DNA of 64,000 nucleotides, taken from NCBI GenBank assembly GCA_963696385.1, contig CAVOKF010000007.1, positions 128,001 through 192,000 of the forward strand. Direction: 5' to 3'. Below are positions 1-64,000 of the stretch, in pieces. Within the stretch, counting starts at the first letter, position 1; each line of letters opens with the position of its first letter. The notes under the pieces were generated by a model that saw only the letters and a program-made list of their open reading frames with translations, was not told the DNA's origin and searched no databases. Both the position numbers and the translations under genes were made by a program. This DNA comes from an uncultured delta proteobacterium. GTDB taxonomy: Bacteria > Myxococcota_A > Polyangia > Polyangiales > Polyangiaceae.

Positions 1-1
1 T

Positions 2-397
2 CCCATCGCGAACGGTGGTGGCCTGTCGGAGGAAGTGAAACGCGATCTCGGTCCCGGATTGCAGGCGCACCCGGGCACCCACGTATTTCTCGCTTACCGT
101 CACGGCGCTCCGGTCGGTGTCGCGGTGTGCTTTCTCGGATTCTCCACGTTCGCCGCCCGGCGCGTACTCAACATTCACGATCTGGCCGTGCAGCCAAAAC
201 ATCGGGCCCTGGGCGTTGGGCGAAGGCTGCTCGAACGGGTCGAGCAGCGAGCGCGAGAACTGGGGTGCTGCAAGCTCACGCTCGAAGTGCAAGAGAACAA
301 CGCGCGCGCCAAAGGCCTATATACCCAATTCGGGTTCGAACCGTACGAGCTTTCGAGCGAAGCGGGGCGCGCTCTCTTTTGGCAAAAGAAGCTCTAA
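2..397 (+). CDS. GNAT family N-acetyltransferase (5' partial)
   Basis: Frame is open from the window edge; LNIHDLAV..RALGVGRRLL acetyl-CoA motif, KLTLEV..N..AKGLY..FGF. Confidence 0.9.
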   Translation, partial: PIANGGGLSEEVKRDLGPGLQAHPGTHVFLAYRHGAPVGVAVCFLGFSTFAARRVLNIHDLAVQPKHRALGVGRRLLERVEQRARELGCCKLTLEVQENNARAKGLYTQFGFEPYELSSEAGRALFWQKKL

Positions 398-480
398 CGT
401 CGAGCCAAACTGCGCGGCTTTGCGGCTCTGCCGAGCAAGGACAAGAGTCGATCGCGGCGCGACGGGTGCTGGTCCGCCCC

Positions 481-1440
481 CTAAAACAATCCCGAGACGG
501 CGAGGCCGGCCTGGTGGCCTGCCAGGGGCGATACCGTGAGTGTTGCCAGAAACGAGCTTTTGTGTGCGGTGTAATGAAGAAGGGTGGGCATGCCGTAGCC
601 GAAGCCGAAACCAATGGCCCCACCGGTGAGCACGTCGGTCGCGTAATGGCGGTCCCCCATGATGCGCAGAACGCCGTCGCTCGTCGCCAGGAAGAGATCG
701 CGGGCGCACGCCAATGCGTCCCAGACGCGGCTGCCGTAGATGGGCAAAAACCCATGATTGGCGCAGGATACGCCAGCGGCGGTGAACGCTTCGTTCGTGT
801 GACCGCTCGGGAACGACGCGGTCGGGCTGATCCGACAGCCGGCGAAGGACGGATCGTGCTGGCAGTCTTCGTACGAGGGGCGGGCGCGACCGACCGAGTC
901 GTAGAGGCCAATCGCCACGACCGAGCTGAACGCGTAGGCCTCGGCGTCCATCAAACCGAGCTGCAGCGCCACATCCGGGCTGCCGCGGAGTATCGGCAAG
1001 GCAAGGGAGTCCAGGCCGAACACGAGCACGACGAGACCGACGTCGACGGCATCGCTGAAGGCCCATGCCGTCTGCTGCGCCGCCGCGGTTCGCAACCGCA
1101 GGGTGTTGCGCACGGCGTCGTCGAACAGGATCCCGCCGATCCAGTGAGGTTGCGCTTGGGGACGCAGCCCGAAGTACATCCAGATTGCGGCGCCGCCCAC
1201 CACACCGCTAGCGACGTACTCGACGATACGGAAGCGTGGACGCTCGTCGGGCCACCGGAGCCTGCGATCCGCCTTTTTTTCGCTGCCAGACGAATCGGTG
1301 GGCGGCCCTGGAACGACCGACGAAGCGGCGGCGGCCGCAGGCGGGGTCGCCGGAACGGAGCTCGGAGGCGGCTGGGCCGGTGCCGTGGCGGCTAGAAGGT
1401 GGACGAGGCTCGCAAGGAAGAGGGGCATCGCGCGCAGCAT
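481..1440 (-). CDS. PAP2 superfamily phosphatase, membrane protein
   Basis: R-P motif (GRARP), SFPSGHT, RIMGDRHYATDV; signal-like N-terminus (start may be 1428). Confidence 0.88.
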   Translation of the reverse strand: MLRAMPLFLASLVHLLAATAPAQPPPSSVPATPPAAAAASSVVPGPPTDSSGSEKKADRRLRWPDERPRFRIVEYVASGVVGGAAIWMYFGLRPQAQPHWIGGILFDDAVRNTLRLRTAAAQQTAWAFSDAVDVGLVVLVFGLDSLALPILRGSPDVALQLGLMDAEAYAFSSVVAIGLYDSVGRARPSYEDCQHDPSFAGCRISPTASFPSGHTNEAFTAAGVSCANHGFLPIYGSRVWDALACARDLFLATSDGVLRIMGDRHYATDVLTGGAIGFGFGYGMPTLLHYTAHKSSFLATLTVSPLAGHQAGLAVSGLF

Positions 1441-1982
1441 GACAGTTATGTAGGTTGCTACGCCGGCTGCCGGCGTGGAAGGTTCGTCGAATCCGCGTCA
1501 ACGCGAGGCTCACGCTCGACGCGCTCAGACTCGAGCGCCCGATCCGCCACGTGACCCACCCGGCGGCGACAGAGAGCGCCATTTCAAGCGTTCGTCTTAT
1601 CAATTCCCGCGATTCCGCGCACTTAGCGCGATCGATTCGGCTTTCGGTCTGGTGCACCGGGCGCGAGGTTGGGCCAGCCTGTCCGCGCAAGGATCCGCGC
1701 GCTGGTCAGAGGGATCGAGCTTGTTGATCGTTGACGGCGTCTTGCGCACGGTGGCCTGGGCACTGCACTCGGCCAGGCGCGCCGCGAACTTCCCGAGTTT
1801 TTTGCGGTACCGGCCAGGGCCTTCACGAGAACTGGCGCGCGAAGGGCCCGATCCGCACCCGGGCGGGATCGACCGACGGGATGACCGTCGGCGTCCCCGA
1901 GTCCGGCCTTATCGGCCCGAGTGTTGACCGGCGTGCCCTACGCGGTAGTTTGTGCATGGGTCGCACCTGGATGGGGATGGCC

Positions 1983-2240
1983 ATGGCCGATGATGCAACA
2001 GGAAACGGGGCACTCACCGCGCCGGACGCGCTGGTGCTCGACCTGCTCGCTTGGATTGCCGCACGCCCGCGAACCTATCGCGAGACCATGGAAGCCTGGC
2101 GAACGTCCTGCCCGCGCCTGCCGGTCTGGGAAGACGCGGTCGAATACGGATGGCTTCAGGTCGTCCAGCACGGTGCGGGCTGGGGCGCACAGGCGGTCGA
2201 ACTCACGGAGGCAGGTCGGGCACGTCTGGGCGGCCGATGA
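1983..2240 (+). CDS. Small conserved hypothetical protein (winged-helix-like)
   Basis: LDLLAWI..RPRTYRETMEAWRTSCPRLPVWEDA..LTEAGR pattern; ATG at 1983 within ORF 1731..2240. Confidence 0.7.
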   Translation: MADDATGNGALTAPDALVLDLLAWIAARPRTYRETMEAWRTSCPRLPVWEDAVEYGWLQVVQHGAGWGAQAVELTEAGRARLGGR

Positions 2241-2272
2241 GGATCGCGATCCTCGAGCGAGGGCGATGAGCG

Positions 2273-2689
2273 ATGCCCCCATTGCCCGGCGTCGCTCGGT
2301 TCCCGATCCGGTTTGATCGTTGGTACAAGGCGCTTTCGCGTGCACTCTTCATCTCGCCGTCGGATTCCTATGTGGCGATGGACGGCGCGCAGGTGACCGT
2401 CCGTATGGCCTGGGCTTTTGAGGCGTCGTTCCCGTGTTCGGCGATCGCCGCGGCAGCGCCCTTCGACCGGCGGCCCGTGAGTCGCGGCGTCCACGGATGG
2501 CATGGCCGCTGGCTGGTCAATGGCTCCGGTGAAGGCATTCTGCGTATCGACCTTTCGCCCGGACAGAGGGCGCGCGTGCTCGGCGTGCCCGTCGGGCTAA
2601 GCGAGTTGCTCGTCAGCGTCGACGATCCCGCGCGGCTCGCATCCGCGTTCCGGAAGGCGTCAGGCGAAGCCGGAGGGACCGCCCCATGA
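2273..2689 (+). CDS. Conserved hypothetical protein
   Basis: Protein-like composition, SRGVHGWHGRWLVNGS and LLVSVDDP motifs; co-oriented with the upstream gene. Confidence 0.7.
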   Translation: MPPLPGVARFPIRFDRWYKALSRALFISPSDSYVAMDGAQVTVRMAWAFEASFPCSAIAAAAPFDRRPVSRGVHGWHGRWLVNGSGEGILRIDLSPGQRARVLGVPVGLSELLVSVDDPARLASAFRKASGEAGGTAP

Positions 2690-2845
2690 AGGAGTCCGCG
2701 ATCCCGGGCCGTGATGAGCCGCCGTCTCCCGTATCGGAGATCGCCCGCGAAAGCCTGGTGCTCGCGGGTGCTCAACACGAACCTCGTCGTGCACTCTCCG
2801 GCCAGAACACCCGGGCACCGCGTTCCAGGCACTCGGGACCTCGTC

Positions 2846-3370
2846 TTATTGGGGTGGCTTTCGGCGTACGATGACCTCGACGTCGCGCGCGCTCGACCGG
2901 GGCTTCGTCGCCGGGGCCGGCTTCCCCGGGGCGGACCTGTCCAGCGGCTCGGGCTTCGGGCCGGTCCGCGCCGCGACCTGCGGTCTTGCCGTCGACCAGG
3001 GCTCTCTCCTGCTCGCCGCCTTGGCTTGCTTGGTGGCCACGAGCGCGACATGTGCGAGTTGCCGCTCGGCCCTGCGCTGCGCGGCCGCGGCCACCTGAGC
3101 GGCCTCGCGCTGGACGTGTCGCGCGCGCTCCTCCGCGAGGGCCGGCAGCATCGGGACGATCGCGGCCTTCGCGTCCTCTATCGAGTAGAGCCGAGGCGAC
3201 GCACGAACGAACCGCACTCGTTCGGCGAGCTCGTGGCGCAACAGGGTGCTCAATGCGTTTCTCGACATGCCGAGAATCTTGGCGATCTCGGCTTCGGTGG
3301 CGAGCTCGGCGCCGGCGGCCACGAGTCCGTGAGGATCGCGATCGGGCGGGGTGGCGTTCGTCGTTGTCAT
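2846..3370 (-). CDS. Helix-turn-helix protein (excisionase/MerR-like N-terminus, charged low-complexity tail)
   Basis: ATEAEIAKILGMSRNALSTLL...PRLYSIED. Confidence 0.55.
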   Translation of the reverse strand: MTTTNATPPDRDPHGLVAAGAELATEAEIAKILGMSRNALSTLLRHELAERVRFVRASPRLYSIEDAKAAIVPMLPALAEERARHVQREAAQVAAAAQRRAERQLAHVALVATKQAKAASRREPWSTARPQVAARTGPKPEPLDRSAPGKPAPATKPRSSARDVEVIVRRKPPQ

Positions 3371-3694
3371 GGCTTCGACTTGCATAGCGGCATCCGCGAT
3401 TCGATCCACTGTGGGTGCCCGCATCGATGCGAGCGATTCGGAATCCGCGTCGGGACGCGTCCTTCGGCGAGAGTCCCGCGGATAGCGGCCGCCCTGACGT
3501 CCCGTCGGCTGCCCGAGCGTGCTCTACGCCCGGTCTGAACCCGTGCCGCGCCCACGCGCTTAAAGCGCGTGGGCGACTCCGACGCGAATGGCGGTCATCG
3601 TGCCGGTTGCGGCCACACCGGCTGGCCGTCGGCGCGCGTGACGAGGCCGGCGGGTCCGCGTGCTAACCTTGCGCAGGCAAAGACGCGGCGAGCC

Positions 3695-4069
3695 ATGAAA
3701 GCACATAGGGTATCTGTTATGTGCATTGCGCTGCTGGTCGCTTGCTCCAGCAGCACCCGTCCGAGCTCCGTTGTCACCGGCACATCCACGACGACCTCCG
3801 ACGTCTGTTCCTGCGACACGGGCGGACTTACCGCCGTTTGCAGCGGCACAACGACATTCACGGCCGCGCCGTGGACCTCTACGGCAACCGAGCTTCTCGT
3901 AGGGTGTCAGACAAGCGGAGAAGCTGGCATCGACCCGACCTACACATGTGTGTTCGGCGTCTGCGGCCCGCCCTGCGGCATTCAATCCATTTGCAGCGCC
4001 CCCGCCCCCGACGGAGGCGTTACCGGCTCGTCAATCGGGACGGCTACCGGGACCCGTACGGGCCCCTAA
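3695..4069 (+). CDS. Cys-rich lipoprotein
   Basis: MKAHR..IALLVAC lipobox; multiple Cys; Thr/Ser-rich. Confidence 0.65.
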   Translation: MKAHRVSVMCIALLVACSSSTRPSSVVTGTSTTTSDVCSCDTGGLTAVCSGTTTFTAAPWTSTATELLVGCQTSGEAGIDPTYTCVFGVCGPPCGIQSICSAPAPDGGVTGSSIGTATGTRTGP

Positions 4070-4276
4070 CTGACCTGCCCCCGCGGCGCGAACCCGTGCC
4101 GTCTTCACAGCGGGGAACCTATCGCGGGCGCTGCGGTGGCGCTTGACCGCGCTTGCGATTCTGGTCCTTGCGGCGCGGCCCAAGGCGAGCCCTGCCAGCG
4201 CCGGCGGCCGACCCGCCGGCGTACGGCGGCGGTGCCGAGAATCGCCTGCCCGTCGCGACGTGCGCTTGGCGGCGCC

Positions 4277-4762
4277 TCACACGAGAAGGTCGAAGTGCAA
4301 GACCTCCTCGCGCCGTCCCAGGGAAGCGTACAGACGGATCGCCGGCTCGTCGCCGCGGTCGGCCTGGACGAAGAGTACCCAGGCGCCACGGGCCCTCGCG
4401 AGACTCCGGAGCTCACCGATGAGCGCGGTCGCGATCCCGCGGCGCCGCTCGCCCTCCGCTACGGCGAGATCGTAGAGATACACCTCGTTCCGCTCTTGCT
4501 CGAACTTCTCGAGCACGTACGCGGCAAGGCCGCCGACCACCGCACCGTCCGCGAGCGCGACCAGCGCGACGTGGCTCGTCGACGCAAGCCAGCGGTGAAC
4601 GTAAGCGTCGGTGGGCGGGCGCGACAGGTACGATGCGGCATCCTCGAACGCCTCGGCGAAGAGGCGCTGCAGCCCGCGATACGGGGCCAGATCCCCGGCC
4701 GCCAGCAACCGGACTTCGATCGATCGACCGTCGCGCGTGGTCAGGGGGGGCGAAGAGGGCAT
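4277..4762 (-). CDS. aac(3)-I: AAC(3)-I family aminoglycoside N-acetyltransferase (GNAT)
   Basis: GGLAAYVLEKFEQERNEVYLYDLAV..RRRGIATALI..FVQADRGDEPAIRLY..LG.REEVLHFD matches the AAC(3)-I signature. Confidence 0.88.
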   Translation of the reverse strand: MPSSPPLTTRDGRSIEVRLLAAGDLAPYRGLQRLFAEAFEDAASYLSRPPTDAYVHRWLASTSHVALVALADGAVVGGLAAYVLEKFEQERNEVYLYDLAVAEGERRRGIATALIGELRSLARARGAWVLFVQADRGDEPAIRLYASLGRREEVLHFDLLV

Positions 4763-5342
4763 GCTCGATTTTACGCCAATCCGGTCCCCTGCACGAGGCC
4801 CCGGGCCCCATCGCACCGCATCGAGAAGCGTGTGCTGCCGATTGGACTGCACGAACACGTTCCTGGGGCACGCGAACGCCGGGACGGCGCGACTCGACGG
4901 TCGCGAAAGCGCCTGTGACCGCCCCCTGGCGTCGACCTTGACGTCCACGTTGGCAACATGAGTCGCGTGGATCGGTGGGGCCTCCGCCCCGCTCGGGGCC
5001 GCGCAGTCCTTCATCTTATCGGCGCTCGACGCGAGACGTCGACCGCCTTTCGTCGGTCCCGCCGGTCTCTGCCGAGGCAGGGTGACGATGACGCCCGCGC
5101 CGTCGCGAAGCGTCGTCCCTCCCTCCGGAAGGCCGAAGCAAGTCGGCGCCTGTCCATCTCGGGCTCATCGACGCAGCGGGACCCTGGTTCGGCTTTTTTC
5201 GTCGATCGCGCCACAGCGAATGTCGGATCCCAGCCGACCGAAACGTCGCGTCGATGAAAGGCAGCGAGAGCCCCGAGGAGTACGAGCGCGCATTCGCGAG
5301 CATGTGATTGGCATGAGGACCAAACACCGAAAGGAGACGATC

Positions 5343-5846
5343 ATGAAAACGAAGAATTTCACGACGACCATCCTGGTCGACCAGACCCCGCAGGAAGCGT
5401 TCGACGCCATCAACGACGTGCGCGGCTGGTGGTCTGGAGAAATCGAGGGACGTACGGACGTGCGCGGGGCCGAGTGGACGTACAGCTACAAGAAGATCCA
5501 TCGCACCACGCAGAAGATCACCGAGCTCGTGCCCGGCAAGAAGATCGTGTGGCACGTCACGGACAGCCGGCTCAACTTCGTCCGCGACACGAGCGAGTGG
5601 GACGGCACCGACATCGTGTTCGAGATCGCCAAGAAGGGCGCAAAGACCGAGGTCCGCTTCACGCACGTCGGCCTGGTGCCTACCATCGAGTGCTACGATG
5701 GGTGCTGCGGCGCGTGGGGCTTCTACATCAACGAGAGCCTTCGAGACTTCATCGCGAAGGGCACAGGGCAGCCCAACCCGGACAAGCGTCGTCCGAGTCG
5801 GGCGAAGAGTCGTGGCGAGCAGCCCGCGCACGACTCGCGGAGGTGA
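5343..5846 (+). CDS. SRPBCC/AHSA1-like domain protein
   Basis: AAGGAG RBS; VRGWW, ELVPGKKIVWHV, EWDGT.IVFEI, FTHVGLVP..ECY. Confidence 0.9.
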   Translation: MKTKNFTTTILVDQTPQEAFDAINDVRGWWSGEIEGRTDVRGAEWTYSYKKIHRTTQKITELVPGKKIVWHVTDSRLNFVRDTSEWDGTDIVFEIAKKGAKTEVRFTHVGLVPTIECYDGCCGAWGFYINESLRDFIAKGTGQPNPDKRRPSRAKSRGEQPAHDSRR

Positions 5847-6107
5847 GCCGGTGGGCGCTCGCTCGTATCCGTTCAAGCCCTCCGTCGAGAGCGTTGCACG
5901 GGCCGACGGTTCGCCAGCGCCCGCCGCGGTCGATGCAGCGGAGGCGCGCGCGCTTGCCGAAGCGAAGGCCGTCGCCCGGGCGACGACACGAGGGCGGAAG
6001 GGGGCACGACACCCTTGTCGCGGGGGCACCGACGGGTCCGCGTGCAAACCCACGTCTTTGCGCGCAAGCGGGCCGGCCGGCATACGGCGTGCATCGACGG
6101 ATCGGTC

Positions 6108-6542
6108 ATGAATATTCTGCAAGGCACAACGGCTTGTGGTCTATTCGGTCTCGCCACCTTGTGGGGTGCAGAGACGGGCTGCGCAATTCGAGCTTGCGAC
6201 GACCTCTCCGACGTAAGGCAGTTGGCGGTCTTCGATCTCTCCTGCGCCCCGACGGACCTGACGACCGTCGACGTGTCGGTACCCTGCGCGGCGGCCGACG
6301 CGAGTACCGATCCGAGCAACTACGTGCGAGGCAATCAAATTTGGATCTCAAGCGGTGTCTCGGGCACCTGTCACGTTGCGCTCACGTTCGCGACGGGCTT
6401 CACGTACTCGGCCGACGTGACGTTCACTGCGACGACAGACAGCTGCGGGACGACCGACGTGCGGGCGACGCAGACCGTATTTGCCGTCGACAATCCGAGC
6501 TCGACCTGCCCAGACGGTGGCGAGTTGCCCCCTGGCGACTAA
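6108..6542 (+). CDS. Cys-rich secreted protein/lipoprotein
   Basis: Hydrophobic N-terminus ending ETGC; several Cys; GTCHVALTFATGFTYSADVTF beta-rich core. Confidence 0.6.
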   Translation: MNILQGTTACGLFGLATLWGAETGCAIRACDDLSDVRQLAVFDLSCAPTDLTTVDVSVPCAAADASTDPSNYVRGNQIWISSGVSGTCHVALTFATGFTYSADVTFTATTDSCGTTDVRATQTVFAVDNPSSTCPDGGELPPGD

Positions 6543-6588
6543 CGGGATCCGAAAACCGCCTCCCGGAAGAACCCCCTTGGTTGGGTGC

Positions 6589-7044
6589 TCACGACAGTAG
6601 CACTACGCACATGACACACAGAAGCAGAATAACGTCAGGAGTCTCGAGGTAAAGAACGTCGCGTATTCGTAGATGCTTTGCATCGGTTTCACGAATTTTA
6701 GCGAGAATAAGCGTGGACGCGGAATCCACCATCTTGTCGATGCTAGCCACGCCAAGTAGAAATAGTGCAAGAGCGCCAATCAAAGTGTACAGTTTGCCCA
6801 ACGAGGAAATCTCGGCGCGATCTCCCATCATCGCCTTCCGCAATATCGAGCCACCGAGCGGTGAAACGAAGCCGGCACAGAGAACGGCCCCCGCGTGCGT
6901 AACGCCTCGACCCAGGCGAACGACGCGAGGGTCCTCCGGTTCATCCATCCTCATTCGGACGTCTGCGGCGCGTTCCTGGAATATGTATGCCAAAACCAAC
7001 ACCACAAAGAGAACGGGGGGCATCAAGTACAAAGTCAAGCGCAA
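6589..7044 (-). CDS. Hypothetical membrane protein (candidate immunity protein)
   Basis: About 4 hydrophobic segments, lower GC, directly downstream of the putative toxin. Confidence 0.55.
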   Translation of the reverse strand: MRLTLYLMPPVLFVVLVLAYIFQERAADVRMRMDEPEDPRVVRLGRGVTHAGAVLCAGFVSPLGGSILRKAMMGDRAEISSLGKLYTLIGALALFLLGVASIDKMVDSASTLILAKIRETDAKHLRIRDVLYLETPDVILLLCVMCVVLLS

Positions 7045-7199
7045 CCCCCGGCGGGACCGATTCCAGTTTCTTGCATCGGTCCGCGAACGCCATTTGGGTC
7101 AACCGGCAAAGCGCGAATCGACCGATCGCGATGTTGCGTCGCTGACGCCGAAACCATTCGCAATAACGATGTGGGACGCATCTGTCGTGTGCCTCCGGG

Positions 7200-7967
7200 C
7201 TACTTGGGCCGCGACGCCGGGATGCTCACTGTGTCCGACCCCATGTCTGCGTTCCCGTCGCCCCAAAGCTGGATATAGGGTCCTGTTAACGGGCCCGACG
7301 TCGTTTCATAGTGATGCAGCATGATGGCTCGGCCGTCGCCAATGCGAACAAACGCCTCAGCGTTTGGAAACCCGTCTCCTGTCATACTCGTCGTGATACT
7401 CATCGAACCATCCGCGAGCAGTTGGATGACGAATGTGGTATGCAGATTGATGTCTGGCGTCATGAAACTCGGTGCCGGCGCCTCGGGGTTGCCGGCCGCA
7501 TGTTTCATGAAGACCGTCATCACGTTGTTGGCATCCACGCTCGATGTACCTTGCACCTTGGGGACAGCCGTCCCCGTAAACTGAAGGTGCGGTATGATGG
7601 CCGGCCAATACGAATACTGATCGTATTTGAAGGGCAACGCCGGCCAGGCCGACTCGTTTGAAAACGCCGAAAACGTAACGTTGTTCGTTGTCGTGTCGAG
7701 TCTCGCTATACTTGTGACACGTGCGCGTGCATTCGGACTCGTGGACGGGCCACGGTCATCGCCTTCATATCCGCCGCCAAAGCTGTCGAAAGGCGCGTAC
7801 GAGCGCGTCACGAACTCGACGACCGGACCAAATGAGGTGAGGCACGGACGCGGTAGGGCGCGGGGGCTATGGACGTTCCGTTTTCCACCTGGCGCGAGGA
7901 CGAGTTGGCGAGGCACTGCGGGTGCCGCCGGAGCCGCAGGGACAGAGCTTGCAGCGTCGTCGGACAT
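7200..7967 (-). CDS. Putative secreted effector with DUF3238-like / RHS C-terminal-type domain
   Basis: RSYAPFDSFGGGYEGDDRG..NP..PDINL..TGDGFPNAEAF pattern recalled from RHS C-termini; family not verified. Confidence 0.6.
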   Translation of the reverse strand: MSDDAASSVPAAPAAPAVPRQLVLAPGGKRNVHSPRALPRPCLTSFGPVVEFVTRSYAPFDSFGGGYEGDDRGPSTSPNARARVTSIARLDTTTNNVTFSAFSNESAWPALPFKYDQYSYWPAIIPHLQFTGTAVPKVQGTSSVDANNVMTVFMKHAAGNPEAPAPSFMTPDINLHTTFVIQLLADGSMSITTSMTGDGFPNAEAFVRIGDGRAIMLHHYETTSGPLTGPYIQLWGDGNADMGSDTVSIPASRPK

Positions 7968-8033
7968 TCAGGTCTTCCCTCGTTCGAGGGTCAGCAAAGG
8001 CCGCAGAACATCCATGGGGCGACCTCGAATCGT

Positions 8034-8798
8034 TCAGCAGCCATAGGCTGTGATCAACAGGTTTACCGTCTCCTCGTCGACGGTTCCGTCGTCTGCGAGT
8101 CCGTCGTCAGGCAGAGGCTCGCTCGTGGGGCTCGCCGGAGACGAGTCACCTTGCGAGGCATCGTCGGTAGAGACGGGTGGGGCTGGATTTGAGTCCGTCG
8201 GCCCAACGGCGATTGAGGAGTCGACACCGGTTTGCGCCGCCCTGAGAGCACGAAGGGCTCCACGGAGGAGCCCTAGATCGCCCGAATCAAAGGTGATGTC
8301 GGCGTCGATATAGGCCAGGCACTGAAGGCGCTGGAAAACCCCGGAAAGCGTGTCAACGGGATCGAGACTGCCAATATGGCACACGAAGGTTGGCCCGGTC
8401 TCGAACAGGATTGTCGCTGTCTCAAGCGTTACGGGAGCCGAAAAGGTCGCTGTGCCGTTGGCGTCGGTCGTGAGCCCGGTAAGCCCTGGAAGCTCTTGAA
8501 CGGCGTATGCCTGCGAGGCGAAGGTCGGATCCGAGATCTGTAGTGTGATGTTTGTGGTCGGCGCGGTCGAAACGAACGTGTTCGTCGCTCCCGTCGTGAG
8601 CGACGTCATCACCGGTGGTTTCTGGTCCGGGATGTAGAGCATGTCCGTCGGATAAAGGATATTCGGATCCTTCGACAGATGGCCAGCCTGCCGAAGCTGC
8701 GCGTTCTGCGGGTCGTTCCAGACGGTGTCCGCATCGAAGCCGAACTTGTAGGCAAGGAGGGCGAGATGGTCGCCTTGTTTGATCACGTAGGGTTGCAG
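8034..8798 (-). CDS. LysM / peptidoglycan-binding domain protein
   Basis: YVIKQGDHLALLAYKFGFD..VWN.PQN..L...PNILYPTD; later LDPVDTLSGVFQRLQCLAY and DGTVD..T; start CTG 8798 or GTG 8786. Confidence 0.8.
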   Translation of the reverse strand: MQPYVIKQGDHLALLAYKFGFDADTVWNDPQNAQLRQAGHLSKDPNILYPTDMLYIPDQKPPVMTSLTTGATNTFVSTAPTTNITLQISDPTFASQAYAVQELPGLTGLTTDANGTATFSAPVTLETATILFETGPTFVCHIGSLDPVDTLSGVFQRLQCLAYIDADITFDSGDLGLLRGALRALRAAQTGVDSSIAVGPTDSNPAPPVSTDDASQGDSSPASPTSEPLPDDGLADDGTVDEETVNLLITAYGC

Positions 8799-8994
8799 AG
8801 GAGCCTCAAAAAACGCGATGTGGGCTGAAAAGGTGCGGAGGTAATCATGCGGTGGGATCTTAACATAGTGCCTCCAGTCCCGGTCAAGTCGCAGCACCAG
8901 GAAAGACCGTTCGGAGGATGTCCCAGATCGGGTTGAAATCGTGAGAGAAGGGGCACCCACGTGGATCCGTGCGCGCTCGCATAGGCCCCGAGGA

Positions 8995-10479
8995 TTACGA
9001 CGCAGCGCGGGCCGCTTGGGACACGAACGGCCGGCCTTCGTCGGCGCAGACGAGCTGAGCGACGTGGCGACCAGACATGAGCGCGGTCGGCACGCCACCG
9101 CCCGGCTCCACCCACTGACCGGCCATGTAAAAGCCCGCGAGTCCAGGGAGTACTTCTTTAACATGGCCGAACATGGCCTGCGGACTCGGAAGCCATCCTT
9201 CGTACGCACCCCTCCACGAGCGCGCGTGCTGCCAGAACGTGATGGGCGTAGAGACATCGGAGACTTGCACGGCCGCCTTCACTCCCGGCATGTACCGGTC
9301 GAGTCGCTCGAGCACGAGCGAAGCGACCGCGTCCTTCTCCGCGCTGTAATTCGAACCTGTCTTGGCCCAATACGTGTAGTCCGTTTCGAGCATCGTCTGC
9401 ACGACGGTGTGCCCCGCCGGCGCGAAGCTCGCGTCTTCGTTGTAAACACGCACGTACAAGTGCTCGCTGGCCACGCCGCCGACCGTAATCGGTTCCACAT
9501 GGTCGACGAGAATGGTCGACGGTACGCGCGCGAGCGGAGTCGCGACGCCGTAGCTCGCGAGTACGACGGGGCGAAACGTTTTCCATTGCTCCATGCGTTG
9601 CCGCATCTCGGCGGCGCCGTAACGTCCTCCGAGCAGACGGAGCACCGTCTCTGGCGCGCTCGCCGTCGAAACGATGATATCGCCGTCGAGGATCGAGCCT
9701 TCGGCGAGACGCACTCCGCGCGCGCGTCCGCCTTCGACGAGAACCTCGTCGACGGTCGAGTGGAGGACCGTTTCGCCGCCGAGCCGTCGATACGTGTCGA
9801 TGAGCGCGTCCCGGAACCGGGCCGTGCCTCCTTCTGGACGCGACAAGTAGCCGTGCTTCAAGTAGCCGAGCACCATCAGTAAGACGAGCGTCGTCGACTC
9901 TTCGGGGACCATTCGCGTGAACAGCCTGCGAAGTCGTTCGCTTTTGAGATATTCGACGGACCACACGCCAATCGGCTTACGGAAATGCGCGATGGTTCCC
10001 AGATCGTGGCGCATGTTCCAGACGTTCGCGAGCTGGTCTCGCATCGTGGAGAGTTCGACGGGCCCATCGATCGGTGGCGCGATGTTCACTACACGCTCGG
10101 CGCCGTCCACGAGCCGCCGGATCTCGTCCACGTCCTCAGGCGCGAGCTCGCGAAGCGCGCGAGCCGTTGCGTCGAGGTCGCGCGAGATGGCCACCTCGAG
10201 GCCGTCGCGGGCATCGCGATAGGTCAGGAACTGCTCCATCGTCCTGAGCGAAACGCGAGGGACGATCCCGAGCTCTTTGTAGATCTGCTGAAACGCGCCC
10301 CCCGTGAGCCAGTGAATGCAGCCGTCGATCGTGTACGGCCCACGGGTCCACGCGGCACAAACGCCACCCAGCGCGAGGTTGTGCTCGATGATGGTCGTGC
10401 GAAAGCCGCTCGCCCGTGCGTAGCATCCGGCCGAGAGGCCCGCGAGGCCACCGCCCACAATGACAACGTGTCGTTCCAT
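8995..10479 (-). CDS. Phytoene desaturase-family FAD-dependent oxidoreductase
   Basis: VVIVGGGLAGL Rossmann motif, GG.C..W.RG.Y.IDG, STP.T...GAYEGW, FYMAGQWVEPGGGVP. Confidence 0.9.
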   Translation of the reverse strand: MERHVVIVGGGLAGLSAGCYARASGFRTTIIEHNLALGGVCAAWTRGPYTIDGCIHWLTGGAFQQIYKELGIVPRVSLRTMEQFLTYRDARDGLEVAISRDLDATARALRELAPEDVDEIRRLVDGAERVVNIAPPIDGPVELSTMRDQLANVWNMRHDLGTIAHFRKPIGVWSVEYLKSERLRRLFTRMVPEESTTLVLLMVLGYLKHGYLSRPEGGTARFRDALIDTYRRLGGETVLHSTVDEVLVEGGRARGVRLAEGSILDGDIIVSTASAPETVLRLLGGRYGAAEMRQRMEQWKTFRPVVLASYGVATPLARVPSTILVDHVEPITVGGVASEHLYVRVYNEDASFAPAGHTVVQTMLETDYTYWAKTGSNYSAEKDAVASLVLERLDRYMPGVKAAVQVSDVSTPITFWQHARSWRGAYEGWLPSPQAMFGHVKEVLPGLAGFYMAGQWVEPGGGVPTALMSGRHVAQLVCADEGRPFVSQAARAAS

Positions 10480-10814
10480 GATGTCACGTGCTCAGCAAGC
10501 GGCGCGCCACTCTGTGGCGGAGTACCGGGATGCCTCGCACTCGAAAAAAGAGAGCCTTTTGTACCGCGCGGACCGCGTCTCCTCGCGCCTGGTCGTCGGC
10601 CCTGCGAGGGGGTACGGTTCGTAACGCTCCGACTCGCGCGCAAGGCTTGCGCTGCATCGTATGCCTTGCGTCGGACCTGCCCGATTTCGTCACCTCCGGC
10701 TCACGGCGCCGCGGCCGGCGATTGCAGCACCCTTAGCGCAAAGCAGCTCGCCGCTTGACCTTCGCTGCGAAGACCCGACCGGGGTTGCAAGGGTCGAGGG
10801 CGCGATCCATATAC

Positions 10815-10830
10815 TGAACCACATGGCTCA
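10815..10830. promoter_or_regulatory. Imperfect palindrome, probable ArsR autoregulatory operator
   Basis: TGAACCA-CA-TGGCTCA (6/7 inverted match) overlapping the ArsR start codon. Confidence 0.5.
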
Positions 10831-11167
10831 CCATCAGTCGGCCCGCCTCGACCGGTCGTTCGCCGCTCTCTCCGATGCAACTCGGCGGGGCGTTCTGGAG
10901 CGCCTCGGACGAGGGGACGCGTCAATCACGGACCTCGCCGCCAGATTCGAGATGACCCTCACCGGGATGAAGAAGCACGTCAGCCTCCTGGAGGAGGCGG
11001 GTCTCGTGATCACCAAGAAAGTCGGCCGCGTGCGGACCTGCAAGCTGGGGCCGCGCCGGCTGGAGGATGAGACGGCATGGATCGAGAGGTACCGCCAACT
11101 CTGGGACGCACGCTTCGACGCACTCGATGAGCTGGTCCAAACGTTAACGAACAAGGAGGGCCAGTAG
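10823..11167 (+). CDS. ArsR/SmtB family transcriptional regulator
   Basis: FAALSDATRR.VL..L..GDASITDLA..F.MTLTGMKKHV..LE.AGLV.T.KVGRVR. Confidence 0.92.
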   Translation: MAHHQSARLDRSFAALSDATRRGVLERLGRGDASITDLAARFEMTLTGMKKHVSLLEEAGLVITKKVGRVRTCKLGPRRLEDETAWIERYRQLWDARFDALDELVQTLTNKEGQ

Positions 11168-11409
11168 CCGGTTCAAAGCCTGCCGGTCGACGAAGAAGCC
11201 AGCGCAGGACGAAGAGCCGCGGAGGCCGACCCGGAGAGCCTTCTTGTCCGACCGACACCCCATTGAGCCGACGCCCGCGCGGTCGTTTTCAGGGGGAACC
11301 GGGGAGCCCGACCGCTACCCGGCGACCTCCCTCGTCACGGGCGAGCATCCGCGCGATGTCGCTATCGCGCCTGTCGATTTTCCGCCGCTCGGACATCGAC
11401 GGAGCCACG

Positions 11410-11985
11410 TCACGGATCTGCGTCGTCGAGCTCCCCGACCGGGGACGAGTCCGTGACATCGTCCGACCCATCGACCTCGCCGGAGTCGGTCGCGGGCGTG
11501 CCGCAGGTGATGCCGGGCGAAACAATCACCGGAAAGACGCCCCAGCCTTCGGAGCTCGCGCTGTTGCATTGTGCCGTTTCGGACGAGTATCCGCAGTACG
11601 CATCGAGATCGCACGGCGTACCCTGTGCGGGAGGCACCGCCGGGCACCCAACGTTGCTCGAACAGTCCCAGCCGAGAGTGCCGTCGTCGTTGCTGTCGCA
11701 AACGCATGTCGTCGAACCGCAACAGGCCTGCTCGAAGATGAGAGAGCAGGTCGATCCAGGCGCTGGCGCCGGGCAATTCTGGCTCTCCGCGTCGCTCCGC
11801 CCGGTGGAACACGATGCCAGGGCCGACCCGACGGCCACGACGGGGAAAAGCCAATGCCCAAGCCAGCCTGCTCGAAGACAGAAGTCCGTTCTCGCACGAG
11901 ATTTCCGGGCTGATCGGACGGTCCTCGCTGCCGCCAAGCTTACCCAGCGAATGCCCAATCGGCTCCGAAGCATCCCGAGAATCAC
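11410..11985 (-). CDS. Cys-rich lipoprotein (start uncertain)
   Basis: VAVGSALASC lipobox, two CPAxxP..GxxC repeats, acidic tail. Confidence 0.55.
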   Translation of the reverse strand: MILGMLRSRLGIRWVSLAAARTVRSARKSRARTDFCLRAGWLGHWLFPVVAVGSALASCSTGRSDAESQNCPAPAPGSTCSLIFEQACCGSTTCVCDSNDDGTLGWDCSSNVGCPAVPPAQGTPCDLDAYCGYSSETAQCNSASSEGWGVFPVIVSPGITCGTPATDSGEVDGSDDVTDSSPVGELDDADP

Positions 11986-12893
11986 GGAGTCAGCAAGCCA
12001 GCTAGAGGTCCGTCACGCCGCAGAATCGAGCTCAATTGCTTGAACGGGATGTCGATGACAGCGGCCGACGCGATCACATGGGGCAGGTCGTTCGCGAAGA
12101 ACCGTAACCCAGATCTTGTGATGGCAAAATACGTCAACGCTCCCAAGTAATCATCGAGATTCAGAGAATCGACACCTTGTGACGATAGCTTGCGTAAGAG
12201 CTTTCGACGGATGAGGTCGAGAGTCGTCCTTTTCCACGACGCATCCGGCTTGCAGAGCGCAGCAAGTGTAAGGGACGAGGACGGCTTGCCGGCGCAGATG
12301 CTGAAGTTGTATGCGAAGTGATCCTCATTGGGATACGCACCCCCGAGGTCCGAATACGATTTGCATTCGATGCTCAAGAGTGTTGTCGTGGCCAGGGCCT
12401 CGTCGCACCGGATGTCGAGAACCATCTGGTTGGGCGTTCGTAAATCGCCTTCGGACCCGGCCGTGGCGTCGTCGGCGTCCTTCGTGAACGAACGCCGTCT
12501 GCTCACTAGGTCATCCGCAATGACGCCGTTGATCTCCTTGTCGACGACCGCATCGGAGGAGGAGACGTAGAGGTAGCTTGCCCGCACATCGTACTTGCCC
12601 TGTGGGGGGAGACTCCTGCGTTCGGTTTTTGGCGGTTGCGCGAGCGGAGAGCAGTCAAGCCCAGTTGGCTGAGTGGGACTTGACTTCGCGCCCTGCGCGT
12701 TTGCCACGGAAGCGGGAGGAATGAACGACGCTTCCGTCGTCGAGGCAGACGCGGAAGATGCATGCGAAGGGGCAGACGGAGACGGGTTTCGCGTCGTCTC
12801 AGCGCCCTTGGTCCGAGCGCAACTCGTGGATGCAAGACAGCCAAGGAAAACGAAAGCGTGGACTCGCTGCAACAGCGCGGCGGTTCGCATCAT
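11982..12893 (-). CDS. Lipoprotein with RsiV/PdaC-like (DUF4163/DUF3298) domain
   Basis: Lipobox LASTSC; LLSI...YSDLGGAYPN....YNF; FAIT.SGL.FF; IDIPFKQL. Confidence 0.75.
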   Translation of the reverse strand: MMRTAALLQRVHAFVFLGCLASTSCARTKGAETTRNPSPSAPSHASSASASTTEASFIPPASVANAQGAKSSPTQPTGLDCSPLAQPPKTERRSLPPQGKYDVRASYLYVSSSDAVVDKEINGVIADDLVSRRRSFTKDADDATAGSEGDLRTPNQMVLDIRCDEALATTTLLSIECKSYSDLGGAYPNEDHFAYNFSICAGKPSSSLTLAALCKPDASWKRTTLDLIRRKLLRKLSSQGVDSLNLDDYLGALTYFAITRSGLRFFANDLPHVIASAAVIDIPFKQLSSILRRDGPLAGLLTP

Positions 12894-13047
12894 GGTTGCA
12901 GTATGCCCCAGACCCGTTTGGCCGCCTGATAGCGACGAAGCCCTCGGCACGGTTCGCGGTCGCCGGCGGTTCCGATGGCAAACTGTTTCGGCTGGGCTAG
13001 CTACCTCTGCGACGCGCGACGAGGTCGCTCGCGAGGAGCCTTGAGCT

Positions 13048-13965
13048 ATGAAAGCGCTGGTATTCGACCGGGTTGGAGATGCTCGTGAGGTGCTCTCGCT
13101 GCGCGAGATCCCCGAGCCTGTTGCCGCAGACGGGCAGGTGCTTATTCGCGTCGAGGCGCGGCCCATTCATCCCGCCGACCTTAGTTTCATCCGCAACACA
13201 TACCGCATTCGGCCGAAGTTGCCGCAGATCGCCGGGCTCTCGGGAGCGGGCCGCGTCGTGACGACCGGAGCGGGCGTCGACCTACGAGCGGGAACCCGCG
13301 CTGCGTTTCGGTGGCCGGGAGCCTGGGCGGAGCTCGTCGCAGCGCCGATCGCGCGAGTCTTGACGGCACCTGACGACGTCTCCCTCGATGACGCCGCGCA
13401 GCTGCCCCTGAACCCGGTCACGGCGTGGGGCCTCCTGCACATGGCGGACGTGACGGGCCCCTCATGGATTGGCCTCACCGCGCCGTCGTCGTCCGTCGCC
13501 AAGCTCGTGGCGGCTCTCGCCGCCATGCGGGGCCTGCGTACCGTCGAGATCACGGCGAGCGCCGACGAGCTTCCGCACCTCGCTGAGAAGGTGCGCGCCG
13601 CTACGGGGGGCGAAGGGCTCGCAGCGCTGATCGACTGTGTCGGAGGCCCGATCGTCGATCACCTGTTTCCCGCGCTGCGCCAGGGCGCCACGCTGGTGGC
13701 TTACGGGACGCTGAGCAGCGAGGCGGCGGTCGTCCCCAACGCCGCGCTCGTGTACTCGAACCTCACGTGGAAGGGCTTCGGGATCGATCGCTGGCTCGAG
13801 GGGCTACGCCCTGGGGAACGGGCCGAGATGATCTCGGCGCTCTGGAATGCCATTCGAGAGGGTCGCCTTCCCCTCCCCGTCGGCGCGCGCGTTCCGCTGT
13901 CGGAGTTCGCCCGCGCGCTCGACGTGGCCGCGAGCGGAGGCGCCGGCAAGGTTCTGCTTGTTTGA
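13048..13965 (+). CDS. MDR superfamily (zinc-independent enoyl/quinone reductase-like) oxidoreductase
   Basis: GQVLIRV..RPIHPADL, NPVTAWGLL, DCVGG, YGTLS, GKVLL. Confidence 0.9.
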   Translation: MKALVFDRVGDAREVLSLREIPEPVAADGQVLIRVEARPIHPADLSFIRNTYRIRPKLPQIAGLSGAGRVVTTGAGVDLRAGTRAAFRWPGAWAELVAAPIARVLTAPDDVSLDDAAQLPLNPVTAWGLLHMADVTGPSWIGLTAPSSSVAKLVAALAAMRGLRTVEITASADELPHLAEKVRAATGGEGLAALIDCVGGPIVDHLFPALRQGATLVAYGTLSSEAAVVPNAALVYSNLTWKGFGIDRWLEGLRPGERAEMISALWNAIREGRLPLPVGARVPLSEFARALDVAASGGAGKVLLV

Positions 13966-14183
13966 GTCGACGTCACGCTCTTTGGGCTCGCGTTGGAAGC
14001 GTCAATCCGGCAGACCACGGGCGCTCCGTAAGGATGTGAGAGCGCGCGTCTGCGAGTGCCCGGAGGCCCAGCGATCGCGATTCACGTTGATCCCGGCGAG
14101 GGACCGATCATGACCCCGACTGCGCTTCCTGCTGCCACTGCGCGGCGGTGCCCTGGCCGGACTCTTCGCTGGCTGAATTCTCG

Positions 14184-14630
14184 TCACGCCCTCTTCGTCA
14201 TCACGGCGTCGTACCGGCGCTGCATCTCCTCGGGCGTGACCTTCTCGATGTCGTGGCCGATGAGCCACTCGTGTCCGAACGGGTCACGCACGCTGCCGCT
14301 GCGCTCCCCGTAGAACTGGTCGACCGGCTCGCGCAGGACCTTGGCGCCCGCCCGAACGGCGCGGGCGATGAGCGCATCCGCGTCGTCGACGTGCAGGTGC
14401 AACGAGAACGTCGTACCGCCCACGGTCTGCGGCCCCACGATCCCGCGCTCGGGGTACTCCTCCGAGACCATCACCGTCGTACCGCCGAAGTCGAGCTCGC
14501 AGTGCCCGATGCGTCCGCCGGGCTCGGTCAGACGGTACTTCTCGGTCGCGCCGAACGCGGCCTGGTAGAACTCGATGGCGGCCGGAGCGTTCTGCACGCG
14601 CAGATACGGGAAGACTTCCTTGATCGTCAT
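14184..14630 (-). CDS. VOC/glyoxalase family protein (PhnB-like)
   Basis: PYL.V..A..AIEFY..AFGA, DQFYGERSG.VRDPFGHEW. Confidence 0.92.
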   Translation of the reverse strand: MTIKEVFPYLRVQNAPAAIEFYQAAFGATEKYRLTEPGGRIGHCELDFGGTTVMVSEEYPERGIVGPQTVGGTTFSLHLHVDDADALIARAVRAGAKVLREPVDQFYGERSGSVRDPFGHEWLIGHDIEKVTPEEMQRRYDAVMTKRA

Positions 14631-14795
14631 GGGTCGCCTCGTGGAAGAGCGGCGTGCAACGGCGCGCTCCAGGGTCTTGAAGAAATCTTACCGCGAGGCG
14701 TCCTTGTGCGCGACCCGGAATGTCACGCGAGAACCACAGCAAATAGGGCGTACGGCTCCGCGCGAGCCTCCGATGCAAGTCTCTCGTGGCGTTCG

Positions 14796-17700
14796 TCAGC
14801 CGTCCAGCACCTCGCGGACCTTCTTGGTCAGCGTCGTGGGCGTGATCGGCTTCGGAAGGAAGGCGATCCCCGGGCCCAGCTCGCCGCCACGAAGGGCGTC
14901 GTCGGTGTAACCCGACATGCAGAGGATCTTCATGGTCGGTCGTGTCGCCGCGAGCCTCCCGGCCAGCTCGGGTCCCCTCAGGTGCGGCATCACGATGTCG
15001 GTGAGCAAGAGGTCGATCCGCCCCGGGTATTTTTCGGACAGGGCGAGCGCATCGCGCCCATCGGGTGCAGCGATGACACGGTAGCCCCCACGCTCGAGAA
15101 CGGCGCGCGCGACGGCGCGCAACTGCTCGTCGTCCTCGACCAAGAGGATTGTCTCGGAGCCGCGCAGCGTCGTCGGCGCCGCGGGAGCTCGCGACGGACG
15201 GAGCACCTCTGCGTCCACCACCGGAAGGTACACCTCGAAGCACGTCCCCTTCCCCGGTTCACTCTCGAACCCGATGCGTCCCCCGCTTTGCTGGACGATG
15301 CCGAAGACGGTCGACAGGCCGAGGCCCGTGCCCTTGCCCCTCTCCTTCGTCGTGAAGAAGGGCTCGAAGACGCGAGCTTGCGTCGCCTCGTCCATGCCCG
15401 TGCCGGTGTCGGTCACGGCGAGGAGCACGTGCCGACCCGCCTTCGCGCCGAGGTGATCGCGGACGTAGGCCTCGTCAAGCACCGCGTCGGAGGTTTCGAT
15501 GGTGAGGGTTCCGCCTGCCGGCATGGCGTCGCGGGCGTTCACGACGAGGTTCATGAGCACTTGCTCGAATCGAACCGCGATCGACCCTCACCTTTCCGAT
15601 CGAGGACGACAGCCTCGAGACCACGGCCACGTCCTCGCCCACCAGGCGGCGAAGCATCTTCTGCACGTCGGAGATGATTTCGTTCAGGTCGAGGACCTTC
15701 GGCTCGATCACCTGCTGCCGGCTGAACATCAGGAGCTGCCTCGTGAGCGCGGTGGCCCGCTCCGACGCCTTGAGGATCTGCTCGACGTCGGCGCGCGACG
15801 GGTGGCCGGGCTCGTGGTCCATCATGAGCGCGTCCGCGTAGCTCAAGATCACCGACAGAATGTTGTTGAAATCGTGTGCCACGCCACCCGCGAGCCTGCC
15901 GACCGCTTCCATCTTCTGAGCCTGCCGGAACTGCGCGTCGAGGGCGGCGATCGCCTCCGCGGCCTTTTTGCGCTCCGTCAGATCGACCGAGAGCGAGATC
16001 ATTTGCTCCCCCCCCTGCAACGCCGCCACGCCGACCAGCACGGGAACGCGGGTGCCGTCCTTACGGAAGTACTCCTTCTCGCGGGGCTCCGCGCGGCCGA
16101 ACCGGTGGAGCAGATCGGCGGTCTGCACACCCCACTGCGCCCACTCCGGCGGCGTGGCCTTCCGCCAATCGAGCTCCGTGAGGTCGTCGTGCGTGTAGCC
16201 GAGCATCGTGAGGAAGGTGTCGTTCGCCTCGTAGACCCGACCGGAGCCGTCGGCGACGACGATCCCGATGATCCCCGACTCGAAGAGCGCCGTGAACCGC
16301 TGCTGCGAGACGACGAGCGCATCGTCGACGGCCTTGCGGTCCGTGACATCGCGGATGTTGGCGACGACGGCGCCGATCTCGGGCCGGTCGAGCAGGTTCC
16401 TCGCGATCACCTCGATCCAGCGAACCGTTCCGTCGGGCCGGACGAGCCGTCGCACGGCGGGTGGGGTGGAGGACCGGTCGAGGAGCCGTCGCCGGTGGTC
16501 GGCCGCCGCAGCGAGATCGTCGGGGTGCGTGTACTGGCGGAAATTCGTCCCGACCAGCTCGGACGCCGCGCGCCCGAACATCCTCCCGACGGAAGGACTC
16601 GCGTACACGATCACTCCCTCGGCCGTGCTGAGCAAGACCCCGTCGGCGCTGTGCTCGACCAGCGTCTGGAAGCGCACCTGCTCTGTGAGAGCCGCCGCCT
16701 CGGCGCGCTTGCGCTCCGTCATGTCGAGCGCGATCCCCAGGACGTGGGAGTCGTCCAGCACGGCCGCGGTGGCCAGGAGCGACAGGTGGCTGCCGTCCTT
16801 GCGGAGCATCACCTTGTCCCAGGGCGCCGTGACTCCCTCGGCGGCCAGTTGCGCGGTGGCTTGCTCGTCGGCCTTGCGTGACCCCGGCTCCGTGAGCTCG
16901 GCCCAGCGAGCGCACTCGGCGAGGAGCTCGTCGCGCGAGTAGCCGAGCATCCTGGCGCCGGCCTCGTTCACGTCGACGAGGGTGCCGTTTTTGTCGACGA
17001 TGACCATGAAGACGAGGCTGGAGTCCCAGAGCCGCCGGAAGCGCGTCTCGCTGGCGCGGAGAGCGCGATCTTGGCTCTCGGCGAGCTCCACGTGGGCGCG
17101 CGCGAGCGCGGCCTCGGTCCTCTTGCGCTCGGTGACGTCGCGGATCGCGCTCAACACCCTCAGGCCCTCGTGGGTCTCGATCGGGCTCAGGCTGATCTCG
17201 ACGGGGAACTCGCTCCCATCCTTGCGAACCGCATAGAGCTCGAGGCCGGAGCCCATCGCGCGGGTGTTCGGCCCCCGAAGGAAGTCACTCCGATGCGTGG
17301 CGTGGCTGGCGCGAAAGCGCGCCGGGAGCAGGATCTCGACGGGCTTCTGAAGGAGCTCCCAGCGCGAATAGCCAAAGAGCTTCTCCGCTTGGTCGTTCGC
17401 TACGACGATGCGCCCGCTCTCGTCGATGACGACCATCGCGTCGGGAGCGGCGTCCAGCAGGCTGCGACCCCTGGCCTCGACGGCCGCCTGCTCGCGCTGA
17501 GCCGTGACGTCCCTGTGGTGGACGGCGATGAAGGGCGGGAGGCCGGCTGCGGGGGTCACGAGCCGATACAGACTGTCGACGAAAACGAGCGAGCCGTCCC
17601 TGCGCATGCGCGCGGCCTCGAAGTGGATCTGGCCCTCGACGAGCACCTCGGCGCGTTTGCTCGAGGCCTCTCTTCGGCCGTCGGCCGGGACGATGAGGTC

Positions 17701-17868
17701 GTCGATCGAGCGTCCGAGAACCTCCGCCCGCTCGTACCCGAAGAGGGTGGCCGCCGCCTGGTTCCAGAAGAGCACCGCTCCTTCCGGCGATAGGGCCATG
17801 AGCGGGTCGCGCGACCCGTCCACAAGAGCCGCTGCGAAGTCGAATCGCCCCTGGCGCTGCGCATCCAT
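14796..17868 (-). CDS. Multi-PAS hybrid sensor histidine kinase with receiver domain (one +1 frameshift at ~15568)
   Basis: About 5 PAS/PAC repeats, QAQKMEAVGRLAGGVAHDFNN H-box, NLVVNARDAM, FEPFFTTK, GTGLGL, receiver LLLTDIVMP; removing one A at 15568-15569 joins ORFs 15475..18291 and 14796..15560 as DRGSIEQVLMN. Confidence 0.9.
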
Positions 17869-18079
17869 GATGATGGCCCCCTCACCGACCACAAGCATAA
17901 GGCCAACCGGAGACCGAACGCGGATAAAGGTCCCGCGCGCGCGAAGGAGAAGGAGTTCACCCAGCCGCCCTTCGCGGCCCCGCACAGATTTGCGGCATGC
18001 CCGCGAACGGCTCCCGTTCGCGCCGAGCCAGCCCGTCGGACTAAAGTGTCGCGCCATGCCGACCGTAAAAAATGGCGTG

Positions 18080-18485
18080 ATGAATCGCGGGCGCGTTTTG
18101 TTGGTGGATGACGACGAAGCGGTCGCGAAGGGCTTTGAGCGAGTGCTCGGGATGGTCGGATACGAGACGCGGTGGGCGTGCAATGGACTCGTTGCGCTCC
18201 AAATGCTCAACGAATCCCGCTTCGATGCCATGGTCTGCGACCTCTTCATGCCGGAGCGCCAAGGACTCGAGACCATCCGGGATGTCCGCAAGCTCTACCC
18301 CGCAATGGGCATCGTGGTGGCTTCCGGTGGGTTCGGTACGACCGAGGTCTCGCTTTGGCTCAAGACGGCGCTCGCCCTGGGAGCTGTCGCGGCCCTAGCA
18401 AAACCCGTGTCGAGCGGAGATTCTCATGAGCGCGGTACGAAAGGCGGTTATGGGGCCACCAGGAAAAATTCGTACGGAATGTTGA
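18080..18485 (+). CDS. Stand-alone response regulator receiver (apparent +1 frameshift at ~18421)
   Basis: VLLVDDD, CDLFMPE, ASGG, AKP; removing one T gives KPVSSGDLMSAVRKAV..TEC*. Confidence 0.8.
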
Positions 18486-18675
18486 CCGGGGGGCTCCTCG
18501 GCCGGGATTCGCACGAGTCACTGCCCACAGTATTGCGCGCCGACGGCCCGCAACCATGCGCCAAAGTCCGCAGATTTCGATCGCGGGCGGAACTCGACCG
18601 CCCGCCGCAGGCGGAAACGAAAAGATCGAGGCTCGAGAGGGCCGCGAGAGCAACGCGAAAGCCTCGATAGTGCAT
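18448..18675 (-). CDS. Possible small lipoprotein or remnant
   Basis: GAGGAG upstream; MHYRGFRVALAALSSLDLFVSACGG lipobox-like. Confidence 0.25.
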   Translation of the reverse strand: MHYRGFRVALAALSSLDLFVSACGGRSSSARDRNLRTLAHGCGPSARNTVGSDSCESRPRSPPVNIPYEFFLVAP

Positions 18676-18984
18676 GGCGGACGTATCTCCTCGCGCGCGT
18701 GGCAATCTCGCTCGCTCAGCCCTTTCCCTCATCTCAATGGCGTCCGCCCCAAGCGAAGTCGACCGATCAAAATCCGTCCGAAATACTTGTGACTTGAGAC
18801 GGTCTATTCCGTCACAAAAGCGACATTTGCGGTCCCACCTGGGACTACACCGCTCGATCTGCATGGCCCGATCGGCTCGACGCGAGCAGGGCCCCATCCA
18901 GCGTTCCCGACCCAGCCCACCCGCGGGCAAGGAGCCGACGCCGGCCTCCGATAGCGAGCTCGGCTGGCACGAAAGGGATACGCC

Positions 18985-20343
18985 GTGTCAGCGGGCAATG
19001 TTACATCCGCGCTGGCCTTGCGCGCTCGCCTGTTGTTCGCTTTTGTCGTCGCCTTCGTAGCGCTTCACTTTTTCGCGCCGCACGATGCCTGGTGCGTCAA
19101 CTACTTCCGCACGCCCGCACGTATCCTACTGCTCGGCGCGCTCGGGTGTACCTACGTCCCGTTCACTTCATTTCATGAGCCGAGCCGCCGCCTCTCCGAA
19201 TGGTTGGACACAAGACCTCGCCGCGTGCGACTTGCCCTGTATGCGGCCCTATCGTCGCTGTCGCTCGTGCCTTTCTATTGGCTTTCGGATCGTCGCCGCT
19301 ACGGCGACGGCCCCGGACTCATCTCCTCCATCACCCAAGGTTATCAGTACGACCCGCACGCCCCGCTCGGCATTTACCTTCAGTCGGCACTGTATCGCTT
19401 CACCCGTCGGACGTTCGGCCTAACCGCAGCAGAAAGCTGGGGCTGGACGAGCGCCGTGTCCGGAACGCTCTTTCTTTTCGCCTTGCTTGTCTTTTCTGAA
19501 GCCGAATTGTTCTGTCGAGCACGTTTCGGTCGATGTCTATTTATTTGTCTCGTACTTTCCCAGGCCTCTACACAGCTCTTTTTTTTTGAAGTCGAAGATT
19601 ATGCGATCAGCACATTCTTCGTGCTTCTGTACATCGCCACCGCCTATACATCGCTCGACCGGAGGTCCGTGCCGTTTGCGGCGGGCTTGTCGCTGGGCTT
19701 GGCACTCACCTTTTCGATGTCCACCGCGTTTTTACTTCCGTCCTTCGCGTGGCTCACGTTGGAGCGCGTCCGGGCGGCTCGGAAGGCCTCGTCCACGACG
19801 GGACCGGTCACAACCGGACTCGTTGCCGTCGCGAGCATCGCGTCGCCGTTGCTTCTGGTTTTTGGTTTCCTTGCGCTGGTCGAAAAAGTGGATGCGATCG
19901 CGCTGTACCGGCACTCTCACCTGGCGAACTACCGTGTGTACATGCGGCTCTACGGTGCCCCGAGATCGACCCTTTCGTTGCAGCACATGACCGACGTCCT
20001 TCAGCTCAACGTTCTGGTTGCACCGTTCAGCGTCCTACTCTCTGCGATATTCCTGCCCGCGGCGGCGCGTTACGGCGCGCTCTCGGATGCGTTTTTTCGG
20101 TTCTGCGCGGCACTCACCCTATGCGCTTGGGTTTTTCTGATCTTCTGGATTCCAGGATTTCCGATGCAAATCGACTGGGATTTGTTTTCGATGTTTGCCT
20201 TGCCTACGACGACGTTTGCGTTTTTAACGGTTCTGTACTCGCGCTGCCTTGCGGATCCTCGGACGCGGCGCAGTTTCTTTCAACTGTTGAGTGTCGCTGC
20301 CGTCCATACCGCCGTCTGGATATGGACCGGGCATTTTACTTGA
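18985..20343 (+). CDS. Polytopic membrane protein, possibly GT-C-fold glycosyltransferase
   Basis: About 11 hydrophobic segments, early YGDG loop, H.PLG, EVEDY, DWDLFS; lower GC. Confidence 0.65.
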   Translation: MSAGNVTSALALRARLLFAFVVAFVALHFFAPHDAWCVNYFRTPARILLLGALGCTYVPFTSFHEPSRRLSEWLDTRPRRVRLALYAALSSLSLVPFYWLSDRRRYGDGPGLISSITQGYQYDPHAPLGIYLQSALYRFTRRTFGLTAAESWGWTSAVSGTLFLFALLVFSEAELFCRARFGRCLFICLVLSQASTQLFFFEVEDYAISTFFVLLYIATAYTSLDRRSVPFAAGLSLGLALTFSMSTAFLLPSFAWLTLERVRAARKASSTTGPVTTGLVAVASIASPLLLVFGFLALVEKVDAIALYRHSHLANYRVYMRLYGAPRSTLSLQHMTDVLQLNVLVAPFSVLLSAIFLPAAARYGALSDAFFRFCAALTLCAWVFLIFWIPGFPMQIDWDLFSMFALPTTTFAFLTVLYSRCLADPRTRRSFFQLLSVAAVHTAVWIWTGHFT

Positions 20344-20375
20344 CCCCAACGGGTCCCATCTCGCTGGTCTCGCAC

Positions 20376-20772
20376 TCATTGCCCCAACGCACGCAGCAGC
20401 AGCAGCGTCATCACCAAGCCGACGAGCGTCGCGGTGGCCCCGAACGCGTAGACGGCCATCGCGCCGGGCGCGCCTACATCCCCCCGATCGATGGCCCGAC
20501 GGATCTGTGCGTAGCGAATCGTCGCGACCAGGTTCGCGAGCATCCCGAGCGCGACGAGCAGCGCTCCCACCCAGGCGGACTCCACGCCGTGCGGGAGCCG
20601 GGCGTAGGGTTGACCCATGCTCGCGACCTGGCGGAGGAAGACACCAAAGCGGGCGATCGCGAATCCGAACGCCATCAGGGCGATCCCGGTGCGGATCCAG
20701 GCCAGCATCGTTCGCTCGTTCGCCTGATGCAGCCGAATCGTTTCCGCTTTCCATCGTCGGTGGGCTGCCCAT
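20376..20772 (-). CDS. DUF202 (YidH-like) membrane protein (probable +1 frameshift at ~20736)
   Basis: [23 protein letters not shown]; 3 TM segments; natural N-terminus [12 protein letters not shown] lies in the adjacent frame. Confidence 0.85.
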
Positions 20773-20861
20773 TGGCAGTCGAGCGTACACGCGCCAAAGG
20801 TTTCGCGCGCGCACTGAGCCGAGAGGTGGACTCCTGGAGGACGGCCATAGACATCGAAGAC

Positions 20862-20904
20862 CATCCTTGCAACTTCAATTTGCCTCGTTCAACATGCAAG
20901 GATG
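20862..20904. repeat. Perfect 10-bp inverted repeat (23-bp spacer) including a start codon
   Basis: CATCCTTGCA (20862-20871) / TGCAAGGATG (20895-20904). Confidence 0.7.
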
Positions 20905-21080
20905 ATTTTGCGCCGCGCCCTACATACCGTTCAGGAAGCCCTGAGCCGGCAGTCGGCCGTGGCTTGCTTGGACCCCGCCAGCTGGACGATGCTCGCGCAC
21001 AGCCAGGGCTCACTGCTTAATGCCTCGCGCCTGGCGGCCGGGCTTTCGATCGGCATGCCGACGATCGTCCGCTATCGACT
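20902..21080 (+). pseudogene. Internally deleted AAA_14/DUF4143 ATP-binding protein remnant
   Basis: MILRR..VQEALSRQSAVA then (frameshifted) LLGPRQ Walker A start, fused directly to WTMLAHSQGSLLNASRLAAGLSIGMPTIVRY from mid-protein. Confidence 0.7.
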
Positions 21081-21125
21081 GGGAGTCGGGCCACGTCAAC
21101 CTGCAGTCATGCTCGGGAAGCCGGA

Positions 21126-24100
21126 TCAGCCGGACTTGTCGGCCGAGCGCGTCGTTAGGATCTTCGCGAACGCCGTGATGACCGCCGCAACCGTCGGCGG
21201 GACGGCCCCCGTGGCGCCGAGCTCCGGTCGGCTCGCGCTGAGCGCGGCAATCAGCGCCGCGACTCCCGTCGCCAGCGGCACGCGCAGCAGCGTCCACCCG
21301 CTTCCGCCCTCCGTGTCCTCCCAAGCCTGAAGCTCGGCGATCGACGAGCTCTGGCGGATAAACGCGGCGAACTCGTCGCTTGCAAGCGTCAGCGTTTCGC
21401 ACGAGATCAGACCCCGCGCACAGAGTCGCTCCAGAATCGGCTCGTTCATGGGGTGTGGACACGCGAAGCCATCGATCGCGATTTGCGAAAGGATTCGCTT
21501 CTCATCGGCGTCGGACCGGCTCCACAGCCGAAAGCACGCGGCACTTGTGGCGGCGTCGCCCAGAAGGCGGGGCTCGACCCTCGGACGAAACGCACGAACC
21601 TCGAAGTTTTCGAGCAGCTTGGCCCAGGGGCCCTGCAGCGCGGCAGGGGCTTGAAAAATGGGGTCCACCTCCGAGAGCAGCACGACGGTGGCGTGCGCTT
21701 CAACGAGCGCTTCGAGGCGACCGAGAGCGAGGGGAGAAGCCAGGATCGCCTCCAGACTGGGCACGAACGCGAGGTTTCGCGCTTCGAGTGGGGGGGCTGC
21801 GACGGCGTTCGCGACCTCGATATACCCCCGACGGCGCAGCACTTCGGCAAGGCCTTCCGGCGGTCGAAGGATGAGCAACCGCTCGCCCGGCGTCGGGAGC
21901 ACCCGGTCGGCCTCTTCCGACACGCCGCGCGTCAGGCGCGCCGACAGCGGCAGAAACAGAAGGCGTCGCATGCTGCAATAGGCCGCGACATGCGCAAAGC
22001 CCAACGCGACGAAGAAAGCGAAGAGGACGGGCGCCATCTTCTGCAGGTCGCACCCTCGCACGAGCTCGGGCAGCGAACTCCTCACGCCCTCCTGTCGCGT
22101 TGCCTCAGGAGGCAACAAATCGAGGTCGCGGGGGCGCCGAACCCACGCGCGATCGGTCGGACCCGACCGTGTCTCGTACAGCCCCAAGAGGGAGTCCAGT
22201 TCGCCTATCGACAGGGCAGGCAACAGCTGACTCAACGCCGGCAACGGCCAGAGTCGGGGCCTCAACCACGAGTCCGAGGCGGCATCTGAGGAGTCGAGCT
22301 TTTGGACGACCCAAGGGCGGGACAGACAGTCGCCCCTGAGGCAATTCACGTCGTACCCGACGCGCTTGGCCTCGCTCTCTTGCTCGGCTCGAACGAGGCA
22401 CTCGACCGCGTAATCGTACGCGCCGGCGAAGAGGACGGTCGTGGGCGCAACGACACCGACCCCTGCGAGCCCGAAGCAGCAGAGCGCAAACGTCATCGGC
22501 AAATACGTCCGCCACGGCGCCGCGCCGCGGTGCAAGCGCGCCACGATGCGCGCGCACCAGGAACGCGTGCGTGCCTCGACCCCTGCCGGGACGCTTCCGT
22601 CCTCCGGCAGCGAGATCAGCGACGCAACGCTCCAGCAGGCCGCCGCAATCGCCAAGCCGAGAAACGCCGCCAGGGGCAAAACCCTGATCCCCCAAAGGAC
22701 AAGGCAGCCGATCGCGACCGTGGCCCCGATCATCCACCGCGCGAGATGCGCGTACCCAGCCGCTCGTCGGGCGTCCGGCCGGAGGAGCGCTCGCCGCGGC
22801 GACGAAAGGCACGCCCGTCTCAGGAACAGGACCAAACCACCGACGACGACCCCCAGTACGGCGAGAGCGCCGAAGCCGATGAGGCTGACGAGCACCATGG
22901 TGGCGACGGGAATGTCCACCAGGTCGGTACGAGCCATCGTCACGACGTACCAGTCCACGCCGTTGAGGTGGGCCACGCGGGCCCGGCTCGACACCCCCAG
23001 GTAAAAGAGGTCGATGCCAGCCGGAGCGCCGGGAACCATGGCCGCGCGCAGTGCGGACGGGTCACGAATGTCGTCAAAGATATTTTGGCCCTGGTGAGCC
23101 TCGTTGTTCGAGTGAATCATCACCTGTCCATCTCGATCCACGATGGCCGCCTGAAAGCCCAGGGGAAAGACGGGCTCCTCGAAGACTCGTAGCTTCATCT
23201 CGACGGCCGCAACCCCGGTCGGCCGAGTGCGGTCCCCATCTCGCGCGTCCACCTCCGTGCGCCCGGCGTAGGTGGGACGGGCGACCACCAGGACGAGCTG
23301 GCCCGACGTCGCCGAGCGAACGACCTCCTCGACGCAACTCGAACAGTCTGGACACCATGACGTTTCGTCGCCGCTCCGGCCCATCTTTTCGCCCGCCAGC
23401 GCGCGACGGAAGTAAGCGCGCCGATCGACGGAGATGGGGTTGGTGGCGTGCGGCCCCGGGACCTCCTTGATCTGCTCGTAGCCGCTCGCGTTGGCCCAGA
23501 ACGCGAGGTTCACGCCGTCGGGTTGTGGGCACTCGGTCAATTCGTAGACCGGAGCCCGGGGACCGGTCCCTTCGGTCTTGTCCTGCGGGATGGCGGCGAG
23601 CGTCCCCTTGCACGCAGGACCCCACGAAGGAAAGCGCGCCAGAGCCGACGCGGAGCGTTCGGTCGCCTCGCTCAAGCGCGCGTTGTTCGTGAGGGCTTCC
23701 CGCACGGACCGCGTTTGCTCGTTGAAGTCGGCGAGGGCCGCCGCGGCACGTTCGACAGGGTCTTGCAGCATGTCCGATACGGACTTCGTCACGTCCTCGA
23801 GTTGATGGTCGAGCCGGCTCGAAAGACGATTGCGCGCAACGACCGCGAACAGCGAGACGGTCGACAGGAGCGTCGCGGCGATGGCCGAGATGACGAGTAG
23901 CGCGACGTCGAACCGAGTGAACCGAGAGCGAGCTCCGACGAGCCATAGCTTGGCAACCGGAAGCGCAAGGATGCCGAGTCCAACGACGAGCAGGCCGAAG
24001 AGAAAAAACCCTGGGCTTACCCGGTCGCTCTCTTGTTGCAGTCGATCTTGGCGTACCAGCCCACAAAGCAGCAGCGTCGCGCCACGCGTTTGTCCGGAGG

Positions 24101-24935
24101 CCCCCGAGACCCCCGGCTGAGCGCGGCAAAGGGCCCCCGCGCCGCATGGGAGGTTCACACGGATGGCTACGGGCTGCACAAACGCTGTGAAGACGGTCGC
24201 CCCCAACGCGACGTTGGCCAGCACGCGCGAGGCAAGCGGCTGGTTGGGGTCGAATCCGGCCAACGAGACCACGCGCAGGGCCGAGCCCGGCTTCGCGGCC
24301 TGCAACACGGTCCCGTCATCGGCGAGCAACAGGAGATCATCGAACGCGCCGACCGGGTCGTCGTACGGGGGCGCCGCCCGCTTCGCAATCGGGGTCCCGA
24401 GGATCCAATCCATGCCGACCCGCCCGCAGACGACGCCAGGCCGCGCCGCCGGGAACACCATCGCGAGCTCGCCCTCGTCACGAACCACCCACGGGGTGGC
24501 GGCGGCGGCGGCAGACGCGTCGCACCGGACCATCGACAGACCTTGCGTGTCGGCTTCGGCCGCATGCGCGAGCCTGCGAGCCACGCACAAAGGAACGTGA
24601 TCCGCATCGCGACGAGTGCAGTCCTCAACATCGGGACCGTAGCTCGGCAATAGGTTCTGCTGCAGCGCGTTCGGCGTGAGCGCGCTCGTGATCGAACCGA
24701 CGATCTGCCCGTAGTTGTCGTAGCGAAGCTCGATTTGGCGGCCCACGTGGGCCACCGTTCGCGCATACTCCTCCTTCAACTCCTCGAATCGCCGGTGTCG
24801 GTGGCCGAGGAAGGCGAGCGCCGCGATCCCCGTGACGGCGACGATCGCGAAGGCGATGTAGGCCCACGCACCCGCGCGTTGGCTCGCCGAGGCGCGCGCG
24901 GGCGCCTTGGCCTCGGGATTAGAGCTCGCGCTCAT
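21126..24935 (-). CDS. Large polytopic membrane protein with two extracytoplasmic (Cache-like) regions and a C-terminal helical domain
   Basis: 1269 aa; RRAYFRRA, VVRSATSGQ, AAIVDRDGQVMIHS Cache-like motifs; many TM segments; WSRSDADEKRIL..IA.DG..L..RGLI. Confidence 0.75.
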   Translation of the reverse strand: MSASSNPEAKAPARASASQRAGAWAYIAFAIVAVTGIAALAFLGHRHRRFEELKEEYARTVAHVGRQIELRYDNYGQIVGSITSALTPNALQQNLLPSYGPDVEDCTRRDADHVPLCVARRLAHAAEADTQGLSMVRCDASAAAAATPWVVRDEGELAMVFPAARPGVVCGRVGMDWILGTPIAKRAAPPYDDPVGAFDDLLLLADDGTVLQAAKPGSALRVVSLAGFDPNQPLASRVLANVALGATVFTAFVQPVAIRVNLPCGAGALCRAQPGVSGASGQTRGATLLLCGLVRQDRLQQESDRVSPGFFLFGLLVVGLGILALPVAKLWLVGARSRFTRFDVALLVISAIAATLLSTVSLFAVVARNRLSSRLDHQLEDVTKSVSDMLQDPVERAAAALADFNEQTRSVREALTNNARLSEATERSASALARFPSWGPACKGTLAAIPQDKTEGTGPRAPVYELTECPQPDGVNLAFWANASGYEQIKEVPGPHATNPISVDRRAYFRRALAGEKMGRSGDETSWCPDCSSCVEEVVRSATSGQLVLVVARPTYAGRTEVDARDGDRTRPTGVAAVEMKLRVFEEPVFPLGFQAAIVDRDGQVMIHSNNEAHQGQNIFDDIRDPSALRAAMVPGAPAGIDLFYLGVSSRARVAHLNGVDWYVVTMARTDLVDIPVATMVLVSLIGFGALAVLGVVVGGLVLFLRRACLSSPRRALLRPDARRAAGYAHLARWMIGATVAIGCLVLWGIRVLPLAAFLGLAIAAACWSVASLISLPEDGSVPAGVEARTRSWCARIVARLHRGAAPWRTYLPMTFALCCFGLAGVGVVAPTTVLFAGAYDYAVECLVRAEQESEAKRVGYDVNCLRGDCLSRPWVVQKLDSSDAASDSWLRPRLWPLPALSQLLPALSIGELDSLLGLYETRSGPTDRAWVRRPRDLDLLPPEATRQEGVRSSLPELVRGCDLQKMAPVLFAFFVALGFAHVAAYCSMRRLLFLPLSARLTRGVSEEADRVLPTPGERLLILRPPEGLAEVLRRRGYIEVANAVAAPPLEARNLAFVPSLEAILASPLALGRLEALVEAHATVVLLSEVDPIFQAPAALQGPWAKLLENFEVRAFRPRVEPRLLGDAATSAACFRLWSRSDADEKRILSQIAIDGFACPHPMNEPILERLCARGLISCETLTLASDEFAAFIRQSSSIAELQAWEDTEGGSGWTLLRVPLATGVAALIAALSASRPELGATGAVPPTVAAVITAFAKILTTRSADKSG

Positions 24936-25249
24936 GACGTGTTCTCCGTCGCCGGACGCACAGACGATCGTGCGAGGTCACACCTTGGAGGATATCGGTT
25001 GAACGGCAACGATCGATAGACTGAAGTGCTCGCGCCTTCATTTCCGGCGGCTTCATCGGCGCGAGTGCAGGGGTCGAGGATGTGGGCAACCGATTGGGCG
25101 ACGATGGCGCCGGCCGTGCCGAGCGCGTCACCCTGATGCGTTACTTCCTGCGCCGCGTGTTGGCCCGCTGGCGCTGGTACCGCTGCCGGTCGGCGCGTCC
25201 GAGCCGCCCTGGGCGAGTCCACGCGAACCGGTGCCCGGCGTCCCTTCCG

Positions 25250-25330
25250 CTCCGCGAGTCGTATCGCGAGGACGGCAAGATGAAGTCGCGCACGCTGGCG
25301 AACCTGTCGTCGTTGACGGAGAAGCAGGTG
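25250..25330 (+). pseudogene. IS1634-family transposase N-terminal remnant
   Basis: LRESYREDGKMKSRTLANLSSL; no downstream transposase sequence. Confidence 0.65.
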
Positions 25331-25354
25331 AGGAAATGCGGCGAGCGCTCCGCA

Positions 25355-26440
25355 TCAGCCATTCGCCTCGGGGATCTTGAAGCCGACGTACGTGCCACCG
25401 CTGACGCCCATGAGCGCAAGAAGCGTGTCGCTGAATTGCGGCATGGAGAGGTCGCGCCATACGTCCACGATGAACAGCGTGGCGAGGATCGCCGTCCAGA
25501 CCAGGATTTGCATTCGGTGAAGGGTCGGGCCATTGTCGTCGTCGAGAAGGTCCGCAAGAAAAGTGCTGTGCGCATAGCGGAGCTTTTTGACTCGCTCCCC
25601 AACAGATGCGATCGCCGCGATTCCTTGCGGGTCGGGGCGTGCTTGTGCGGCTGGCGGAGCCTTCGTGAGATTCTCCGCGAGAGCGGAGTCTTGCGCCGAG
25701 CCGACGAGCTTCGCCCCCATCGCGGTCGCCGCGGCTATGCCCATTAGAGCGAGGCACTGGGGCGTCACCGTGTCGGCCGAGCCCGTCACCGTCCAGATAA
25801 GCAAAAAGGAACAGACGACGAGCGCGGTCCACACAAACATCTGGAGTCGCCCGAGACTGAGAGATGTCCCCGGCCCTGCATCGAGGAGCATTCCCGCCTT
25901 GATCCCGAACCAGGAAGCCATTGCAAAAAAGGAGAGCAACGCGATGCTGAAAACTTTCGCCAACCACGAGCTGCTGAAATGGAGACGGATCGGATTGGGC
26001 GCACTCACGGTGGCCCCGTCAGGAGAGCCCGCGGCGATCGAGACGGCACGGTTCGACAGAACGGGTCCGAGAACCCGACGCCAGACGGCGTCATTGTCCG
26101 ACGTCCTGTCGAGGGCAAAGAGAAACGTGTGCTCTTGATTGAGCGCGCGACGAACGCTGATGCCCTTAATTTCGTTGTTGTCGAGGAAGATTGCAAGGGG
26201 CTGCGGGGGCGGAGATGAAAAGGTGACCGCGAGATCGTCGCCCAGACGGACGTCGACCGTCGTCGGGTTGTCGTTGACCGCGGTCTGGTTGACCGCGAGA
26301 ATCCTCAGCGCAGGGACTGAGACGGCAACGGCCTGCGTTCCCTGGGATTGGGCGAGCGCAGATCCTGCGATGACGAAGGACAAGCTGCACGAGAGCACCC
26401 ATACCCACCCGACTCGCGCACAGGTTTTGCCAATCCGCAT
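25355..26440 (-). CDS. Exported membrane protein with duplicated 'R(L/M)Q..VWT / LALMG' modules
   Basis: Signal peptide (ALA-QS); SLGRLQMFVWT..LALMGIAA and TLHRMQILVWT..LLALMGVSGGTYVGFK. Confidence 0.75.
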   Translation of the reverse strand: MRIGKTCARVGWVWVLSCSLSFVIAGSALAQSQGTQAVAVSVPALRILAVNQTAVNDNPTTVDVRLGDDLAVTFSSPPPQPLAIFLDNNEIKGISVRRALNQEHTFLFALDRTSDNDAVWRRVLGPVLSNRAVSIAAGSPDGATVSAPNPIRLHFSSSWLAKVFSIALLSFFAMASWFGIKAGMLLDAGPGTSLSLGRLQMFVWTALVVCSFLLIWTVTGSADTVTPQCLALMGIAAATAMGAKLVGSAQDSALAENLTKAPPAAQARPDPQGIAAIASVGERVKKLRYAHSTFLADLLDDDNGPTLHRMQILVWTAILATLFIVDVWRDLSMPQFSDTLLALMGVSGGTYVGFKIPEANG

Positions 26441-26803
26441 TCGTCGTTCCTTCTACGGGCCTCTCAAGGTCGTCTTGCGACTGCCCACGTCATCGGCCGC
26501 ATAGCCGGTGTTCCCCCGGTGGTCCATTTCACGCGATTGCAGGCGCGTGCGACGCGCCATTCAGCGCGCAGCCCCTCTTGCGGCTGCCCGACGTCGCGGT
26601 AGGTGGCAGTGAAACTGCAACCTGCATCGATCCACTTTTTCATTCTGCTCGTTGCCAGGTAGCTTAGAGTGGTCGCCGACCAGGGCAAAGCCGAACCGAT
26701 CGAAGACGACTTTTCGACCAAGCGGGAGAGGCTGTACAATGGCTCATCCGGAAAGGGGAGCCGCGGCACGGCAAGGAGTCGGCGACGAAGAAAGGCGGTC
26801 GAG

Positions 26804-26983
26804 ATGGATCTGACGAAGGGGGGCGTGCTGACACTCATCGCCGGTGGACTCACGACCGGGGTCGTCTTGTTCTTCAAGCACCCGCCTCTCAGTGCGCCCG
26901 AGACCGTCGTCGTCCTCGCGATCGCTCTCGCGCTGGTGTTTGGCGGCCACTGGCTCGTATCCAAGATGACGAGGGCCCGATGA
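26804..26983 (+). CDS. Small two-TM membrane protein
   Basis: 59 aa, two hydrophobic helices, ATGA overlap with the next gene. Confidence 0.6.
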   Translation: MDLTKGGVLTLIAGGLTTGVVLFFKHPPLSAPETVVVLAIALALVFGGHWLVSKMTRAR

Positions 26984-27753
26984 TGATCCGATACGCAGCA
27001 CTCTTGCTCACGTTGATCATCGCGTGTGGCGGCTCAGAGCCGCCGCCTGCGGCCGCCCCCCCTCCGCCAGCGCCAGCGCCGCCGTCGGTATCGGAGGCCC
27101 CACCGCCACTCCTACCGAAGCGGGCCATCGCGGATCTGATGCACGGCCGCGGGTTTCTCGTGAGGGATCACTCCGAAGAGGCCGGGTACGCACTTTATTC
27201 CTACATTCTGATGGATACGAAGCCGACGGCCGACGAGAAGGACCGCGTCCTCTCGACCCTCGACGCCTATCTCGACACGATGCAACCAGCCAAGTGGCTC
27301 GAGGGTAGCGGAGCGAGCCGTTCGTCGATCAACATCATGTATCTCCCGGTCACCGAGTTTCCAGAAAGCGATGACCAGGCGAATTCCGCCGCGTGGCTAC
27401 TGGATCACTACGACTACGCACGCGCCACCGTGTACCTGCATGCTCTGAAGATCAAGTCAGCAGGAGACGGTCCTGTTCTTGCTTCGTGCGACGTTGCGGT
27501 TGGCACCCAACCGGCGAAGGTGCATGAATTGCATTTCGATTTGTCCAGCGTACCTGCAACGGTCGTTCGGTCCTGGGTGGGGGAGTTCTCGAGGGCGACG
27601 TCCAAGTCGACGATGGACGAAGTGGCGAAGCCTAGTTGGACACTCGACATGCGAACCACGCTCGCAAACTTGACCTCGGCCGTCGTGGAGGTGAACGCGG
27701 CGATGAAGGTGCTGAAACAGGCGCTGTCGGCCTGGAAGAGCATCGTCGCCTAG
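26980..27753 (+). CDS. Lipoprotein of unknown function
   Basis: LIIAC lipobox, Pro-rich linker, EEAGYALYSYIL and DHYDYARA motifs. Confidence 0.75.
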   Translation: MMIRYAALLLTLIIACGGSEPPPAAAPPPPAPAPPSVSEAPPPLLPKRAIADLMHGRGFLVRDHSEEAGYALYSYILMDTKPTADEKDRVLSTLDAYLDTMQPAKWLEGSGASRSSINIMYLPVTEFPESDDQANSAAWLLDHYDYARATVYLHALKIKSAGDGPVLASCDVAVGTQPAKVHELHFDLSSVPATVVRSWVGEFSRATSKSTMDEVAKPSWTLDMRTTLANLTSAVVEVNAAMKVLKQALSAWKSIVA

Positions 27754-27964
27754 TCGGGTAGGTGGCCAGGCGCCAGCCGGCCCGCGACGGATCCGACGTG
27801 CGCCTTCACGCATCCGGCTCTTCGGGTCACGGCTTCGCTGCTCGCGGTTGAAATGCAATGAAATCGCGTTGGCCCCGAGGCCGTGGCTATGATGCCCACC
27901 TTCACGGCGGTGCGCTGCGCCAACCGAGCGGCATCGCGATGTGCGCGCATCGAGAGAGGGTCGG

Positions 27965-29848
27965 ATGCCCAAGTCGCCAGCGCAAAGAAGCCGACCGCCG
28001 AGCATTCGCCCGCTTCGGGCGTACGCCTTCGACCCCAGTCAGGGACGGCTGCTCGGCAACGAGATGTCAATCGAAATACGCGACCATCCGTTGCAGCCAG
28101 GGCCCATCATGGTGGCCGAGGGCGAGCACGACCGAATCGCGGTCATCGATTACGACGGGACGACCGACGCGTATTACACCCCCGTCGACCTCGACGATCC
28201 CAACGTCCTGATGCAGGGAGGTTTGCCTCCTTCCGAGTCGAATCCCCACTTTCACCAACAGATGGTCTTCGCCGTGGCGCGAGAGACCATCGAGCATTTC
28301 GAAGCCGCTCTGGGCCGTCGCATCCACTGGCGACGCGCCGAACGCGGGCCGAACAGTCCGAGTGGCTGGCTCCAGGACGACATCGTGACCTTGCAGCTCT
28401 TTCCGCACGCGATGCGAGCCGCGAACGCCTTCTACAGTCCCGAGGCGCACGGCATCCTCTTCGGGTATTTCAGCGCGGATCCGAACCAGCCCGGCCGCAA
28501 CATTCCGGGGCAGCCTGTCTTCACCTGCCTCTCGCACGACATCGTGGCGCACGAGACGACCCACGCCATCATCGACGGGATCCGCGGGTACTTCATCGAA
28601 CAGACGAACGTCGACGTCCCGGCGTTCCACGAAGCGTTCGCGGACCTGACGGCGCTCTTTCGTCACTTCGCCCACAAGGAAGTGCTGCTCGACACCATCC
28701 AGCGCACCGGCGGACGGCTTTACCCGTATCAGCTCAAGCCGGACGCGATGACCGACGCCATGGACGCGCCGCCGCGCACCGTGGGCGGCGCCGCGACGGG
28801 TCCCGTGGAGCCGCTTTTCTCGGGCCAAGTGGCGGGGCCCAATCCGCTCGTCGAGCTGGCGCTTCAATTCGGGCAAGCATCCGGCTTACGCAGTGGCCTG
28901 CGATCGGCATTGGGCACCCCCCCCAACCCTGATCCCATCAAGCGCCTGACGGAACCCCATGCGCGGGGATCCATCCTCGTGGCGGCCGTCTTTGACGCCT
29001 TCTTCACCACCTACGTGAAGCGGACCTCCGATCTGTTTCGGATCTATCGGGCCGGCGGGGGCAGCGCCGATCCGGTGGAGCTGCCGGTGCCGCTCGCCGA
29101 GCAGCTTGGCCGTGCCGCCGTAGCGACCGCCGACGAATTCTTTCAGCGGTGCGTGCGAGCGCTCGACTACTGCCCCCCGGTCGACGTCACGTTCGGCGAC
29201 TTCTTGCGCGCGCTCATCACGGCCGACATCGACTCGGGATCCAGCGACGAGGAAGGCATTCGGGACACGATCATGCAGGCGTTTCGCATGCGAGGGATTC
29301 TGCCCGACGGGGCGCGCTTCTTCTCGGAGGGGGCGCTCTGTTGGCCGACCGGCGAGTCGTGCCACTTGCCGGACGTGGACCACGTGCAATTCGGCGATCC
29401 GAACGCCTTCACGAGAATCCACCAGGACGCCACGGGCGAGGCGTTGCGCAACTACGCCAAGCGGCCCGACGTGCGCAGCAAGCTCGGTTTTGCGGCGAAG
29501 CCGGACGTCGTCGTCCCGTCCTTTCATCCGGTCTCGCGCGCCCAGCAAGACGGAAGCGTTCGGACCGACATGGTCGTTGAGCTCGTGCAGACCCGCGAGG
29601 AACCACTCGGTGACGGCCGGTCGTTTTCGTTCCGATCGGGCTACACGCTGATTCTGACCAACGCTCGGACGACCCAAGACGTGGGCCGGGCGTTCGTCCG
29701 ATACGCCATCGGCAAACGAGGCGACGGCGAGGAAGGATCTCGGCGGGTCGATCGTCAGAAGGCCTACGCCGATCGCATGGGGCTGCTCGACAGCGGGGCC
29801 AAGAGTCCGTTTCGGATCGACTTTGGGCTCGTGCACGGAGGCTTTTGA
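27965..29848 (+). CDS. Cytoplasmic thermolysin-like (M4/M36-type gluzincin) metallopeptidase
   Basis: ANAFYS, DIVAHETTH (HExxH), FHEAFAD third ligand, EPHARG; no signal peptide. Confidence 0.85.
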   Translation: MPKSPAQRSRPPSIRPLRAYAFDPSQGRLLGNEMSIEIRDHPLQPGPIMVAEGEHDRIAVIDYDGTTDAYYTPVDLDDPNVLMQGGLPPSESNPHFHQQMVFAVARETIEHFEAALGRRIHWRRAERGPNSPSGWLQDDIVTLQLFPHAMRAANAFYSPEAHGILFGYFSADPNQPGRNIPGQPVFTCLSHDIVAHETTHAIIDGIRGYFIEQTNVDVPAFHEAFADLTALFRHFAHKEVLLDTIQRTGGRLYPYQLKPDAMTDAMDAPPRTVGGAATGPVEPLFSGQVAGPNPLVELALQFGQASGLRSGLRSALGTPPNPDPIKRLTEPHARGSILVAAVFDAFFTTYVKRTSDLFRIYRAGGGSADPVELPVPLAEQLGRAAVATADEFFQRCVRALDYCPPVDVTFGDFLRALITADIDSGSSDEEGIRDTIMQAFRMRGILPDGARFFSEGALCWPTGESCHLPDVDHVQFGDPNAFTRIHQDATGEALRNYAKRPDVRSKLGFAAKPDVVVPSFHPVSRAQQDGSVRTDMVVELVQTREEPLGDGRSFSFRSGYTLILTNARTTQDVGRAFVRYAIGKRGDGEEGSRRVDRQKAYADRMGLLDSGAKSPFRIDFGLVHGGF

Positions 29849-31359
29849 CCGTGGTGGCAAAGAATGCCACAAAAAAGTCCACGAGGACCGCTCGCGCCGC
29901 TGCGCCCTCGCACAGTACAACGGCCAAGCGACCGGACTCCGGGTCGGGCTTGGTCGGGCTACGCGTGCGCATGTACCGTGTCGGGTTCGGGGATTTTTTC
30001 TTGCTCTCGGTTCCTGTCGCCGGCGGCAAGGAGCACATCCTCATCGACTGCGGCGTCTTCAAGGGTACGAGCGGCGAGGGCGACATCGGCACGATCCGGG
30101 GCGCCGTCGACAACCTCGTCGAAGAGACCGGAGGCCGCCTCGCGCTCGTCGTCATGACGCACCGGCACGCCGACCACATCATCGGGTTCAGCCGGTGCAA
30201 AGAGCAATTTCAGAAGATGACCGTCGGGGCCGTCTGGATGCCCATCTGGGAGAAAGAGTACGACGAGAAAGCGGCCAAGACGAAAGCGTCGAAGTTCCAG
30301 GGGGATCTCACGACCATCGCCTCCAGGATGCAGGCCAAGCTCACGGGCATGGCCCCCGCCGCCGGGCAGGAAGAAGCGCACGAGCAGACCCTTGGCATGC
30401 TGCTGAACGCGACCGGGCCGCTCGCGGCGGCCGGCGGCGGCACGAACGCCGCCTCCCTCGACCTCTTGAAACGAGGCTTCGGCGTGACCCCGGAATACTA
30501 CGCGGCCGACGACAAGCCCACCGTGCCGGCCGTCCTGGCGCGCGCGGGACTGAGCGCGCGGATCCTCGGGCCGCCGCCGGTCGACGACATCGCGTTGATG
30601 AAGCTGATGGACCTCACCAAGGGAGTCGGCCAGTACCTCGATGGGTTGGACGACAGCGAGGCAAGCGAGCCTGCCTTCGCCCCGTTCGGCAAGGAATGCC
30701 AAGTCGACCGGGCGGACTACCCCTCGATCGCGTTCGACGAGTGGGGCGCGCGCGCCGACGTCAGCGGGCGCGCCGACCGGGCCAAGCCACCCGCCGATCG
30801 CATGCGCCAGGCCATCGAGGATGCGCAGCCGACTTCGCTCTTCGAGGCCGCCAAGACGCTCGATTCATTCCTCAACAATCAGAGCCTGGTCATCCTCTTC
30901 ACGTTTCAAGGAAAGAAGCTGCTCTTCGTCGGCGACGCGCAGGCGGGCAACTGGGAGCACTGGCTCTACGGCGACGGCGCTCCCGACAAGTCGGCATCGG
31001 CGCCGATCTCCGAGGACGGGCAATCGATCCTGAAGACACTCGACTTCTACAAAGTGGGCCACCACGGCAGCACCAACGCGACGCCCAAAGCCGTCGTGGC
31101 GACGATGCGCCCCGGCATCGTCGCAATGTGCTCCACCCAACCCGGGGTGTACGGCAGCGAAAAGACTGGCACCGAGGTCCCGCGTATTCCGCTCGTCGAG
31201 GCGCTCGAAGCCCGAGTGACGCTCGTGCGAAGCGACCAGATCGCCGCGCACGCCAACGGCGCGAGTGTCGAACCGTCCAAAGGGTCGCCGGCGTCGCTCC
31301 CCCATGCGCACGAGGGCCAACTCGCCTCGGGCGACGGTTGGGTGGACTACGATCTGTGA
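29845..31359 (+). CDS. Metallo-beta-lactamase-fold hydrolase (ComEC/Rec2-like motifs)
   Basis: VGFGD, LIDCG, THRHADH, NNQS, GDAQ, KVGHHGS; 4-bp overlap with the peptidase (start may be GTG 29854). Confidence 0.88.
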   Translation: MTVVAKNATKKSTRTARAAAPSHSTTAKRPDSGSGLVGLRVRMYRVGFGDFFLLSVPVAGGKEHILIDCGVFKGTSGEGDIGTIRGAVDNLVEETGGRLALVVMTHRHADHIIGFSRCKEQFQKMTVGAVWMPIWEKEYDEKAAKTKASKFQGDLTTIASRMQAKLTGMAPAAGQEEAHEQTLGMLLNATGPLAAAGGGTNAASLDLLKRGFGVTPEYYAADDKPTVPAVLARAGLSARILGPPPVDDIALMKLMDLTKGVGQYLDGLDDSEASEPAFAPFGKECQVDRADYPSIAFDEWGARADVSGRADRAKPPADRMRQAIEDAQPTSLFEAAKTLDSFLNNQSLVILFTFQGKKLLFVGDAQAGNWEHWLYGDGAPDKSASAPISEDGQSILKTLDFYKVGHHGSTNATPKAVVATMRPGIVAMCSTQPGVYGSEKTGTEVPRIPLVEALEARVTLVRSDQIAAHANGASVEPSKGSPASLPHAHEGQLASGDGWVDYDL

Positions 31360-32615
31360 TGTTTGCGGTCCACGACTCGTGTCCGCCGGGGGTCGCCGGG
31401 CGCGTTCGCGCGAGGGCCCTAACCCCCACGAGAAGAGAGGCCGCCCCTTGACCTTTGCAGTCGGACTCGCCTTGTCGGGCGGAGGCTCGCGCGCGATCGC
31501 ATTTCACCGAGGAACCGTCCGGGCGCTTGGCGCCCTCGGGCTAATCGAAGCCGTCGACGTCGTTTCGACCGTCTCGGGCGGGTCCGTCTTTGGGGCAGGG
31601 TGGATGTCGGCCATCGCCGACGGGAAGGCGACAGCCGACTTTCTGGACGACCTGCTGCCCGTGATCGAGCGCGGCTTCGTAGTTCCCGCGATTTGTTCGC
31701 TCCGGTTTCTCCCTGTGATTCTCGGTCTGCGAAGTCGAACCCAACGGCTCGCGCAGGTGTTCGACGAGATCCTGACCCGAGGCAAAAAGCTCGGAGAGCT
31801 CCCTGCGCGGCCGCTGCTCTGCCTCAACACGACCGTGCTCAATCATGGACAGGTGGGGCGCTTCTCTCGCGAGGGCTTCTCCTGCCTCGATCTCGGCCAC
31901 CGCGACGGCCAGGGCGGCTACCCCCAAGTAGCGGTCCCCGTGACTCTCGGCTTCGCCGCCGCCGCCTCAGCCGCTTTTCCGTTTGGACTTCCGCCCGTCT
32001 CGCTGCAATCGCGGACCCTCGGCGTACCGCTCACGGGAGCCCTGAAGGGTCATCGCAAGATCGTCCTGACCGACGGCGGTGTCCTCGAAAACCTCGGGGT
32101 GCAAACGCTTCTGCGAAGCGACCGATTCGGCGCCCGGGACATCGTCCGCAGCGATGCGGGGACGGCCGATCAGTCCTGGCAACCGAGTTGGCTCGGCAAT
32201 CTGACGAACTTTGCGGCCTTTGCGCTCACGGCCGATACGCTCGCGCAGCTCGTGTCCGTCATGAACACCAAGCAGAATCGGTCGATGCGCGAGCTTGCCG
32301 TTCAGGAAATCGGTGCCGTCGATCCGCCCGAGGGCGGTCGCTGCTTGCTTTTCGTGCGCATCGACCAGACATGGGATCGCTTCGTTCGCGACATCCCGTC
32401 GCATCGCTTGCGTCAGCTGGGCGGCGGTGCGGGGCTACCCGCGAGCGACTCGGTGCAGGCGCGCGAGGCCTTCCTCGCCAAGGTCGGCGTGGACCTCGCT
32501 CCGGCGAAACAGAAGTTCGTGGCGATGGGGGGCGAGCCGGCCGTCGCGCGCGCGGTAACCGTCCGGCCGGGCCCGCACTTGATTTAGGGGCAGAAAGCGC
32601 GGTGCGATCGGGGGC

Positions 32616-32936
32616 GTGGGACGCGAGCGTCGGTCGCGAGTCTGGTGGTCAAGCCGAGTGGCGCGTTGGCGGCGCAGCGGGCTTACGGCGCGGCAATTCG
32701 CAGAGAGCGAAGGGCTTTCGGTGTTCTCGCTTCGGTGGTGGTCGAGCCAGTTGGCTCGTGATAACCGTGCGGAGCACGGTGCGTCGGCGATCGAGCCGAT
32801 CGAGATCACCGTCGAGGGGCGTCAGGCCGGCCGCGAACTGGTCGAAGTCGTGGTCGGCGCGGCGACGATCCGCTGCGAGCGGGGGACGGACGTCGGATAC
32901 ATTGCGGCGCTGGTTCGTGCGATCGCGGGTGCATGA
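32616..32936 (+). CDS. tnpA: IS66 accessory protein TnpA
   Basis: W..RVARWRRSGLTARQFA..EGLS..SLRWW HTH. Confidence 0.88.
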   Translation: MGRERRSRVWWSSRVARWRRSGLTARQFAESEGLSVFSLRWWSSQLARDNRAEHGASAIEPIEITVEGRQAGRELVEVVVGAATIRCERGTDVGYIAALVRAIAGA

Positions 32937-33298
32937 CGGTGTTCGGTTTCTCGCCTCACGTTCGCGTGTACCTCGCGTCGCAGCCGGTCGACATGCGTGC
33001 AGGCCACGACAGTCTGTTCGCGATCGTGAAGAGCTGGGACCTGAATCCGTTCAGCGGGGACCTGTTTGCGTTCGTTGGGAAACGACGAGACCGGGTGAAG
33101 ATTTTGGTGTGGCACCGCGGGGGATTTTTATTGGTCTACAAGCGGTTGGAAAGAAATCGATTTCGGATCCCTGCGATCCAGCCGGGAACGCGGACGGCGA
33201 TGCTCGATGCGACGCAGCTGGCGATGTTGCTCGATGGCATCGACGTCCAACACGTTCAACGCCCCGCGCTGTGGCAGCCTCCGGGTCTGGCGCGCTGA
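32933..33298 (+). CDS. tnpB: IS66 accessory protein TnpB
   Basis: PVDMRAG.D.L, LFAFVGKRRDRVKILVW..GGF...YKRLE. Confidence 0.95.
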   Translation: MTVFGFSPHVRVYLASQPVDMRAGHDSLFAIVKSWDLNPFSGDLFAFVGKRRDRVKILVWHRGGFLLVYKRLERNRFRIPAIQPGTRTAMLDATQLAMLLDGIDVQHVQRPALWQPPGLAR

Positions 33299-33405
33299 GC
33301 CCCGTCGCGGCCCTGTGTGTCCATTGGACACTTTGTCGCTGAAATCGTCGTCGGCCCCCACGCTAAGCCTTTTAATCTGCGCGGCGATGGTGCACGAAAA
33401 GGATC

Positions 33406-35010
33406 GTGGTTGATGCACGAGACGTCCGCATCGCGAAGCTTGTGGAGCTGCGCAAGCGCGCCGAAGAGCGTGAGCGACAACTGGGCGAGATCGTCGCGCA
33501 GCAGCAGACGCTGATCGCTGCGCAGCAGCAACTCATCGCCGAGCTGCAGCGTCGACTGTCCGAGCAAGATGCGCAGCAGAAGGCGCGCGCCGAAGAGATG
33601 AAGGCCGAGATCGACCGGCTGGAGCGGCAACTGTTGGGCCCGAAGACCGAGCGGACCCACGTTCCGCCGATCGACGCCGAGCTTCGCAACACCGAACCGA
33701 TGACCGACGAAGAGCGCGCGCGCCGTCGCGAAGAGATTGCACGCAAGCGACGCGAACGCGCACTCGCGAAGAACGCCGCGATGGCCGTCGAGGAGGTCGA
33801 GTACCCGGTACCCGAATCGATGAAGCCGTGCGCTCATTGTGGCGGCGTGCATGCGCGAGCTCTCGAGCCCGAGCAGAGCACGACGTACGAGTACAAGCCG
33901 GGTCACTTCATCCGTCGTGTGCACAAGCGGCAGAAGCTCGCATGCAGCTGCGGCCAGTCCATCGTGACGGCGCCGCCGCCTCCGAAGCTCGTCGTCGGTG
34001 GACAGTACGGCTTCGGGTTCGCCGCATTCCTCATCGTGGAGAAGTGCGCCGACTCGATTCCCATTCATCGCATTGAGAAACGATTCGGCCGACTTGGGAT
34101 CCCAATCTCGCGCAGCACGATGAACGATCTCGTTCACAAGGCTGCCGAGATTGTTCGACCGCTCGTCGCTCGACTGCAGACGCGAATCGCGGCTCTCGAA
34201 GTCGTGCTCGCCGACGAGACCTCGATGCGCTTGCAGGACCGTCCCAAGCGCGGCTTTGTCTGGGTGTTTCACGGTCACGATGAAGTCAGCGGCGGCAAGC
34301 TTGTTCTGTATGCCTTCGCCGTCGATCGAAGCGGCGACACGCCGGCGAAGATCCTCGGTGGCACTCGCGGCACTCTCGTGGTGGACGGATACACGGGGTA
34401 CAACCAGGTGACCGACCCGCTCGGACGCGCGCGCGGCGGATGCTGGAGCCACATGCGCAGAAAGCTCTTCGAGGCGCGCTCCACCCGTGCGGCCGAGGAC
34501 ATCGACCCCGCGCTCGGGATCATCCGCGAGATCTTTCGTGTCGAACACGACGCGACCGAGCAGAAGATCGTCCGCACTCCGGCCCATCTCGAGCTGCGAA
34601 ATGCGCGTAGCGCTCCGCTGGTCGAGCAATTCTTTCAGTGGGCCGAACACAAGAAGGTCGAGGTCCTTCCGAAGGGCCCGCTCGGCGAGGCGCTCGGTTA
34701 CGCGATTAACCAACGCGCTCGACTCGAGCTTTTCTTGTCGGATCCGCGTATTCCGATGCACAACAACGGCTCAGAGTCCCGCTTACGCGTTATTGCTCTG
34801 GCTCGCCATACGTACCTTTTCTTCGGACATCCACTCGCGGGCAAAAACTTCGCGGGGCTCTACTCGCTCGTCGGCTCCTGCATCGCCAACGAAGTCGAGC
34901 CGACGGAGTATCTCACCGACGTACTTGCGCGAGTCCGCGACGCAACGACCGACGAGCAGCTCGACGCGCTGCTACCCGATCGGTGGGCGCCCCACGGTCC
35001 AGCGCCCTGA
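33406..35010 (+). CDS. tnpC: IS66 DDE transposase TnpC
   Basis: Coiled coil, CxxC zinc finger, ADET, VDGY.GY, CWSHMRRK, NNGSESRLR, LLPDRW. Confidence 0.95.
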   Translation: MVDARDVRIAKLVELRKRAEERERQLGEIVAQQQTLIAAQQQLIAELQRRLSEQDAQQKARAEEMKAEIDRLERQLLGPKTERTHVPPIDAELRNTEPMTDEERARRREEIARKRRERALAKNAAMAVEEVEYPVPESMKPCAHCGGVHARALEPEQSTTYEYKPGHFIRRVHKRQKLACSCGQSIVTAPPPPKLVVGGQYGFGFAAFLIVEKCADSIPIHRIEKRFGRLGIPISRSTMNDLVHKAAEIVRPLVARLQTRIAALEVVLADETSMRLQDRPKRGFVWVFHGHDEVSGGKLVLYAFAVDRSGDTPAKILGGTRGTLVVDGYTGYNQVTDPLGRARGGCWSHMRRKLFEARSTRAAEDIDPALGIIREIFRVEHDATEQKIVRTPAHLELRNARSAPLVEQFFQWAEHKKVEVLPKGPLGEALGYAINQRARLELFLSDPRIPMHNNGSESRLRVIALARHTYLFFGHPLAGKNFAGLYSLVGSCIANEVEPTEYLTDVLARVRDATTDEQLDALLPDRWAPHGPAP

Positions 35011-35333
35011 ACCACTGGGGCGCAGCGCAACTCCCGCAATCCCCGAACGCGTCGCGCGTCGTCACGTCGATGCAGAGTGTCGCGCGAGTCCGCGACGCGA
35101 CCCCAGCACGACGTGCCGCTATCCATACGAGCGCAGCGCCTCGCCTCTGCCCCCTGAACCACTGGCCTGAAGTCGCCAAGCATGGTCGCGCTCTGTTGCG
35201 GCCGCGGCAACGACGTCAACGCGACGATGCTCTTGGCGTGCTCGCCAACAATCGCGACGAGTACTGGGACAAGAAGCTCGCCGCCGATACTTGGCAGGGG
35301 CCTCATCGCCGGAAAGGCCCGCCCCCTGAACCA
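34927..35333 (+). repeat. Three degenerate tandem copies of the tnpC 3' end inside the IS right arm
   Basis: CCCTGAACCA at 35005, 35152 and 35324; GCGCGAGTCCGCGACGC at 34927 and 35082. Confidence 0.65.
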
Positions 35334-35546
35334 TTCTTGGACTCAGGTCAACAGCGGGGCGCGCCGGACGCTTACCGCGCGCGAACGCCGTCGGAACGAA
35401 TTTCACGGGTCTTTCCCGTGAAGACTGCCAGGTGCTCGACGCGCACTCCGAGTGGCAAGTGTATGCGGCACACGCGGTTTACGGACCGTTATGCGGCGAG
35501 CGGCGATGAGTCCACGCCGGCCTGCCCTCCACGCGTTCGGGCGCGC

Positions 35547-37634
35547 TCACCGAGACGTGCGGAGCGGGCACACGCCCCCCGATTTGCGGTACTCGCGCTG
35601 CACGGCCGCCACAAGGTGCCCGTCGGCCATCGGCGTCCGCTCGCCGAACGCGAGCACCTGAGCGTGGAGTACCGCGTTGCGGATCTGCCCCCCGGTTAGC
35701 TGACATCGGCTGGCAACCTCCCGAAGCAGAGGCAGCGACGCGGCGTGAGCGGGCGGCAGGTGCGTCTGCCAAAGCCGAAACCGCTCGGCGACGTCCGGTG
35801 CGTGGAAGTCGACGACGACGTCCATCCGCCGTTGGAACGCGGTATCGATGTGGTCGCCGGCGTTCGTGGTGACCACGACGATTCCCTCGAACGTCTCCAG
35901 GCGCTGCAAGAGGAAGTTCGTCTCGAGGTTGGCGTAGCGGTCCGTCGAACTCTGCACCCCCGTGCGGCGCGCGAGCAGCGCGTCCCCCTCATCGAGAAGA
36001 AGCACGACGTCGAGCTCCTCGGCGAGTTCGAACACGCGCCCGAGGTTCTTCTCGGTCTCTCCGATGTATTTGTTGACGACCGACGAGACGTCGAGTCGAT
36101 AAAGATCCTTGCCGAGTGTCGAAGCGAGGATTCTGGCCGCGAACGTCTTTCCTGTGCCGCTCGGGCCCTGAAAGAGAACGCGAAGGCCGCCGCCGACCTT
36201 CGATCCGAAGGCAGCGCCGAGGTTCTGGCCGAGCTCTTCGCGAGCGCGACAGCGGACCGTAAGCTGATCGAGCTCGCCGCGCGTCTCCGCGCTGACCGAC
36301 AGGTCCCCCCAATCGCCTCCGACATCGAGCCGCGACGCCAGCGTCTCGAGCGCCTGGCGGTGCAGAGACCGGGCGGCCAAGCGGACATCCGCAACTGTGA
36401 CGGGGGGGTCCGTCACGGGGGGCGATAGGGCACCCCTCGAGCGCTCCGCCACGCCGGGAGCGGCGCCCGCCGGTCGGCGCGCCAGGAGTGCGTACGACCG
36501 AGCCATGCGGGCCACCGTCCGAAGGTTGCCGCTCGCCATTCGAAACGCCGTAGCAAGATCGTCGACCGACTCGGCCTGCGCCGGCAGCACCGCGCGCCAG
36601 TGTTCGCGCCGCTCGGCGGGGCTCGGCAGGTCCAGCGTGATCGCAATCGCTCGCTCGACGGCGGTGCCCGTCACGCCCCCCTGTCGCCCCGTCACGACGA
36701 ATATGGGACCGGCGTACGCGCCCGGTCGCTCCAGGTCCACCGACTCTCCGGGCGCGAGGTCCAAGACGACAACCGGCACCGCACCCAGCAGCGTGCAGAG
36801 CGACCCGGCGGTGCGAAGCCGCCTCTCCTCGGGCTTGCCGATCGAGTCGATCTCGAGGACCCCGGCGCAGAGCGCGCAGGCGAGGGCACCGGCGACCGTG
36901 CGTCGGCCGTTGTGTCGTGGGCCCCGGACGATGACGCCCGCGACCTCGCTCGCGGCCAGGAGCTCCGGCAAGCGTTCGATAAGCTCTCGAGCCGCGGGCG
37001 CCAGGACGAGCGCGTCGAGCGACGTGAGCGACGAGGCCGACCGGTACCGAGCCCACGGCAGCGGCGTCTCCGATGCCTCGCCGCGCATCGCGTCCCAGAT
37101 CGGCGCCGCGACTTGCAGGCCCCACTGAGCGCGCGCTGCGTCCAGGTTCGACGTCGTGACCAGCCCGAGTTCGCCGAGCCTGCGAAGGGCCGCGCGCACG
37201 CCCGGAGTTCCGCGACGGGCCGCCCAGTCGTGGAGCAGCCCCGCCGTCGGGCGCTGCTGGCCCGCGATGCCGTGGAGCGCCTCGAAGACGAATCCGAAGC
37301 GAGCGTCCTCGTCGGCGAGGCCGATCATCGCGAGCAGGACAAGGTCGTCGATCTCCAGACCCGCTGCGCGACGGAGGTTGGCGATCGGCAACGGAACAGA
37401 GGCCCACGCCTCGAAGATCGCGATCGCCGAGAGGCAGTCGTCCCGCGTCGCGAGGCCGCTCCGGGAAAGATCCGCCGCGTAGCCCGAGAGAAAGGCGAAC
37501 TGGCGCTCGACGAGATCGCGAGAGCCGATCGTCGCGTCGAGGTGCAGAAGCAGAGAGTGAACGGCCCCGAGGAAGAAGAGGCGGAAGTGCTCTTCGGGAA
37601 GGGATACGGAAGTGGGTTTAGGCAAAACGTTCAC
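35547..37634 (-). CDS. eCIS AAA+ ATPase (Afp15/Pvc15-like)
   Basis: GPSGTGKT, VVNKYIGETEKNL, LLLDEGDAL, DRYANLETNFLLQRLE; degenerate N-terminal AAA domain. Confidence 0.92.
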   Translation of the reverse strand: MNVLPKPTSVSLPEEHFRLFFLGAVHSLLLHLDATIGSRDLVERQFAFLSGYAADLSRSGLATRDDCLSAIAIFEAWASVPLPIANLRRAAGLEIDDLVLLAMIGLADEDARFGFVFEALHGIAGQQRPTAGLLHDWAARRGTPGVRAALRRLGELGLVTTSNLDAARAQWGLQVAAPIWDAMRGEASETPLPWARYRSASSLTSLDALVLAPAARELIERLPELLAASEVAGVIVRGPRHNGRRTVAGALACALCAGVLEIDSIGKPEERRLRTAGSLCTLLGAVPVVVLDLAPGESVDLERPGAYAGPIFVVTGRQGGVTGTAVERAIAITLDLPSPAERREHWRAVLPAQAESVDDLATAFRMASGNLRTVARMARSYALLARRPAGAAPGVAERSRGALSPPVTDPPVTVADVRLAARSLHRQALETLASRLDVGGDWGDLSVSAETRGELDQLTVRCRAREELGQNLGAAFGSKVGGGLRVLFQGPSGTGKTFAARILASTLGKDLYRLDVSSVVNKYIGETEKNLGRVFELAEELDVVLLLDEGDALLARRTGVQSSTDRYANLETNFLLQRLETFEGIVVVTTNAGDHIDTAFQRRMDVVVDFHAPDVAERFRLWQTHLPPAHAASLPLLREVASRCQLTGGQIRNAVLHAQVLAFGERTPMADGHLVAAVQREYRKSGGVCPLRTSR

Positions 37635-39616
37635 AGTCCAAGGTCCGTGTGAGGCAGCTTGCCGTTAAAGACCAGCGCCGCAGCCGAGACATTGGAAGTG
37701 CCGTGGAGCAGATGGCTTGTTCGCGAAAGCAACAAAGCATCCACGACAACTTCTCTCGCGCCAAGCCCATACCCGAAATGGGTAGGGCGGCCGTCGTGGG
37801 ATCGACGAGCCGATGTGTGGATCACCCTGTCGCCGTAGGTTGTCTTCATTCGATCGAGAAAGCGCCCGCAGTCAGTTGCGACGAAGACCCGAAGCTCAGG
37901 TCGCGTCGAGATCTGAGCGTCTACCAAAGCCTTGTAGCGGTCGAACGAAGGAGGTATGGCCTCTCCGATTTTGTCGGTGCCCCGGTAGTGGACTCCAATC
38001 ACCGCGCGACCCGCGAACTCGCGCGCAAAGTAGTCGTCCACCTGCGACCGCACCTCTCGGCGCGGATGAATGTAGCGCTCGACAAGGCTCGCAGAAATCT
38101 CACGTTGTCGATTGTTTATGCGCCCGCCATACCCGATGTCCTCCGAAAGGTAGTCGGCGCGCACGACCGCTCGGTCCGCTAGCTTCCGTTGCAGCGTGGG
38201 CGCGTCGAGCGCCTCCAGTGCGACGGGATCCGGATAAATGTCTTCGATGCCGAGACCAAAGACGGGGAGGAATGAATACTCCCATGCGTTTCGAGCGCCA
38301 TTTTGTCCAGCGTCGTCCCAGTAACAAACGTGTCGGTTTAGGTAAACCACCGGGATCAACCCATCGCGCTCCGCCAACTGGAGGTGGCCAAGGACCTGAA
38401 AAAACATGGAAAACATGCCGCAGCCCGGCCGAGCCGCGCTAACCAGAACGCAAGCGTGGCTATTGGCGGGACCCTCCGGATGCGGCGCTTGGCGCTCGCG
38501 GCCCGAGGACTCCCCGGCTCGTGACAGGCGCTTGGCCACCAGCATCACTTGCGTCGGAAAGGTCACCCGATCGCCTGCGGCGCCGTGCAGGGAGAACACC
38601 TCAAATGAGGTGTTGGCAGCAGTAGGCAACGGAATGATCGCTGTCCGATGTCCTAATGAAGCAAGTTGCCGGATCATAGCCTGGCCTCCGTCCCACTCGG
38701 TGCCGCACAGGACGAAGAGCGTTCCTGAGGTCCGAAACTCGACCACAACAGGCGAGACTCGCGACGCCACGACCTGCGTGAACCACTTTCCCAGTAGAGG
38801 GCCCGGGACGGCTCGGAACGGCCGAAGGGTGTTGCAGTGGGAAGAGACGCCAGGGAGCAAGCGCTCGATCAAATACCCCATGGTCTCGCTAAAGGTCACC
38901 TCAGCGCAGGCATCGGCACCGAGCTCGGACGTAGGACGTGGGGGAGAAGTCGCGATATAGTCCTGAATGAAACGCGCTTCGACCTCGCGTACGGGTCCGG
39001 TCAATCGCCGGCCCTCGTCATGCCGCACGCCGCTTAGGTGCAGGTGGTGCATTCGCACCGATCGCGAGGGGTTCTCCAGCGCTAGGCCAGCAGCACCGGC
39101 CTCGTAAGCGAGGCGGTTCTCACAACCCGGCAAGCCGAGATGCCAATCGCTCGGGAAGCTTGGAAGCGGCGTCTGGAAGATCCAAGCGTCCTGGCTCCAT
39201 GGGTGCTCGAAGAAGACCGCGCTCCCGTCGGACTGAACATCCCAGCGTGAAAGGCACAGAAGCTTCCCCCCGAGGTTGAACCCCTCGAGCAACGCAAGCG
39301 TGTGATCGAAGTAGATGTCATTGTTGGCAAGGATCACTCTTCGGTCCGGAAGCCACCGGTTCGCGTGCGCGAAAAGATCGTGATAGGTGAGCCGCCGTCC
39401 ATGGTGCACGAGCCGTGCTTTGGGGTCGCGGAGCACCGGGTAGGCCTTCACGTCGACAGGCTCCTCTAGAAACACGTGCACCTCTGCGATGTGCTCGGTC
39501 GCAAGGTTGCGCCGCAGGCAATCCACGAACTCCTCCGTACGTGCGGCGGATCGGTCCGGATAGAAACCAACCAGCAGGGCAAACTCAAAAAAGGGCATGC
39601 GTTGCCCACTTCCCAT
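37631..39616 (-). CDS. Fused glycosyltransferase: GT-A-like N-terminal domain plus NodZ/GT23-like fucosyltransferase
   Basis: ILANNDIYFD, SRWD, SQDAWIF; C-terminal IGVHYRGTDK, VFVATD, VDALLLSR...SNVS. Confidence 0.82.
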   Translation of the reverse strand: MGSGQRMPFFEFALLVGFYPDRSAARTEEFVDCLRRNLATEHIAEVHVFLEEPVDVKAYPVLRDPKARLVHHGRRLTYHDLFAHANRWLPDRRVILANNDIYFDHTLALLEGFNLGGKLLCLSRWDVQSDGSAVFFEHPWSQDAWIFQTPLPSFPSDWHLGLPGCENRLAYEAGAAGLALENPSRSVRMHHLHLSGVRHDEGRRLTGPVREVEARFIQDYIATSPPRPTSELGADACAEVTFSETMGYLIERLLPGVSSHCNTLRPFRAVPGPLLGKWFTQVVASRVSPVVVEFRTSGTLFVLCGTEWDGGQAMIRQLASLGHRTAIIPLPTAANTSFEVFSLHGAAGDRVTFPTQVMLVAKRLSRAGESSGRERQAPHPEGPANSHACVLVSAARPGCGMFSMFFQVLGHLQLAERDGLIPVVYLNRHVCYWDDAGQNGARNAWEYSFLPVFGLGIEDIYPDPVALEALDAPTLQRKLADRAVVRADYLSEDIGYGGRINNRQREISASLVERYIHPRREVRSQVDDYFAREFAGRAVIGVHYRGTDKIGEAIPPSFDRYKALVDAQISTRPELRVFVATDCGRFLDRMKTTYGDRVIHTSARRSHDGRPTHFGYGLGAREVVVDALLLSRTSHLLHGTSNVSAAALVFNGKLPHTDLGL

Positions 39617-39663
39617 TCCTCGGAGCTCTCCGCATTGTCATCCCGTCTCCGGCACCTTGTTTC

Positions 39664-42600
39664 TCATTTCTTGACTTCGTACGTCTCGAGAGCTTCGTCG
39701 ATTTGGTTGTTTACTGCTTTCTTACTAAACAAAGGCGTTAGAGCGCCTGTCTTCGTATCTATCTCATCTGCGCTGCAGACCATCGCAGAGGGGACGAAAG
39801 CCTCCTGATCGATGATCTTATCGACAATGTCCGCCTTTTTTCTTATTCCCGGATTGAGTGAGTTTTTTGCGTATGCGGCTGTTCGCGCTCTGTCATAACG
39901 AGGCACTACTTCATATCTAATGACCTTTTTCTCATCAAGGACTTTTCTTTTGACCAGCTGTTCCACCTGTATCAAGTGTTGAGCGTTCCCGCTTCGGGAA
40001 AGCGGTGTAAGATTGTTCCACGTATTTCCAGGACCATGCAGTAAACGATTGAGAAGATGACCCAAAACATAGTAACTTCCGTCCTTGTTTCTGCGCAGAT
40101 TCAGAATGTCGAAATTCTCGTTGCTCACGGAGGGGGTACTCCCAGGTGGTCCTTTCTTGGTAAGCCTGAGAACCAACATCGACGTTGCGTAGCCGTGGCT
40201 AGTCAGGCCGCCAAACTGCGGCGCAGTCGACTCGAGGAGCCCACCGAAGATGGAGGGCAGGATACCAGTCAGCACCTCGAGCTTCGTTTGAATTGCCGCC
40301 TTGATCGTCGCCGCTTCATCGTCTTTCAGCGATTTGGACGCTTGCGATCGAATCAGCTTCTCGAGTTCCGTAACGACTTGCAGTGCGCGGACGATCGCCG
40401 GTGAAGACGGTTGCCCCTCGAGCATGGCTCGGAGGCTTCCCGGCGCCTTGCTTGCCATCATGATCTGCGCGCTGCCCGGAGCTCCAGCGACGGAGAGCTC
40501 ATGGCTTTCGTCGTCGATCGTAAGCGACTTGCGGGCGCGCCACCACGCTGCCACCGCCCCTGCTGTAGAGTGTCCCAGGTTTAGGAAGAACGCGTTCGCC
40601 TTTCCAACAATCCACTGGACGGCCGTTTCAAGCGCCTTTTCAACTCGTTCCTGCAGCGCCTTGATCTTCGCGACGATGAAGTCCGTCACGCCCCCGAGGC
40701 CCGCGATCCGCGCTAGGAAGCTGATCACCAGCGTCAGCAGCCCGCTCAGCGTTGACTCCACTCGCGCGGCGGCCGCGCCAATCGCACCCGAGGCAATGGC
40801 GGCGATCGAGTCGATGAACGCAGCCACGACGGCGGCGATCTGCTTCAGGCGCTCGACGAAGAACATGACCGTGTTGTAAATGCCGATGATCGCTTGGATG
40901 AAGGCGCCCACGGGGCTTAGGAGCGAGAGGAGCTTGGTGACGGCCGCCTTCACGACCTTCTCTTCGACGAATCCGAGGATCGCCGAGAGGACCATGTCCT
41001 TCAGGTCGCCGAGCTTGTCCTTGATGACCTCCCACGCCGCCGCGGGCCCGCCCTTGACCAGCGCAACGACGACGTCGAAGCCCGTCTCCATGGCCTTCAT
41101 GATCGTCTCGCCGGTCGGGCCGAGCGCCTTGACGATCATCGCGCGAATCTTGGTCCAGGTGATCCCGAGTACGCTGAGGACGAACTTGCCGATCTCGGCC
41201 AGCGACAGCGCCTGCGGAATGTAGATGCCCGCGCCGCTTAGGGCGCCGGTGAGCCACCCGACGAGCGACGTCTTGAGGTGCGTTCCAAAGTTGGCCGCGA
41301 ACTGCTGGAAGCCGAGTTTGGCGGCGGCCACCAGGTGGCCAGCAAAGGCGATCGGATTCTGGAGGATGGTGTGGAGCGCCCCTCCCGCCTTCTTCAAGTA
41401 AGGCATCACCGCCGGGGCGACGACGTCGAAGATGATCTCCAGGAGGTTCCAGATCGTCCCGCCCGCCCAGGTAATGAACCGCGCGGCAAAGCCGCCGAAC
41501 ACCGCGCCGACCTTGGCGAACGCCCGCGGCACCAGGACGAGGTCGGCGATCTCCAGTGACTTCAAAGCCTGCAGGAACAGAGTCGGCACTTGTCGCACGA
41601 AGCCCAAGAGGTTGTTGAGTGCCGTTTGGAACCAGGCCCAGGCGCGCGCGACGGCGTGGCCCTTCTGGATGTTCTGCCAGATCTCTTCCTGGCCGATCAT
41701 CTTCATGAAGCCGCCGATTAATGTCTCGGCGTTGCGCGGGACCGCCTCCCCCGTGATCGGATTCTTCCCCAGTACGGCGCAGAGCAGATCCCACCCCGCA
41801 CTCTTCGACGCGAGTTCCGCCAAAGGTTGCAGGATGGCATCCTTGACGAAGTGAAGGATGCCGTCGACGAGCCCCTTGCCGAACGCGATGATCTGGTCGA
41901 TCGGCGTCGTGAAGATCGCGACGGCGCGGTTCCAGACGCCCTCCATGTTGAAGACGTCGGACAAGTGGAGCGACTCGATGAAGTCGCTCAACGCTTTCTT
42001 GATGGCACTCCAACTGAGGCCGAGCGAATCGATCTGGCTGCTGATCCAGGTTCCGACCTTGTCGAGGATGCCGTAGGCGTCGAGCGCTTGGGTGATGAGG
42101 GCGCCGCCGGGGAGAAGCTCGATGACGGCGCGCAGGACGTTCGCGGCGGAGCGATCGACCTGGCGAAGATTGATGGGGTTTTTGCCCAGGACGACGGTGA
42201 GCATCCGGAAGCCGGGGACGTCGTTGGCCTTGTTGGCGATCCAGTCGAGGGCATCGTCCTTGCCGAAGCGCTGAATGCCGACGTCGGTTGTGCGCTGGCA
42301 GACGGTGAAGGGGCCCCCCTGCAGCGCGGCGGCGGCGGCTTGACGGGCCTCGCGCTCGTAATGGTCGGCGGCGTCGCGCGAGAGCCTCTGGACGGCGTGA
42401 ACGGCGCCGCGCTGCTGGATGACGTGGGCGACCTCGTGAGCCAAAAGAGCGACGTCGCTGGGGCTCTCGCCGGGACCGAGAAAGATGTGGCGGCCGTGGG
42501 CAAAGGCGCGGGCGCCGACGGCGGTCGCGGCCTTGTGCGCTTTGGCATCGGAGCTCACACGCACGTCGCCGAGTGTGACGCCGAAGGTCGCCTCCAGACG

Positions 42601-42810
42601 CGCCCGGACGGCGGGAGCGAGGGGCTCGCCTCCGCCGGCCCGGTCCGAGATCGCACCGAGAGCCGGCGCCGATGCGGATCGGTGCGCAGGAGGCCCTGCG
42701 CTGAGCATCAACGCGTCCGGCGAGGTGCGCACCGGCCGAGACGTTGCCGGCACGGTTGCGGGCGTGGCGGCGAGCGACGTCAGCGCGGAATGGGCGAGCG
42801 CCGCGGCCAT
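39664..42810 (-). CDS. DUF4157 (eCIS core) effector with C-terminal DNA/RNA non-specific (His-Me) endonuclease domain
   Basis: GEPL..VRARLE..FG, ARAFAHG..IFLG, LLAHEVAHVIQQ; C-terminal YVLGHLLN..LHGPG....NLTPL...GN; AT-rich 3' end. Confidence 0.88.
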   Translation of the reverse strand: MAAALAHSALTSLAATPATVPATSRPVRTSPDALMLSAGPPAHRSASAPALGAISDRAGGGEPLAPAVRARLEATFGVTLGDVRVSSDAKAHKAATAVGARAFAHGRHIFLGPGESPSDVALLAHEVAHVIQQRGAVHAVQRLSRDAADHYEREARQAAAAALQGGPFTVCQRTTDVGIQRFGKDDALDWIANKANDVPGFRMLTVVLGKNPINLRQVDRSAANVLRAVIELLPGGALITQALDAYGILDKVGTWISSQIDSLGLSWSAIKKALSDFIESLHLSDVFNMEGVWNRAVAIFTTPIDQIIAFGKGLVDGILHFVKDAILQPLAELASKSAGWDLLCAVLGKNPITGEAVPRNAETLIGGFMKMIGQEEIWQNIQKGHAVARAWAWFQTALNNLLGFVRQVPTLFLQALKSLEIADLVLVPRAFAKVGAVFGGFAARFITWAGGTIWNLLEIIFDVVAPAVMPYLKKAGGALHTILQNPIAFAGHLVAAAKLGFQQFAANFGTHLKTSLVGWLTGALSGAGIYIPQALSLAEIGKFVLSVLGITWTKIRAMIVKALGPTGETIMKAMETGFDVVVALVKGGPAAAWEVIKDKLGDLKDMVLSAILGFVEEKVVKAAVTKLLSLLSPVGAFIQAIIGIYNTVMFFVERLKQIAAVVAAFIDSIAAIASGAIGAAAARVESTLSGLLTLVISFLARIAGLGGVTDFIVAKIKALQERVEKALETAVQWIVGKANAFFLNLGHSTAGAVAAWWRARKSLTIDDESHELSVAGAPGSAQIMMASKAPGSLRAMLEGQPSSPAIVRALQVVTELEKLIRSQASKSLKDDEAATIKAAIQTKLEVLTGILPSIFGGLLESTAPQFGGLTSHGYATSMLVLRLTKKGPPGSTPSVSNENFDILNLRRNKDGSYYVLGHLLNRLLHGPGNTWNNLTPLSRSGNAQHLIQVEQLVKRKVLDEKKVIRYEVVPRYDRARTAAYAKNSLNPGIRKKADIVDKIIDQEAFVPSAMVCSADEIDTKTGALTPLFSKKAVNNQIDEALETYEVKK

Positions 42811-42822
42811 CGTCGTCCCCGC

Positions 42823-45180
42823 TCAAGCCCCGTTTCCGAGGATGGTACGCCTCCAGGCCGGGTAGACGTTCTTGCCCGCGCCGTTGAAGTGAAGCACCTT
42901 CGCCGGACGGCCGCGCCACGTCGCGCCCTGCCGCCCTCCGAATGCACATGAGATCGCCGGGTCGATGTGAAGTTGCGCGTTGTACGCGCTGTCGAGGGGC
43001 GTGATCGCGCGGGCGCGCGCCAGAGCGATGTTTAGGGCGGCCTTCGTTCGCCACCAGACGTCGCGCCGCGCCGTGACCCAGTCGCGCACGAAAGGCGCGT
43101 CCCGGAGTGTCTCGTCCACCGAGGCGAGCGCCTCGAAGTCCGCGACGAACACGCCGTCGTTCACGACGGTCGGCTCGTCGTCCGTGCCCGGATACGGGGC
43201 GAGCAGCCGATCGGTCTCCGCGGCTGTGGCGAGATAAACGGTTCGCAATCCCTGCCGCAAGTTCGTCACGGGAGTCCGCGTTGCCTCGGGCCCGATGAGC
43301 ACCTGCCCCGCCGGCAGCGCCGCGTGCATCTCGAAGAGCGGAGCGAGCGTATCGAGGACGAGCAAGTCGGCGTCCATACACAGGTATTGCTTCGCTTCGA
43401 CGGCGTGCGTAATCGAGTAAAGCGCGCTCTTGAGCCATGGCCCCGCGCCGCGCACGCTGCCGCACCGCAAGACGGCCGCGCGGTGCCGCGTGGCGATCGC
43501 CTCGCAGCGCGGTGAATGGCCCTCGACGAACACGACCCGCGGCACCTCGGCGATGCCGCCGAAGCGATCGAGCGACGTCAGCGCTCCGTCGAGGTACTCG
43601 ACGCACGACTCGCCGCCGACGAGAGCCACGCACCGCTCGAACCTCAAGGGCGGCGCCGGGCGCACGAACCCCGTGCTGCCCAGGCAATCGATGAGGGACT
43701 GCTCGCGCATGGGCGCTGCTGTGGCAACGGACAAGGCTTGGACGGGCGCGGCAGGGGCCGCCGAAGCCTCGGCAAGGATTGCTCGGTAACGCTGAATCAT
43801 GTCCCCCGGCATGGCCGCGGGTGGCTCGATCCGGGACCACCCGTCGCCCAGAAAAGACCCCGTTTCGAACCGCCACGCGTTCCGACCGTGGCGTATGTAT
43901 ACGAACGTCCCCTCATTGCGGAGCCGTTCGAGGCGTGCCCCGGATCGGAGCATCCCTGTCAACAGCATGGCGTCTTCGGCGATGTTCACGTCCAGGTAGC
44001 GAAGCCCGGCCCCCAGGAGCGACTTGCGATAGGCGAGAGTGCCTCCGTGCACGTTCCCGACAAACATCCGCCTGTGAAGATCGGCGCTGATGGTCCAGAA
44101 ACTCCCGTCCGTCAGGTTCCAGACGTAGCGGTTCTCCATGCCGGTCACGTCCGCACGCCCCGACGCGATGGGCTCGACTTGGACGCGGAGCCGCTCGGAG
44201 CCGAACCAGTCGTCGTCGTCCCAGTGGACGACGACGACGCCACGGGCCTCGGAGCAAGCCAGGTTACGCTTCGTGCCGATCGTAGCTCCTCGCGGCGCGC
44301 GGAAGTAGCGAATGCGCGCGTCGCCCCGGCAGAGATCCTCGACCGCGTCATCTCCGCTGTCGACGACGACGAGCTCTGCGGGCGCGTAATCCTGCGCCTG
44401 AAAATGCTCCACCGCGAGGCTCACATACGCACGGCGGTTGGCCGTCGGCATGATGCAGCTCGCCAAGGGCCGTCCGGGCTGCGGCGCGCTCCGAACCTCG
44501 GGACGAGCGAAATCCGCCCAGTCTGCACCGAGGATCTCGCGGATCCTCTCGATCGGCAGCGGGCGCCACGCCGGACCGCTCGCCACCTTGGGCGTGACGT
44601 TCGCGGGGTGAATACGACCGACGTGAAAGTTTCCGTCGGGCAGCACCACGATGTGTTGCCGGGATCGCGACGCGGCGAACCGGGTATCTTCGCCCACGTC
44701 ACAGTCCGGGAAGGGATCCTTCGCCCACGCCGCACGCCGGTACATCATCGAGCTGCCCCCGACCCAGGGGGCCCCGCCCATGTACACGAACTCCCAGGCG
44801 CGCCCCTCCTCGGGGTTGCAGAAGAGAAGTCGCGTGATCCCACAGAGGTCCGCCGTGCTCGCGAGCAACGCTTGCGCCTGGACTTGGAGCCGATCGGGCG
44901 CGTGCCAGTCGTCGTCGTCCCAGTGTGCGACGATCTCGCCGCGCGCGCGCTCGCACGCGAGGTTGCGCTTCTTTCCGATGCTGGCGCGAGTGTCGAGACG
45001 CACGTAGACGATCTGCGGATCGTCCGGAATAAGGTCTCGCACGCAATCCGAGCCGTCGTCGACGACGATGAGCTCCTTGTCCGGCCAGCCCTGCCGACGA
45101 AAGTGATCGATCGCCGTCGGGACAAACCGGCGGCGATTGAACGTCGGCATGATGCAGGAGACAACGGAGGCAGAATCCAT
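42823..45180 (-). CDS. Three-domain glycosyltransferase (GT2-GT2-GT8-like)
   Basis: Two copies of SCIMPT.NRR / ELxVVD / IG.KRNLAC / HWDDDDW; third domain YLCMDADLLVL, VNDGVF, YN, VLHFNG.GK. Confidence 0.9.
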   Translation of the reverse strand: MDSASVVSCIMPTFNRRRFVPTAIDHFRRQGWPDKELIVVDDGSDCVRDLIPDDPQIVYVRLDTRASIGKKRNLACERARGEIVAHWDDDDWHAPDRLQVQAQALLASTADLCGITRLLFCNPEEGRAWEFVYMGGAPWVGGSSMMYRRAAWAKDPFPDCDVGEDTRFAASRSRQHIVVLPDGNFHVGRIHPANVTPKVASGPAWRPLPIERIREILGADWADFARPEVRSAPQPGRPLASCIMPTANRRAYVSLAVEHFQAQDYAPAELVVVDSGDDAVEDLCRGDARIRYFRAPRGATIGTKRNLACSEARGVVVVHWDDDDWFGSERLRVQVEPIASGRADVTGMENRYVWNLTDGSFWTISADLHRRMFVGNVHGGTLAYRKSLLGAGLRYLDVNIAEDAMLLTGMLRSGARLERLRNEGTFVYIRHGRNAWRFETGSFLGDGWSRIEPPAAMPGDMIQRYRAILAEASAAPAAPVQALSVATAAPMREQSLIDCLGSTGFVRPAPPLRFERCVALVGGESCVEYLDGALTSLDRFGGIAEVPRVVFVEGHSPRCEAIATRHRAAVLRCGSVRGAGPWLKSALYSITHAVEAKQYLCMDADLLVLDTLAPLFEMHAALPAGQVLIGPEATRTPVTNLRQGLRTVYLATAAETDRLLAPYPGTDDEPTVVNDGVFVADFEALASVDETLRDAPFVRDWVTARRDVWWRTKAALNIALARARAITPLDSAYNAQLHIDPAISCAFGGRQGATWRGRPAKVLHFNGAGKNVYPAWRRTILGNGA

Positions 45181-45195
45181 GCGCTTGCTCCCGGG

Positions 45196-47565
45196 TCAGC
45201 GCGAGCACCCGCGCGCCTTGCGGAGGGCCAAGAGCAATGAGAGCGCCACGAGACCGGCCCCCGCCGCCAACGTGCTCACTGCGCCACTGCGCCCAGGAAC
45301 ATCGCAGTTGCAATTGGTGGGTTTGGGCGCAGACACGACCTGGTCCTGCGCGGTCACTTGTGTTTGGACAGACACCGCGCCGTTGCCCGGGATGGTTACC
45401 TGGTACGAAGCGAAATCAGCCTGGGCGCCATTAGCCTGTTTCGGAATCGAGTAAGCCGCCGCAGAAATCGGTTTGAGCTGAGCCGGCTGGATGCTGACTG
45501 GCGCAACCACAAAGTCTCTGGGGGCTTCCGTTGTGACTGGCGCAGCCCCGGCGGGTAGGCCCGCTATCGCCACGTTCTGCCCAAGCACGGGCAGGCTGGC
45601 GATGGTGGTCACTCCCGGCGTGATGCCGGTCTTCTGCCAGTTGACCGCGATAGTCTCGGTCGGCGACGACGGCGCGGTAATGATTGCGTGGCGGGCGATG
45701 AGATAATAATCCCCCCACGGGACGTAAACTTCTTTCTTGACGCCGTGTAACGGCACGGTTTTCCCGGTATCCAACCATCCGACGACATGCGTCTTCATTG
45801 TCTCGTATGGGTTCGCAGCACCCGGCTGCACGCTGGTCACGCGCACGATTTGCGGCGGCGGCTGCAGATATTGAGGCAGGAAGGCCGTGTCGAGTGCCGC
45901 AGGGAAGGTTTGCGTGAAGCCTGTCAGCTCGAACACGTGATTTCCGGCACCAAGCCCGTTCGCGCTCACGATCGCGGAGTAAGTCGCACTGGACGCGGCG
46001 GTCCACCACGCGTTGACTTGAGCGCTCTGCGCAATCACCGGCACCGCTCCGCTGTCGCCGAAAATGTCCGCCCCCAGACAATAATGGCCTACGCTCGCTC
46101 CGGCGGCGATATCGTTGCAGGCCGTTTGCTCGGACAACTCGAAGTTGTACGCCGCCGTCGCGCTGCTGGGGCTTGCGGCGCTCCCTGCGTTCAGCAATAG
46201 CGGCGGGGAAGGATTCTGATTTGCAGAGTTTGAAACCGGGGCGTTGCTTGGGCTCGGCAGTACCCCGGTGCCACTCTGCAATTGCGCCCACTCGTTGCCG
46301 ACGATGCCGAAATTCGAGATCCGAAAACGCACGCTGACCCCCGGCACCGATGAGCTATATGTATTGTGAACCGTGGCCTGAAAGGTGTTGACGGCACTCG
46401 GATCGGTAACGGTTGTGGGAAGCGACGAGCATGCACTCCCAGTAGGAAACTTCGGGTACAATAACGGTGCCCCGTTCTGCCCGACCACATTGTTGATCAC
46501 GATGTCGTTTTGCGTGATGTAGAGCCCCCCTCCGCACGTGGTGCTGAGGTTCACAGCCGTGCCGATGTTGAGAGTCCCCCAGGATGAACCTGTCGATGGA
46601 AATATTTGTTCGATGTTCGTCGCGCTGTTACTCCCGAGAATTGGATCACTCTGTGGCCATTCGAGCTCCGTCACGCCAGTGCCACTGCCCGGGGGCGCTT
46701 GGTCCTGCCCCAAATCTGTCATAATACCAAAATAGAGCTGCAAATTTCCGGACGCCGGGGCGGTCCAGCTCGGTGTGCCCGATCCATTGATCGGAATGGC
46801 CATTTCGAACGACCATAGATATGTGCCGATCGCGTACGCGAAGCCTCCACCGTTGCTTGATGGATTGGTTGATGAATTGAAGACCCATGACGTACTCGGA
46901 ATCGCGGAGTTGATGCTCCAAGTGCCAGGGTAACTATTGAAAGCTGCTGAGGTGAAAGTCGCCGTCTGATACGAAGCATATTGCATATTCTGGCAGTTCA
47001 CGCCGGAGGGACATTGATTGCCACTTAGCGTTCCTTGGCCAATCGGATTTTGAAGAAACAGCGCATTTGATGGCGGTGCGGCAGATTGCGCTTGACCCTG
47101 AACGAACGGCTGAATAACGAACGCGAGGCCCGACGGGCTTCCGGAATTGCTTACTCCGATCACAATTGTATTGTATAGAGCGGGCGGTAGCCCTGCCGAT
47201 GAGACAATTCCGCCGACGTAAAGAATTGTCGAGGACGGGTTGGTGCCGAGAAGGAGCCAACCCAAGGGTGTCGTCATTCCGCCAGCGCCCAGCGGAATGC
47301 GCGTCCCTGTACCCCACCCGGGGTCGGGTACATTTGTCGCATCGTAGGGGGCAGCGCTCGGAAGACCGCTACCCTGTATAGTGGCGGCGACCCATCCGAA
47401 TGCGGGATCCGGGTCGATGACCCCGTCGATGAAAGGCGGCTGTTGGTGGACAGTTTGAGCGACCGGTGCGCACGTCGTCTGTGCGCGCGCCAAGGCGGGA
47501 GTAAGGACCACGCCGAGACTCAGGCAAAATGCTAACAGTCGCAACTGCATGTTATTGGACTGCAT
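45196..47565 (-). CDS. Secreted surface protein with MYXO-CTERM-like tail and possible CBM9/DOMON-like N-terminal domain
   Basis: Signal peptide (ARA-QT), PFIDGVID, WSFEMAIP; tail CNCDVPG + TM + RKAR; lower GC. Confidence 0.75.
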   Translation of the reverse strand: MQSNNMQLRLLAFCLSLGVVLTPALARAQTTCAPVAQTVHQQPPFIDGVIDPDPAFGWVAATIQGSGLPSAAPYDATNVPDPGWGTGTRIPLGAGGMTTPLGWLLLGTNPSSTILYVGGIVSSAGLPPALYNTIVIGVSNSGSPSGLAFVIQPFVQGQAQSAAPPSNALFLQNPIGQGTLSGNQCPSGVNCQNMQYASYQTATFTSAAFNSYPGTWSINSAIPSTSWVFNSSTNPSSNGGGFAYAIGTYLWSFEMAIPINGSGTPSWTAPASGNLQLYFGIMTDLGQDQAPPGSGTGVTELEWPQSDPILGSNSATNIEQIFPSTGSSWGTLNIGTAVNLSTTCGGGLYITQNDIVINNVVGQNGAPLLYPKFPTGSACSSLPTTVTDPSAVNTFQATVHNTYSSSVPGVSVRFRISNFGIVGNEWAQLQSGTGVLPSPSNAPVSNSANQNPSPPLLLNAGSAASPSSATAAYNFELSEQTACNDIAAGASVGHYCLGADIFGDSGAVPVIAQSAQVNAWWTAASSATYSAIVSANGLGAGNHVFELTGFTQTFPAALDTAFLPQYLQPPPQIVRVTSVQPGAANPYETMKTHVVGWLDTGKTVPLHGVKKEVYVPWGDYYLIARHAIITAPSSPTETIAVNWQKTGITPGVTTIASLPVLGQNVAIAGLPAGAAPVTTEAPRDFVVAPVSIQPAQLKPISAAAYSIPKQANGAQADFASYQVTIPGNGAVSVQTQVTAQDQVVSAPKPTNCNCDVPGRSGAVSTLAAGAGLVALSLLLALRKARGCSR

Positions 47566-47616
47566 ATGATGTCTTCCTTTCGAGCGTAATTAAAATGGCA
47601 AATATCGTGCGATCGC

Positions 47617-48834
47617 CTAGGGCGCGATGTTCACGGTGATGGACACCGGAGGATCGCCTGCGTCGTCCGTGATCTGCACGTTCAACGTGCTTGGTCCGGC
47701 GCCTGACTGCGCCTGCACGCGGACCGCTTGGGTTAGGGGACCATAGCCCGATCCGCTTGCGGGGAGATTGGCTGAAGTGACCGACTGCGGAGCCAGGGCG
47801 TAGCTCGTTGCGCCTGAAGCGGCCGCGGGAAAAGTGTAGTTACTGCTGGCAAGCACGAATGTGGTCGTGTAGGTCGCCGCCTTGAAGAACGTCACGTCGA
47901 GAGTGACAATCGTTCCGCCTGCAGCCGCAGATATATCGACGGCGCCGGTCGAATCGACCTGGGTGGCGAGTGATACGACGGCGACGGCCAGGGGGGGGAT
48001 GGATTGGCCAATGGTGATCGGCAGTATCAAAGGGGGGGCCGGCGTGACCGTCCCGCCCGGTGTCACCTCTTGAGCATTCAGCGTGAGTGTGGCTGTACCG
48101 CCCGACACGTTCGGGGGAGTCACCGTCACCGTCAGAGATGTCATCGATCCGGAAGTGTTTGACCCGGGAGCGGGCACGGCAAAAGTTAACTGGCTTCCGC
48201 CCGAGACCTGCTGGCCGCCTTGGATGGCGGCGGTCCATGCGGAGTTCGACATCGTCGCGGTCACCAGGTAATTCCCCGCCTCAAACACGTGAGCCACCAT
48301 TGTGAATCCGAACGCGTAGGGAACCGCGGGATGAATGAGATCGTCCGATGGAGTCGCAGCGGGCGGCCGGACGGAATAACTCAGGTTCAGGGAGCCGCTC
48401 GGATAGACTACTTGGGGGGCGACCGTGAGAAGCCAGACCGCACTGCTTCCAGCCGCATTCGTAATCGTCATCAGCATGGCCGTTCCGGTCGCGGAGAGCT
48501 GCACGCTGGGCGGAAACTGCGGGATCGCGAAGATCAACGTCCCAGGTCCGCTGCCCGGCTCGAAGACACCGACCTGGTAGCCGCCGATGGTCACAGTGTT
48601 GGCGGACGCCGGTGTGGTGAAATTCGCACCGGTCACCGTCACCGTGTCGAGAATATTAAGCAATCCGGTAGGCGTCACGGAATTGATGACGAGCTGACTC
48701 GCCGCGGCTGCGCTCTGACCCGCAAGCAGGGTCACCCTTCGGTCGAGGTCATTGATCGCCGCTACCAGCCTGTCGATGTACGACGCCTGAATGAGATCTC
48801 CGGGGTTCACATTCGCAATGTTGTAGGTTCCCAT
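47617..48834 (-). CDS. IPT/TIG (Ig-like) domain protein
   Basis: VNPGDLIQA + short coiled coil; INSVTP...TVTVTGANF....NTVTIGG. Confidence 0.75.
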   Translation of the reverse strand: MGTYNIANVNPGDLIQASYIDRLVAAINDLDRRVTLLAGQSAAAASQLVINSVTPTGLLNILDTVTVTGANFTTPASANTVTIGGYQVGVFEPGSGPGTLIFAIPQFPPSVQLSATGTAMLMTITNAAGSSAVWLLTVAPQVVYPSGSLNLSYSVRPPAATPSDDLIHPAVPYAFGFTMVAHVFEAGNYLVTATMSNSAWTAAIQGGQQVSGGSQLTFAVPAPGSNTSGSMTSLTVTVTPPNVSGGTATLTLNAQEVTPGGTVTPAPPLILPITIGQSIPPLAVAVVSLATQVDSTGAVDISAAAGGTIVTLDVTFFKAATYTTTFVLASSNYTFPAAASGATSYALAPQSVTSANLPASGSGYGPLTQAVRVQAQSGAGPSTLNVQITDDAGDPPVSITVNIAP

Positions 48835-48872
48835 GCGCGGCTCTCCTCATCGACTGACTGGACTCGTCGTTC

Positions 48873-51155
48873 TCATTCGAAATGAAAGGCCAAAAATCGC
48901 CCCGCCGCGGGCACCCACCCGGGGTCGCGATCGAGGCCGGCGAGGCGCACCTCGATCGGCAGATCGGCTAGCGCCATGTGGACATCCACGTGCGTGTCCG
49001 TCGTGCGGACCCGTGCCGGGAGGCGCAAGAGCAGGCGGGCGCTCGCATCCGGGTCGCTCGCGCCGAGGGCCCTGTGCACGCGCGCTCGAAGAAAGCCCGC
49101 GAGGGAGTCCAACCAGCCGGTCCCTTCGGGGCTCCCGGCCCCTGCCTCCAACACGTCCGCTGCGCCGTAAGGCGCGAGCTCGCGTTCCCGCTGAGCGGCG
49201 ATGTCCCCTTCGCGCGCCACATCGACCGCGATGAACCCCACGGGATGCAGGATCCGCAAGCGCCCGTCCGTCGCATGCCACGTCCACCCATGGCGGTCCG
49301 GAAAGGGCTTGAGCCATGCCGGGTTCACCCGCCACGCATCGGGCCACGCTTCCCTTGCCTCTTGGGGACCGGCCAGCTCGTCGAGCAGGCCCCAGATGGC
49401 GTCGGCGGCATCGGGCTCGTCACCGAGGAGCCTACGCGCAAGCTCTGCGAGGACCCTCCAGGGCGACGCGCTCAAGGTGCGAGACCGCGGACGGGTGAAG
49501 TCGCCGTAGATCTCGAGGACCAGCAGCGCGTTGATCAGAAAGAGGACGCCGCCATGACGTGTCGAGATCCAGCGATCGAGCGCCGGGACGCCCCCGGCGT
49601 GCTCTCGCGCGGCGGGCGCCGTCTGGACCCCGGCGGAAGGGGACGGGGCGCCGACCGGCGGCACGCCGGGGCGAACGGCCGGCGGCGCGATCGATCGATC
49701 CACGTCCGCCGGGGTCGCCGTGCGATGGAGCGTCGCCGGGACGTCGCGTCCGCGATCCGAAGGCCAAGCGACTGGATGTTGAGCCTCCGCCGGATCGCCT
49801 CGAGCGTCCCGGACTTGCGTCACGGGCCCCGGGGTCGTGACCGTCGTGGGGGATTCCGCGGCGGAGGCCGCCGCCGGGGCGCCTGCGGCGTGCCCAGCCT
49901 CGGTAGGCCCACCCTCGGTCGGTCCGACCTCGGTCGCGAGAACCGCCGTTCGGGTGGCCGCGGAAGATGGATCCGTCCGTTCTGGACTGCGCGACGGGGG
50001 CGCAGCCGGATCGCGGGCCACGTGGACGACGGGCACGTCGGAGGCGGCGTCGTTCGAATCACGCCCGTCTTGTGCCGCTTGCGAAGGGTGTCGGACTGGC
50101 TGGGCCGTTCCCTGGGTCCGTGCGACGGCCCCATGTGCCAGGTCACCGATTGGGATCGACGGCTCCATCCGGTCTCGCGCGTGCGAAGCTCTCTTCGCCG
50201 ATGCAGCGACGGATGACCCGGCGACGGCGTCTTCGCCTCGCCCGACGGATCCCGCGGGGCCATCGAGCTCCGTCCGGACCGCCGAAAGCGCTTCGGGTCC
50301 GCTCGCGGCCCATGCCTGGATCGCCGCGACGACGTCGCGATCGCGCGCAACCGAGGGGGCCCGGGCGAGAGCGAGGCTCAGGACGACCAGCGCGCGCGCC
50401 GGCGCGTGCAGGTCCGCGCTTGCGGCCTCGGGCGCCCAGCGGGCCCATTTCGCTCGCGCCGCCGATCGATTCGCGTCTCTCTCGGCGCGCGATGGCGTCG
50501 TCTCGAGGGGCGCCGCGCCGGTTGACTCGCGTGGGGCCAGATGGATCCCGAACGACTCCGCGACGCTCGCGACGAGATCGCGCGCCTCTACCTCGTCGAG
50601 CGCGGCGGCAAACGCCACAAGCGCGCCGCGATCGGCGAGCCGACGCGCTGCCGCGGGCACGTAGCGCGGCTCGAGTCTCCATTGCGCGGGCGCGACACGG
50701 ATCGTGGCCGCGGGCCATCGGACCAGGTGGCGCCACCACCAGAGGGCGCCGATCTCCCCTCGCGTCCAGTCCCTTGCCAGGCAAGCGAGAAGCTCGGATC
50801 GGTCGTGAAAGATCACGGCCGTCGCGCCCGCGGGCACGCTCCCCTCGAGGGGCCGCGCCGCGGACCGCGCCTCGCGCTCGAGCGCCCGCGCAAGCGCCGC
50901 TTGCCACGCGCTCGACACCCCGGCCTGCCGGTCGAGCCGAAGCGCCTCCGGCAGCGGGTCACGCATCGATCGGATGCAAAGGATGGCGGTGGGCGGTAGA
51001 CCCGCGACGTGAAGCGCCTCACCGGACAGCACGCTCTCGAGCCGCGCCCGCGCGGTGTTCGCGTCGAGGCGACTCGCCGATCGGACGCGCAGCCGCCCGA
51101 CGATCGATCGATCGTCGAGTGCCCCCACGGGGGTGGCTGCTGACCTGCCGTTCAT
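48873..51155 (-). CDS. Putative eCIS tape-measure-like protein
   Basis: Long Ala/Pro-rich middle; C-terminal GGVLFL...HVDVHM....IEVRLAGLDRDPGWVP..GR...FHFE; operon position. Confidence 0.65.
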   Translation of the reverse strand: MNGRSAATPVGALDDRSIVGRLRVRSASRLDANTARARLESVLSGEALHVAGLPPTAILCIRSMRDPLPEALRLDRQAGVSSAWQAALARALEREARSAARPLEGSVPAGATAVIFHDRSELLACLARDWTRGEIGALWWWRHLVRWPAATIRVAPAQWRLEPRYVPAAARRLADRGALVAFAAALDEVEARDLVASVAESFGIHLAPRESTGAAPLETTPSRAERDANRSAARAKWARWAPEAASADLHAPARALVVLSLALARAPSVARDRDVVAAIQAWAASGPEALSAVRTELDGPAGSVGRGEDAVAGSSVAASAKRASHARDRMEPSIPIGDLAHGAVARTQGTAQPVRHPSQAAQDGRDSNDAASDVPVVHVARDPAAPPSRSPERTDPSSAATRTAVLATEVGPTEGGPTEAGHAAGAPAAASAAESPTTVTTPGPVTQVRDARGDPAEAQHPVAWPSDRGRDVPATLHRTATPADVDRSIAPPAVRPGVPPVGAPSPSAGVQTAPAAREHAGGVPALDRWISTRHGGVLFLINALLVLEIYGDFTRPRSRTLSASPWRVLAELARRLLGDEPDAADAIWGLLDELAGPQEAREAWPDAWRVNPAWLKPFPDRHGWTWHATDGRLRILHPVGFIAVDVAREGDIAAQRERELAPYGAADVLEAGAGSPEGTGWLDSLAGFLRARVHRALGASDPDASARLLLRLPARVRTTDTHVDVHMALADLPIEVRLAGLDRDPGWVPAAGRFLAFHFE

Positions 51156-51165
51156 GCCATTTCTC

Positions 51166-52503
51166 TCATGACCACGCCGCGTAATCGAAATACGCGGCGT
51201 TGAAGTGCGATTCGCCGAAGTAGGGCATCTGCCCCGTGACGAAGAAGAGAACCGACTGCACCGGCGCAGGCGGGGTCGCCGCCGGGGGCGACGCCACGAG
51301 CGGGGCGGACGCCTGCATGTTCTGGCGGGTCTGAAAGAGCCAGATCATCTCGCCGCTCGACAGGTCAATCAGCGGATAGTCGAACGAGGCGCGGATCATC
51401 GCCTGGGCACGCGCCCCCTCGATGGCGATCGGGGCCTGGGTCATCGTGCCCGCTGCATTCACCACGCACCCCTGCCGAACCGGCAGCCCCTGGAAGAACG
51501 TGGCCAGGACGAATCCGGCCGGGAACGCCGACGAATAGATCGGCAAAAGGCCCAGAGGGGGAAGGTACTGAAACACGCTGGTCGCCACGACCGTGCCCGG
51601 CGTTGCCGCAATCAGCGACTGGACGTGATCCTGAAACTGCAAGAGGACAGCTTCGCCGAGAGCCGTGTAGCGGTCGCCCATGGGAAGCGTCGTGTCGTCG
51701 GTGTTGTCGGCCCGACCGACGCGGCGGCGCGCCGACCACATGTCCACGAAGGTGATGCCCGTGCCCGGGCTCCAGCCGACGACGGCCAGAGGCACTTGCG
51801 CATCGGTCAGGGTCGTCGGGCGGAGGCTCTCGATCAGGCCTTGCGGCGCGGGCGTGCCCTGCGGAAGCGACCCGCCAAACGGATTGACGAGCGGATCGGA
51901 GCCGAACCCGAAACATTGGGCGGCGACGAGGTTGCGCAGTTGCGCCGTATTGGCCAGATCGCTCGCGGAGACCGGGAGCTGCAAGAGCGCGAACTGGACG
52001 CCCTCGACGATGTATTTCGCGTTGCACTTGTCCGTCCCGTCCGAGAGCCCCAAAACCGGCGCCTGCCCGGTCGTCCCCGCGGCGGGGGCGATCGTCAGCA
52101 GATACACCCCGGCGGCCGTCAGGTAGGCGCCCGGCGCCGCCGGGGCGCATGGCGCAAACGGGGTCACGGTGGTTGCATTCGCGGCGGGGGCCGTTGGAGC
52201 GTAGAGGCCCACCACCGTGGTGTTGCCGAGCCGGATGGCGTCCCCGGCACGGTTGAAGGCCAGGCCGGCCCGCACCGTGACGGTGGGGACTGCGGAAGAG
52301 GGCGCAGGCAGCACCGCGGAGACCTCCAGGCCCTGGACCACTCCATCGCCGACGGCCCGTCCGAGGCGCGCGTCCGCGCGACGGTTCGCGGCTTGCTCTG
52401 TGGTCAGATCCTCGCCGCTCAGCAGCCGCCCGTTGAAGAATTTGATCGACTTGAGCGCCGTATCGAAGACGGGCGTCGTCACCGGGGTCACGGTCGCGGT
52501 CAT
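51166..52503 (-). CDS. eCIS baseplate/fibre-associated protein
   Basis: N-terminal FFNGRLLSGEDLTTEQ...GVVQGLEV...VTVRAGLA. Confidence 0.7.
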   Translation of the reverse strand: MTATVTPVTTPVFDTALKSIKFFNGRLLSGEDLTTEQAANRRADARLGRAVGDGVVQGLEVSAVLPAPSSAVPTVTVRAGLAFNRAGDAIRLGNTTVVGLYAPTAPAANATTVTPFAPCAPAAPGAYLTAAGVYLLTIAPAAGTTGQAPVLGLSDGTDKCNAKYIVEGVQFALLQLPVSASDLANTAQLRNLVAAQCFGFGSDPLVNPFGGSLPQGTPAPQGLIESLRPTTLTDAQVPLAVVGWSPGTGITFVDMWSARRRVGRADNTDDTTLPMGDRYTALGEAVLLQFQDHVQSLIAATPGTVVATSVFQYLPPLGLLPIYSSAFPAGFVLATFFQGLPVRQGCVVNAAGTMTQAPIAIEGARAQAMIRASFDYPLIDLSSGEMIWLFQTRQNMQASAPLVASPPAATPPAPVQSVLFFVTGQMPYFGESHFNAAYFDYAAWS

Positions 52504-52521
52504 GGCCTTGCCTCCCCTGCC

Positions 52522-53883
52522 TCAGGACCCGACCAGGGCGTTGATTTCAATCAAGAGGTTGAGGCCCGCGACGTTCGTCGGCGTCGGCGCGGCGCCATTC
52601 ACGAAGACCGCGATCGTGCAACCGGGGGGCTGGGTCGAAATCGAAGTCACGACCAGCGTGACCACGTGCGGAAGGGCCACCGGGGAGGTGGCCACGAAGG
52701 GAAGAGCCTTGATGATGTATTGCGTTCCGATCGCCGGATGGTCCGGAAAGCTGACATAAACCTCGCCCGTGGCACCCCACCACGCCTGAAGGCCCGACCC
52801 GGCGGCGGCGGCCGGCGAACCCGATTGGATCGGCACGAGTCCGGCGGCCACGAGTCGGTAGCGCGCGAAGCTCGCCAGGCTCGCAATCCACGCCTCCTTG
52901 AGCATGTCGAGCGGAAGCAGAAACGGCCGTGTGGTGTCGACTCGAACCGCGGTGGTGGAGTCGAGCGCCCAGAGGCCGGTCAACGATTGCGCCACCGGCA
53001 GATCGATCGTCGCAAGCAGAATGCCCGTTTCCCGGGGTACGGCGTCGGCGGAGGATGGGCCGGCGAGCAAGCTGCGCAGGGTCGTCGCGTAAAGCTGCAA
53101 GGCGGCGCGATAGACCTCCGGCGCTGTGGCGGTGCCGATCGTGATCCCGGAAGGCGGCGCCGGCGGGAGCGAGAGCGGGACTGCGGGGGGCGAAGAGGAG
53201 ACACCGAACGACGCCTTCATGGCTGCGATGACGGCGGCGGGTGAGCTGCCCGACCCCACGGCCGCGGGCACCTGGGCGAGCCACCGGATGACCGCCCACA
53301 TGCCCGGCTCCTCGGTCGGGGCGGGGGGCGTGAGACACAAATCGAGGCTGAAGCCGTCGGTCACCCGCGACGGGGCCACGGCCTCGTTCGCCGTGCGGCA
53401 CGGCTCGCCCGGGATTGGGACCTGGTCGGTCAGGCAGGGTTTGTAACGAAGGACTGTGTAGAGGGTGACTGTGCCCCGCCCCGGGGCCGCGGGCGGGGAT
53501 GCGGACGTCGACACGGGAGGCGATCCGGGTGGCGATCCGACGCGGAGGCTCGTCGCGACGGTCGTCTGGTTGTTCTTGACCCAGTCGTCCAGTACGGCGC
53601 ACTGGGCGCTCGGCACGCGGACGATCTGCCCGTGCGGAGTCAGCGCGACCCCGGGCTGCACGACGAGCTCGGTCGTTCCGCTCGCAGGCTGCACGGTCAC
53701 GTCGAGCCCGCGCACCGTCCCGGCGCCGATGAGGTCGCGCGCCGCCCATTGGTCGCGCGCCGCGTGATAGACGAATTCTTGCTGGAAGTCGTCCACCCCG
53801 AGAACCATCCCGAGCGTGTAGTTAACGTGCTTGCTCGGGTTGAGGGGCGCGGGGGTCGGAGTGACTGTCGAGAAGGCCGTCAT
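52522..53883 (-). CDS. eCIS baseplate/fibre-associated protein (N-terminus paralogous to the neighbour)
   Basis: HVNYTLGMVLGVDDFQQE...GTVRGLDV...VQPGVALTPHGQ. Confidence 0.7.
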   Translation of the reverse strand: MTAFSTVTPTPAPLNPSKHVNYTLGMVLGVDDFQQEFVYHAARDQWAARDLIGAGTVRGLDVTVQPASGTTELVVQPGVALTPHGQIVRVPSAQCAVLDDWVKNNQTTVATSLRVGSPPGSPPVSTSASPPAAPGRGTVTLYTVLRYKPCLTDQVPIPGEPCRTANEAVAPSRVTDGFSLDLCLTPPAPTEEPGMWAVIRWLAQVPAAVGSGSSPAAVIAAMKASFGVSSSPPAVPLSLPPAPPSGITIGTATAPEVYRAALQLYATTLRSLLAGPSSADAVPRETGILLATIDLPVAQSLTGLWALDSTTAVRVDTTRPFLLPLDMLKEAWIASLASFARYRLVAAGLVPIQSGSPAAAAGSGLQAWWGATGEVYVSFPDHPAIGTQYIIKALPFVATSPVALPHVVTLVVTSISTQPPGCTIAVFVNGAAPTPTNVAGLNLLIEINALVGS

Positions 53884-53892
53884 CGTCGTCTC

Positions 53893-56658
53893 CTAAGCGT
53901 TCGATCCCGGACCGAGAGGATTGCGACCGGCGACGTCGCGGTGGGTGGCGTCTTGAGGGAATCCCGGCGCCAGGTGGCCTTCGAGCAGGTAGCCGTAACC
54001 GAGCACCATGGACGGGGCGAGATCGGGCATGCGGCTGCCCTGCTGGAGGAGCGTGTCGTAGCCGAGACGGGCCTGACCGATGCTGAACATGGCCCAGTAG
54101 AAGCTCACGTCGAAGACCGTGTGCGCCGGCTTCTCGAGCTTCACCAGCCGCTTGATCAGATCCAGCTGCTGCTTCTGTGCCGGAGTGTCCGACGACATGC
54201 CGGCAGGCAGTGGAATGAGCACCCGGAAGCGGTGCGCGTTCTGTGCGATCGGAAGGACGATGCCCTCGAACTGAAACCAGTCGACGAGCGGCGGGCCGTC
54301 CGGCGGGAGCGTTGTGGGCAGCGAGACGGCGGCCAGCGAAACGTACGACGTTCCGTACGTCGTGTTGAAGTTGGCGAGGCTCGGATACCGCCGCTGCAGA
54401 AAGAGCGTCCAGCGCGCCTGGTCGGTCGTCGTCGCCGAGGGCACGAACCCGAGCGTGGCGGTCGCGAAGGCGGTCCACGCTGCCGCCGTGGCGCTGTCGG
54501 TGGGCGCCGTGACGGGAAAGGTCGTCTGCACGGCCAGACCCGCCGCCGTGGCCGCCGCGCTCCAGAGCGTGACGAGCGCATCGCCACCGAGCGACGGATT
54601 CCACGTGTTCGTGGGCGGCGCCGGGCCGAAGATCGAAGGCGTCGACGGCTCGGCCGCGACCGAGGGCGGCGTGACGCGCGTCGTGAACTGCTCGACGATG
54701 CGCGTACCCGACGGGCGGGGGTTGTCGGTATTCGTGAAGATCGCGTCGCAGGGATTTTGCGATAGCACCAGATCGAGCGCCATCTGGATGCCGCGCACCG
54801 TGCCGCGCCACTGAAAGAAGTCCATCGCGTGCCGGATGAAGAGCCGCTGCCGTACGTTGTCCCACGTGGGGTCCATCGAGACGCCGAACCATGCGGCGAG
54901 CCACGCGAGCGTGTCGTATGGCGCGATGCGCGGGTCGAAGAGCTCCTGGACGGCGGCCACGCGATCTTCAATCGGCGTGAGCAGGCCCTCGAAGTTCGCC
55001 ATGAACCGATCGAGCAGACCGACCGTGTCGTTGTCGGTGTACGCCGCCGGCATGTATTGCTTGACATACGAAAAGCGCGGGTAATAGGCGCGCATCGCGC
55101 GGATGCGCGGAGACGACCGCGCGTTGCCGCTCAGCGTGATCTGGAGCTGCAGGTACCGCCCCCTGGCTTGCTGAAACAGAAGCTCGTACGACGAGAGGCC
55201 CGCCGACAGCACGGTGAACGGCAGCTCGATGCCTTCGGTGCGCAGGTACAGCCGCGGGGGTTCGGGCAGAAAAGGGCTTTCGGATAGCGTTTGCGGGTCG
55301 TCGGCCGCGCGGCTCTGAATCTGGATGCTCGTGCCGAGAGGCATGGCCGCATCCAGAATCAGGCGATGCCACACGCACCCGGGAAGACCTGCGTCGAACA
55401 CCGGTGTGGTGATCGTGCCGCTCGTCACGTATTGCGGCCGCTTCTGCATCACGAGCGGAATAAACCAATCGGTAAAGTCGTAATACGGCGTCCCGTTTGC
55501 GTAGAAGATCGCCCGGCCCCCAAAGCGCCGCATCGGGTAGTAGTCGGGAAGCGGCTGAAGCTCGAGGCCGCCGCCCGACGTCGACGAGGCCGCGAAGGCC
55601 AAGCTCTGGGCGCCGACTGCGAGCGCGACGAGCACCTGGCCGGAGAGCGGATCGGAGCTGCCGGGTGTGGGGACGAAGGCGAGGTCCTGGCCGGTGAAGG
55701 TCATCGTCACGCCCTGGGGCAAGAGCGGGGCGATCGCGTCCACCGGAAACGGGGCGTCGATCCGCACGCTGCCGCGATAGCGTTCGATGCATGACGTCGC
55801 GGCGCCGCCGAGATCGAGGATCAGCACGGTGCCGTCCGGCAGGGCCTCGATCGCGATGGGGTTCGTCGCAGACAGCGGCGACCCGCCGTCTTTCACTTGG
55901 CCCGGCGGCGAATCGAGATCGGGCTTGCCTTGCGGCGGGCTACCCGCGAGCGGCTGGAACGAATCCGTTCGCCCCCGGCTCGCCGGCGCCGGGTCGTCGC
56001 CACGGCACACGGCGAAGTTTGCGTCGAGCGACCAGTATCGCCTGTTGACCGGGTCCAGGATGAAGACCCCGCCACCGGGCGCCGCCGCCATGTCGAAGGG
56101 CGCGAAGGGCACGTCCTCGGGCCACAGCAGAATGCGGGGTTCGCCGCCCCGATACAGGTCGAAGAGGATGAGCGCGGCGGGATCCGTGCCGCCGACGACG
56201 AGGTAATGACGCCTCGTGACGGCGAGCCCGGACAGCATGCGGGGCACCGGAGCCGCCGGAGCGACCAGGTCCCCAAAGCCGCTTGGGCGTGCGGCGGGAG
56301 CTTCCGGCTTGCCGGGGGGCCAGAACGTCGTCAGCGTCTGGTCGCCCGACGACAGGACGAGGATCTGGGTGTTCGTGGGGTCGATGAAATAGAAGTTTCC
56401 GAACCAATCGGCCGCCGCGCCTCGACGGTTGGACGGCAAGAGCCCCGGATCGTCAGGATTCGGGGGGAACGCGTACAGCTGCGGCCAGAGGGTCAACTGG
56501 TGGCGCTTCGGGTCCCAGTAGAAGTCGGTGGCGACCGGAGGCGAGGGCGGTGACCCCAGCGCGTTCCACGCATTCGACAGCGGCGAGCCGCCCTCCAGGC
56601 AGCTCGCCCAGTCGTTCTCCCCCAAGAGGAGCTGATACTGCGTGCCGTTCGCGTCCAC
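53893..56658 (-). CDS. Phage tail (P2 gpI-like wedge) protein with N-terminal beta-propeller-like region
   Basis: YMPAAY, LDRFMANFE, FDP..AP...LAWLAAWFG, RGTVRGI, LEKPAHT. Confidence 0.85.
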   Translation of the reverse strand: MDANGTQYQLLLGENDWASCLEGGSPLSNAWNALGSPPSPPVATDFYWDPKRHQLTLWPQLYAFPPNPDDPGLLPSNRRGAAADWFGNFYFIDPTNTQILVLSSGDQTLTTFWPPGKPEAPAARPSGFGDLVAPAAPVPRMLSGLAVTRRHYLVVGGTDPAALILFDLYRGGEPRILLWPEDVPFAPFDMAAAPGGGVFILDPVNRRYWSLDANFAVCRGDDPAPASRGRTDSFQPLAGSPPQGKPDLDSPPGQVKDGGSPLSATNPIAIEALPDGTVLILDLGGAATSCIERYRGSVRIDAPFPVDAIAPLLPQGVTMTFTGQDLAFVPTPGSSDPLSGQVLVALAVGAQSLAFAASSTSGGGLELQPLPDYYPMRRFGGRAIFYANGTPYYDFTDWFIPLVMQKRPQYVTSGTITTPVFDAGLPGCVWHRLILDAAMPLGTSIQIQSRAADDPQTLSESPFLPEPPRLYLRTEGIELPFTVLSAGLSSYELLFQQARGRYLQLQITLSGNARSSPRIRAMRAYYPRFSYVKQYMPAAYTDNDTVGLLDRFMANFEGLLTPIEDRVAAVQELFDPRIAPYDTLAWLAAWFGVSMDPTWDNVRQRLFIRHAMDFFQWRGTVRGIQMALDLVLSQNPCDAIFTNTDNPRPSGTRIVEQFTTRVTPPSVAAEPSTPSIFGPAPPTNTWNPSLGGDALVTLWSAAATAAGLAVQTTFPVTAPTDSATAAAWTAFATATLGFVPSATTTDQARWTLFLQRRYPSLANFNTTYGTSYVSLAAVSLPTTLPPDGPPLVDWFQFEGIVLPIAQNAHRFRVLIPLPAGMSSDTPAQKQQLDLIKRLVKLEKPAHTVFDVSFYWAMFSIGQARLGYDTLLQQGSRMPDLAPSMVLGYGYLLEGHLAPGFPQDATHRDVAGRNPLGPGSNA

Positions 56659-56659
56659 G

Positions 56660-58974
56660 TCAGCAGTCCTTCGGAACGACCGGTACGGCGACGACGAGCG
56701 GGGCGGTCGGCACGGTCCCCGTCGTCACGGGCTGTCCCTGCAACGAGGCAATGGAGATCGGGATCCCCTGTGCCCACGGAGAGGCCTGCGAGACAAGGCA
56801 GAATCCAGGCCCGTCATCGGAACCTGGGTGACGGAGTTCCCGTCGGAGCCGGCGAGCAGCACGCTGTTGACGAGCAGCACGCCGCTCACGCGGCTGGCCA
56901 CGGCCGAGGCCTCGAGAGCCACGACGGCCTTTCCGAGCGGCCAGCCGTTGGTCACCTGAAGCATGGACGGGGACGCCGTCTGGTCGATCGGCACGGTGTC
57001 CGGCAGAAGCGATGTGCCGGGCGGGGGCAGGGGAGAGAAAAACTGGACGAGCGCCGCTTTCACGGCCGCAATCACGTCGGTGAGACTCTGGCCGGGCACG
57101 ACGGCGATGCCAACCGAGACCCAGATGTTGACGTAGGTCGGACCCGAGATGAAGACCTCGGTCGTGACCAGCCGGCGCGGATCGAGCCACGCGGCGATCG
57201 CGCTGAGAAAGCTCTGCGACGGCATGGGCGCGTTGGGGTTGACCGGGTCGTAGCTGGGCAGGACCATCAAGGTCACGACGCCGGGCGCGTCGCCGGGTGC
57301 GTTGGGCGACAGCGAGGGGTCGAACGCGGCGAGCACGTCGATTCGCCCGATCGACACCCCCGGCGTTCTCAGCGCAATGCACTGGAAGTCGGCCTGGGTG
57401 ACGAGCCGGTCGCGGTGCTGCAGATAGCGCGTGATCTGCTTGACGCCGTCGTCGGCTGTCTCGGCGTTCGCGCCTCCCCATGTGCTCACCGGGTTTGCCA
57501 CCGTCACGCCGGCCGGCAGCGCGGGGCCCGTGCTGATCGATCCGGCAGCCACGTTGCCGGCGGCCCCGACCGAGTAGTCGTAGTTGGCCGAGATCGTCGC
57601 GTTCAGGGGCGGCCTCGCCCCGTGGCTACCGTCGCCGAAGGTGATCGTTCCGGCCTCCGGATCCAGCAGGAACACGTCGGTCGGCAGGTTCTGGGGCGTC
57701 TGGGTGCCCGGCGGAAGGCTGGGGTCGACGACCGGAACCTCCGGGCCGGCCGCCATGAGATCGTCGATCGCGGCCCACGTTTCGGATGGGCCCGTCGGGG
57801 GGGTGACGGTGACCTGCACCGACCCCGCGATCACCGGCGGGTTCTTCAGCGTCACGACCTGGCTGGGCATGCCGGTGCCGCCGGGCAGCACCTCCCCCGT
57901 GACGTGCGTCAGCTGCGTCACCCTGGCCGCGTTCGCGCCCATCCACAGGATGTCGACGTCCGTCGGCGAGATCACGCTGACCCGTATCCAGGTGATGAGC
58001 CGAGCCGCGAGCGTCGTGTCGTCGAGGGCCGGCGGATATTGCGCGACTCCGGCCTCCAGTGGATCGAGGTCGGTCCAGGTGTAGAGCTGATCGGCCGACG
58101 GCAGGACCATCTCGATGACGCCGGGCGCGGAGAGCACGTCGCCGTCGGGTGCCACGCTGACCTGGCGATAGGAAGCCGTCCCCGTGGTCACGGGGAGTCC
58201 GCCGCTGAAGGCTGGGAAGTAGAACCCGAGCACCGAGTTCAGATCCGACGCGCCGACGGGGTTCGGTGTCAGATCCACGGCCGCCGAGCTCGGCGCGAGG
58301 ATCCCGGGAACCATCCCCAGGCTCAAGGTCCGACCCGCGATCTGGCTCCGGATGCCGTCGATGTTGCCGGCGTCCACCGCGCGGGCGAAGATCGCGATCC
58401 AGACCGTTCCGTCGACGGTGTCGGCGTTGAGATCGACGCTGGCCGCGCCCCCAGGCCCCAGCGTAGAAACCTCGTAGAGAGCCAGAGTCTGCGGAGGGGC
58501 CATCGTCGGAGCCGTGTACGAGGCGTAGAGCTGGCTGTAGTAGTCCTGGATGGTCGTATCCGTCGCCGTGTAGGGCTGCTTGAAGTAGACGCCCGTCTCG
58601 ATGGGCAGGACGTTGACCCCCTCTGCGGTGCGAAACGGCACCTGGCCGGCGTCCACCTCCATGTCCTGGGTCAGGGGGAAGACGACGGGCGGACCGTTCG
58701 CGTTCGTGAACGCGACCAGGCCTTGCGCGGCCGCCGCCGGCGACAAAGGCATCCCGAGCAGCTGCAAAAACTTGATCTGGTTGCGGTCGGGGATCTGATT
58801 GCAGCGATACAGAAGACTCTCGGTCAGAAACGAAAGGACGCCGACGATCGTGATCCCCGGATCGCTCTGGTTGTAGTTGGTCCACTCCGGCGTGTGCACG
58901 GAGATGCGCGCCACGGCCTCGTTGAAGAGGTCCTGGTACTTGCGCGAATCGAGCGGCGGAGCGGTCAGCGGCAT
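56660..58974 (-). CDS. Baseplate J/gp6-like assembly protein (two apparent +1 frameshifts near the 3' end)
   Basis: P.LD.R.YQDL..E, PEWTNYNQSDPGIT, ITFGDG.HGARPP, GAAGNV, RLVT..DF, RRLVTTE; corrected end GLDLPCLAGLSVGTGDPISIASLQG...PVVPKDC*. Confidence 0.88.
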
Positions 58975-58981
58975 CGGGCCC

Positions 58982-59371
58982 TCAGGAAAGCGTGACGCTC
59001 AAGCCGATGGTCTGCTGGGTCTGCGTGGCCACCAGCGTGTACGTGACGGTCGCGATGGCGCTCTGCAGATCGTTCGGATCCTGGTTGACGCTCACCGACT
59101 GCACGGCGATGCGCGGCTCCCACTGCGTGAGCGCCTTGGTGATGAGGCTCTGGATGAGCGTGCGCGTGGCGGCCGTGTTCGGCTCGAAGAGGATCGACCG
59201 CAGTCCGCCGCCGAAGGCGGGCAGCATGACCCGCTCGCCCGGTTCGGTCATCAGGATGACCATGATGGCCTCGCGGATGTTCTTTTCTCCCGCCGACCAT
59301 GCGATCTGCCCGTTGGGGCCGACGCGGAACGGGAACGACACGCCGCGACCGAGGACGGTTCCTGCATCCAT
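58982..59371 (-). CDS. GPW/gp25 family baseplate protein
   Basis: LGRGVSFPF, IREAI..IL.TEPGERVM.P.FG, WEPRI. Confidence 0.95.
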   Translation of the reverse strand: MDAGTVLGRGVSFPFRVGPNGQIAWSAGEKNIREAIMVILMTEPGERVMLPAFGGGLRSILFEPNTAATRTLIQSLITKALTQWEPRIAVQSVSVNQDPNDLQSAIATVTYTLVATQTQQTIGLSVTLS

Positions 59372-59374
59372 GGC

Positions 59375-61090
59375 TCATGCCTCGTCCGAATCCGACCCGC
59401 TCGCGGCGGAGACGACCCCGCTCGGCACCGGAAGACAGATTTTCAAGAACGGAAGCCACCAGAAGACGAAGTTGAGCGCAATGGCGATCATGAACATCAG
59501 GATGAATGAGATGATCACCAGGATCTGAAACGAGAAGCAGCAGATCTCGCCCATGCCGAGGGCCCCCGCGGGGCCGACTTGTCCGTTCACGACGTTCTTC
59601 AGATTGGACGCCTGGTTGACTTGCTGCAAAAACTGGGGGCTCATCAGAAATCCGATGCCCTTCGGGAATTTGCGAAGCGCCGCGGGGCTGGTGTCAAACG
59701 GCATGGCGATCCGAATCTGGCGCGCCGGCGCGTCGGAATCGAAGAAGGGCGCGATCATGAACCGCTGGCTCCGATCGCTGAGGATCGATGGGTAGAGCGC
59801 GGCGAACTGCTCGCGCTTGAGGGCGCAGCGCTGAAAGACGCAGCGCACGACGTACAGCGCGCCGGCGTCGAGCTTGGGCACGACCTGCGTCGCCGCCACG
59901 GCGTCGGGAGGATCGAAGGGCTGATTTTCGTCGACGATGGCGGCGGCAAGCAACGCGCTGAGCAAATAGCCGGTGGCAGGCGCACTGGCGCCGGGCGCAG
60001 GATCAGGCAGGATCGCCTGCGCCGTGCTTCGGTCGCTGTAGTAGAGATTGAACGCGGGGGTCGTGAGCTGCGACGCAGGCGATCCGGGCGCATCGATCGT
60101 GCTTTGGGCGGCCGATGCCGCCCGAAGGGCCGCTGCCCATGTCACTCCCGTCGTCGTGTCCGCGACCGCCGCCACAAGCTGCGTGTAGAGCTGCGTCTGG
60201 GGTGCCCCGGTCGGAGCTGCCGCAGCCGGATTCATAATGGCCGCATAGACGTCGGGTACGTACTTCTGCAGAATCTCGGCCAGGTCGAGCATCAAGAACG
60301 CGGAGGCGTCGATCAAAAGGGCCATGGCCGGATCGGGCGACGGCGGCGGCGATCCGATCGAGGCATTGGCGATGGCCCCGTACGGATCGACCACCCGGGT
60401 GCTCGCCTCGAGCACGCGCGGGTCCACGCCACCCGCGGGCGGCGACGACGGCGCGGAGGTCGTCGGTGCCGCGGCGAGCGTGTCGCGGCTCGACGTGGGA
60501 ATGAGCCCCGCGTGCAGCCGTCGCGCGGGGGTTGAGCCCGGAACGAAGACCGGAAAAAGCGGGATCAGCTCCTCGTTCGGCGCGAGCTGGGGCCGTCTGG
60601 GATGCTGCGTCACCAGTTGCCACGCGAACTGCGTCGGGTCCGACGGATACGCGGGATTGGGGACCCACGCCATCTCGCGCCCCTGGGGGTCGAGCTTGCG
60701 AAGCACGAAGAAGGTCCGCTCCTGGTTGGCGACCTTGAGCGCGTGGTCCGGAAGGCCAATCTGCTGGCAGACGAAGCTCGCGGCCACCATGTAGAAACGC
60801 CCGTGGACCGGCTGAAAGAGCTTCAGCGGGAGCGGAGGACTCCCTTGGGAAGGACTGTAAGGCGGGGAGCCGAGCCGCGGGGTTCCCGCCGGAGGCACCC
60901 GCGCGCTCTCCCATTGGGCCACGGGCAGGGTGGGCGGGGTTTGCGCGAGCGCCTGGGTGAGCTCGGTCACGAACTGATCGGACTTGAACTCGAGCAGCGC
61001 CGGGCGGCGCATGGTCACCGAGTCGACCGGCCCCGACGGCCAGAGCGGAGCCGGCGCAACCCACTCGAGCTTGTGCGGCTGCGTGTTCAT
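59375..61090 (-). CDS. Hypothetical eCIS protein with C-terminal hydrophobic segment
   Basis: LKLFQPVHGRFY, FFDSDAPARQIRI, ICCFSFQILVIISFILMFMIAIALNFVFWWLPF; 4-bp overlap with the spike gene. Confidence 0.8.
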   Translation of the reverse strand: MNTQPHKLEWVAPAPLWPSGPVDSVTMRRPALLEFKSDQFVTELTQALAQTPPTLPVAQWESARVPPAGTPRLGSPPYSPSQGSPPLPLKLFQPVHGRFYMVAASFVCQQIGLPDHALKVANQERTFFVLRKLDPQGREMAWVPNPAYPSDPTQFAWQLVTQHPRRPQLAPNEELIPLFPVFVPGSTPARRLHAGLIPTSSRDTLAAAPTTSAPSSPPAGGVDPRVLEASTRVVDPYGAIANASIGSPPPSPDPAMALLIDASAFLMLDLAEILQKYVPDVYAAIMNPAAAAPTGAPQTQLYTQLVAAVADTTTGVTWAAALRAASAAQSTIDAPGSPASQLTTPAFNLYYSDRSTAQAILPDPAPGASAPATGYLLSALLAAAIVDENQPFDPPDAVAATQVVPKLDAGALYVVRCVFQRCALKREQFAALYPSILSDRSQRFMIAPFFDSDAPARQIRIAMPFDTSPAALRKFPKGIGFLMSPQFLQQVNQASNLKNVVNGQVGPAGALGMGEICCFSFQILVIISFILMFMIAIALNFVFWWLPFLKICLPVPSGVVSAASGSDSDEA

Positions 61091-61806
61091 AGGAGGTTTC
61101 CCAACCCCGGCGTGTACGACCCGCCGACCACCGACGGCGTGATGAGCGTGACGTTGCCGTTGACCGCGCCGCTGAACGTCGACATCGCAGCGTTGTGGCT
61201 AATCGCTGTGGCCGAAAGCTCGATTTGGCTCGCCTGGATCGTGACGGTGCCGCTCGAGGTGATCGTGACGCCCGACGGACCCGTCTCGACCGTGTTGCCG
61301 TTGCTGTCTTCGATCGTGATGGTTGCGGCCCCGTCTTGCAGCGTGATCTGCTGACCGCCCGGCGTCTGGACGATCAGCGCCTCGCTGCCGGTTGTGTCGT
61401 CGAGCGTGATCTTCACGCCGTTTCGGGAGCAGAAAAGCTTGGTGTTGTTGCTCCCGGCCGAGTCCATCGACGCCGGCGGGGCGTCCTGCCCGTTCCAGAG
61501 GCCTCCGATCACGTAGGGCCTGCGCGGGTCGCCGGCTTCGAACGCCACGAGCACTTCATCGTTCACGTCCGGGACGAAGAAGCTGCCGCGGTTGTTTCCG
61601 CCCATCATCGTGGCCAGACGGGCCCAGGTCTCGTAGCGCGCACCGCTCGAATCGGGCGACCACGGCAGCGCGACCTTCACGCGCGCCTGCCCGTCGGGAT
61701 CCACAATGTGGGTCACCTGCGCCGGGAACACGCCGAAAAACCGTCCCCCGAGGCCGTGTTCCGAGCGATCCCCCAGGATCGTTTCGACCAGCGACTTCTC
61801 GATCAT
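61087..61806 (-). CDS. Baseplate assembly protein V / gp5-like spike
   Basis: DPDGQARVKV..PW, WARL, GSFFVPDVNDEVLVAFE.GD...PYVIG.LWN; beta-helix repeats. Confidence 0.93.
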   Translation of the reverse strand: MIEKSLVETILGDRSEHGLGGRFFGVFPAQVTHIVDPDGQARVKVALPWSPDSSGARYETWARLATMMGGNNRGSFFVPDVNDEVLVAFEAGDPRRPYVIGGLWNGQDAPPASMDSAGSNNTKLFCSRNGVKITLDDTTGSEALIVQTPGGQQITLQDGAATITIEDSNGNTVETGPSGVTITSSGTVTIQASQIELSATAISHNAAMSTFSGAVNGNVTLITPSVVGGSYTPGLGNLL

Positions 61807-61828
61807 CGCGAGGCGCCTTTCGCCGTCT

Positions 61829-62899
61829 TCATGACGAACCCAACCCGGGTCGCTCGGCACAAAACTCCGTGCGCAGGCCCTTGACACCGTCGAACATGTG
61901 GGTGACCTCCGTCACGTAATACGTGCCCTCGAAGAGCGGCCCGAGGCCGGTGAGATCCACGTAGGCTCCGACGCGCAGACCAGGGTCGGTGTCGGCCACG
62001 CCGCGCACGCTCAAGAACGTCCTCGCGAAGGCCCGGAAATGGGCCTCGGCACGCGCCTGCGCTTCGGCCTGCGTCCAGGGCACCGTGTGCACGATCGTGT
62101 CGTTTCGAGTGCCGAAGCTGCTCTGGACCACGCTGGCTCCGCTGGTATTGCCGCCGAGCTCGCTCCCGAGCACCGAATCGGTCGCCTGGGACTGGATGGC
62201 CTGCTTGGCCGACACGTCCCATCCGCTGACGGTGAGTGCCGTTCGTTGGTTGGCCAGATCGGCGCTGACGACCACTTCCCGGAGCTCGTGCTTATAGCCC
62301 AGCGTGAGCGAGGCCCCCCGCCTGTGCTCGCGCGCCTGCGCGTGAAGTGTCGTTCCGTCCATCCAGACCTCGGCATCGACGGCCCGGGCGCGGTCGCGAA
62401 TCAGCGCCAGATCGCTCTGGTTGACCTGCGCGATGACGCGGTACTGCGGCCCCTGCACGTCGATGCTCGGGGTGAGGCCGTGCGCGCTCGCGATCGTGCT
62501 GAACAGGTCCGCGTCCGTGATGTTCTCGAACGTTTGCGTCCGGCGCGTCATGCGAAGCTCCTGGAACCGATCCTCGGCCAGAACGCCGATCTCGATCTGG
62601 GTGTCCTCGGGGAAGCGTCCCTCGAGCGCCGAGATCGTCCCTTCGAACATGGATTGACCGGCCAGCGAAATTTGAAGCGACTTGCCGAAGTCCAGAAGCG
62701 ACCGATCGAAGTAGAGAAACCCCGTGCCGCCCTGACCCAGGGGGCCCCAGTTGCCGACGACGAGCTCGCACCGGTAAAGGCCCAGGATCGTCTCGGTGAT
62801 GCTCATACCCAGAAGCCCCTGCGTGAGCGAGGGCTGGTTTTGCCCTGCGATCGAGACGGTCGGCCGCAGGGCGCTGATGCTGGTGGAGTCGGTGGTCAT
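61829..62899 (-). CDS. Phage late control gene D / VgrG-hub-like protein
   Basis: FEG.I.ALE, AEDR...LRM.RR, Q.NQSDL, LRVG..V...GLG..FEG.YYVT.V.H. Confidence 0.92.
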   Translation of the reverse strand: MTTDSTSISALRPTVSIAGQNQPSLTQGLLGMSITETILGLYRCELVVGNWGPLGQGGTGFLYFDRSLLDFGKSLQISLAGQSMFEGTISALEGRFPEDTQIEIGVLAEDRFQELRMTRRTQTFENITDADLFSTIASAHGLTPSIDVQGPQYRVIAQVNQSDLALIRDRARAVDAEVWMDGTTLHAQAREHRRGASLTLGYKHELREVVVSADLANQRTALTVSGWDVSAKQAIQSQATDSVLGSELGGNTSGASVVQSSFGTRNDTIVHTVPWTQAEAQARAEAHFRAFARTFLSVRGVADTDPGLRVGAYVDLTGLGPLFEGTYYVTEVTHMFDGVKGLRTEFCAERPGLGSS

Positions 62900-62922
62900 G
62901 GGATCTTCGCTTTCGCCCGCGA

Positions 62923-63099
62923 TCAGTGCGCCCAGACGCGCAAGCCGCGCTCGCGCAGGTGGCGCTGGATCCGAAAGACGTCCCGGGCGCCGACCGAGCT
63001 CGGCGGATCGCTCGGTTTCGCTTGGGGCCCCGACGCCTTGCCCGCGGCCGCCTGGTCCGGCCCCGGCACGACCTCGATTTCGTGGATGATGACCGGCAT
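62923..63099 (-). CDS. Small hypothetical eCIS protein, 58 aa (absent from the ORF track)
   Basis: MPVIIHEIEVVP...RHLRERGLRVWAH fills the gap between tube and hub genes. Confidence 0.7.
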   Translation of the reverse strand: MPVIIHEIEVVPGPDQAAAGKASGPQAKPSDPPSSVGARDVFRIQRHLRERGLRVWAH

Positions 63100-63105
63100 C
63101 GTCTC

Positions 63106-63996
63106 TTACCCGACGGTGAAGGCCGTGCTCGCGCTCGCGGACACGCTCCCGCTGATGCCCCCCCCGACGGTCCCGCCGACAGTTGCGCCGACCGTGCCGC
63201 TGGCGTCGACGCTCGCCGCCGCGGAGACGCTCCCGCCGACGCCCCCGCCCAGCACGCCGTTCACCCCGACGGCGACCGCGCCCAGCGCACCGGTGCTTGC
63301 GCCCACGCTGATGCCGCCGGTCAAATCGGCGCTCATGTCGATGAGCTGCCCGGTCGCCAGCATGCGCGGGTTGTCGATCCCGTTGGCCGCGGCGATCGAT
63401 TGCCAGTCGCTCCCACGGCCGGCAGCCGTCGCCATCGATTGAATCGAAGCGCCCTGCGGGCTCGCCGTGAGCGGGGCGTTGCCCGGCGCCGTCGGATCGC
63501 TCTGCTGGCCGGTCGTGATGAATTGAATGGTTTGGTCGACGAGCGAAAAGGACACGCTCGCACGCTGGGGTTTGCCGTCGGGCGAGAAGTACTCGATGTT
63601 CTCTTCGATCGAATCCATGATCCCTTGAAATACGAAGGTGCCCCACTGGAATCGGACAAAAAGGGGGCTGAAGCTCCCCGGCGTAGCGCCGGCCGTCTGG
63701 ACGGGAGCGGGAATCATGAAGTTGACCACGGTCTTCGTGAGCGTTCGCACGTCGGTGGTCCCCGTGAGACTGGTCCCGGCGTCGAACCAGATCTGCCCCG
63801 ACATCTTCGTCGTTCCCGACCCGATGAACTGAAGCGCCGCCGGGCCGCGCTGGTCGCCTGCACCCTTCGGAGGCTGGATCTGATTCGCATAACTGACCTT
63901 GAGCGACTCGGGGTTGAACTGAACGGGGACTCGGGCCGCCAGCTCCTTTTGGAACGCCGAGTTCATCTGGACGAAATAGGCCTTCTCCAGGTTCAT
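63106..63996 (-). CDS. CIS tube-initiator-type protein with LysM-like domain and Gly/Ala/Ser/Val-rich tail
   Basis: VQFNPESL, FQWG.F.F.G...S..E...YFSPDG.P.RA.V, WQSIAAANGIDNPR. Confidence 0.9.
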   Translation of the reverse strand: MNLEKAYFVQMNSAFQKELAARVPVQFNPESLKVSYANQIQPPKGAGDQRGPAALQFIGSGTTKMSGQIWFDAGTSLTGTTDVRTLTKTVVNFMIPAPVQTAGATPGSFSPLFVRFQWGTFVFQGIMDSIEENIEYFSPDGKPQRASVSFSLVDQTIQFITTGQQSDPTAPGNAPLTASPQGASIQSMATAAGRGSDWQSIAAANGIDNPRMLATGQLIDMSADLTGGISVGASTGALGAVAVGVNGVLGGGVGGSVSAAASVDASGTVGATVGGTVGGGISGSVSASASTAFTVG

Positions 63997-64000
63997 CAGG

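Follow-up and report, generated by a model that had tools for sequence, protein, structure and literature searches.

Glycosyltransferase genes of a lineage-II-type eCIS co-occur with Ser-Pro-Pro repeats in structural-protein loops and may glycosylate the particle

Introduction

Why should the operon of an injection particle encode enzymes that transfer sugars? The question arises from a window (the whole stretch analyzed, 64,000 nucleotides from an assembly of a soil bacterium of the Polyangiaceae) holding a near-complete eCIS operon in which two glycosyltransferase (GT) genes, GT A and GT B, flank a DUF4157-nuclease gene. A preliminary description proposed that these GTs build a glycan, possibly fucosylated, on the particle or, alternatively, are themselves injected as glycosylating cargo. 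The analysis below, which covers the folds of the two enzymes, the recurrence of their genes and a Ser-Pro-Pro (SPP) motif in the structural proteins, suggests that such injection machines may wear a self-made sugar coat.

The eCIS Operon

The eCIS is of the lineage-II type, and its features are as follows (window coordinates, all on the minus strand, except for the last line).

35547..37634, eCIS AAA ATPase, the last gene of the operon
37631..39616, GT B, 655–661 aa (GT-A fold, beta-sandwich, NodZ/FUT8-like)
39664..42810, DUF4157 (eCIS_core) effector with a C-terminal non-specific nuclease-like tip; no SPP
42823..45180, GT A, 785 aa; domain order GT2, GT2, GT8-like (Pfam and folds)
45196..47565, 789-aa Ser/Thr-rich protein, apparent signal peptide and C-terminal membrane anchor; one SPP
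47617..48834, IPT/TIG-domain protein that recurs in this eCIS subtype
48873..51155, "hyp760", conserved subtype protein before the ATPase
51166..52503, second CIS13-like fibre/anchor protein; one SPP
52522..53883, tail fibre, assigned to the eBAP3 type; four SPP; main candidate acceptor
53185..53193, fibre SPP in loop 2 (residue 231)
53491..53535, fibre SPP loop 1 (three SPP, residues 117–131)
53893..56658, Tail_P2_I/CIS12-like baseplate adaptor; four SPP
56725..58974, Baseplate J, apparent break near the 3′ end
58982..59371, gp25 wedge
59375..61090, conserved 571-aa subtype protein between spike and gp25; four SPP
61087..61887, spike OB-fold protein
61829..62893, VgrG/gp27-like hub, about 355 aa (listed ORF start too early)
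63106..63996, CIS_tube protein
G000:C7:191996-198947, just outside the window: two gp19 tubes, two sheaths (3 and 1 SPP) and Pvc16_N

Sheath and tube genes (Phage_sheath_1, two gp19 tubes, CIS_tube) are present, the second sheath being recognized by homology only, as are the VgrG-like spike, gp25, Baseplate J, the AAA ATPase, DUF4157 and the Pvc16_N terminator (C7:198486, opposite strand). No capsid, portal or terminase is found among the operon genes scanned, and the Pfam-type PAAR tip (PF05488) is not found in the host genome, which is 96% complete. The eCIS is known here from its genes, and could also act intracellularly or in a membrane-bound form. Decay of the locus was considered and set aside: the apparent frameshifts in Baseplate J and the second sheath both coincide with single-base differences in short-read contigs (two to three of four runs, one study) and are thus read as assembly errors. 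Those runs may derive from the source sample of the host assembly.

The eBAP3 type is characterized by an N-terminal anchor of about 200 aa, a location downstream of Tail_P2_I and a crown-like fold; the position and length of the tail fibre fit this type, to which it is assigned by its place after Tail_P2_I and by a weak resemblance to the crown of tCIS (7b5h, E 2.7e-4). The effector matches eCIS_core (E 4e-22), with Endonuclease_NS_2 exactly at the cut-off (27 bits), and is not followed by an immunity gene. The 789-aa protein, which from its sequence is apparently exported and membrane-anchored, has no homologue among the loci compared; its gene lies within the range of the preliminary description but is not mentioned there.

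The Two Glycosyltransferases

Pfam and folds bear out the arrangement first described, namely two GT genes with five GT domains flanking the effector. The ORF coordinates likewise give gaps of 15, 12 and 47 bp (the last being 65 bp if GT B starts at its second Met) and a 4-bp overlap of the fucosyltransferase gene with the AAA ATPase. In both structure models the first strand of the GT fold begins at residue 6–7, leaving no room for a signal peptide, and the GTs are thus predicted to lack one, as proposed.

GT A consists of two GT2 domains (residues 2–225 and 235–471) and a GT8-like domain (496–785). PF00535 (GT2) is over its cut-off in two stretches (142 bits, E 2e-41), the fold is of the GT-A type (Z about 19–21), and the acidic metal-binding motif HWDDDD is invariant; residues 2–225, with HWDDDDW, form the core GT2 domain of the cassette. 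The third domain resembles LgtC (Z 18.8, rmsd 3.4, 229 aligned), GlyE (Z 17.5) and glycogenin (Z 17.2), and conserves D-A-D and VLH, corresponding to the DxD and late His criteria of GT8. It falls short of the Pfam GT8 cut-off (14.8 bits vs 24.3, E 0.022), and a PDB sequence search with this domain alone gives no match; "GT8-like" is thus a label taken from the fold of the predicted structure.

GT B, which has 661 aa from the first Met and 655 aa in the database record (second Met), begins with a GT-A-fold domain (residues 8–221; Z 8.3–8.4, moderate model confidence). A carbohydrate-binding-like beta-sandwich (236–367) that resembles the C-terminal domains of GH2/GH138 enzymes (Z 12.6) follows; the preliminary description lacks this domain. 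The C-terminal domain (386–661) has the NodZ/FUT8 fold of GT-B fucosyltransferases (Z 18.0/17.7; NodZ profile E 1e-8), and its VHYRGTDK sequence (HxR motif) is invariant across 23 homologues. It misses the two GT23 (NodZ/FUT8) Pfam family cut-offs (20.4 vs 28.3 and 22.3 vs 27.6 bits) and is termed NodZ/FUT8-like; since FUT1 and POFUT folds also score 15–17, the fold leaves its donor and linkage unfixed. The suggestion of a fucosylated glycan is favored by this domain and by the Gmd gene in the host genome, but the NodZ/FUT8-like fucosyltransferase is rare, occurring in two of the loci profiled.

Recurrence and Co-descent of the Cassette

Close GT relatives lie mostly inside eCIS loci and close systems often have a cassette, contrary to the genomic outcome that the preliminary description named as refuting: eCIS genes are found in 56 of 79 genome loci with a GT2 relative, spanning 10 phyla, and eCIS markers in 46 of the 54 such loci of at least 15 kb (absent from 8). 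The hyp760 gene is within 10 kb of the GT in 37/79 GT loci. Among close systems found through the fibre, 12/16 have the cassette. Within the phylum of the host, an eCIS baseplate occurs in 129 of 301 genomes and a strong core-GT2 match in only three, two of them on contigs other than that of the listed baseplate; the cassette is therefore an optional, accessory component that most eCIS of this phylum lack. Searching plasmids with the fibre yielded a single weak match, atlas searches returned only clusters without names, and distant relatives of the GT domains are found in phage virion modules.

The core GT2 and eCIS ATPase trees are largely congruent (Mantel rho 0.75, p 0.001, 41 loci), in line with the congruence check proposed at the outset. 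While the core GT2 co-descends with the ATPase, partner domains (GT4, GT9, GT25, GT32, methyltransferases, NPCBM and UDP-GlcNAc 2-epimerase) are swapped between lineages and make up a kit to build and cap a glycan. The GT is usually last in the operon, after the ATPase, effector and immunity gene; one system (G943) has an extra GT4-GT2-TPR gene between its two fibre genes. A role for the GT as immunity protein was rejected because relatives have a distinct immunity gene, of the GAD-like/Tdi1 kind, placed between the effector gene and the GT.

SPP Motifs in Structural Proteins

Structural proteins carry repeated SPP in loops, a feature first noticed by eye. In 14 structural ORFs of the host, SPP and GSPP occur at 7 and 25 times the genome rate, respectively, and three of the five most SPP-rich among 4,869 crudely called genes encode eCIS proteins. 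At least two SPP are found in 37/49 eBAP3 fibres of GT-positive systems, compared with 1/7 of close and 0/23 of distant GT-negative ones, a count that leaves out L011 (duplicate of L245), L250 and L254 (fragments) and L238 (GT status not known). In the separate set of eBAP5 systems, nine GT-positive loci have 34 SPP (6.8 expected) and nine GT-negative loci have 2 (4.0 expected), with p 0.0009, although SPP p-values are overstated because independent contrasts are few (two to four for eBAP5; four for eBAP3, of which two go the same way, sign test p 0.5). When GT-positive and GT-negative fibres are compared, SPP ranks first of 6,090 and of 4,059 tripeptides in the two fibre families, and TPP is not enriched.

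The motif is also placed as an exposed acceptor might be: across 120 fibre homologues, 99% of the 310 SPP serines fall in gap-rich alignment columns, compared with 44% of other residues. Three sphingomonad systems without the cassette have no SPP and are nested among relatives with 3–5, and in 5/6 truncated loci with at least two SPP a cassette-type GT is encoded elsewhere in the genome. Outside eCIS loci, unrelated GT neighbors are also SPP-repeated (L004, L045, L051/L065/L067); structural neighbors of the phage GT relatives contain no SPP repeats. Phosphorylation or hydroxylation of SPP was set aside because no kinase or prolyl hydroxylase recurs among Pfam-scanned neighbors, though such enzymes could be encoded elsewhere.

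The association has exceptions. SPP is wholly absent from 9/49 GT-positive fibres, one GT-positive Pyrinomonadaceae clade has LPP in the loops where SPP otherwise sits, and 3/9 GT-positive eBAP5 loci have 0–1 SPP. In a basal grade SPP is scarce whether or not a GT is present, and one system (G1252) has two SPP and no cassette GT found. No domain was singled out as the priming enzyme by domain/motif co-occurrence: SPP-poor systems do have the core GT2, and L195–L198, with 3–5 SPP in their fibres, lack it in their cassettes, so no single domain tracks the motif.

Proposed Mechanism and Alternatives

From these genes, folds, linkage, co-descent, motif enrichment, loop positions and the host Gmd gene, all shown above, we infer an acceptor role for SPP, along with the priming step, sugars and purpose outlined here. 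The cassette probably attaches O-glycans to the SPP serines of fibres and baseplate, much as certain phages glycosylate their virions. The claim of a particle glycan thereby gains a candidate acceptor, the fibre-loop SPP that tracks the cassette, but must allow for an accessory cassette. The GT genes would make up a cassette dedicated to cytoplasmic O-glycosylation of proteins in a lineage-II-type eCIS, in which one enzyme places the first sugar on the [G/S/A/T]-S-P-P serine of tail-fibre loops that are exposed and variable in length; in this genome the sheaths, the 571-aa protein and the adaptor of the baseplate carry the motif as well. The remaining GT domains would lengthen the chain from host nucleotide sugars; here it would probably end in fucose or another GDP-sugar, and in other lineages methyltransferases would cap it. 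The particle would thus be glycosylated on exit from the cell, and swapped extending enzymes would give lineage-specific glycans. The likeliest purposes are shielding of the fibre base from proteases or capture, or tuning of binding and self-recognition.

A substrate other than the particle surface is an unlikely alternative: the cassette would glycosylate further operon products (cargo, chaperones or the membrane-anchored protein at 45196–47565), SPP being a general tag and the fibres only some of its substrates or not relevant ones. The SPP repeats of non-structural GT neighbors (the L004 membrane protein and the L045 1081-aa protein) and the exported Ser/Thr-rich protein whose gene lies 15 bp upstream of that for GT A fit this reading, but that protein has a single SPP and no homologue in the loci compared, the gene that does recur in its slot (c6) occurs in three GT-negative systems, and the effector in the window lacks SPP.

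It is equally improbable that the cassette alters the surface glycan of the producer (LPS, capsule or S-layer) so that fibres spare kin, like phage serotype conversion, with SPP loops as clade-inherited proline-rich linkers or docking sites. GT2, GT4, GT8, GT9, GT25 and methyltransferases are typical of surface-glycan synthesis, an eCIS-linked GT of Geobacter is classed under exopolysaccharide in the portion of PMC10599522 consulted, some GT-positive clades lack SPP, and the independent contrasts are not significant. However, the cassette genes scanned include no flippase, polymerase, initiating transferase or membrane segment, and this reading leaves unexplained both the Ser-specific enrichment in two fibre families and the SPP of unrelated GT neighbors.

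The injected-cargo alternative of the preliminary description, in which the GTs modify victim targets like an Afp18-type toxin, is now disfavored and very unlikely. The GTs do lie in the 3′ effector region beside the DUF4157 gene, a typical cargo site (PMC8213781, in part), and an eCIS-associated glycosylating toxin is known (PMC10598620, in part); but DUF4157 is found in 0/132 glyco proteins, leaders are at most seven residues in 42/48, multi-enzyme chains that include methyltransferases and an epimerase fit a biosynthetic role, and the core domain co-descends with the machine, whereas toxin tips vary. Hitch-hiking of functionally unconnected GT genes has scarcely any probability left and is already largely refuted, for although GT2 is common and on the whole under-represented among eCIS operons (odds ratio 0.28, PMC8213781 supplement, in part), and eight long loci have no eCIS markers, the position is fixed in 10 phyla, the trees agree, one slot is filled by different GT families, and the cassette covaries with SPP.

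Glycosylation of the particle, if true, would mean that a post-translational coat and the fibre sequence together set eCIS specificity and survival, and that structures of heterologously expressed particles would miss the coat. It offers a precise test on named serines and named genes, points to a new protein O-glycosyltransferase with a portable four-residue tag for bacterial glycoengineering, and suggests a function for the widespread orphan multi-domain GTs of soil bacteria, which would thereby be tied to phage virion glycosylation. More tentatively, and with somewhat less than even confidence, the cassette may represent an undescribed cytoplasmic O-glycosylation system directed by a sequon. 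Slippage would have placed a [G/S/A/T]-S-P-P tag in loops of proteins that are otherwise unrelated, and after priming of the tag, exchangeable GT/methyltransferase modules would lengthen the chain. Injection systems of at least two fibre families in 10 phyla would in this way acquire glycan "serotypes" that differ between strains and govern shielding, the recognition of kin or the range of targets.

Comparison with Known Systems

Dedicated bacterial O-glycosylation islands include flagellin islands and serine-rich-repeat adhesin clusters with GT8 enzymes such as GlyE, and Ser-(Pro)n is glycosylated in plant extensins. The likeness to the islands lies in a co-encoded GT chain acting on Ser of a neighboring protein, and extends to the fold match of GlyE with GT A noted above; Pfam scans found no GtfA/B, Maf or prolyl hydroxylase and, unlike in the islands, the substrate would be an injection particle.

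Within eCIS, the available parts of the eCIStem paper list GT2 genes of about 720–760 aa in operons of Caulobacter Root655, Nocardioides, Phenylobacterium, Pedobacter, Algoriphagus and Arcticibacter and a GT4 in a Geobacter operon, score GT2 as depleted (14 counts) and NodZ as 0, and hold no discussion of these GTs that we found (PMC8213781). The Geobacter sulfurreducens operon GSU0973-0992 contains GT GSU0991, which is upregulated along with the genes for sheath, tube, spike and baseplate (log2FC 2.9 and 3.2); this GT is of the GT4 family in a different eCIS subtype, and the authors read it as exopolysaccharide synthesis (PMC10599522, in part). Core genes and their order are shared with the eBAP3/Tail_P2_I and eBAP5/DUF6519 eCIS (PMC12923769; lineage II of PMC6899500), as are, with the eBAP3 eCIS, the fibre after Tail_P2_I and the weak tCIS crown match (PMC12923769); the sections of these two sources consulted contain no mention that we found of a GT cassette or proline-rich acceptor loops.

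No report of a glycosylated contractile injection system was found in the literature searched, and the closest counterpart by description is virion glycosylation in the mycobacteriophages Che8, Corndog and Myrna (Freeman et al., 2023, as cited in parts of PMC12363180 and PMC11256854), where the capsid and tail-tube proteins of a phage-derived particle receive sugars from cytoplasmic GTs that the element encodes. The GTs are likewise encoded by the eCIS element itself. The eCIS differs from the mycobacteriophages in being a headless injection system encoded on the chromosome, in having its candidate acceptors in loops of the fibre and baseplate that show a definable SPP motif, and in a cassette that is modular across 10 phyla. 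What is new here, at the level of sequence, is the presence of SPP repeats in structural-protein loops and their enrichment with the GT cassette.

The eCIS Operon and Its Glycosyltransferase Genes

The window carries an eCIS variant that combines a modular glycosylation cassette, i.e., co-encoded glycosyltransferase (GT) genes with or without methyltransferase genes, with a candidate fibre acceptor motif; this variant is real, conserved, and apparently unreported. Most of one eCIS operon lies in the window, with a divergent Pvc16_N gene upstream. The features in operon order are:

Just outside the window, minus strand: sheath, tube, sheath, tube (upstream end of the operon)
Minus strand: CIS_tube, VgrG-like hub, spike, 571-aa protein, gp25, baseplate J, Tail_P2_I adaptor
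Minus strand: two CIS13-like proteins
48873–51155, minus strand: 760-aa protein
Minus strand: IPT/TIG protein
45196–47565, minus strand: 789-aa exported protein
42823–45180, minus strand: GT A, 785-aa glycosyltransferase
Minus strand: DUF4157-nuclease
37631–39616, minus strand: GT B, 655–661-aa glycosyltransferase
Minus strand: AAA ATPase
32933–35010: IS66 element (TnpB and transposase), directly downstream of the ATPase gene

PAAR was not found in a profile search of the host genome. Those close homologues that bear names are from Polyangia-type myxobacteria. Two apparent frameshifts in the operon are read as probable assembly errors because they coincide with single-base differences in short-read contigs.

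In the 760-aa protein encoded ahead of the ATPase, the C-terminal LDRDPGW motif is conserved and the middle is variable and of low complexity; the protein may be tape-measure-like. The 789-aa product is Ser/Thr-rich and apparently exported, with a MYXO-CTERM-like C-terminal membrane anchor, and is possibly a surface tether or receptor decoy. Its slot is frequently occupied by other surface-type proteins in relatives, one of which has an outer-membrane barrel (L049:2–1660). The nuclease-tipped DUF4157 effector is not followed by an immunity gene (39616–39664), although many relatives have one there, and its toxin tip region (39664–41000) appears as if recently exchanged, given its low G+C content (0.56–0.60 versus about 0.66).

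The intergenic gaps and the overlap with the ATPase gene given in the preliminary description were correct on recheck, and the GT domains that it assigned to both genes hold. In GT A (GT2-GT2-GT8-like), the first two domains are GT2 by Pfam, and the predicted model of the third matches LgtC (Z 18.8), GlyE, and glycogenin; its sequence score is below the GT8 family cut-off, hence "GT8-like". The model of GT B (GT-A-like plus NodZ/GT23-like) starts with a domain of GT-A fold, matched at Z about 8 with modest confidence. It also contains a beta-sandwich resembling C-terminal domains found in GH2/GH138 enzymes (Z 12.6), as well as a NodZ/FUT8-like domain (Z 18). Catalytic-type motifs show no variation among 19 homologues for GT A and 23 for GT B. 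A GDP-fucose-type donor is plausibly available, since the host genome encodes Gmd with a score above the cut-off.

Linkage of the Cassette to eCIS

Scanning a single genome for each species yielded 140 GT A relatives; the top 80 define 79 loci. Contrary to the refuting condition named in the preliminary description, these close GT homologues lie mostly in eCIS loci: an eCIS marker is present in 56 of the 79 loci, counting only the sequence available around each GT, and in 46 of the 54 that reach 15 kb, and 10 phyla are spanned. A baseplate match was obtained in 47 of 50 genomes from this set (above the cut-off in 44), which were picked for long contigs and were mostly eCIS-marked beforehand. 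The usual gene order is fibre, 760-aa protein, ATPase, DUF4157 effector, small immunity gene, and GT; in a second group, the GT follows fibres of the DUF6519 (eBAP5) family. The two best metagenome loci for GT B also contain DUF4157 and GT A relatives.

In the reverse direction, genomes were queried with the fibre profile, and close systems with a visible 3′ end were kept, excluding the centre genomes. The cassette is present in 12 of these 16 systems and absent from 4, which is not a frequency estimate because all 12 positives stem from the Acidobacteriota sampling and a single sphingomonad clade supplies three of the negatives. Within the host's phylum the cassette is rare: across 301 genomes, a baseplate scores above the cut-off in 129, the first GT2 domain of GT A (core GT2) has a strong match in 3, and this fibre type occurs in 7. 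For 21 loci from more distant systems, custom queries and a partial Pfam scan gave no GT.

Several individual loci may be mentioned. Cassette carriers that are cultured and harmless include Caulobacter sp. Root655 (L050), Sphingomonas naasensis (L073), and Nitrosospira multiformis (L015). A GT4-GT2-TPR gene (L190:2240–4381) separates the two fibre genes in the system whose SPP (Ser-Pro-Pro) run is longest, at nine. A RimK-like ATP-grasp gene, possibly for a second particle modification, recurs within GT-bearing eCIS operons (L054:7386, L063:7426, L194:5472). One contig classed as viral in IMG/VR (L109/L239) is in fact an eCIS locus bearing a GT cassette. The genome of Sorangium cellulosum So ce26 has no eCIS baseplate match, and its GT relative is flanked by PKS and Tc-toxin-like (SpvB/TcdB/RHS) genes (L022:13565–20947).

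A Candidate Acceptor Motif in Fibre Proteins

SPP was first spotted by eye in the structural proteins of the window and was therefore tested in other systems. Across 14 structural ORFs (6,519 residues) there are 17 SPP, a density 7 times that of the genome (25 times for GSPP). In the N-terminal 380 residues of fibres of the eBAP3 type, to which the fibre in the window probably belongs, 49 systems with a cassette GT (GT+; including five broken loci with the GT on a separate contig) have a mean of 3.1 SPP, with at least two in 37 and a maximum of 9, whereas seven close systems without a GT (GT−; including three loci ended by a contig edge) have 1, 0, 1, 0, 0, 0, and 2; a single SPP was counted across 23 distant proteins. 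In eBAP5 fibres plus adaptors, nine GT+ loci contain 34 SPP (6.8 expected from composition), versus 2 (4.0 expected) in nine loci in which profile search found no GT within up to 20 kb. SPP ranks first among all tripeptides in both sets, in which TPP is not enriched, and is mostly preceded by G, S, A, or T. In 120 fibre homologues, obtained by a query itself biased to SPP-bearing matches, 310 SPP (26 expected) are grouped in two regions, and 99% fall in gap-rich alignment columns, which places the motif in loops tolerant of expansion. For truncated loci, a cassette-type GT exists elsewhere in the genome in 5 of 6 with at least two SPP and in 0 of 2 with fewer, the GT having been sought after the counts were known, with an unlogged prediction and a threshold set post hoc.

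The most likely reading, and a probable one, is cytoplasmic glycosylation by the cassette at candidate SPP serines in the fibre and baseplate proteins, while the particle is being assembled or earlier; the glycan would differ by lineage. That the main substrates are instead other operon products is unlikely, as is modification of the producer's own surface by the cassette.

The association has exceptions. Independent GT/SPP contrasts are few because related systems are not independent: four on the eBAP3 tree (two concordant, p 0.5) and two to four on the eBAP5 tree, the clearest event being a single sphingomonad clade with neither cassette nor motif. One Pyrinomonadaceae clade retains a four-domain enzyme and has LPP in the equivalent fibre loops (L153–L161), and a basal grade of fibres is SPP-poor with or without GT. 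SLP repeats occupy the same loops in some of these fibres (L163, L248, L249); SLP and LPP are possibly alternative tags or mark acceptor loss. Comparison of cassette domains across loci found no single GT domain that tracks SPP.

Among the part of the loci without eCIS markers that was examined, five have SPP repeats in unrelated proteins immediately before the GT, namely L004, L045, and a related trio (L051, L065, and L067), and L005 has none. Directly upstream of the GT, L004 encodes a membrane protein with 4 SPP (5886–7547) and L045 a 1081-aa protein with 6 (5392–8637); a Pfam scan assigned neither to a family, and both are possible non-eCIS substrates. The other three share a sphingomonad five-gene module (L051, L065:4308–12838, L067:4326–12184) in which the GT is accompanied by two unknown proteins, a tail-collar protein, and one of 460 aa; three of the module's proteins contain SPP, and no sheath or baseplate is nearby. 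Genome G349 has a separate eBAP5 eCIS without GT and without SPP.

Co-descent and Modularity of the Cassette

The GTs are very unlikely to be injected cargo, as DUF4157 fusions occur in 0 of 132 proteins and leaders are nearly absent. Tree congruence, which the preliminary description raised for GT and baseplate, was found for the ATPase and core GT2: in the 41 loci possessing both genes, distances are correlated (Spearman 0.75, Mantel p 0.001), in part through common host ancestry, and the trees have common clades, including an alphaproteobacterial clade of nine members. Mere hitch-hiking of the GT genes is the least credible explanation.

Lineages differ in their partner domains: another GT-A plus methyltransferase; GT9-GT4-methyltransferase; methyltransferase-GT2; GT32; GT25; NPCBM-GT8-like; and, in only two loci, fucosyltransferase. 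In L195–L198, cassettes occupy the same slot and core GT2 is missing; the N-terminal 540 residues of these enzymes carry no domain annotation. A fixed slot with swappable building and capping enzymes suggests a diversifying glycan.

Comparison with Known Systems

Neither a GT cassette nor a glycosylated particle was found in the available parts of eCIS surveys (PMC8213781, PMC11297309, PMC6899500, PMC12210884, PMC12923769, with supplements, and PMC10598620), and no report was found in the wider literature, subscription journals and bioRxiv supplements aside. PMC12923769 comprises 2,585 loci and 3,445 fibres. In its accessible portion, eCIStem lists such GT2 genes among eCIS operon entries, yet scores the family as depleted (PMC8213781). 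The accessible text of PMC11566945 and of the ixotrophy preprint mentions glycans solely for the S-layer and grappling hooks. In Geobacter sulfurreducens, a GT embedded in an eCIS (GSU0991) is upregulated jointly with the structural genes, according to the part of PMC10599522 available. Mycobacteriophage capsids and tail tubes are glycosylated by the phages' own GTs, as stated in the available sections of PMC12363180 and PMC11256854. Relatives of the window's GT domains also occur on viral contigs (L111, L112, L114, L115, L104), which may represent glycosylated phages. Three of these distant relatives lie in virion gene modules: that of L114 follows a head-tail adaptor, that of L115 sits between the portal and the major capsid, and that of L104 has virion genes nearby.

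Follow-up and report, generated by a model that had tools for sequence, protein, structure and literature searches.

Why should non-homologous proteins of a single eCIS particle share the tripeptide Ser-Pro-Pro (SPP)? The question arises in a Polyangiaceae genome, where the window (the whole analysed stretch of 64,000 nucleotides) carries an intact Tail_P2_I-type eCIS locus. All 16 of 16 eCIS families are present in one cluster, including sheath, tube, spike/hub, gp25, Baseplate J, AAA ATPase, Pvc16, and DUF4157, with the sheaths, tubes, and Pvc16 just outside the window. A PF09684 adaptor is followed by a TssK-like shoulder protein (recognized by middling fold matches), which is the gene order of the eBAP3/Tail_P2_I-type eCIS, defined by Baseplate_J, Tail_P2_I, and TssK-like shoulder proteins together with DUF4157, Pvc16, CIS tube, and AAA ATPase (Nat Commun 2026, PMC12923769). 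The operon continues past the window end with tube, sheath, and Pvc16 genes, as well as a gene for a tagged protein of ~300 aa. Within the window, its features are:

35547..37634, minus strand: eCIS AAA ATPase (Afp15-like), 3′ end of the operon (domain match)
37631..39616, minus strand: 661 aa accessory transferase with a C-terminal FUT8/NodZ-like domain (PF19745/PF05830, below cutoff)
39664..42810, minus strand: eCIS core DUF4157 protein with a C-terminal endonuclease domain, putative cargo, zero SPP
42823..45180, minus strand: 785 aa glycosyltransferase with three domains (GT2N, another GT2 domain, and one lacking a Pfam match)
44491..45180, minus strand: GT2N, the invariant GT-A glycosyltransferase domain (PF00535)
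45196..51155, minus strand: three accessory/conserved genes without assigned function, encoding 789, 405 (TIG-domain), and 760 aa
51166..52503, minus strand: 445 aa second CIS13-like protein, one ASPP at 51283-51291
52522..53883, minus strand: 453 aa eBAP3/TssK-like baseplate-anchored fibre or shoulder protein, 4 SPP (weak CIS13_fam match and fold)
53185..53193, minus strand: SPP at Ser231 of the 453 aa shoulder protein
53491..53535, minus strand: loop GSPPGSPP...ASPP (Ser117, 121, 129) of the same protein
53893..56658, minus strand: 921 aa Tail_P2_I baseplate adaptor, 4 SPP and 2 SPL (PF09684)
56725..58974, minus strand: Baseplate J, zero SPP; an assembly error accounts for its apparent 3′ frameshift
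58982..59371, minus strand: gp25 baseplate wedge (domain match)
59375..61090, minus strand: 571 aa conserved protein with a C-terminal hydrophobic helix (521-539), 4 SPP
61087..63996, minus strand: spike (VgrG-like OB), hub, and CIS tube genes

The 571 aa protein has no match in Pfam, NCBIfam, or PHROG, and no transmembrane helix was predicted in the 785 aa glycosyltransferase.

An earlier sequence-only reading had counted some 13 SPP by eye in four of these proteins, and every motif it named was found: one in 51166-52503 (residue 405), four in 52522-53883 (residues 117, 121, 129, and 231), four in 53893-56658 (residues 36, 39, 240, and 250; 56545-56553, 56536-56544, 55933-55941, and 55903-55911), and four in 59375-61090 (residues 75, 84, 216, and 247; 60860-60868, 60833-60841, 60437-60445, and 60344-60352). 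In the background comparison that it had proposed, these 13 SPP in 2,390 residues stood against 0.64 expected at the genome rate, 1.87 after whole-protein shuffling, and 3.07 after 20-residue local shuffling, and 13 was reached in 0 of 1000 shuffles. GSPP was even more excessive (7 versus 0.10, 0.13, and 0.29, respectively). The caveat that a high-GC proteome is Pro-rich proved insufficient, since APP (2), GPP (1), TPP (4), and PP (30) in the four proteins do not exceed their own shuffles. In addition, serine fills the first position in 13 of 30 X-P-P; the share in 173 further Pro-rich proteins is 8% (p 2e-7). A codon-score gene finder, covering about 76% of the genome, called 5,000 genes, and none apart from the three 4-SPP proteins carries four; the richest six-gene block elsewhere holds 5 SPP.

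Neutral drift, in which Pro/Ser-rich linkers grow by slippage in GC-rich DNA and SPP has no function, is very improbable. Some arrays are indeed tandem duplications, up to seven in one loop (that of Ser231 in homologues of 52522-53883), and SPP serine codons lean to TCG; however, that lean equals the one of any serine preceding proline, composition-keeping local shuffles yield far fewer SPP, APP and GPP are not raised, and the excess is absent from flanking genes and enzyme-less loci. A composition or GC artefact was rejected likewise, as shuffles fall short and SPP is no denser at higher GC (rho -0.27); the enrichment spans genomes of 45-73% GC and uses all six serine codons (AGY 20-33%). A DNA-level motif was also considered, and the reading-frame count was uninformative because off-frame matches stem from ordinary codon patterns.

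SPP marks a whole eCIS subtype in several phyla, where it occupies variable, presumably exposed loops and the C-termini of non-homologous particle proteins. It is limited to structural genes: flanking host proteins have 12 versus 20 expected, the DUF4157 cargo 8 versus 6.5, and the transferases themselves 3 versus 2.6 and 7 versus 2.7. The sequence-only reading had treated the four window proteins as alike, and this holds in part. Family-wide, 52522-53883 is strongly tagged (115 versus 9.7 expected) and 53893-56658 about twofold (21 versus 10.8), whereas 59375-61090 (16 versus 13.4) and 51166-52503 (7 versus 4.3) are not above chance. The single ASPP of 51166-52503 is possibly a chance occurrence, and the four SPP of 59375-61090, judging from the alignment, were gained within its own lineage; its GSPP pair is confined to the closest homologues and lies in indel-rich columns. 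Further heavily tagged proteins, namely both sheaths and the ~300 aa protein, lie just past the right end of the window.

The most consistently tagged family is 52522-53883, with 320 SPP versus 28.9 expected in 119 homologues, in which TPP is also raised (84 versus 29). In the alignment of these homologues, 170 of 272 SPP fall at query residues 230-249, and the loop homologous to the Ser117/121/129 stretch is tagged in many loci. A Sorangium strain also encodes a homologue of this shoulder protein. The linker-like placement noted from the sequence was thus borne out by variable loops and by an AF2 model of this one protein (pLDDT 88.6), in which the SPP sites lie in coil (pLDDT 61-70); surface exposure was modelled for 52522-53883. 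Its fold matches include the tCIS base plate 7b5h, TssK, and phage RBP shoulders (E 2e-4 to 5e-3, Z about 7). For 53893-56658, at least one SPP is present in 60 of 120 homologues among the matches listed, often near residue 34.

The comparison with loci lacking a glycosyltransferase, also suggested by the earlier reading, separated the two groups. In 36 near-complete enzyme-positive eCIS loci, 426 SPP were found versus 99 expected, compared to 13 versus 11 in five enzyme-negative loci from three lineages, with no such difference for TPP and APP. Each of the three enzyme-negative lineages has a lower SPP score than its nearest positive relatives; as these are the only independent eCIS contrasts, the p values of about 1e-5 are overstated. 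The C-terminus of the ~300 aa protein reads S-P-(P/L/I) in 19 of 36 enzyme-positive versus 0 of 5 enzyme-negative loci. Individual loci depart from the pattern: Minicystis rosea DSM 24000 (G238) keeps SPP without the enzyme (6 versus 2.7, one at the usual loop); G228 has the enzyme with 4 versus 5.7 SPP, SPL/SPI occupying the usual sites; and G1252 and G1274, also with the enzyme, have 3 versus 2.1 and 1 versus 2.1 SPP along with 6 versus 3.3 and 10 versus 3.2 SPL. The hub GSPP site is present in enzyme-negative loci as well (3 versus 0.2). The genome search matched 264 loci, 80 of them among the matches listed. The counts leave aside G226, G298, and G054 (contig ends before the transferase position) and G209, G210, and G237 (without extension), and the tail-positive genomes G1171, G1237, and G1290 likewise lie outside the set. 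Wider sampling turned up few additional loci lacking the enzyme (2 of 401 genomes in the phylum itself, 3 of 201 around G215, and 1 of 301 around G247); plasmids gave no match, and metagenomes added at least three enzyme-positive loci, whose shoulder proteins have 1, 4, and 4 SPP, and none that could be scored as enzyme-negative. Overall, SPP serines on exposed structural parts co-vary with the enzyme, with three exceptions, and because SPP sits on unrelated shell proteins mainly where the cluster encodes a sugar-adding enzyme, the particles are probably sugar-coated.

One GT-A domain, GT2N, is common to 40 genomes with differing partner domains. It was matched in 41 of 50 genomes, in 39 of them on the same contig as the tail gene and about 8-27 kb distant. 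Its HWDDDDW motif is invariant. Its fold is generic GT-A, and the nearest structures are polysaccharide and teichoic-acid enzymes (15-23% identity) with no peptide-priming enzyme among them; PHROG gave weak generic matches only. GT2N is nonetheless the candidate reader of the SPP tag. Beside other systems with non-homologous or distant proteins, it is accompanied by SPP at 37 versus 6.8, 19 versus 3.1, 7 versus 1.6, and 6 versus 1.6 (background, 9 versus 8.0), while in five GT2N genomes (G1239, G1201, G1125, G1132, and G1155) there was no clear tagged system within the DNA examined.

One eCIS clade lacks GT2N yet keeps SPP, and a Maf-like (PF01973) cassette takes its place, holding GT2N's slot in the seven loci whose flanks were examined. 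The replacement domain occurs both in this clade and in phages; 12 of its 15 members match PF01973, and there is a weak match to CstII. The PF01973 matches lie below the curated cut-off in seven related loci and 18 phages. The PF01973 family also includes MptE kinases. No Maf_flag10 domain was found in the window locus or among the called proteins of the genome.

Such survival of SPP under an unrelated cassette would also fit a reading in which the locus transferases glycosylate the particle, with SPP acting as a turn or docking site close to the residue that is really modified, or with another enzyme (host or unassigned) priming and the locus enzymes only extending. GT2N does resemble chain-building GT2 enzymes, and every locus compared holds several conserved genes without assigned function. 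Those genes, however, also occur in enzyme-negative, SPP-poor loci, serine is strongly favoured over Thr, Ala, and Gly, and both enzyme families are accompanied by the tag in phages without any eCIS gene as well, so that this reading is unlikely.

In these HK97-like phages, GT2N and the Maf-like enzyme both adjoin capsid genes. A capsid C-terminal S-P tag is present in 37 of 46 phages with GT2N versus 1 of 71 without, although 35 of the 37 tagged capsids belong to a single clade. The head-tail adaptor carries S-P-(P/V/L/I), a broader motif picked after data inspection, in 21 of 30 GT2N phages, 10 of 13 Maf-like phages, and 3 of 38 with neither enzyme. GT2N phages show no bulk SPP excess (60 versus 55).

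The phages also bear on another explanation, in which SPP would be a short motif bound by a protein partner (an assembly factor, membrane anchor, chaperone, or proline-directed kinase/isomerase), with the transferases serving cell-surface self-immunity or cargo and the correlation reflecting shared ancestry. Independent contrasts are few, partner domains of the GT9, GT4, and methyltransferase kinds typically belong to LPS/O-antigen synthesis, the transferase often lies directly behind DUF4157 toxin and immunity genes, and an eCIS-type toxin with glycosyltransferase activity has been described (PMC10598620). We nevertheless regard this explanation as improbable: no recurring kinase or binding-domain family tracks SPP, variable-copy tandem arrays on many subunits fit a coat better than a stoichiometric site, the association of enzyme and SPP is seen again in DUF6519-type eCIS, in a DUF6603 cluster, and in phages, and two isolated Maf-like phages nested among enzyme-less ones carry SPP in the adaptor. 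Proline-directed Ser/Thr phosphorylation, the second half of the original interpretation, found no support, with no kinase family among those present in at least 8 of 36 enzyme-positive loci and TP/TPP equal between the groups; host kinases could still act in trans. The first half, an O-glycosylation tag, came through the comparative tests of enrichment, loop location, and glycosyltransferase dependence.

The preferred reading, to which we assign a probability of roughly 70%, is thus that SPP is an acceptor tag for cytoplasmic serine O-glycosylation of the eCIS particle, like that of mycobacteriophage virions. We infer a modified serine, a priming domain, a sugar, and a benefit along the following lines. 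The sequon would be S-P-P, with L tolerated in third place (V/I in phages) and G/S/A/T/D often preceding. The cytoplasmic glycosyltransferase of the operon, most likely via GT2N, would add the first sugar to serines of exposed tags on many particle proteins while the particle assembles in the cytoplasm. Variable partners (GT2, GT9, GT4, fucosyltransferase-like enzymes, and methyltransferases) would extend and cap a strain-specific glycan; the FUT8/NodZ-like accessory transferase (37631..39616), found in 4 of 36 enzyme-positive loci, is a candidate chain-extending enzyme. Tags may appear in flexible loops and at C-termini, and increase in number there, at any surface position that can accommodate them, which would explain the convergence of unrelated proteins on SPP. 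A glycan coat of this kind would probably shield the particle after release, keep it in solution, or adjust its adhesion.

Plant extensins offer an analogy only: in their Ser-Pro(3-5) glycomodules, serine followed by prolines is the glycosylation signal, which requires prolyl hydroxylation and the secretory pathway, and no hydroxylase family recurring in eCIS loci was found. In mycobacteriophages the glycosylation site is a C-terminal serine. In contrast, the tags of the bacterial eCIS are internal, repeated S-P-P loops on many subunits in addition to C-termini. GT2N is probably not a close relative of the mycobacteriophage enzymes, since it had no tblastn match at E 1e-8 in 50,697 GenBank phage records. 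The mycobacteriophages Che8, Corndog, and Myrna are reported to carry sugars on capsid and tail tube, added by phage-encoded glycosyltransferases acting with a methyltransferase (PMC12363180 and PMC11600133, citing Freeman et al. 2023); eCIS loci likewise hold multi-transferase cassettes with methyltransferases. Maf flagellin Ser/Thr O-glycosyltransferases, whose central domain is PF01973, are cytoplasmic enzymes that place nonulosonic acids directly onto exposed Ser/Thr of a self-assembling appendage, for which the consulted part of the source states no sequon (10.1101/2020.06.03.131540); the likeness extends to the replacement domain, the window's own enzyme being a GT2 and not a Maf. The transferase cassette is subtype-specific, because PF00535 is depleted across eCIS overall (odds ratio 0.28; supplement, PMC8213781). 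The main text of PMC12923769 contains neither "glycosyl" nor "proline" (0 occurrences each), and in the literature searched no publication was found that describes a contractile injection system bearing sugars added by enzymes of its own.

A broader proposition, on which we are evenly divided, is that the SPP sequon and two unrelated enzyme families (GT2 and Maf-like) form a portable tag-and-writer module that has moved among HK97-like phages, at least three eCIS architectures, and a DUF6603 cluster, giving a strain-variable glycan coat. Such a module, like the acceptor-tag reading itself, demands that two non-homologous enzymes recognise one tag. If it is real, GT2N would define a new kind of GT2, one that primes peptides and recognises a minimal sequon that can be grafted. 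The acceptor-tag reading, if true, would extend virion glycosylation beyond mycobacteriophages with a predicted sequon, provide a concrete substrate for a large unannotated GT2 family of bacteria and phages, and make a soluble cytoplasmic enzyme and a three-residue tag usable for site-directed glycosylation. The eCIS particles of abundant soil bacteria would then bear a variable sugar coat that is missing from current structures and catalogues.

The eCIS (extracellular contractile injection system) operon lies on the minus strand and extends from approximately 35.5 kb to past the window end. Among the matches listed, its nearest relative is the locus of a Polyangiaceae genome from the same genus. 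The operon and the adjoining cluster comprise, in order:

minus strand: AAA ATPase
minus strand: FUT8/NodZ-like transferase
minus strand: DUF4157-endonuclease protein
42823-45180, minus strand: 785 aa multi-domain glycosyltransferase, with the GT-A domain GT2N at 44491-45180
minus strand: accessory genes
minus strand, further along: two CIS13-like proteins
53893-56658, minus strand: Tail_P2_I adaptor
minus strand: Baseplate J
minus strand: gp25
59375-61090, minus strand: uncharacterized protein, 571 aa
minus strand: spike, hub and CIS tube
next in the cluster, outside the window: tubes, sheaths, Pvc16 and an approximately 300 aa protein
G000:C7:198992-199870 (contig of the window's genome), opposite (plus) strand: this approximately 300 aa eCIS protein, adjoining Pvc16, with 2 SPP and no Pfam match

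The sequence-only reading had listed Ser-Pro-Pro (SPP) motifs in four proteins, and its list is exact: the ORFs at 51166-52503 (445 aa), 52522-53883 (453 aa), 53893-56658, and 59375-61090 carry 1, 4, 4, and 4. SPP in these proteins is real and strongly non-random, with 13 motifs in 2,390 residues compared to 0.64 at the genome rate, 1.87 after per-protein shuffling, and 3.07 after 20-residue-window shuffling (13 was reached in 0/1000 shuffles). GSPP occurs seven times (0.1-0.3 expected), APP, GPP, TPP, and PP counts fall inside the shuffle range, and Ser occupies X in 13/30 X-P-P of the four proteins, a share that is 8% across 173 further Pro-rich proteins. A simple codon-score finder called 5,000 genes genome-wide, and in this set four SPP per protein are found only in the three window proteins that carry four. 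In the AF2 model of 52522-53883 (106 sequences, overall pLDDT 88.6), the sites lie in two coils of pLDDT 61-70. Its nearest folds, with middling scores, are tCIS base plate 7b5h, TssK, and the receptor-binding shoulders of phages, which fits the eBAP3/Tail_P2_I class described in PMC12923769.

The four proteins form a tagged set in the window, but family-wide the tagging is uneven: across enzyme-positive loci (those with a transferase cassette), observed/expected SPP is 115/9.7 for 52522-53883, 21/10.8 for Tail_P2_I, 16/13.4 for the 571 aa protein, and 7/4.3 for the 445 aa protein. In the 571 aa protein, the GSPP pair is restricted to closest homologues, lies in indel-rich alignment columns, and is a recent gain. 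This family, which has no family match, lies between spike and gp25 in nearly all loci and ends in a hydrophobic helix; it is a candidate baseplate membrane anchor.

SPP tagging extends across the subtype. Of 264 genome loci, the best 80 are mainly from Acidobacteriota, with others from Chloroflexota, Verrucomicrobiota, Nitrospirota, Planctomycetota, Myxococcota, and Betaproteobacteria; in these 80, homologues of 52522-53883 hold 207 SPP versus 18 expected, and the long sheath 70 versus 11. A further 119 homologues of 52522-53883 gave 320 versus 29 for SPP and 84 versus 29 for TPP. Tandem S-P-P-x arrays are frequent, with up to seven in one loop. The approximately 300 aa protein family, among the most heavily tagged (99 versus 10), has 100 SPP over 40 genomes and frequently terminates in GSPP. 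Enrichment was absent from flanking host proteins (12 versus 20), DUF4157 proteins (8 versus 6.5), and most transferases. All six Ser codons are used in SPP (AGY 20-33%), with the same codon lean as any Ser preceding Pro, and SPP density does not increase with GC. That drift produced SPP is very improbable beside these counts.

SPP also tracks the locus glycosyltransferase. The window enzyme was matched in 41/50 locus-bearing genomes, in 39 on the same contig as the tail gene. For comparison, 47 of the 50 loci were extended and joined by those of G668, G298, and G054; 43, including the window's, had at least 15/16 core families, and two were left out because the contig stops short of the glycosyltransferase position. 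The 36 loci with a transferase cassette contain 426 SPP versus 99 expected (median ratio 4.5), the 5 without it 13 versus 11, and TPP and APP do not differ between the groups. These five represent three lineages, each scoring under its nearest enzyme-positive relatives, and the real weight is therefore three contrasts rather than the nominal p of 1e-5. There are exceptions: enzyme-positive G228 (4 versus 5.7) carries SPL/SPI at the usual sites, G238, a complete genome without the enzyme, has 6 versus 2.7, and the hub GSPP is retained in enzyme-negative loci too. Families present in at least 8 positive and 0 of four clustered negative loci are transferases and one small gene confined to 13 loci. 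SPP is unlikely to be a protein-binding or kinase motif to which the transferases are unrelated. In G223, G225, G231, and G249, the structural genes have AAA and DUF4157 upstream of them, with transferases kept at the 3′ end; the transferase is therefore not tied to the toxin module.

GT2N, of 230 residues, is the sole transferase module to stay constant across 40 genomes, next to varying partners (additional GT2, GT9, GT4, fucosyltransferase-like, and methyltransferase domains), an arrangement that would fit an acceptor that is fixed and a glycan that varies. PF00535 is depleted across eCIS, with an odds ratio of 0.28, according to the supplement of PMC8213781. One Pyrinomonadaceae clade lacks GT2N and has a different cassette in the same slot, and 7/7 loci read are SPP-rich; four were found later as tail-positive, GT2N-negative among 191 genomes sampled (tail 24, GT2N 28, both 15). 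The first domain of this cassette matches PF01973 in 12/15 members (below cut-off) and, weakly, CstII; Maf flagellin Ser/Thr O-glycosyltransferases have PF01973 as their central domain (10.1101/2020.06.03.131540). GT2N folds as a generic GT-A domain and shares 15-23% identity with polysaccharide and teichoic-acid enzymes, so structure argues neither for nor against peptide priming. SPP as a docking motif, or priming by an outside enzyme, is an unlikely account.

GT2N is present in 179 viral contigs, and in the 80 listed it typically lies among HK97-like phage head genes, with more transferases alongside and capsid C-termini ending in TTSP(A) (e.g., L333:8527-9711). Bulk SPP of GT2N phages shows no excess (60 versus 55), but a capsid S-P terminal extension occurs in 37/46 distinct GT2N phages versus 1/71 without GT2N; of these 37, 35 belong to a single clade. 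The Maf-like domain, defined on eCIS before phages were searched with it, lies behind the capsid gene in 18 phages without GT2N (L403, L405, L444, and 15 others) as a stand-alone gene, with GSPP in the head-tail adaptor; the domain accounts for most of the "negative" phages with tagged adaptors. The wider motif S-P-(P/V/L/I), picked after GT2N phages had been looked at, occurs in adaptors of 21/30 GT2N, 10/13 Maf-like, and 3/38 other phages, and in tail tubes of 11/19, 1/4, and 1/28; a further scan gave 13 new adaptors, 10/13 tagged, mostly close kin.

In 13 genomes, GT2N occurs without this tail gene, adjoining another eCIS type in seven and a DUF6603 cluster in one; no clear system was seen in the DNA read near it in five. 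With operon limits set after first counts were known, SPP in these clusters is 37/6.8, 19/3.1, 7/1.6, 6/1.6 (five more in a sheath fetched later), 2/0.7, and 2/0.1, with little in two loci (3/2.1 and 1/2.1) and a background of 9/8.0. The DUF6603 cluster of G1188 (L267-L269) closes with a GT2N cassette and encodes a 3,393 aa DUF6603 protein with 13 SPP, together with about ten proteins of 640-970 aa, of which nearly all carry SPP; the DNA read showed no eCIS core genes, and the literature search found no paper on DUF6603.

Within the operon, the Baseplate J 3′ end (56725-56830) appears frameshifted; because short-read contigs from three soil runs differ there by single-base gaps, the shift is an error of the assembly in an intact gene. 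The long sheath gene, split into ORFs of 316 and 605 aa meeting near a C-rich run (G000:C7 ~192460-195230, right of the window), probably contains another assembly indel. The 789 aa accessory protein (45196-47565) has a signal-like N-terminal stretch and a Cys-rich, hydrophobic C-terminal tail, which we take to resemble myxobacterial sorting signals. A plus-strand transposase-like pair (window 33256-35010; G000 32933-33298), recognized from sequence alone, flanks the operon 3′ end; the long minus-strand ORF 33256-34761, without family match, is probably a shadow ORF.

The simplest account, with a probability of about 0.7, is that SPP would be a tag for cytoplasmic Ser O-glycosylation of particle proteins, the locus enzyme placing a sugar on the Ser of SPP. 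Both window transferases lack a membrane helix. The literature search, with subscription papers outside its scope, found no paper on eCIS glycosylation, a Ser-Pro-Pro tag, or phage Ser-Pro sequons. SPP is best read as a putative glycosylation tag of an eCIS subtype, common also to phages.
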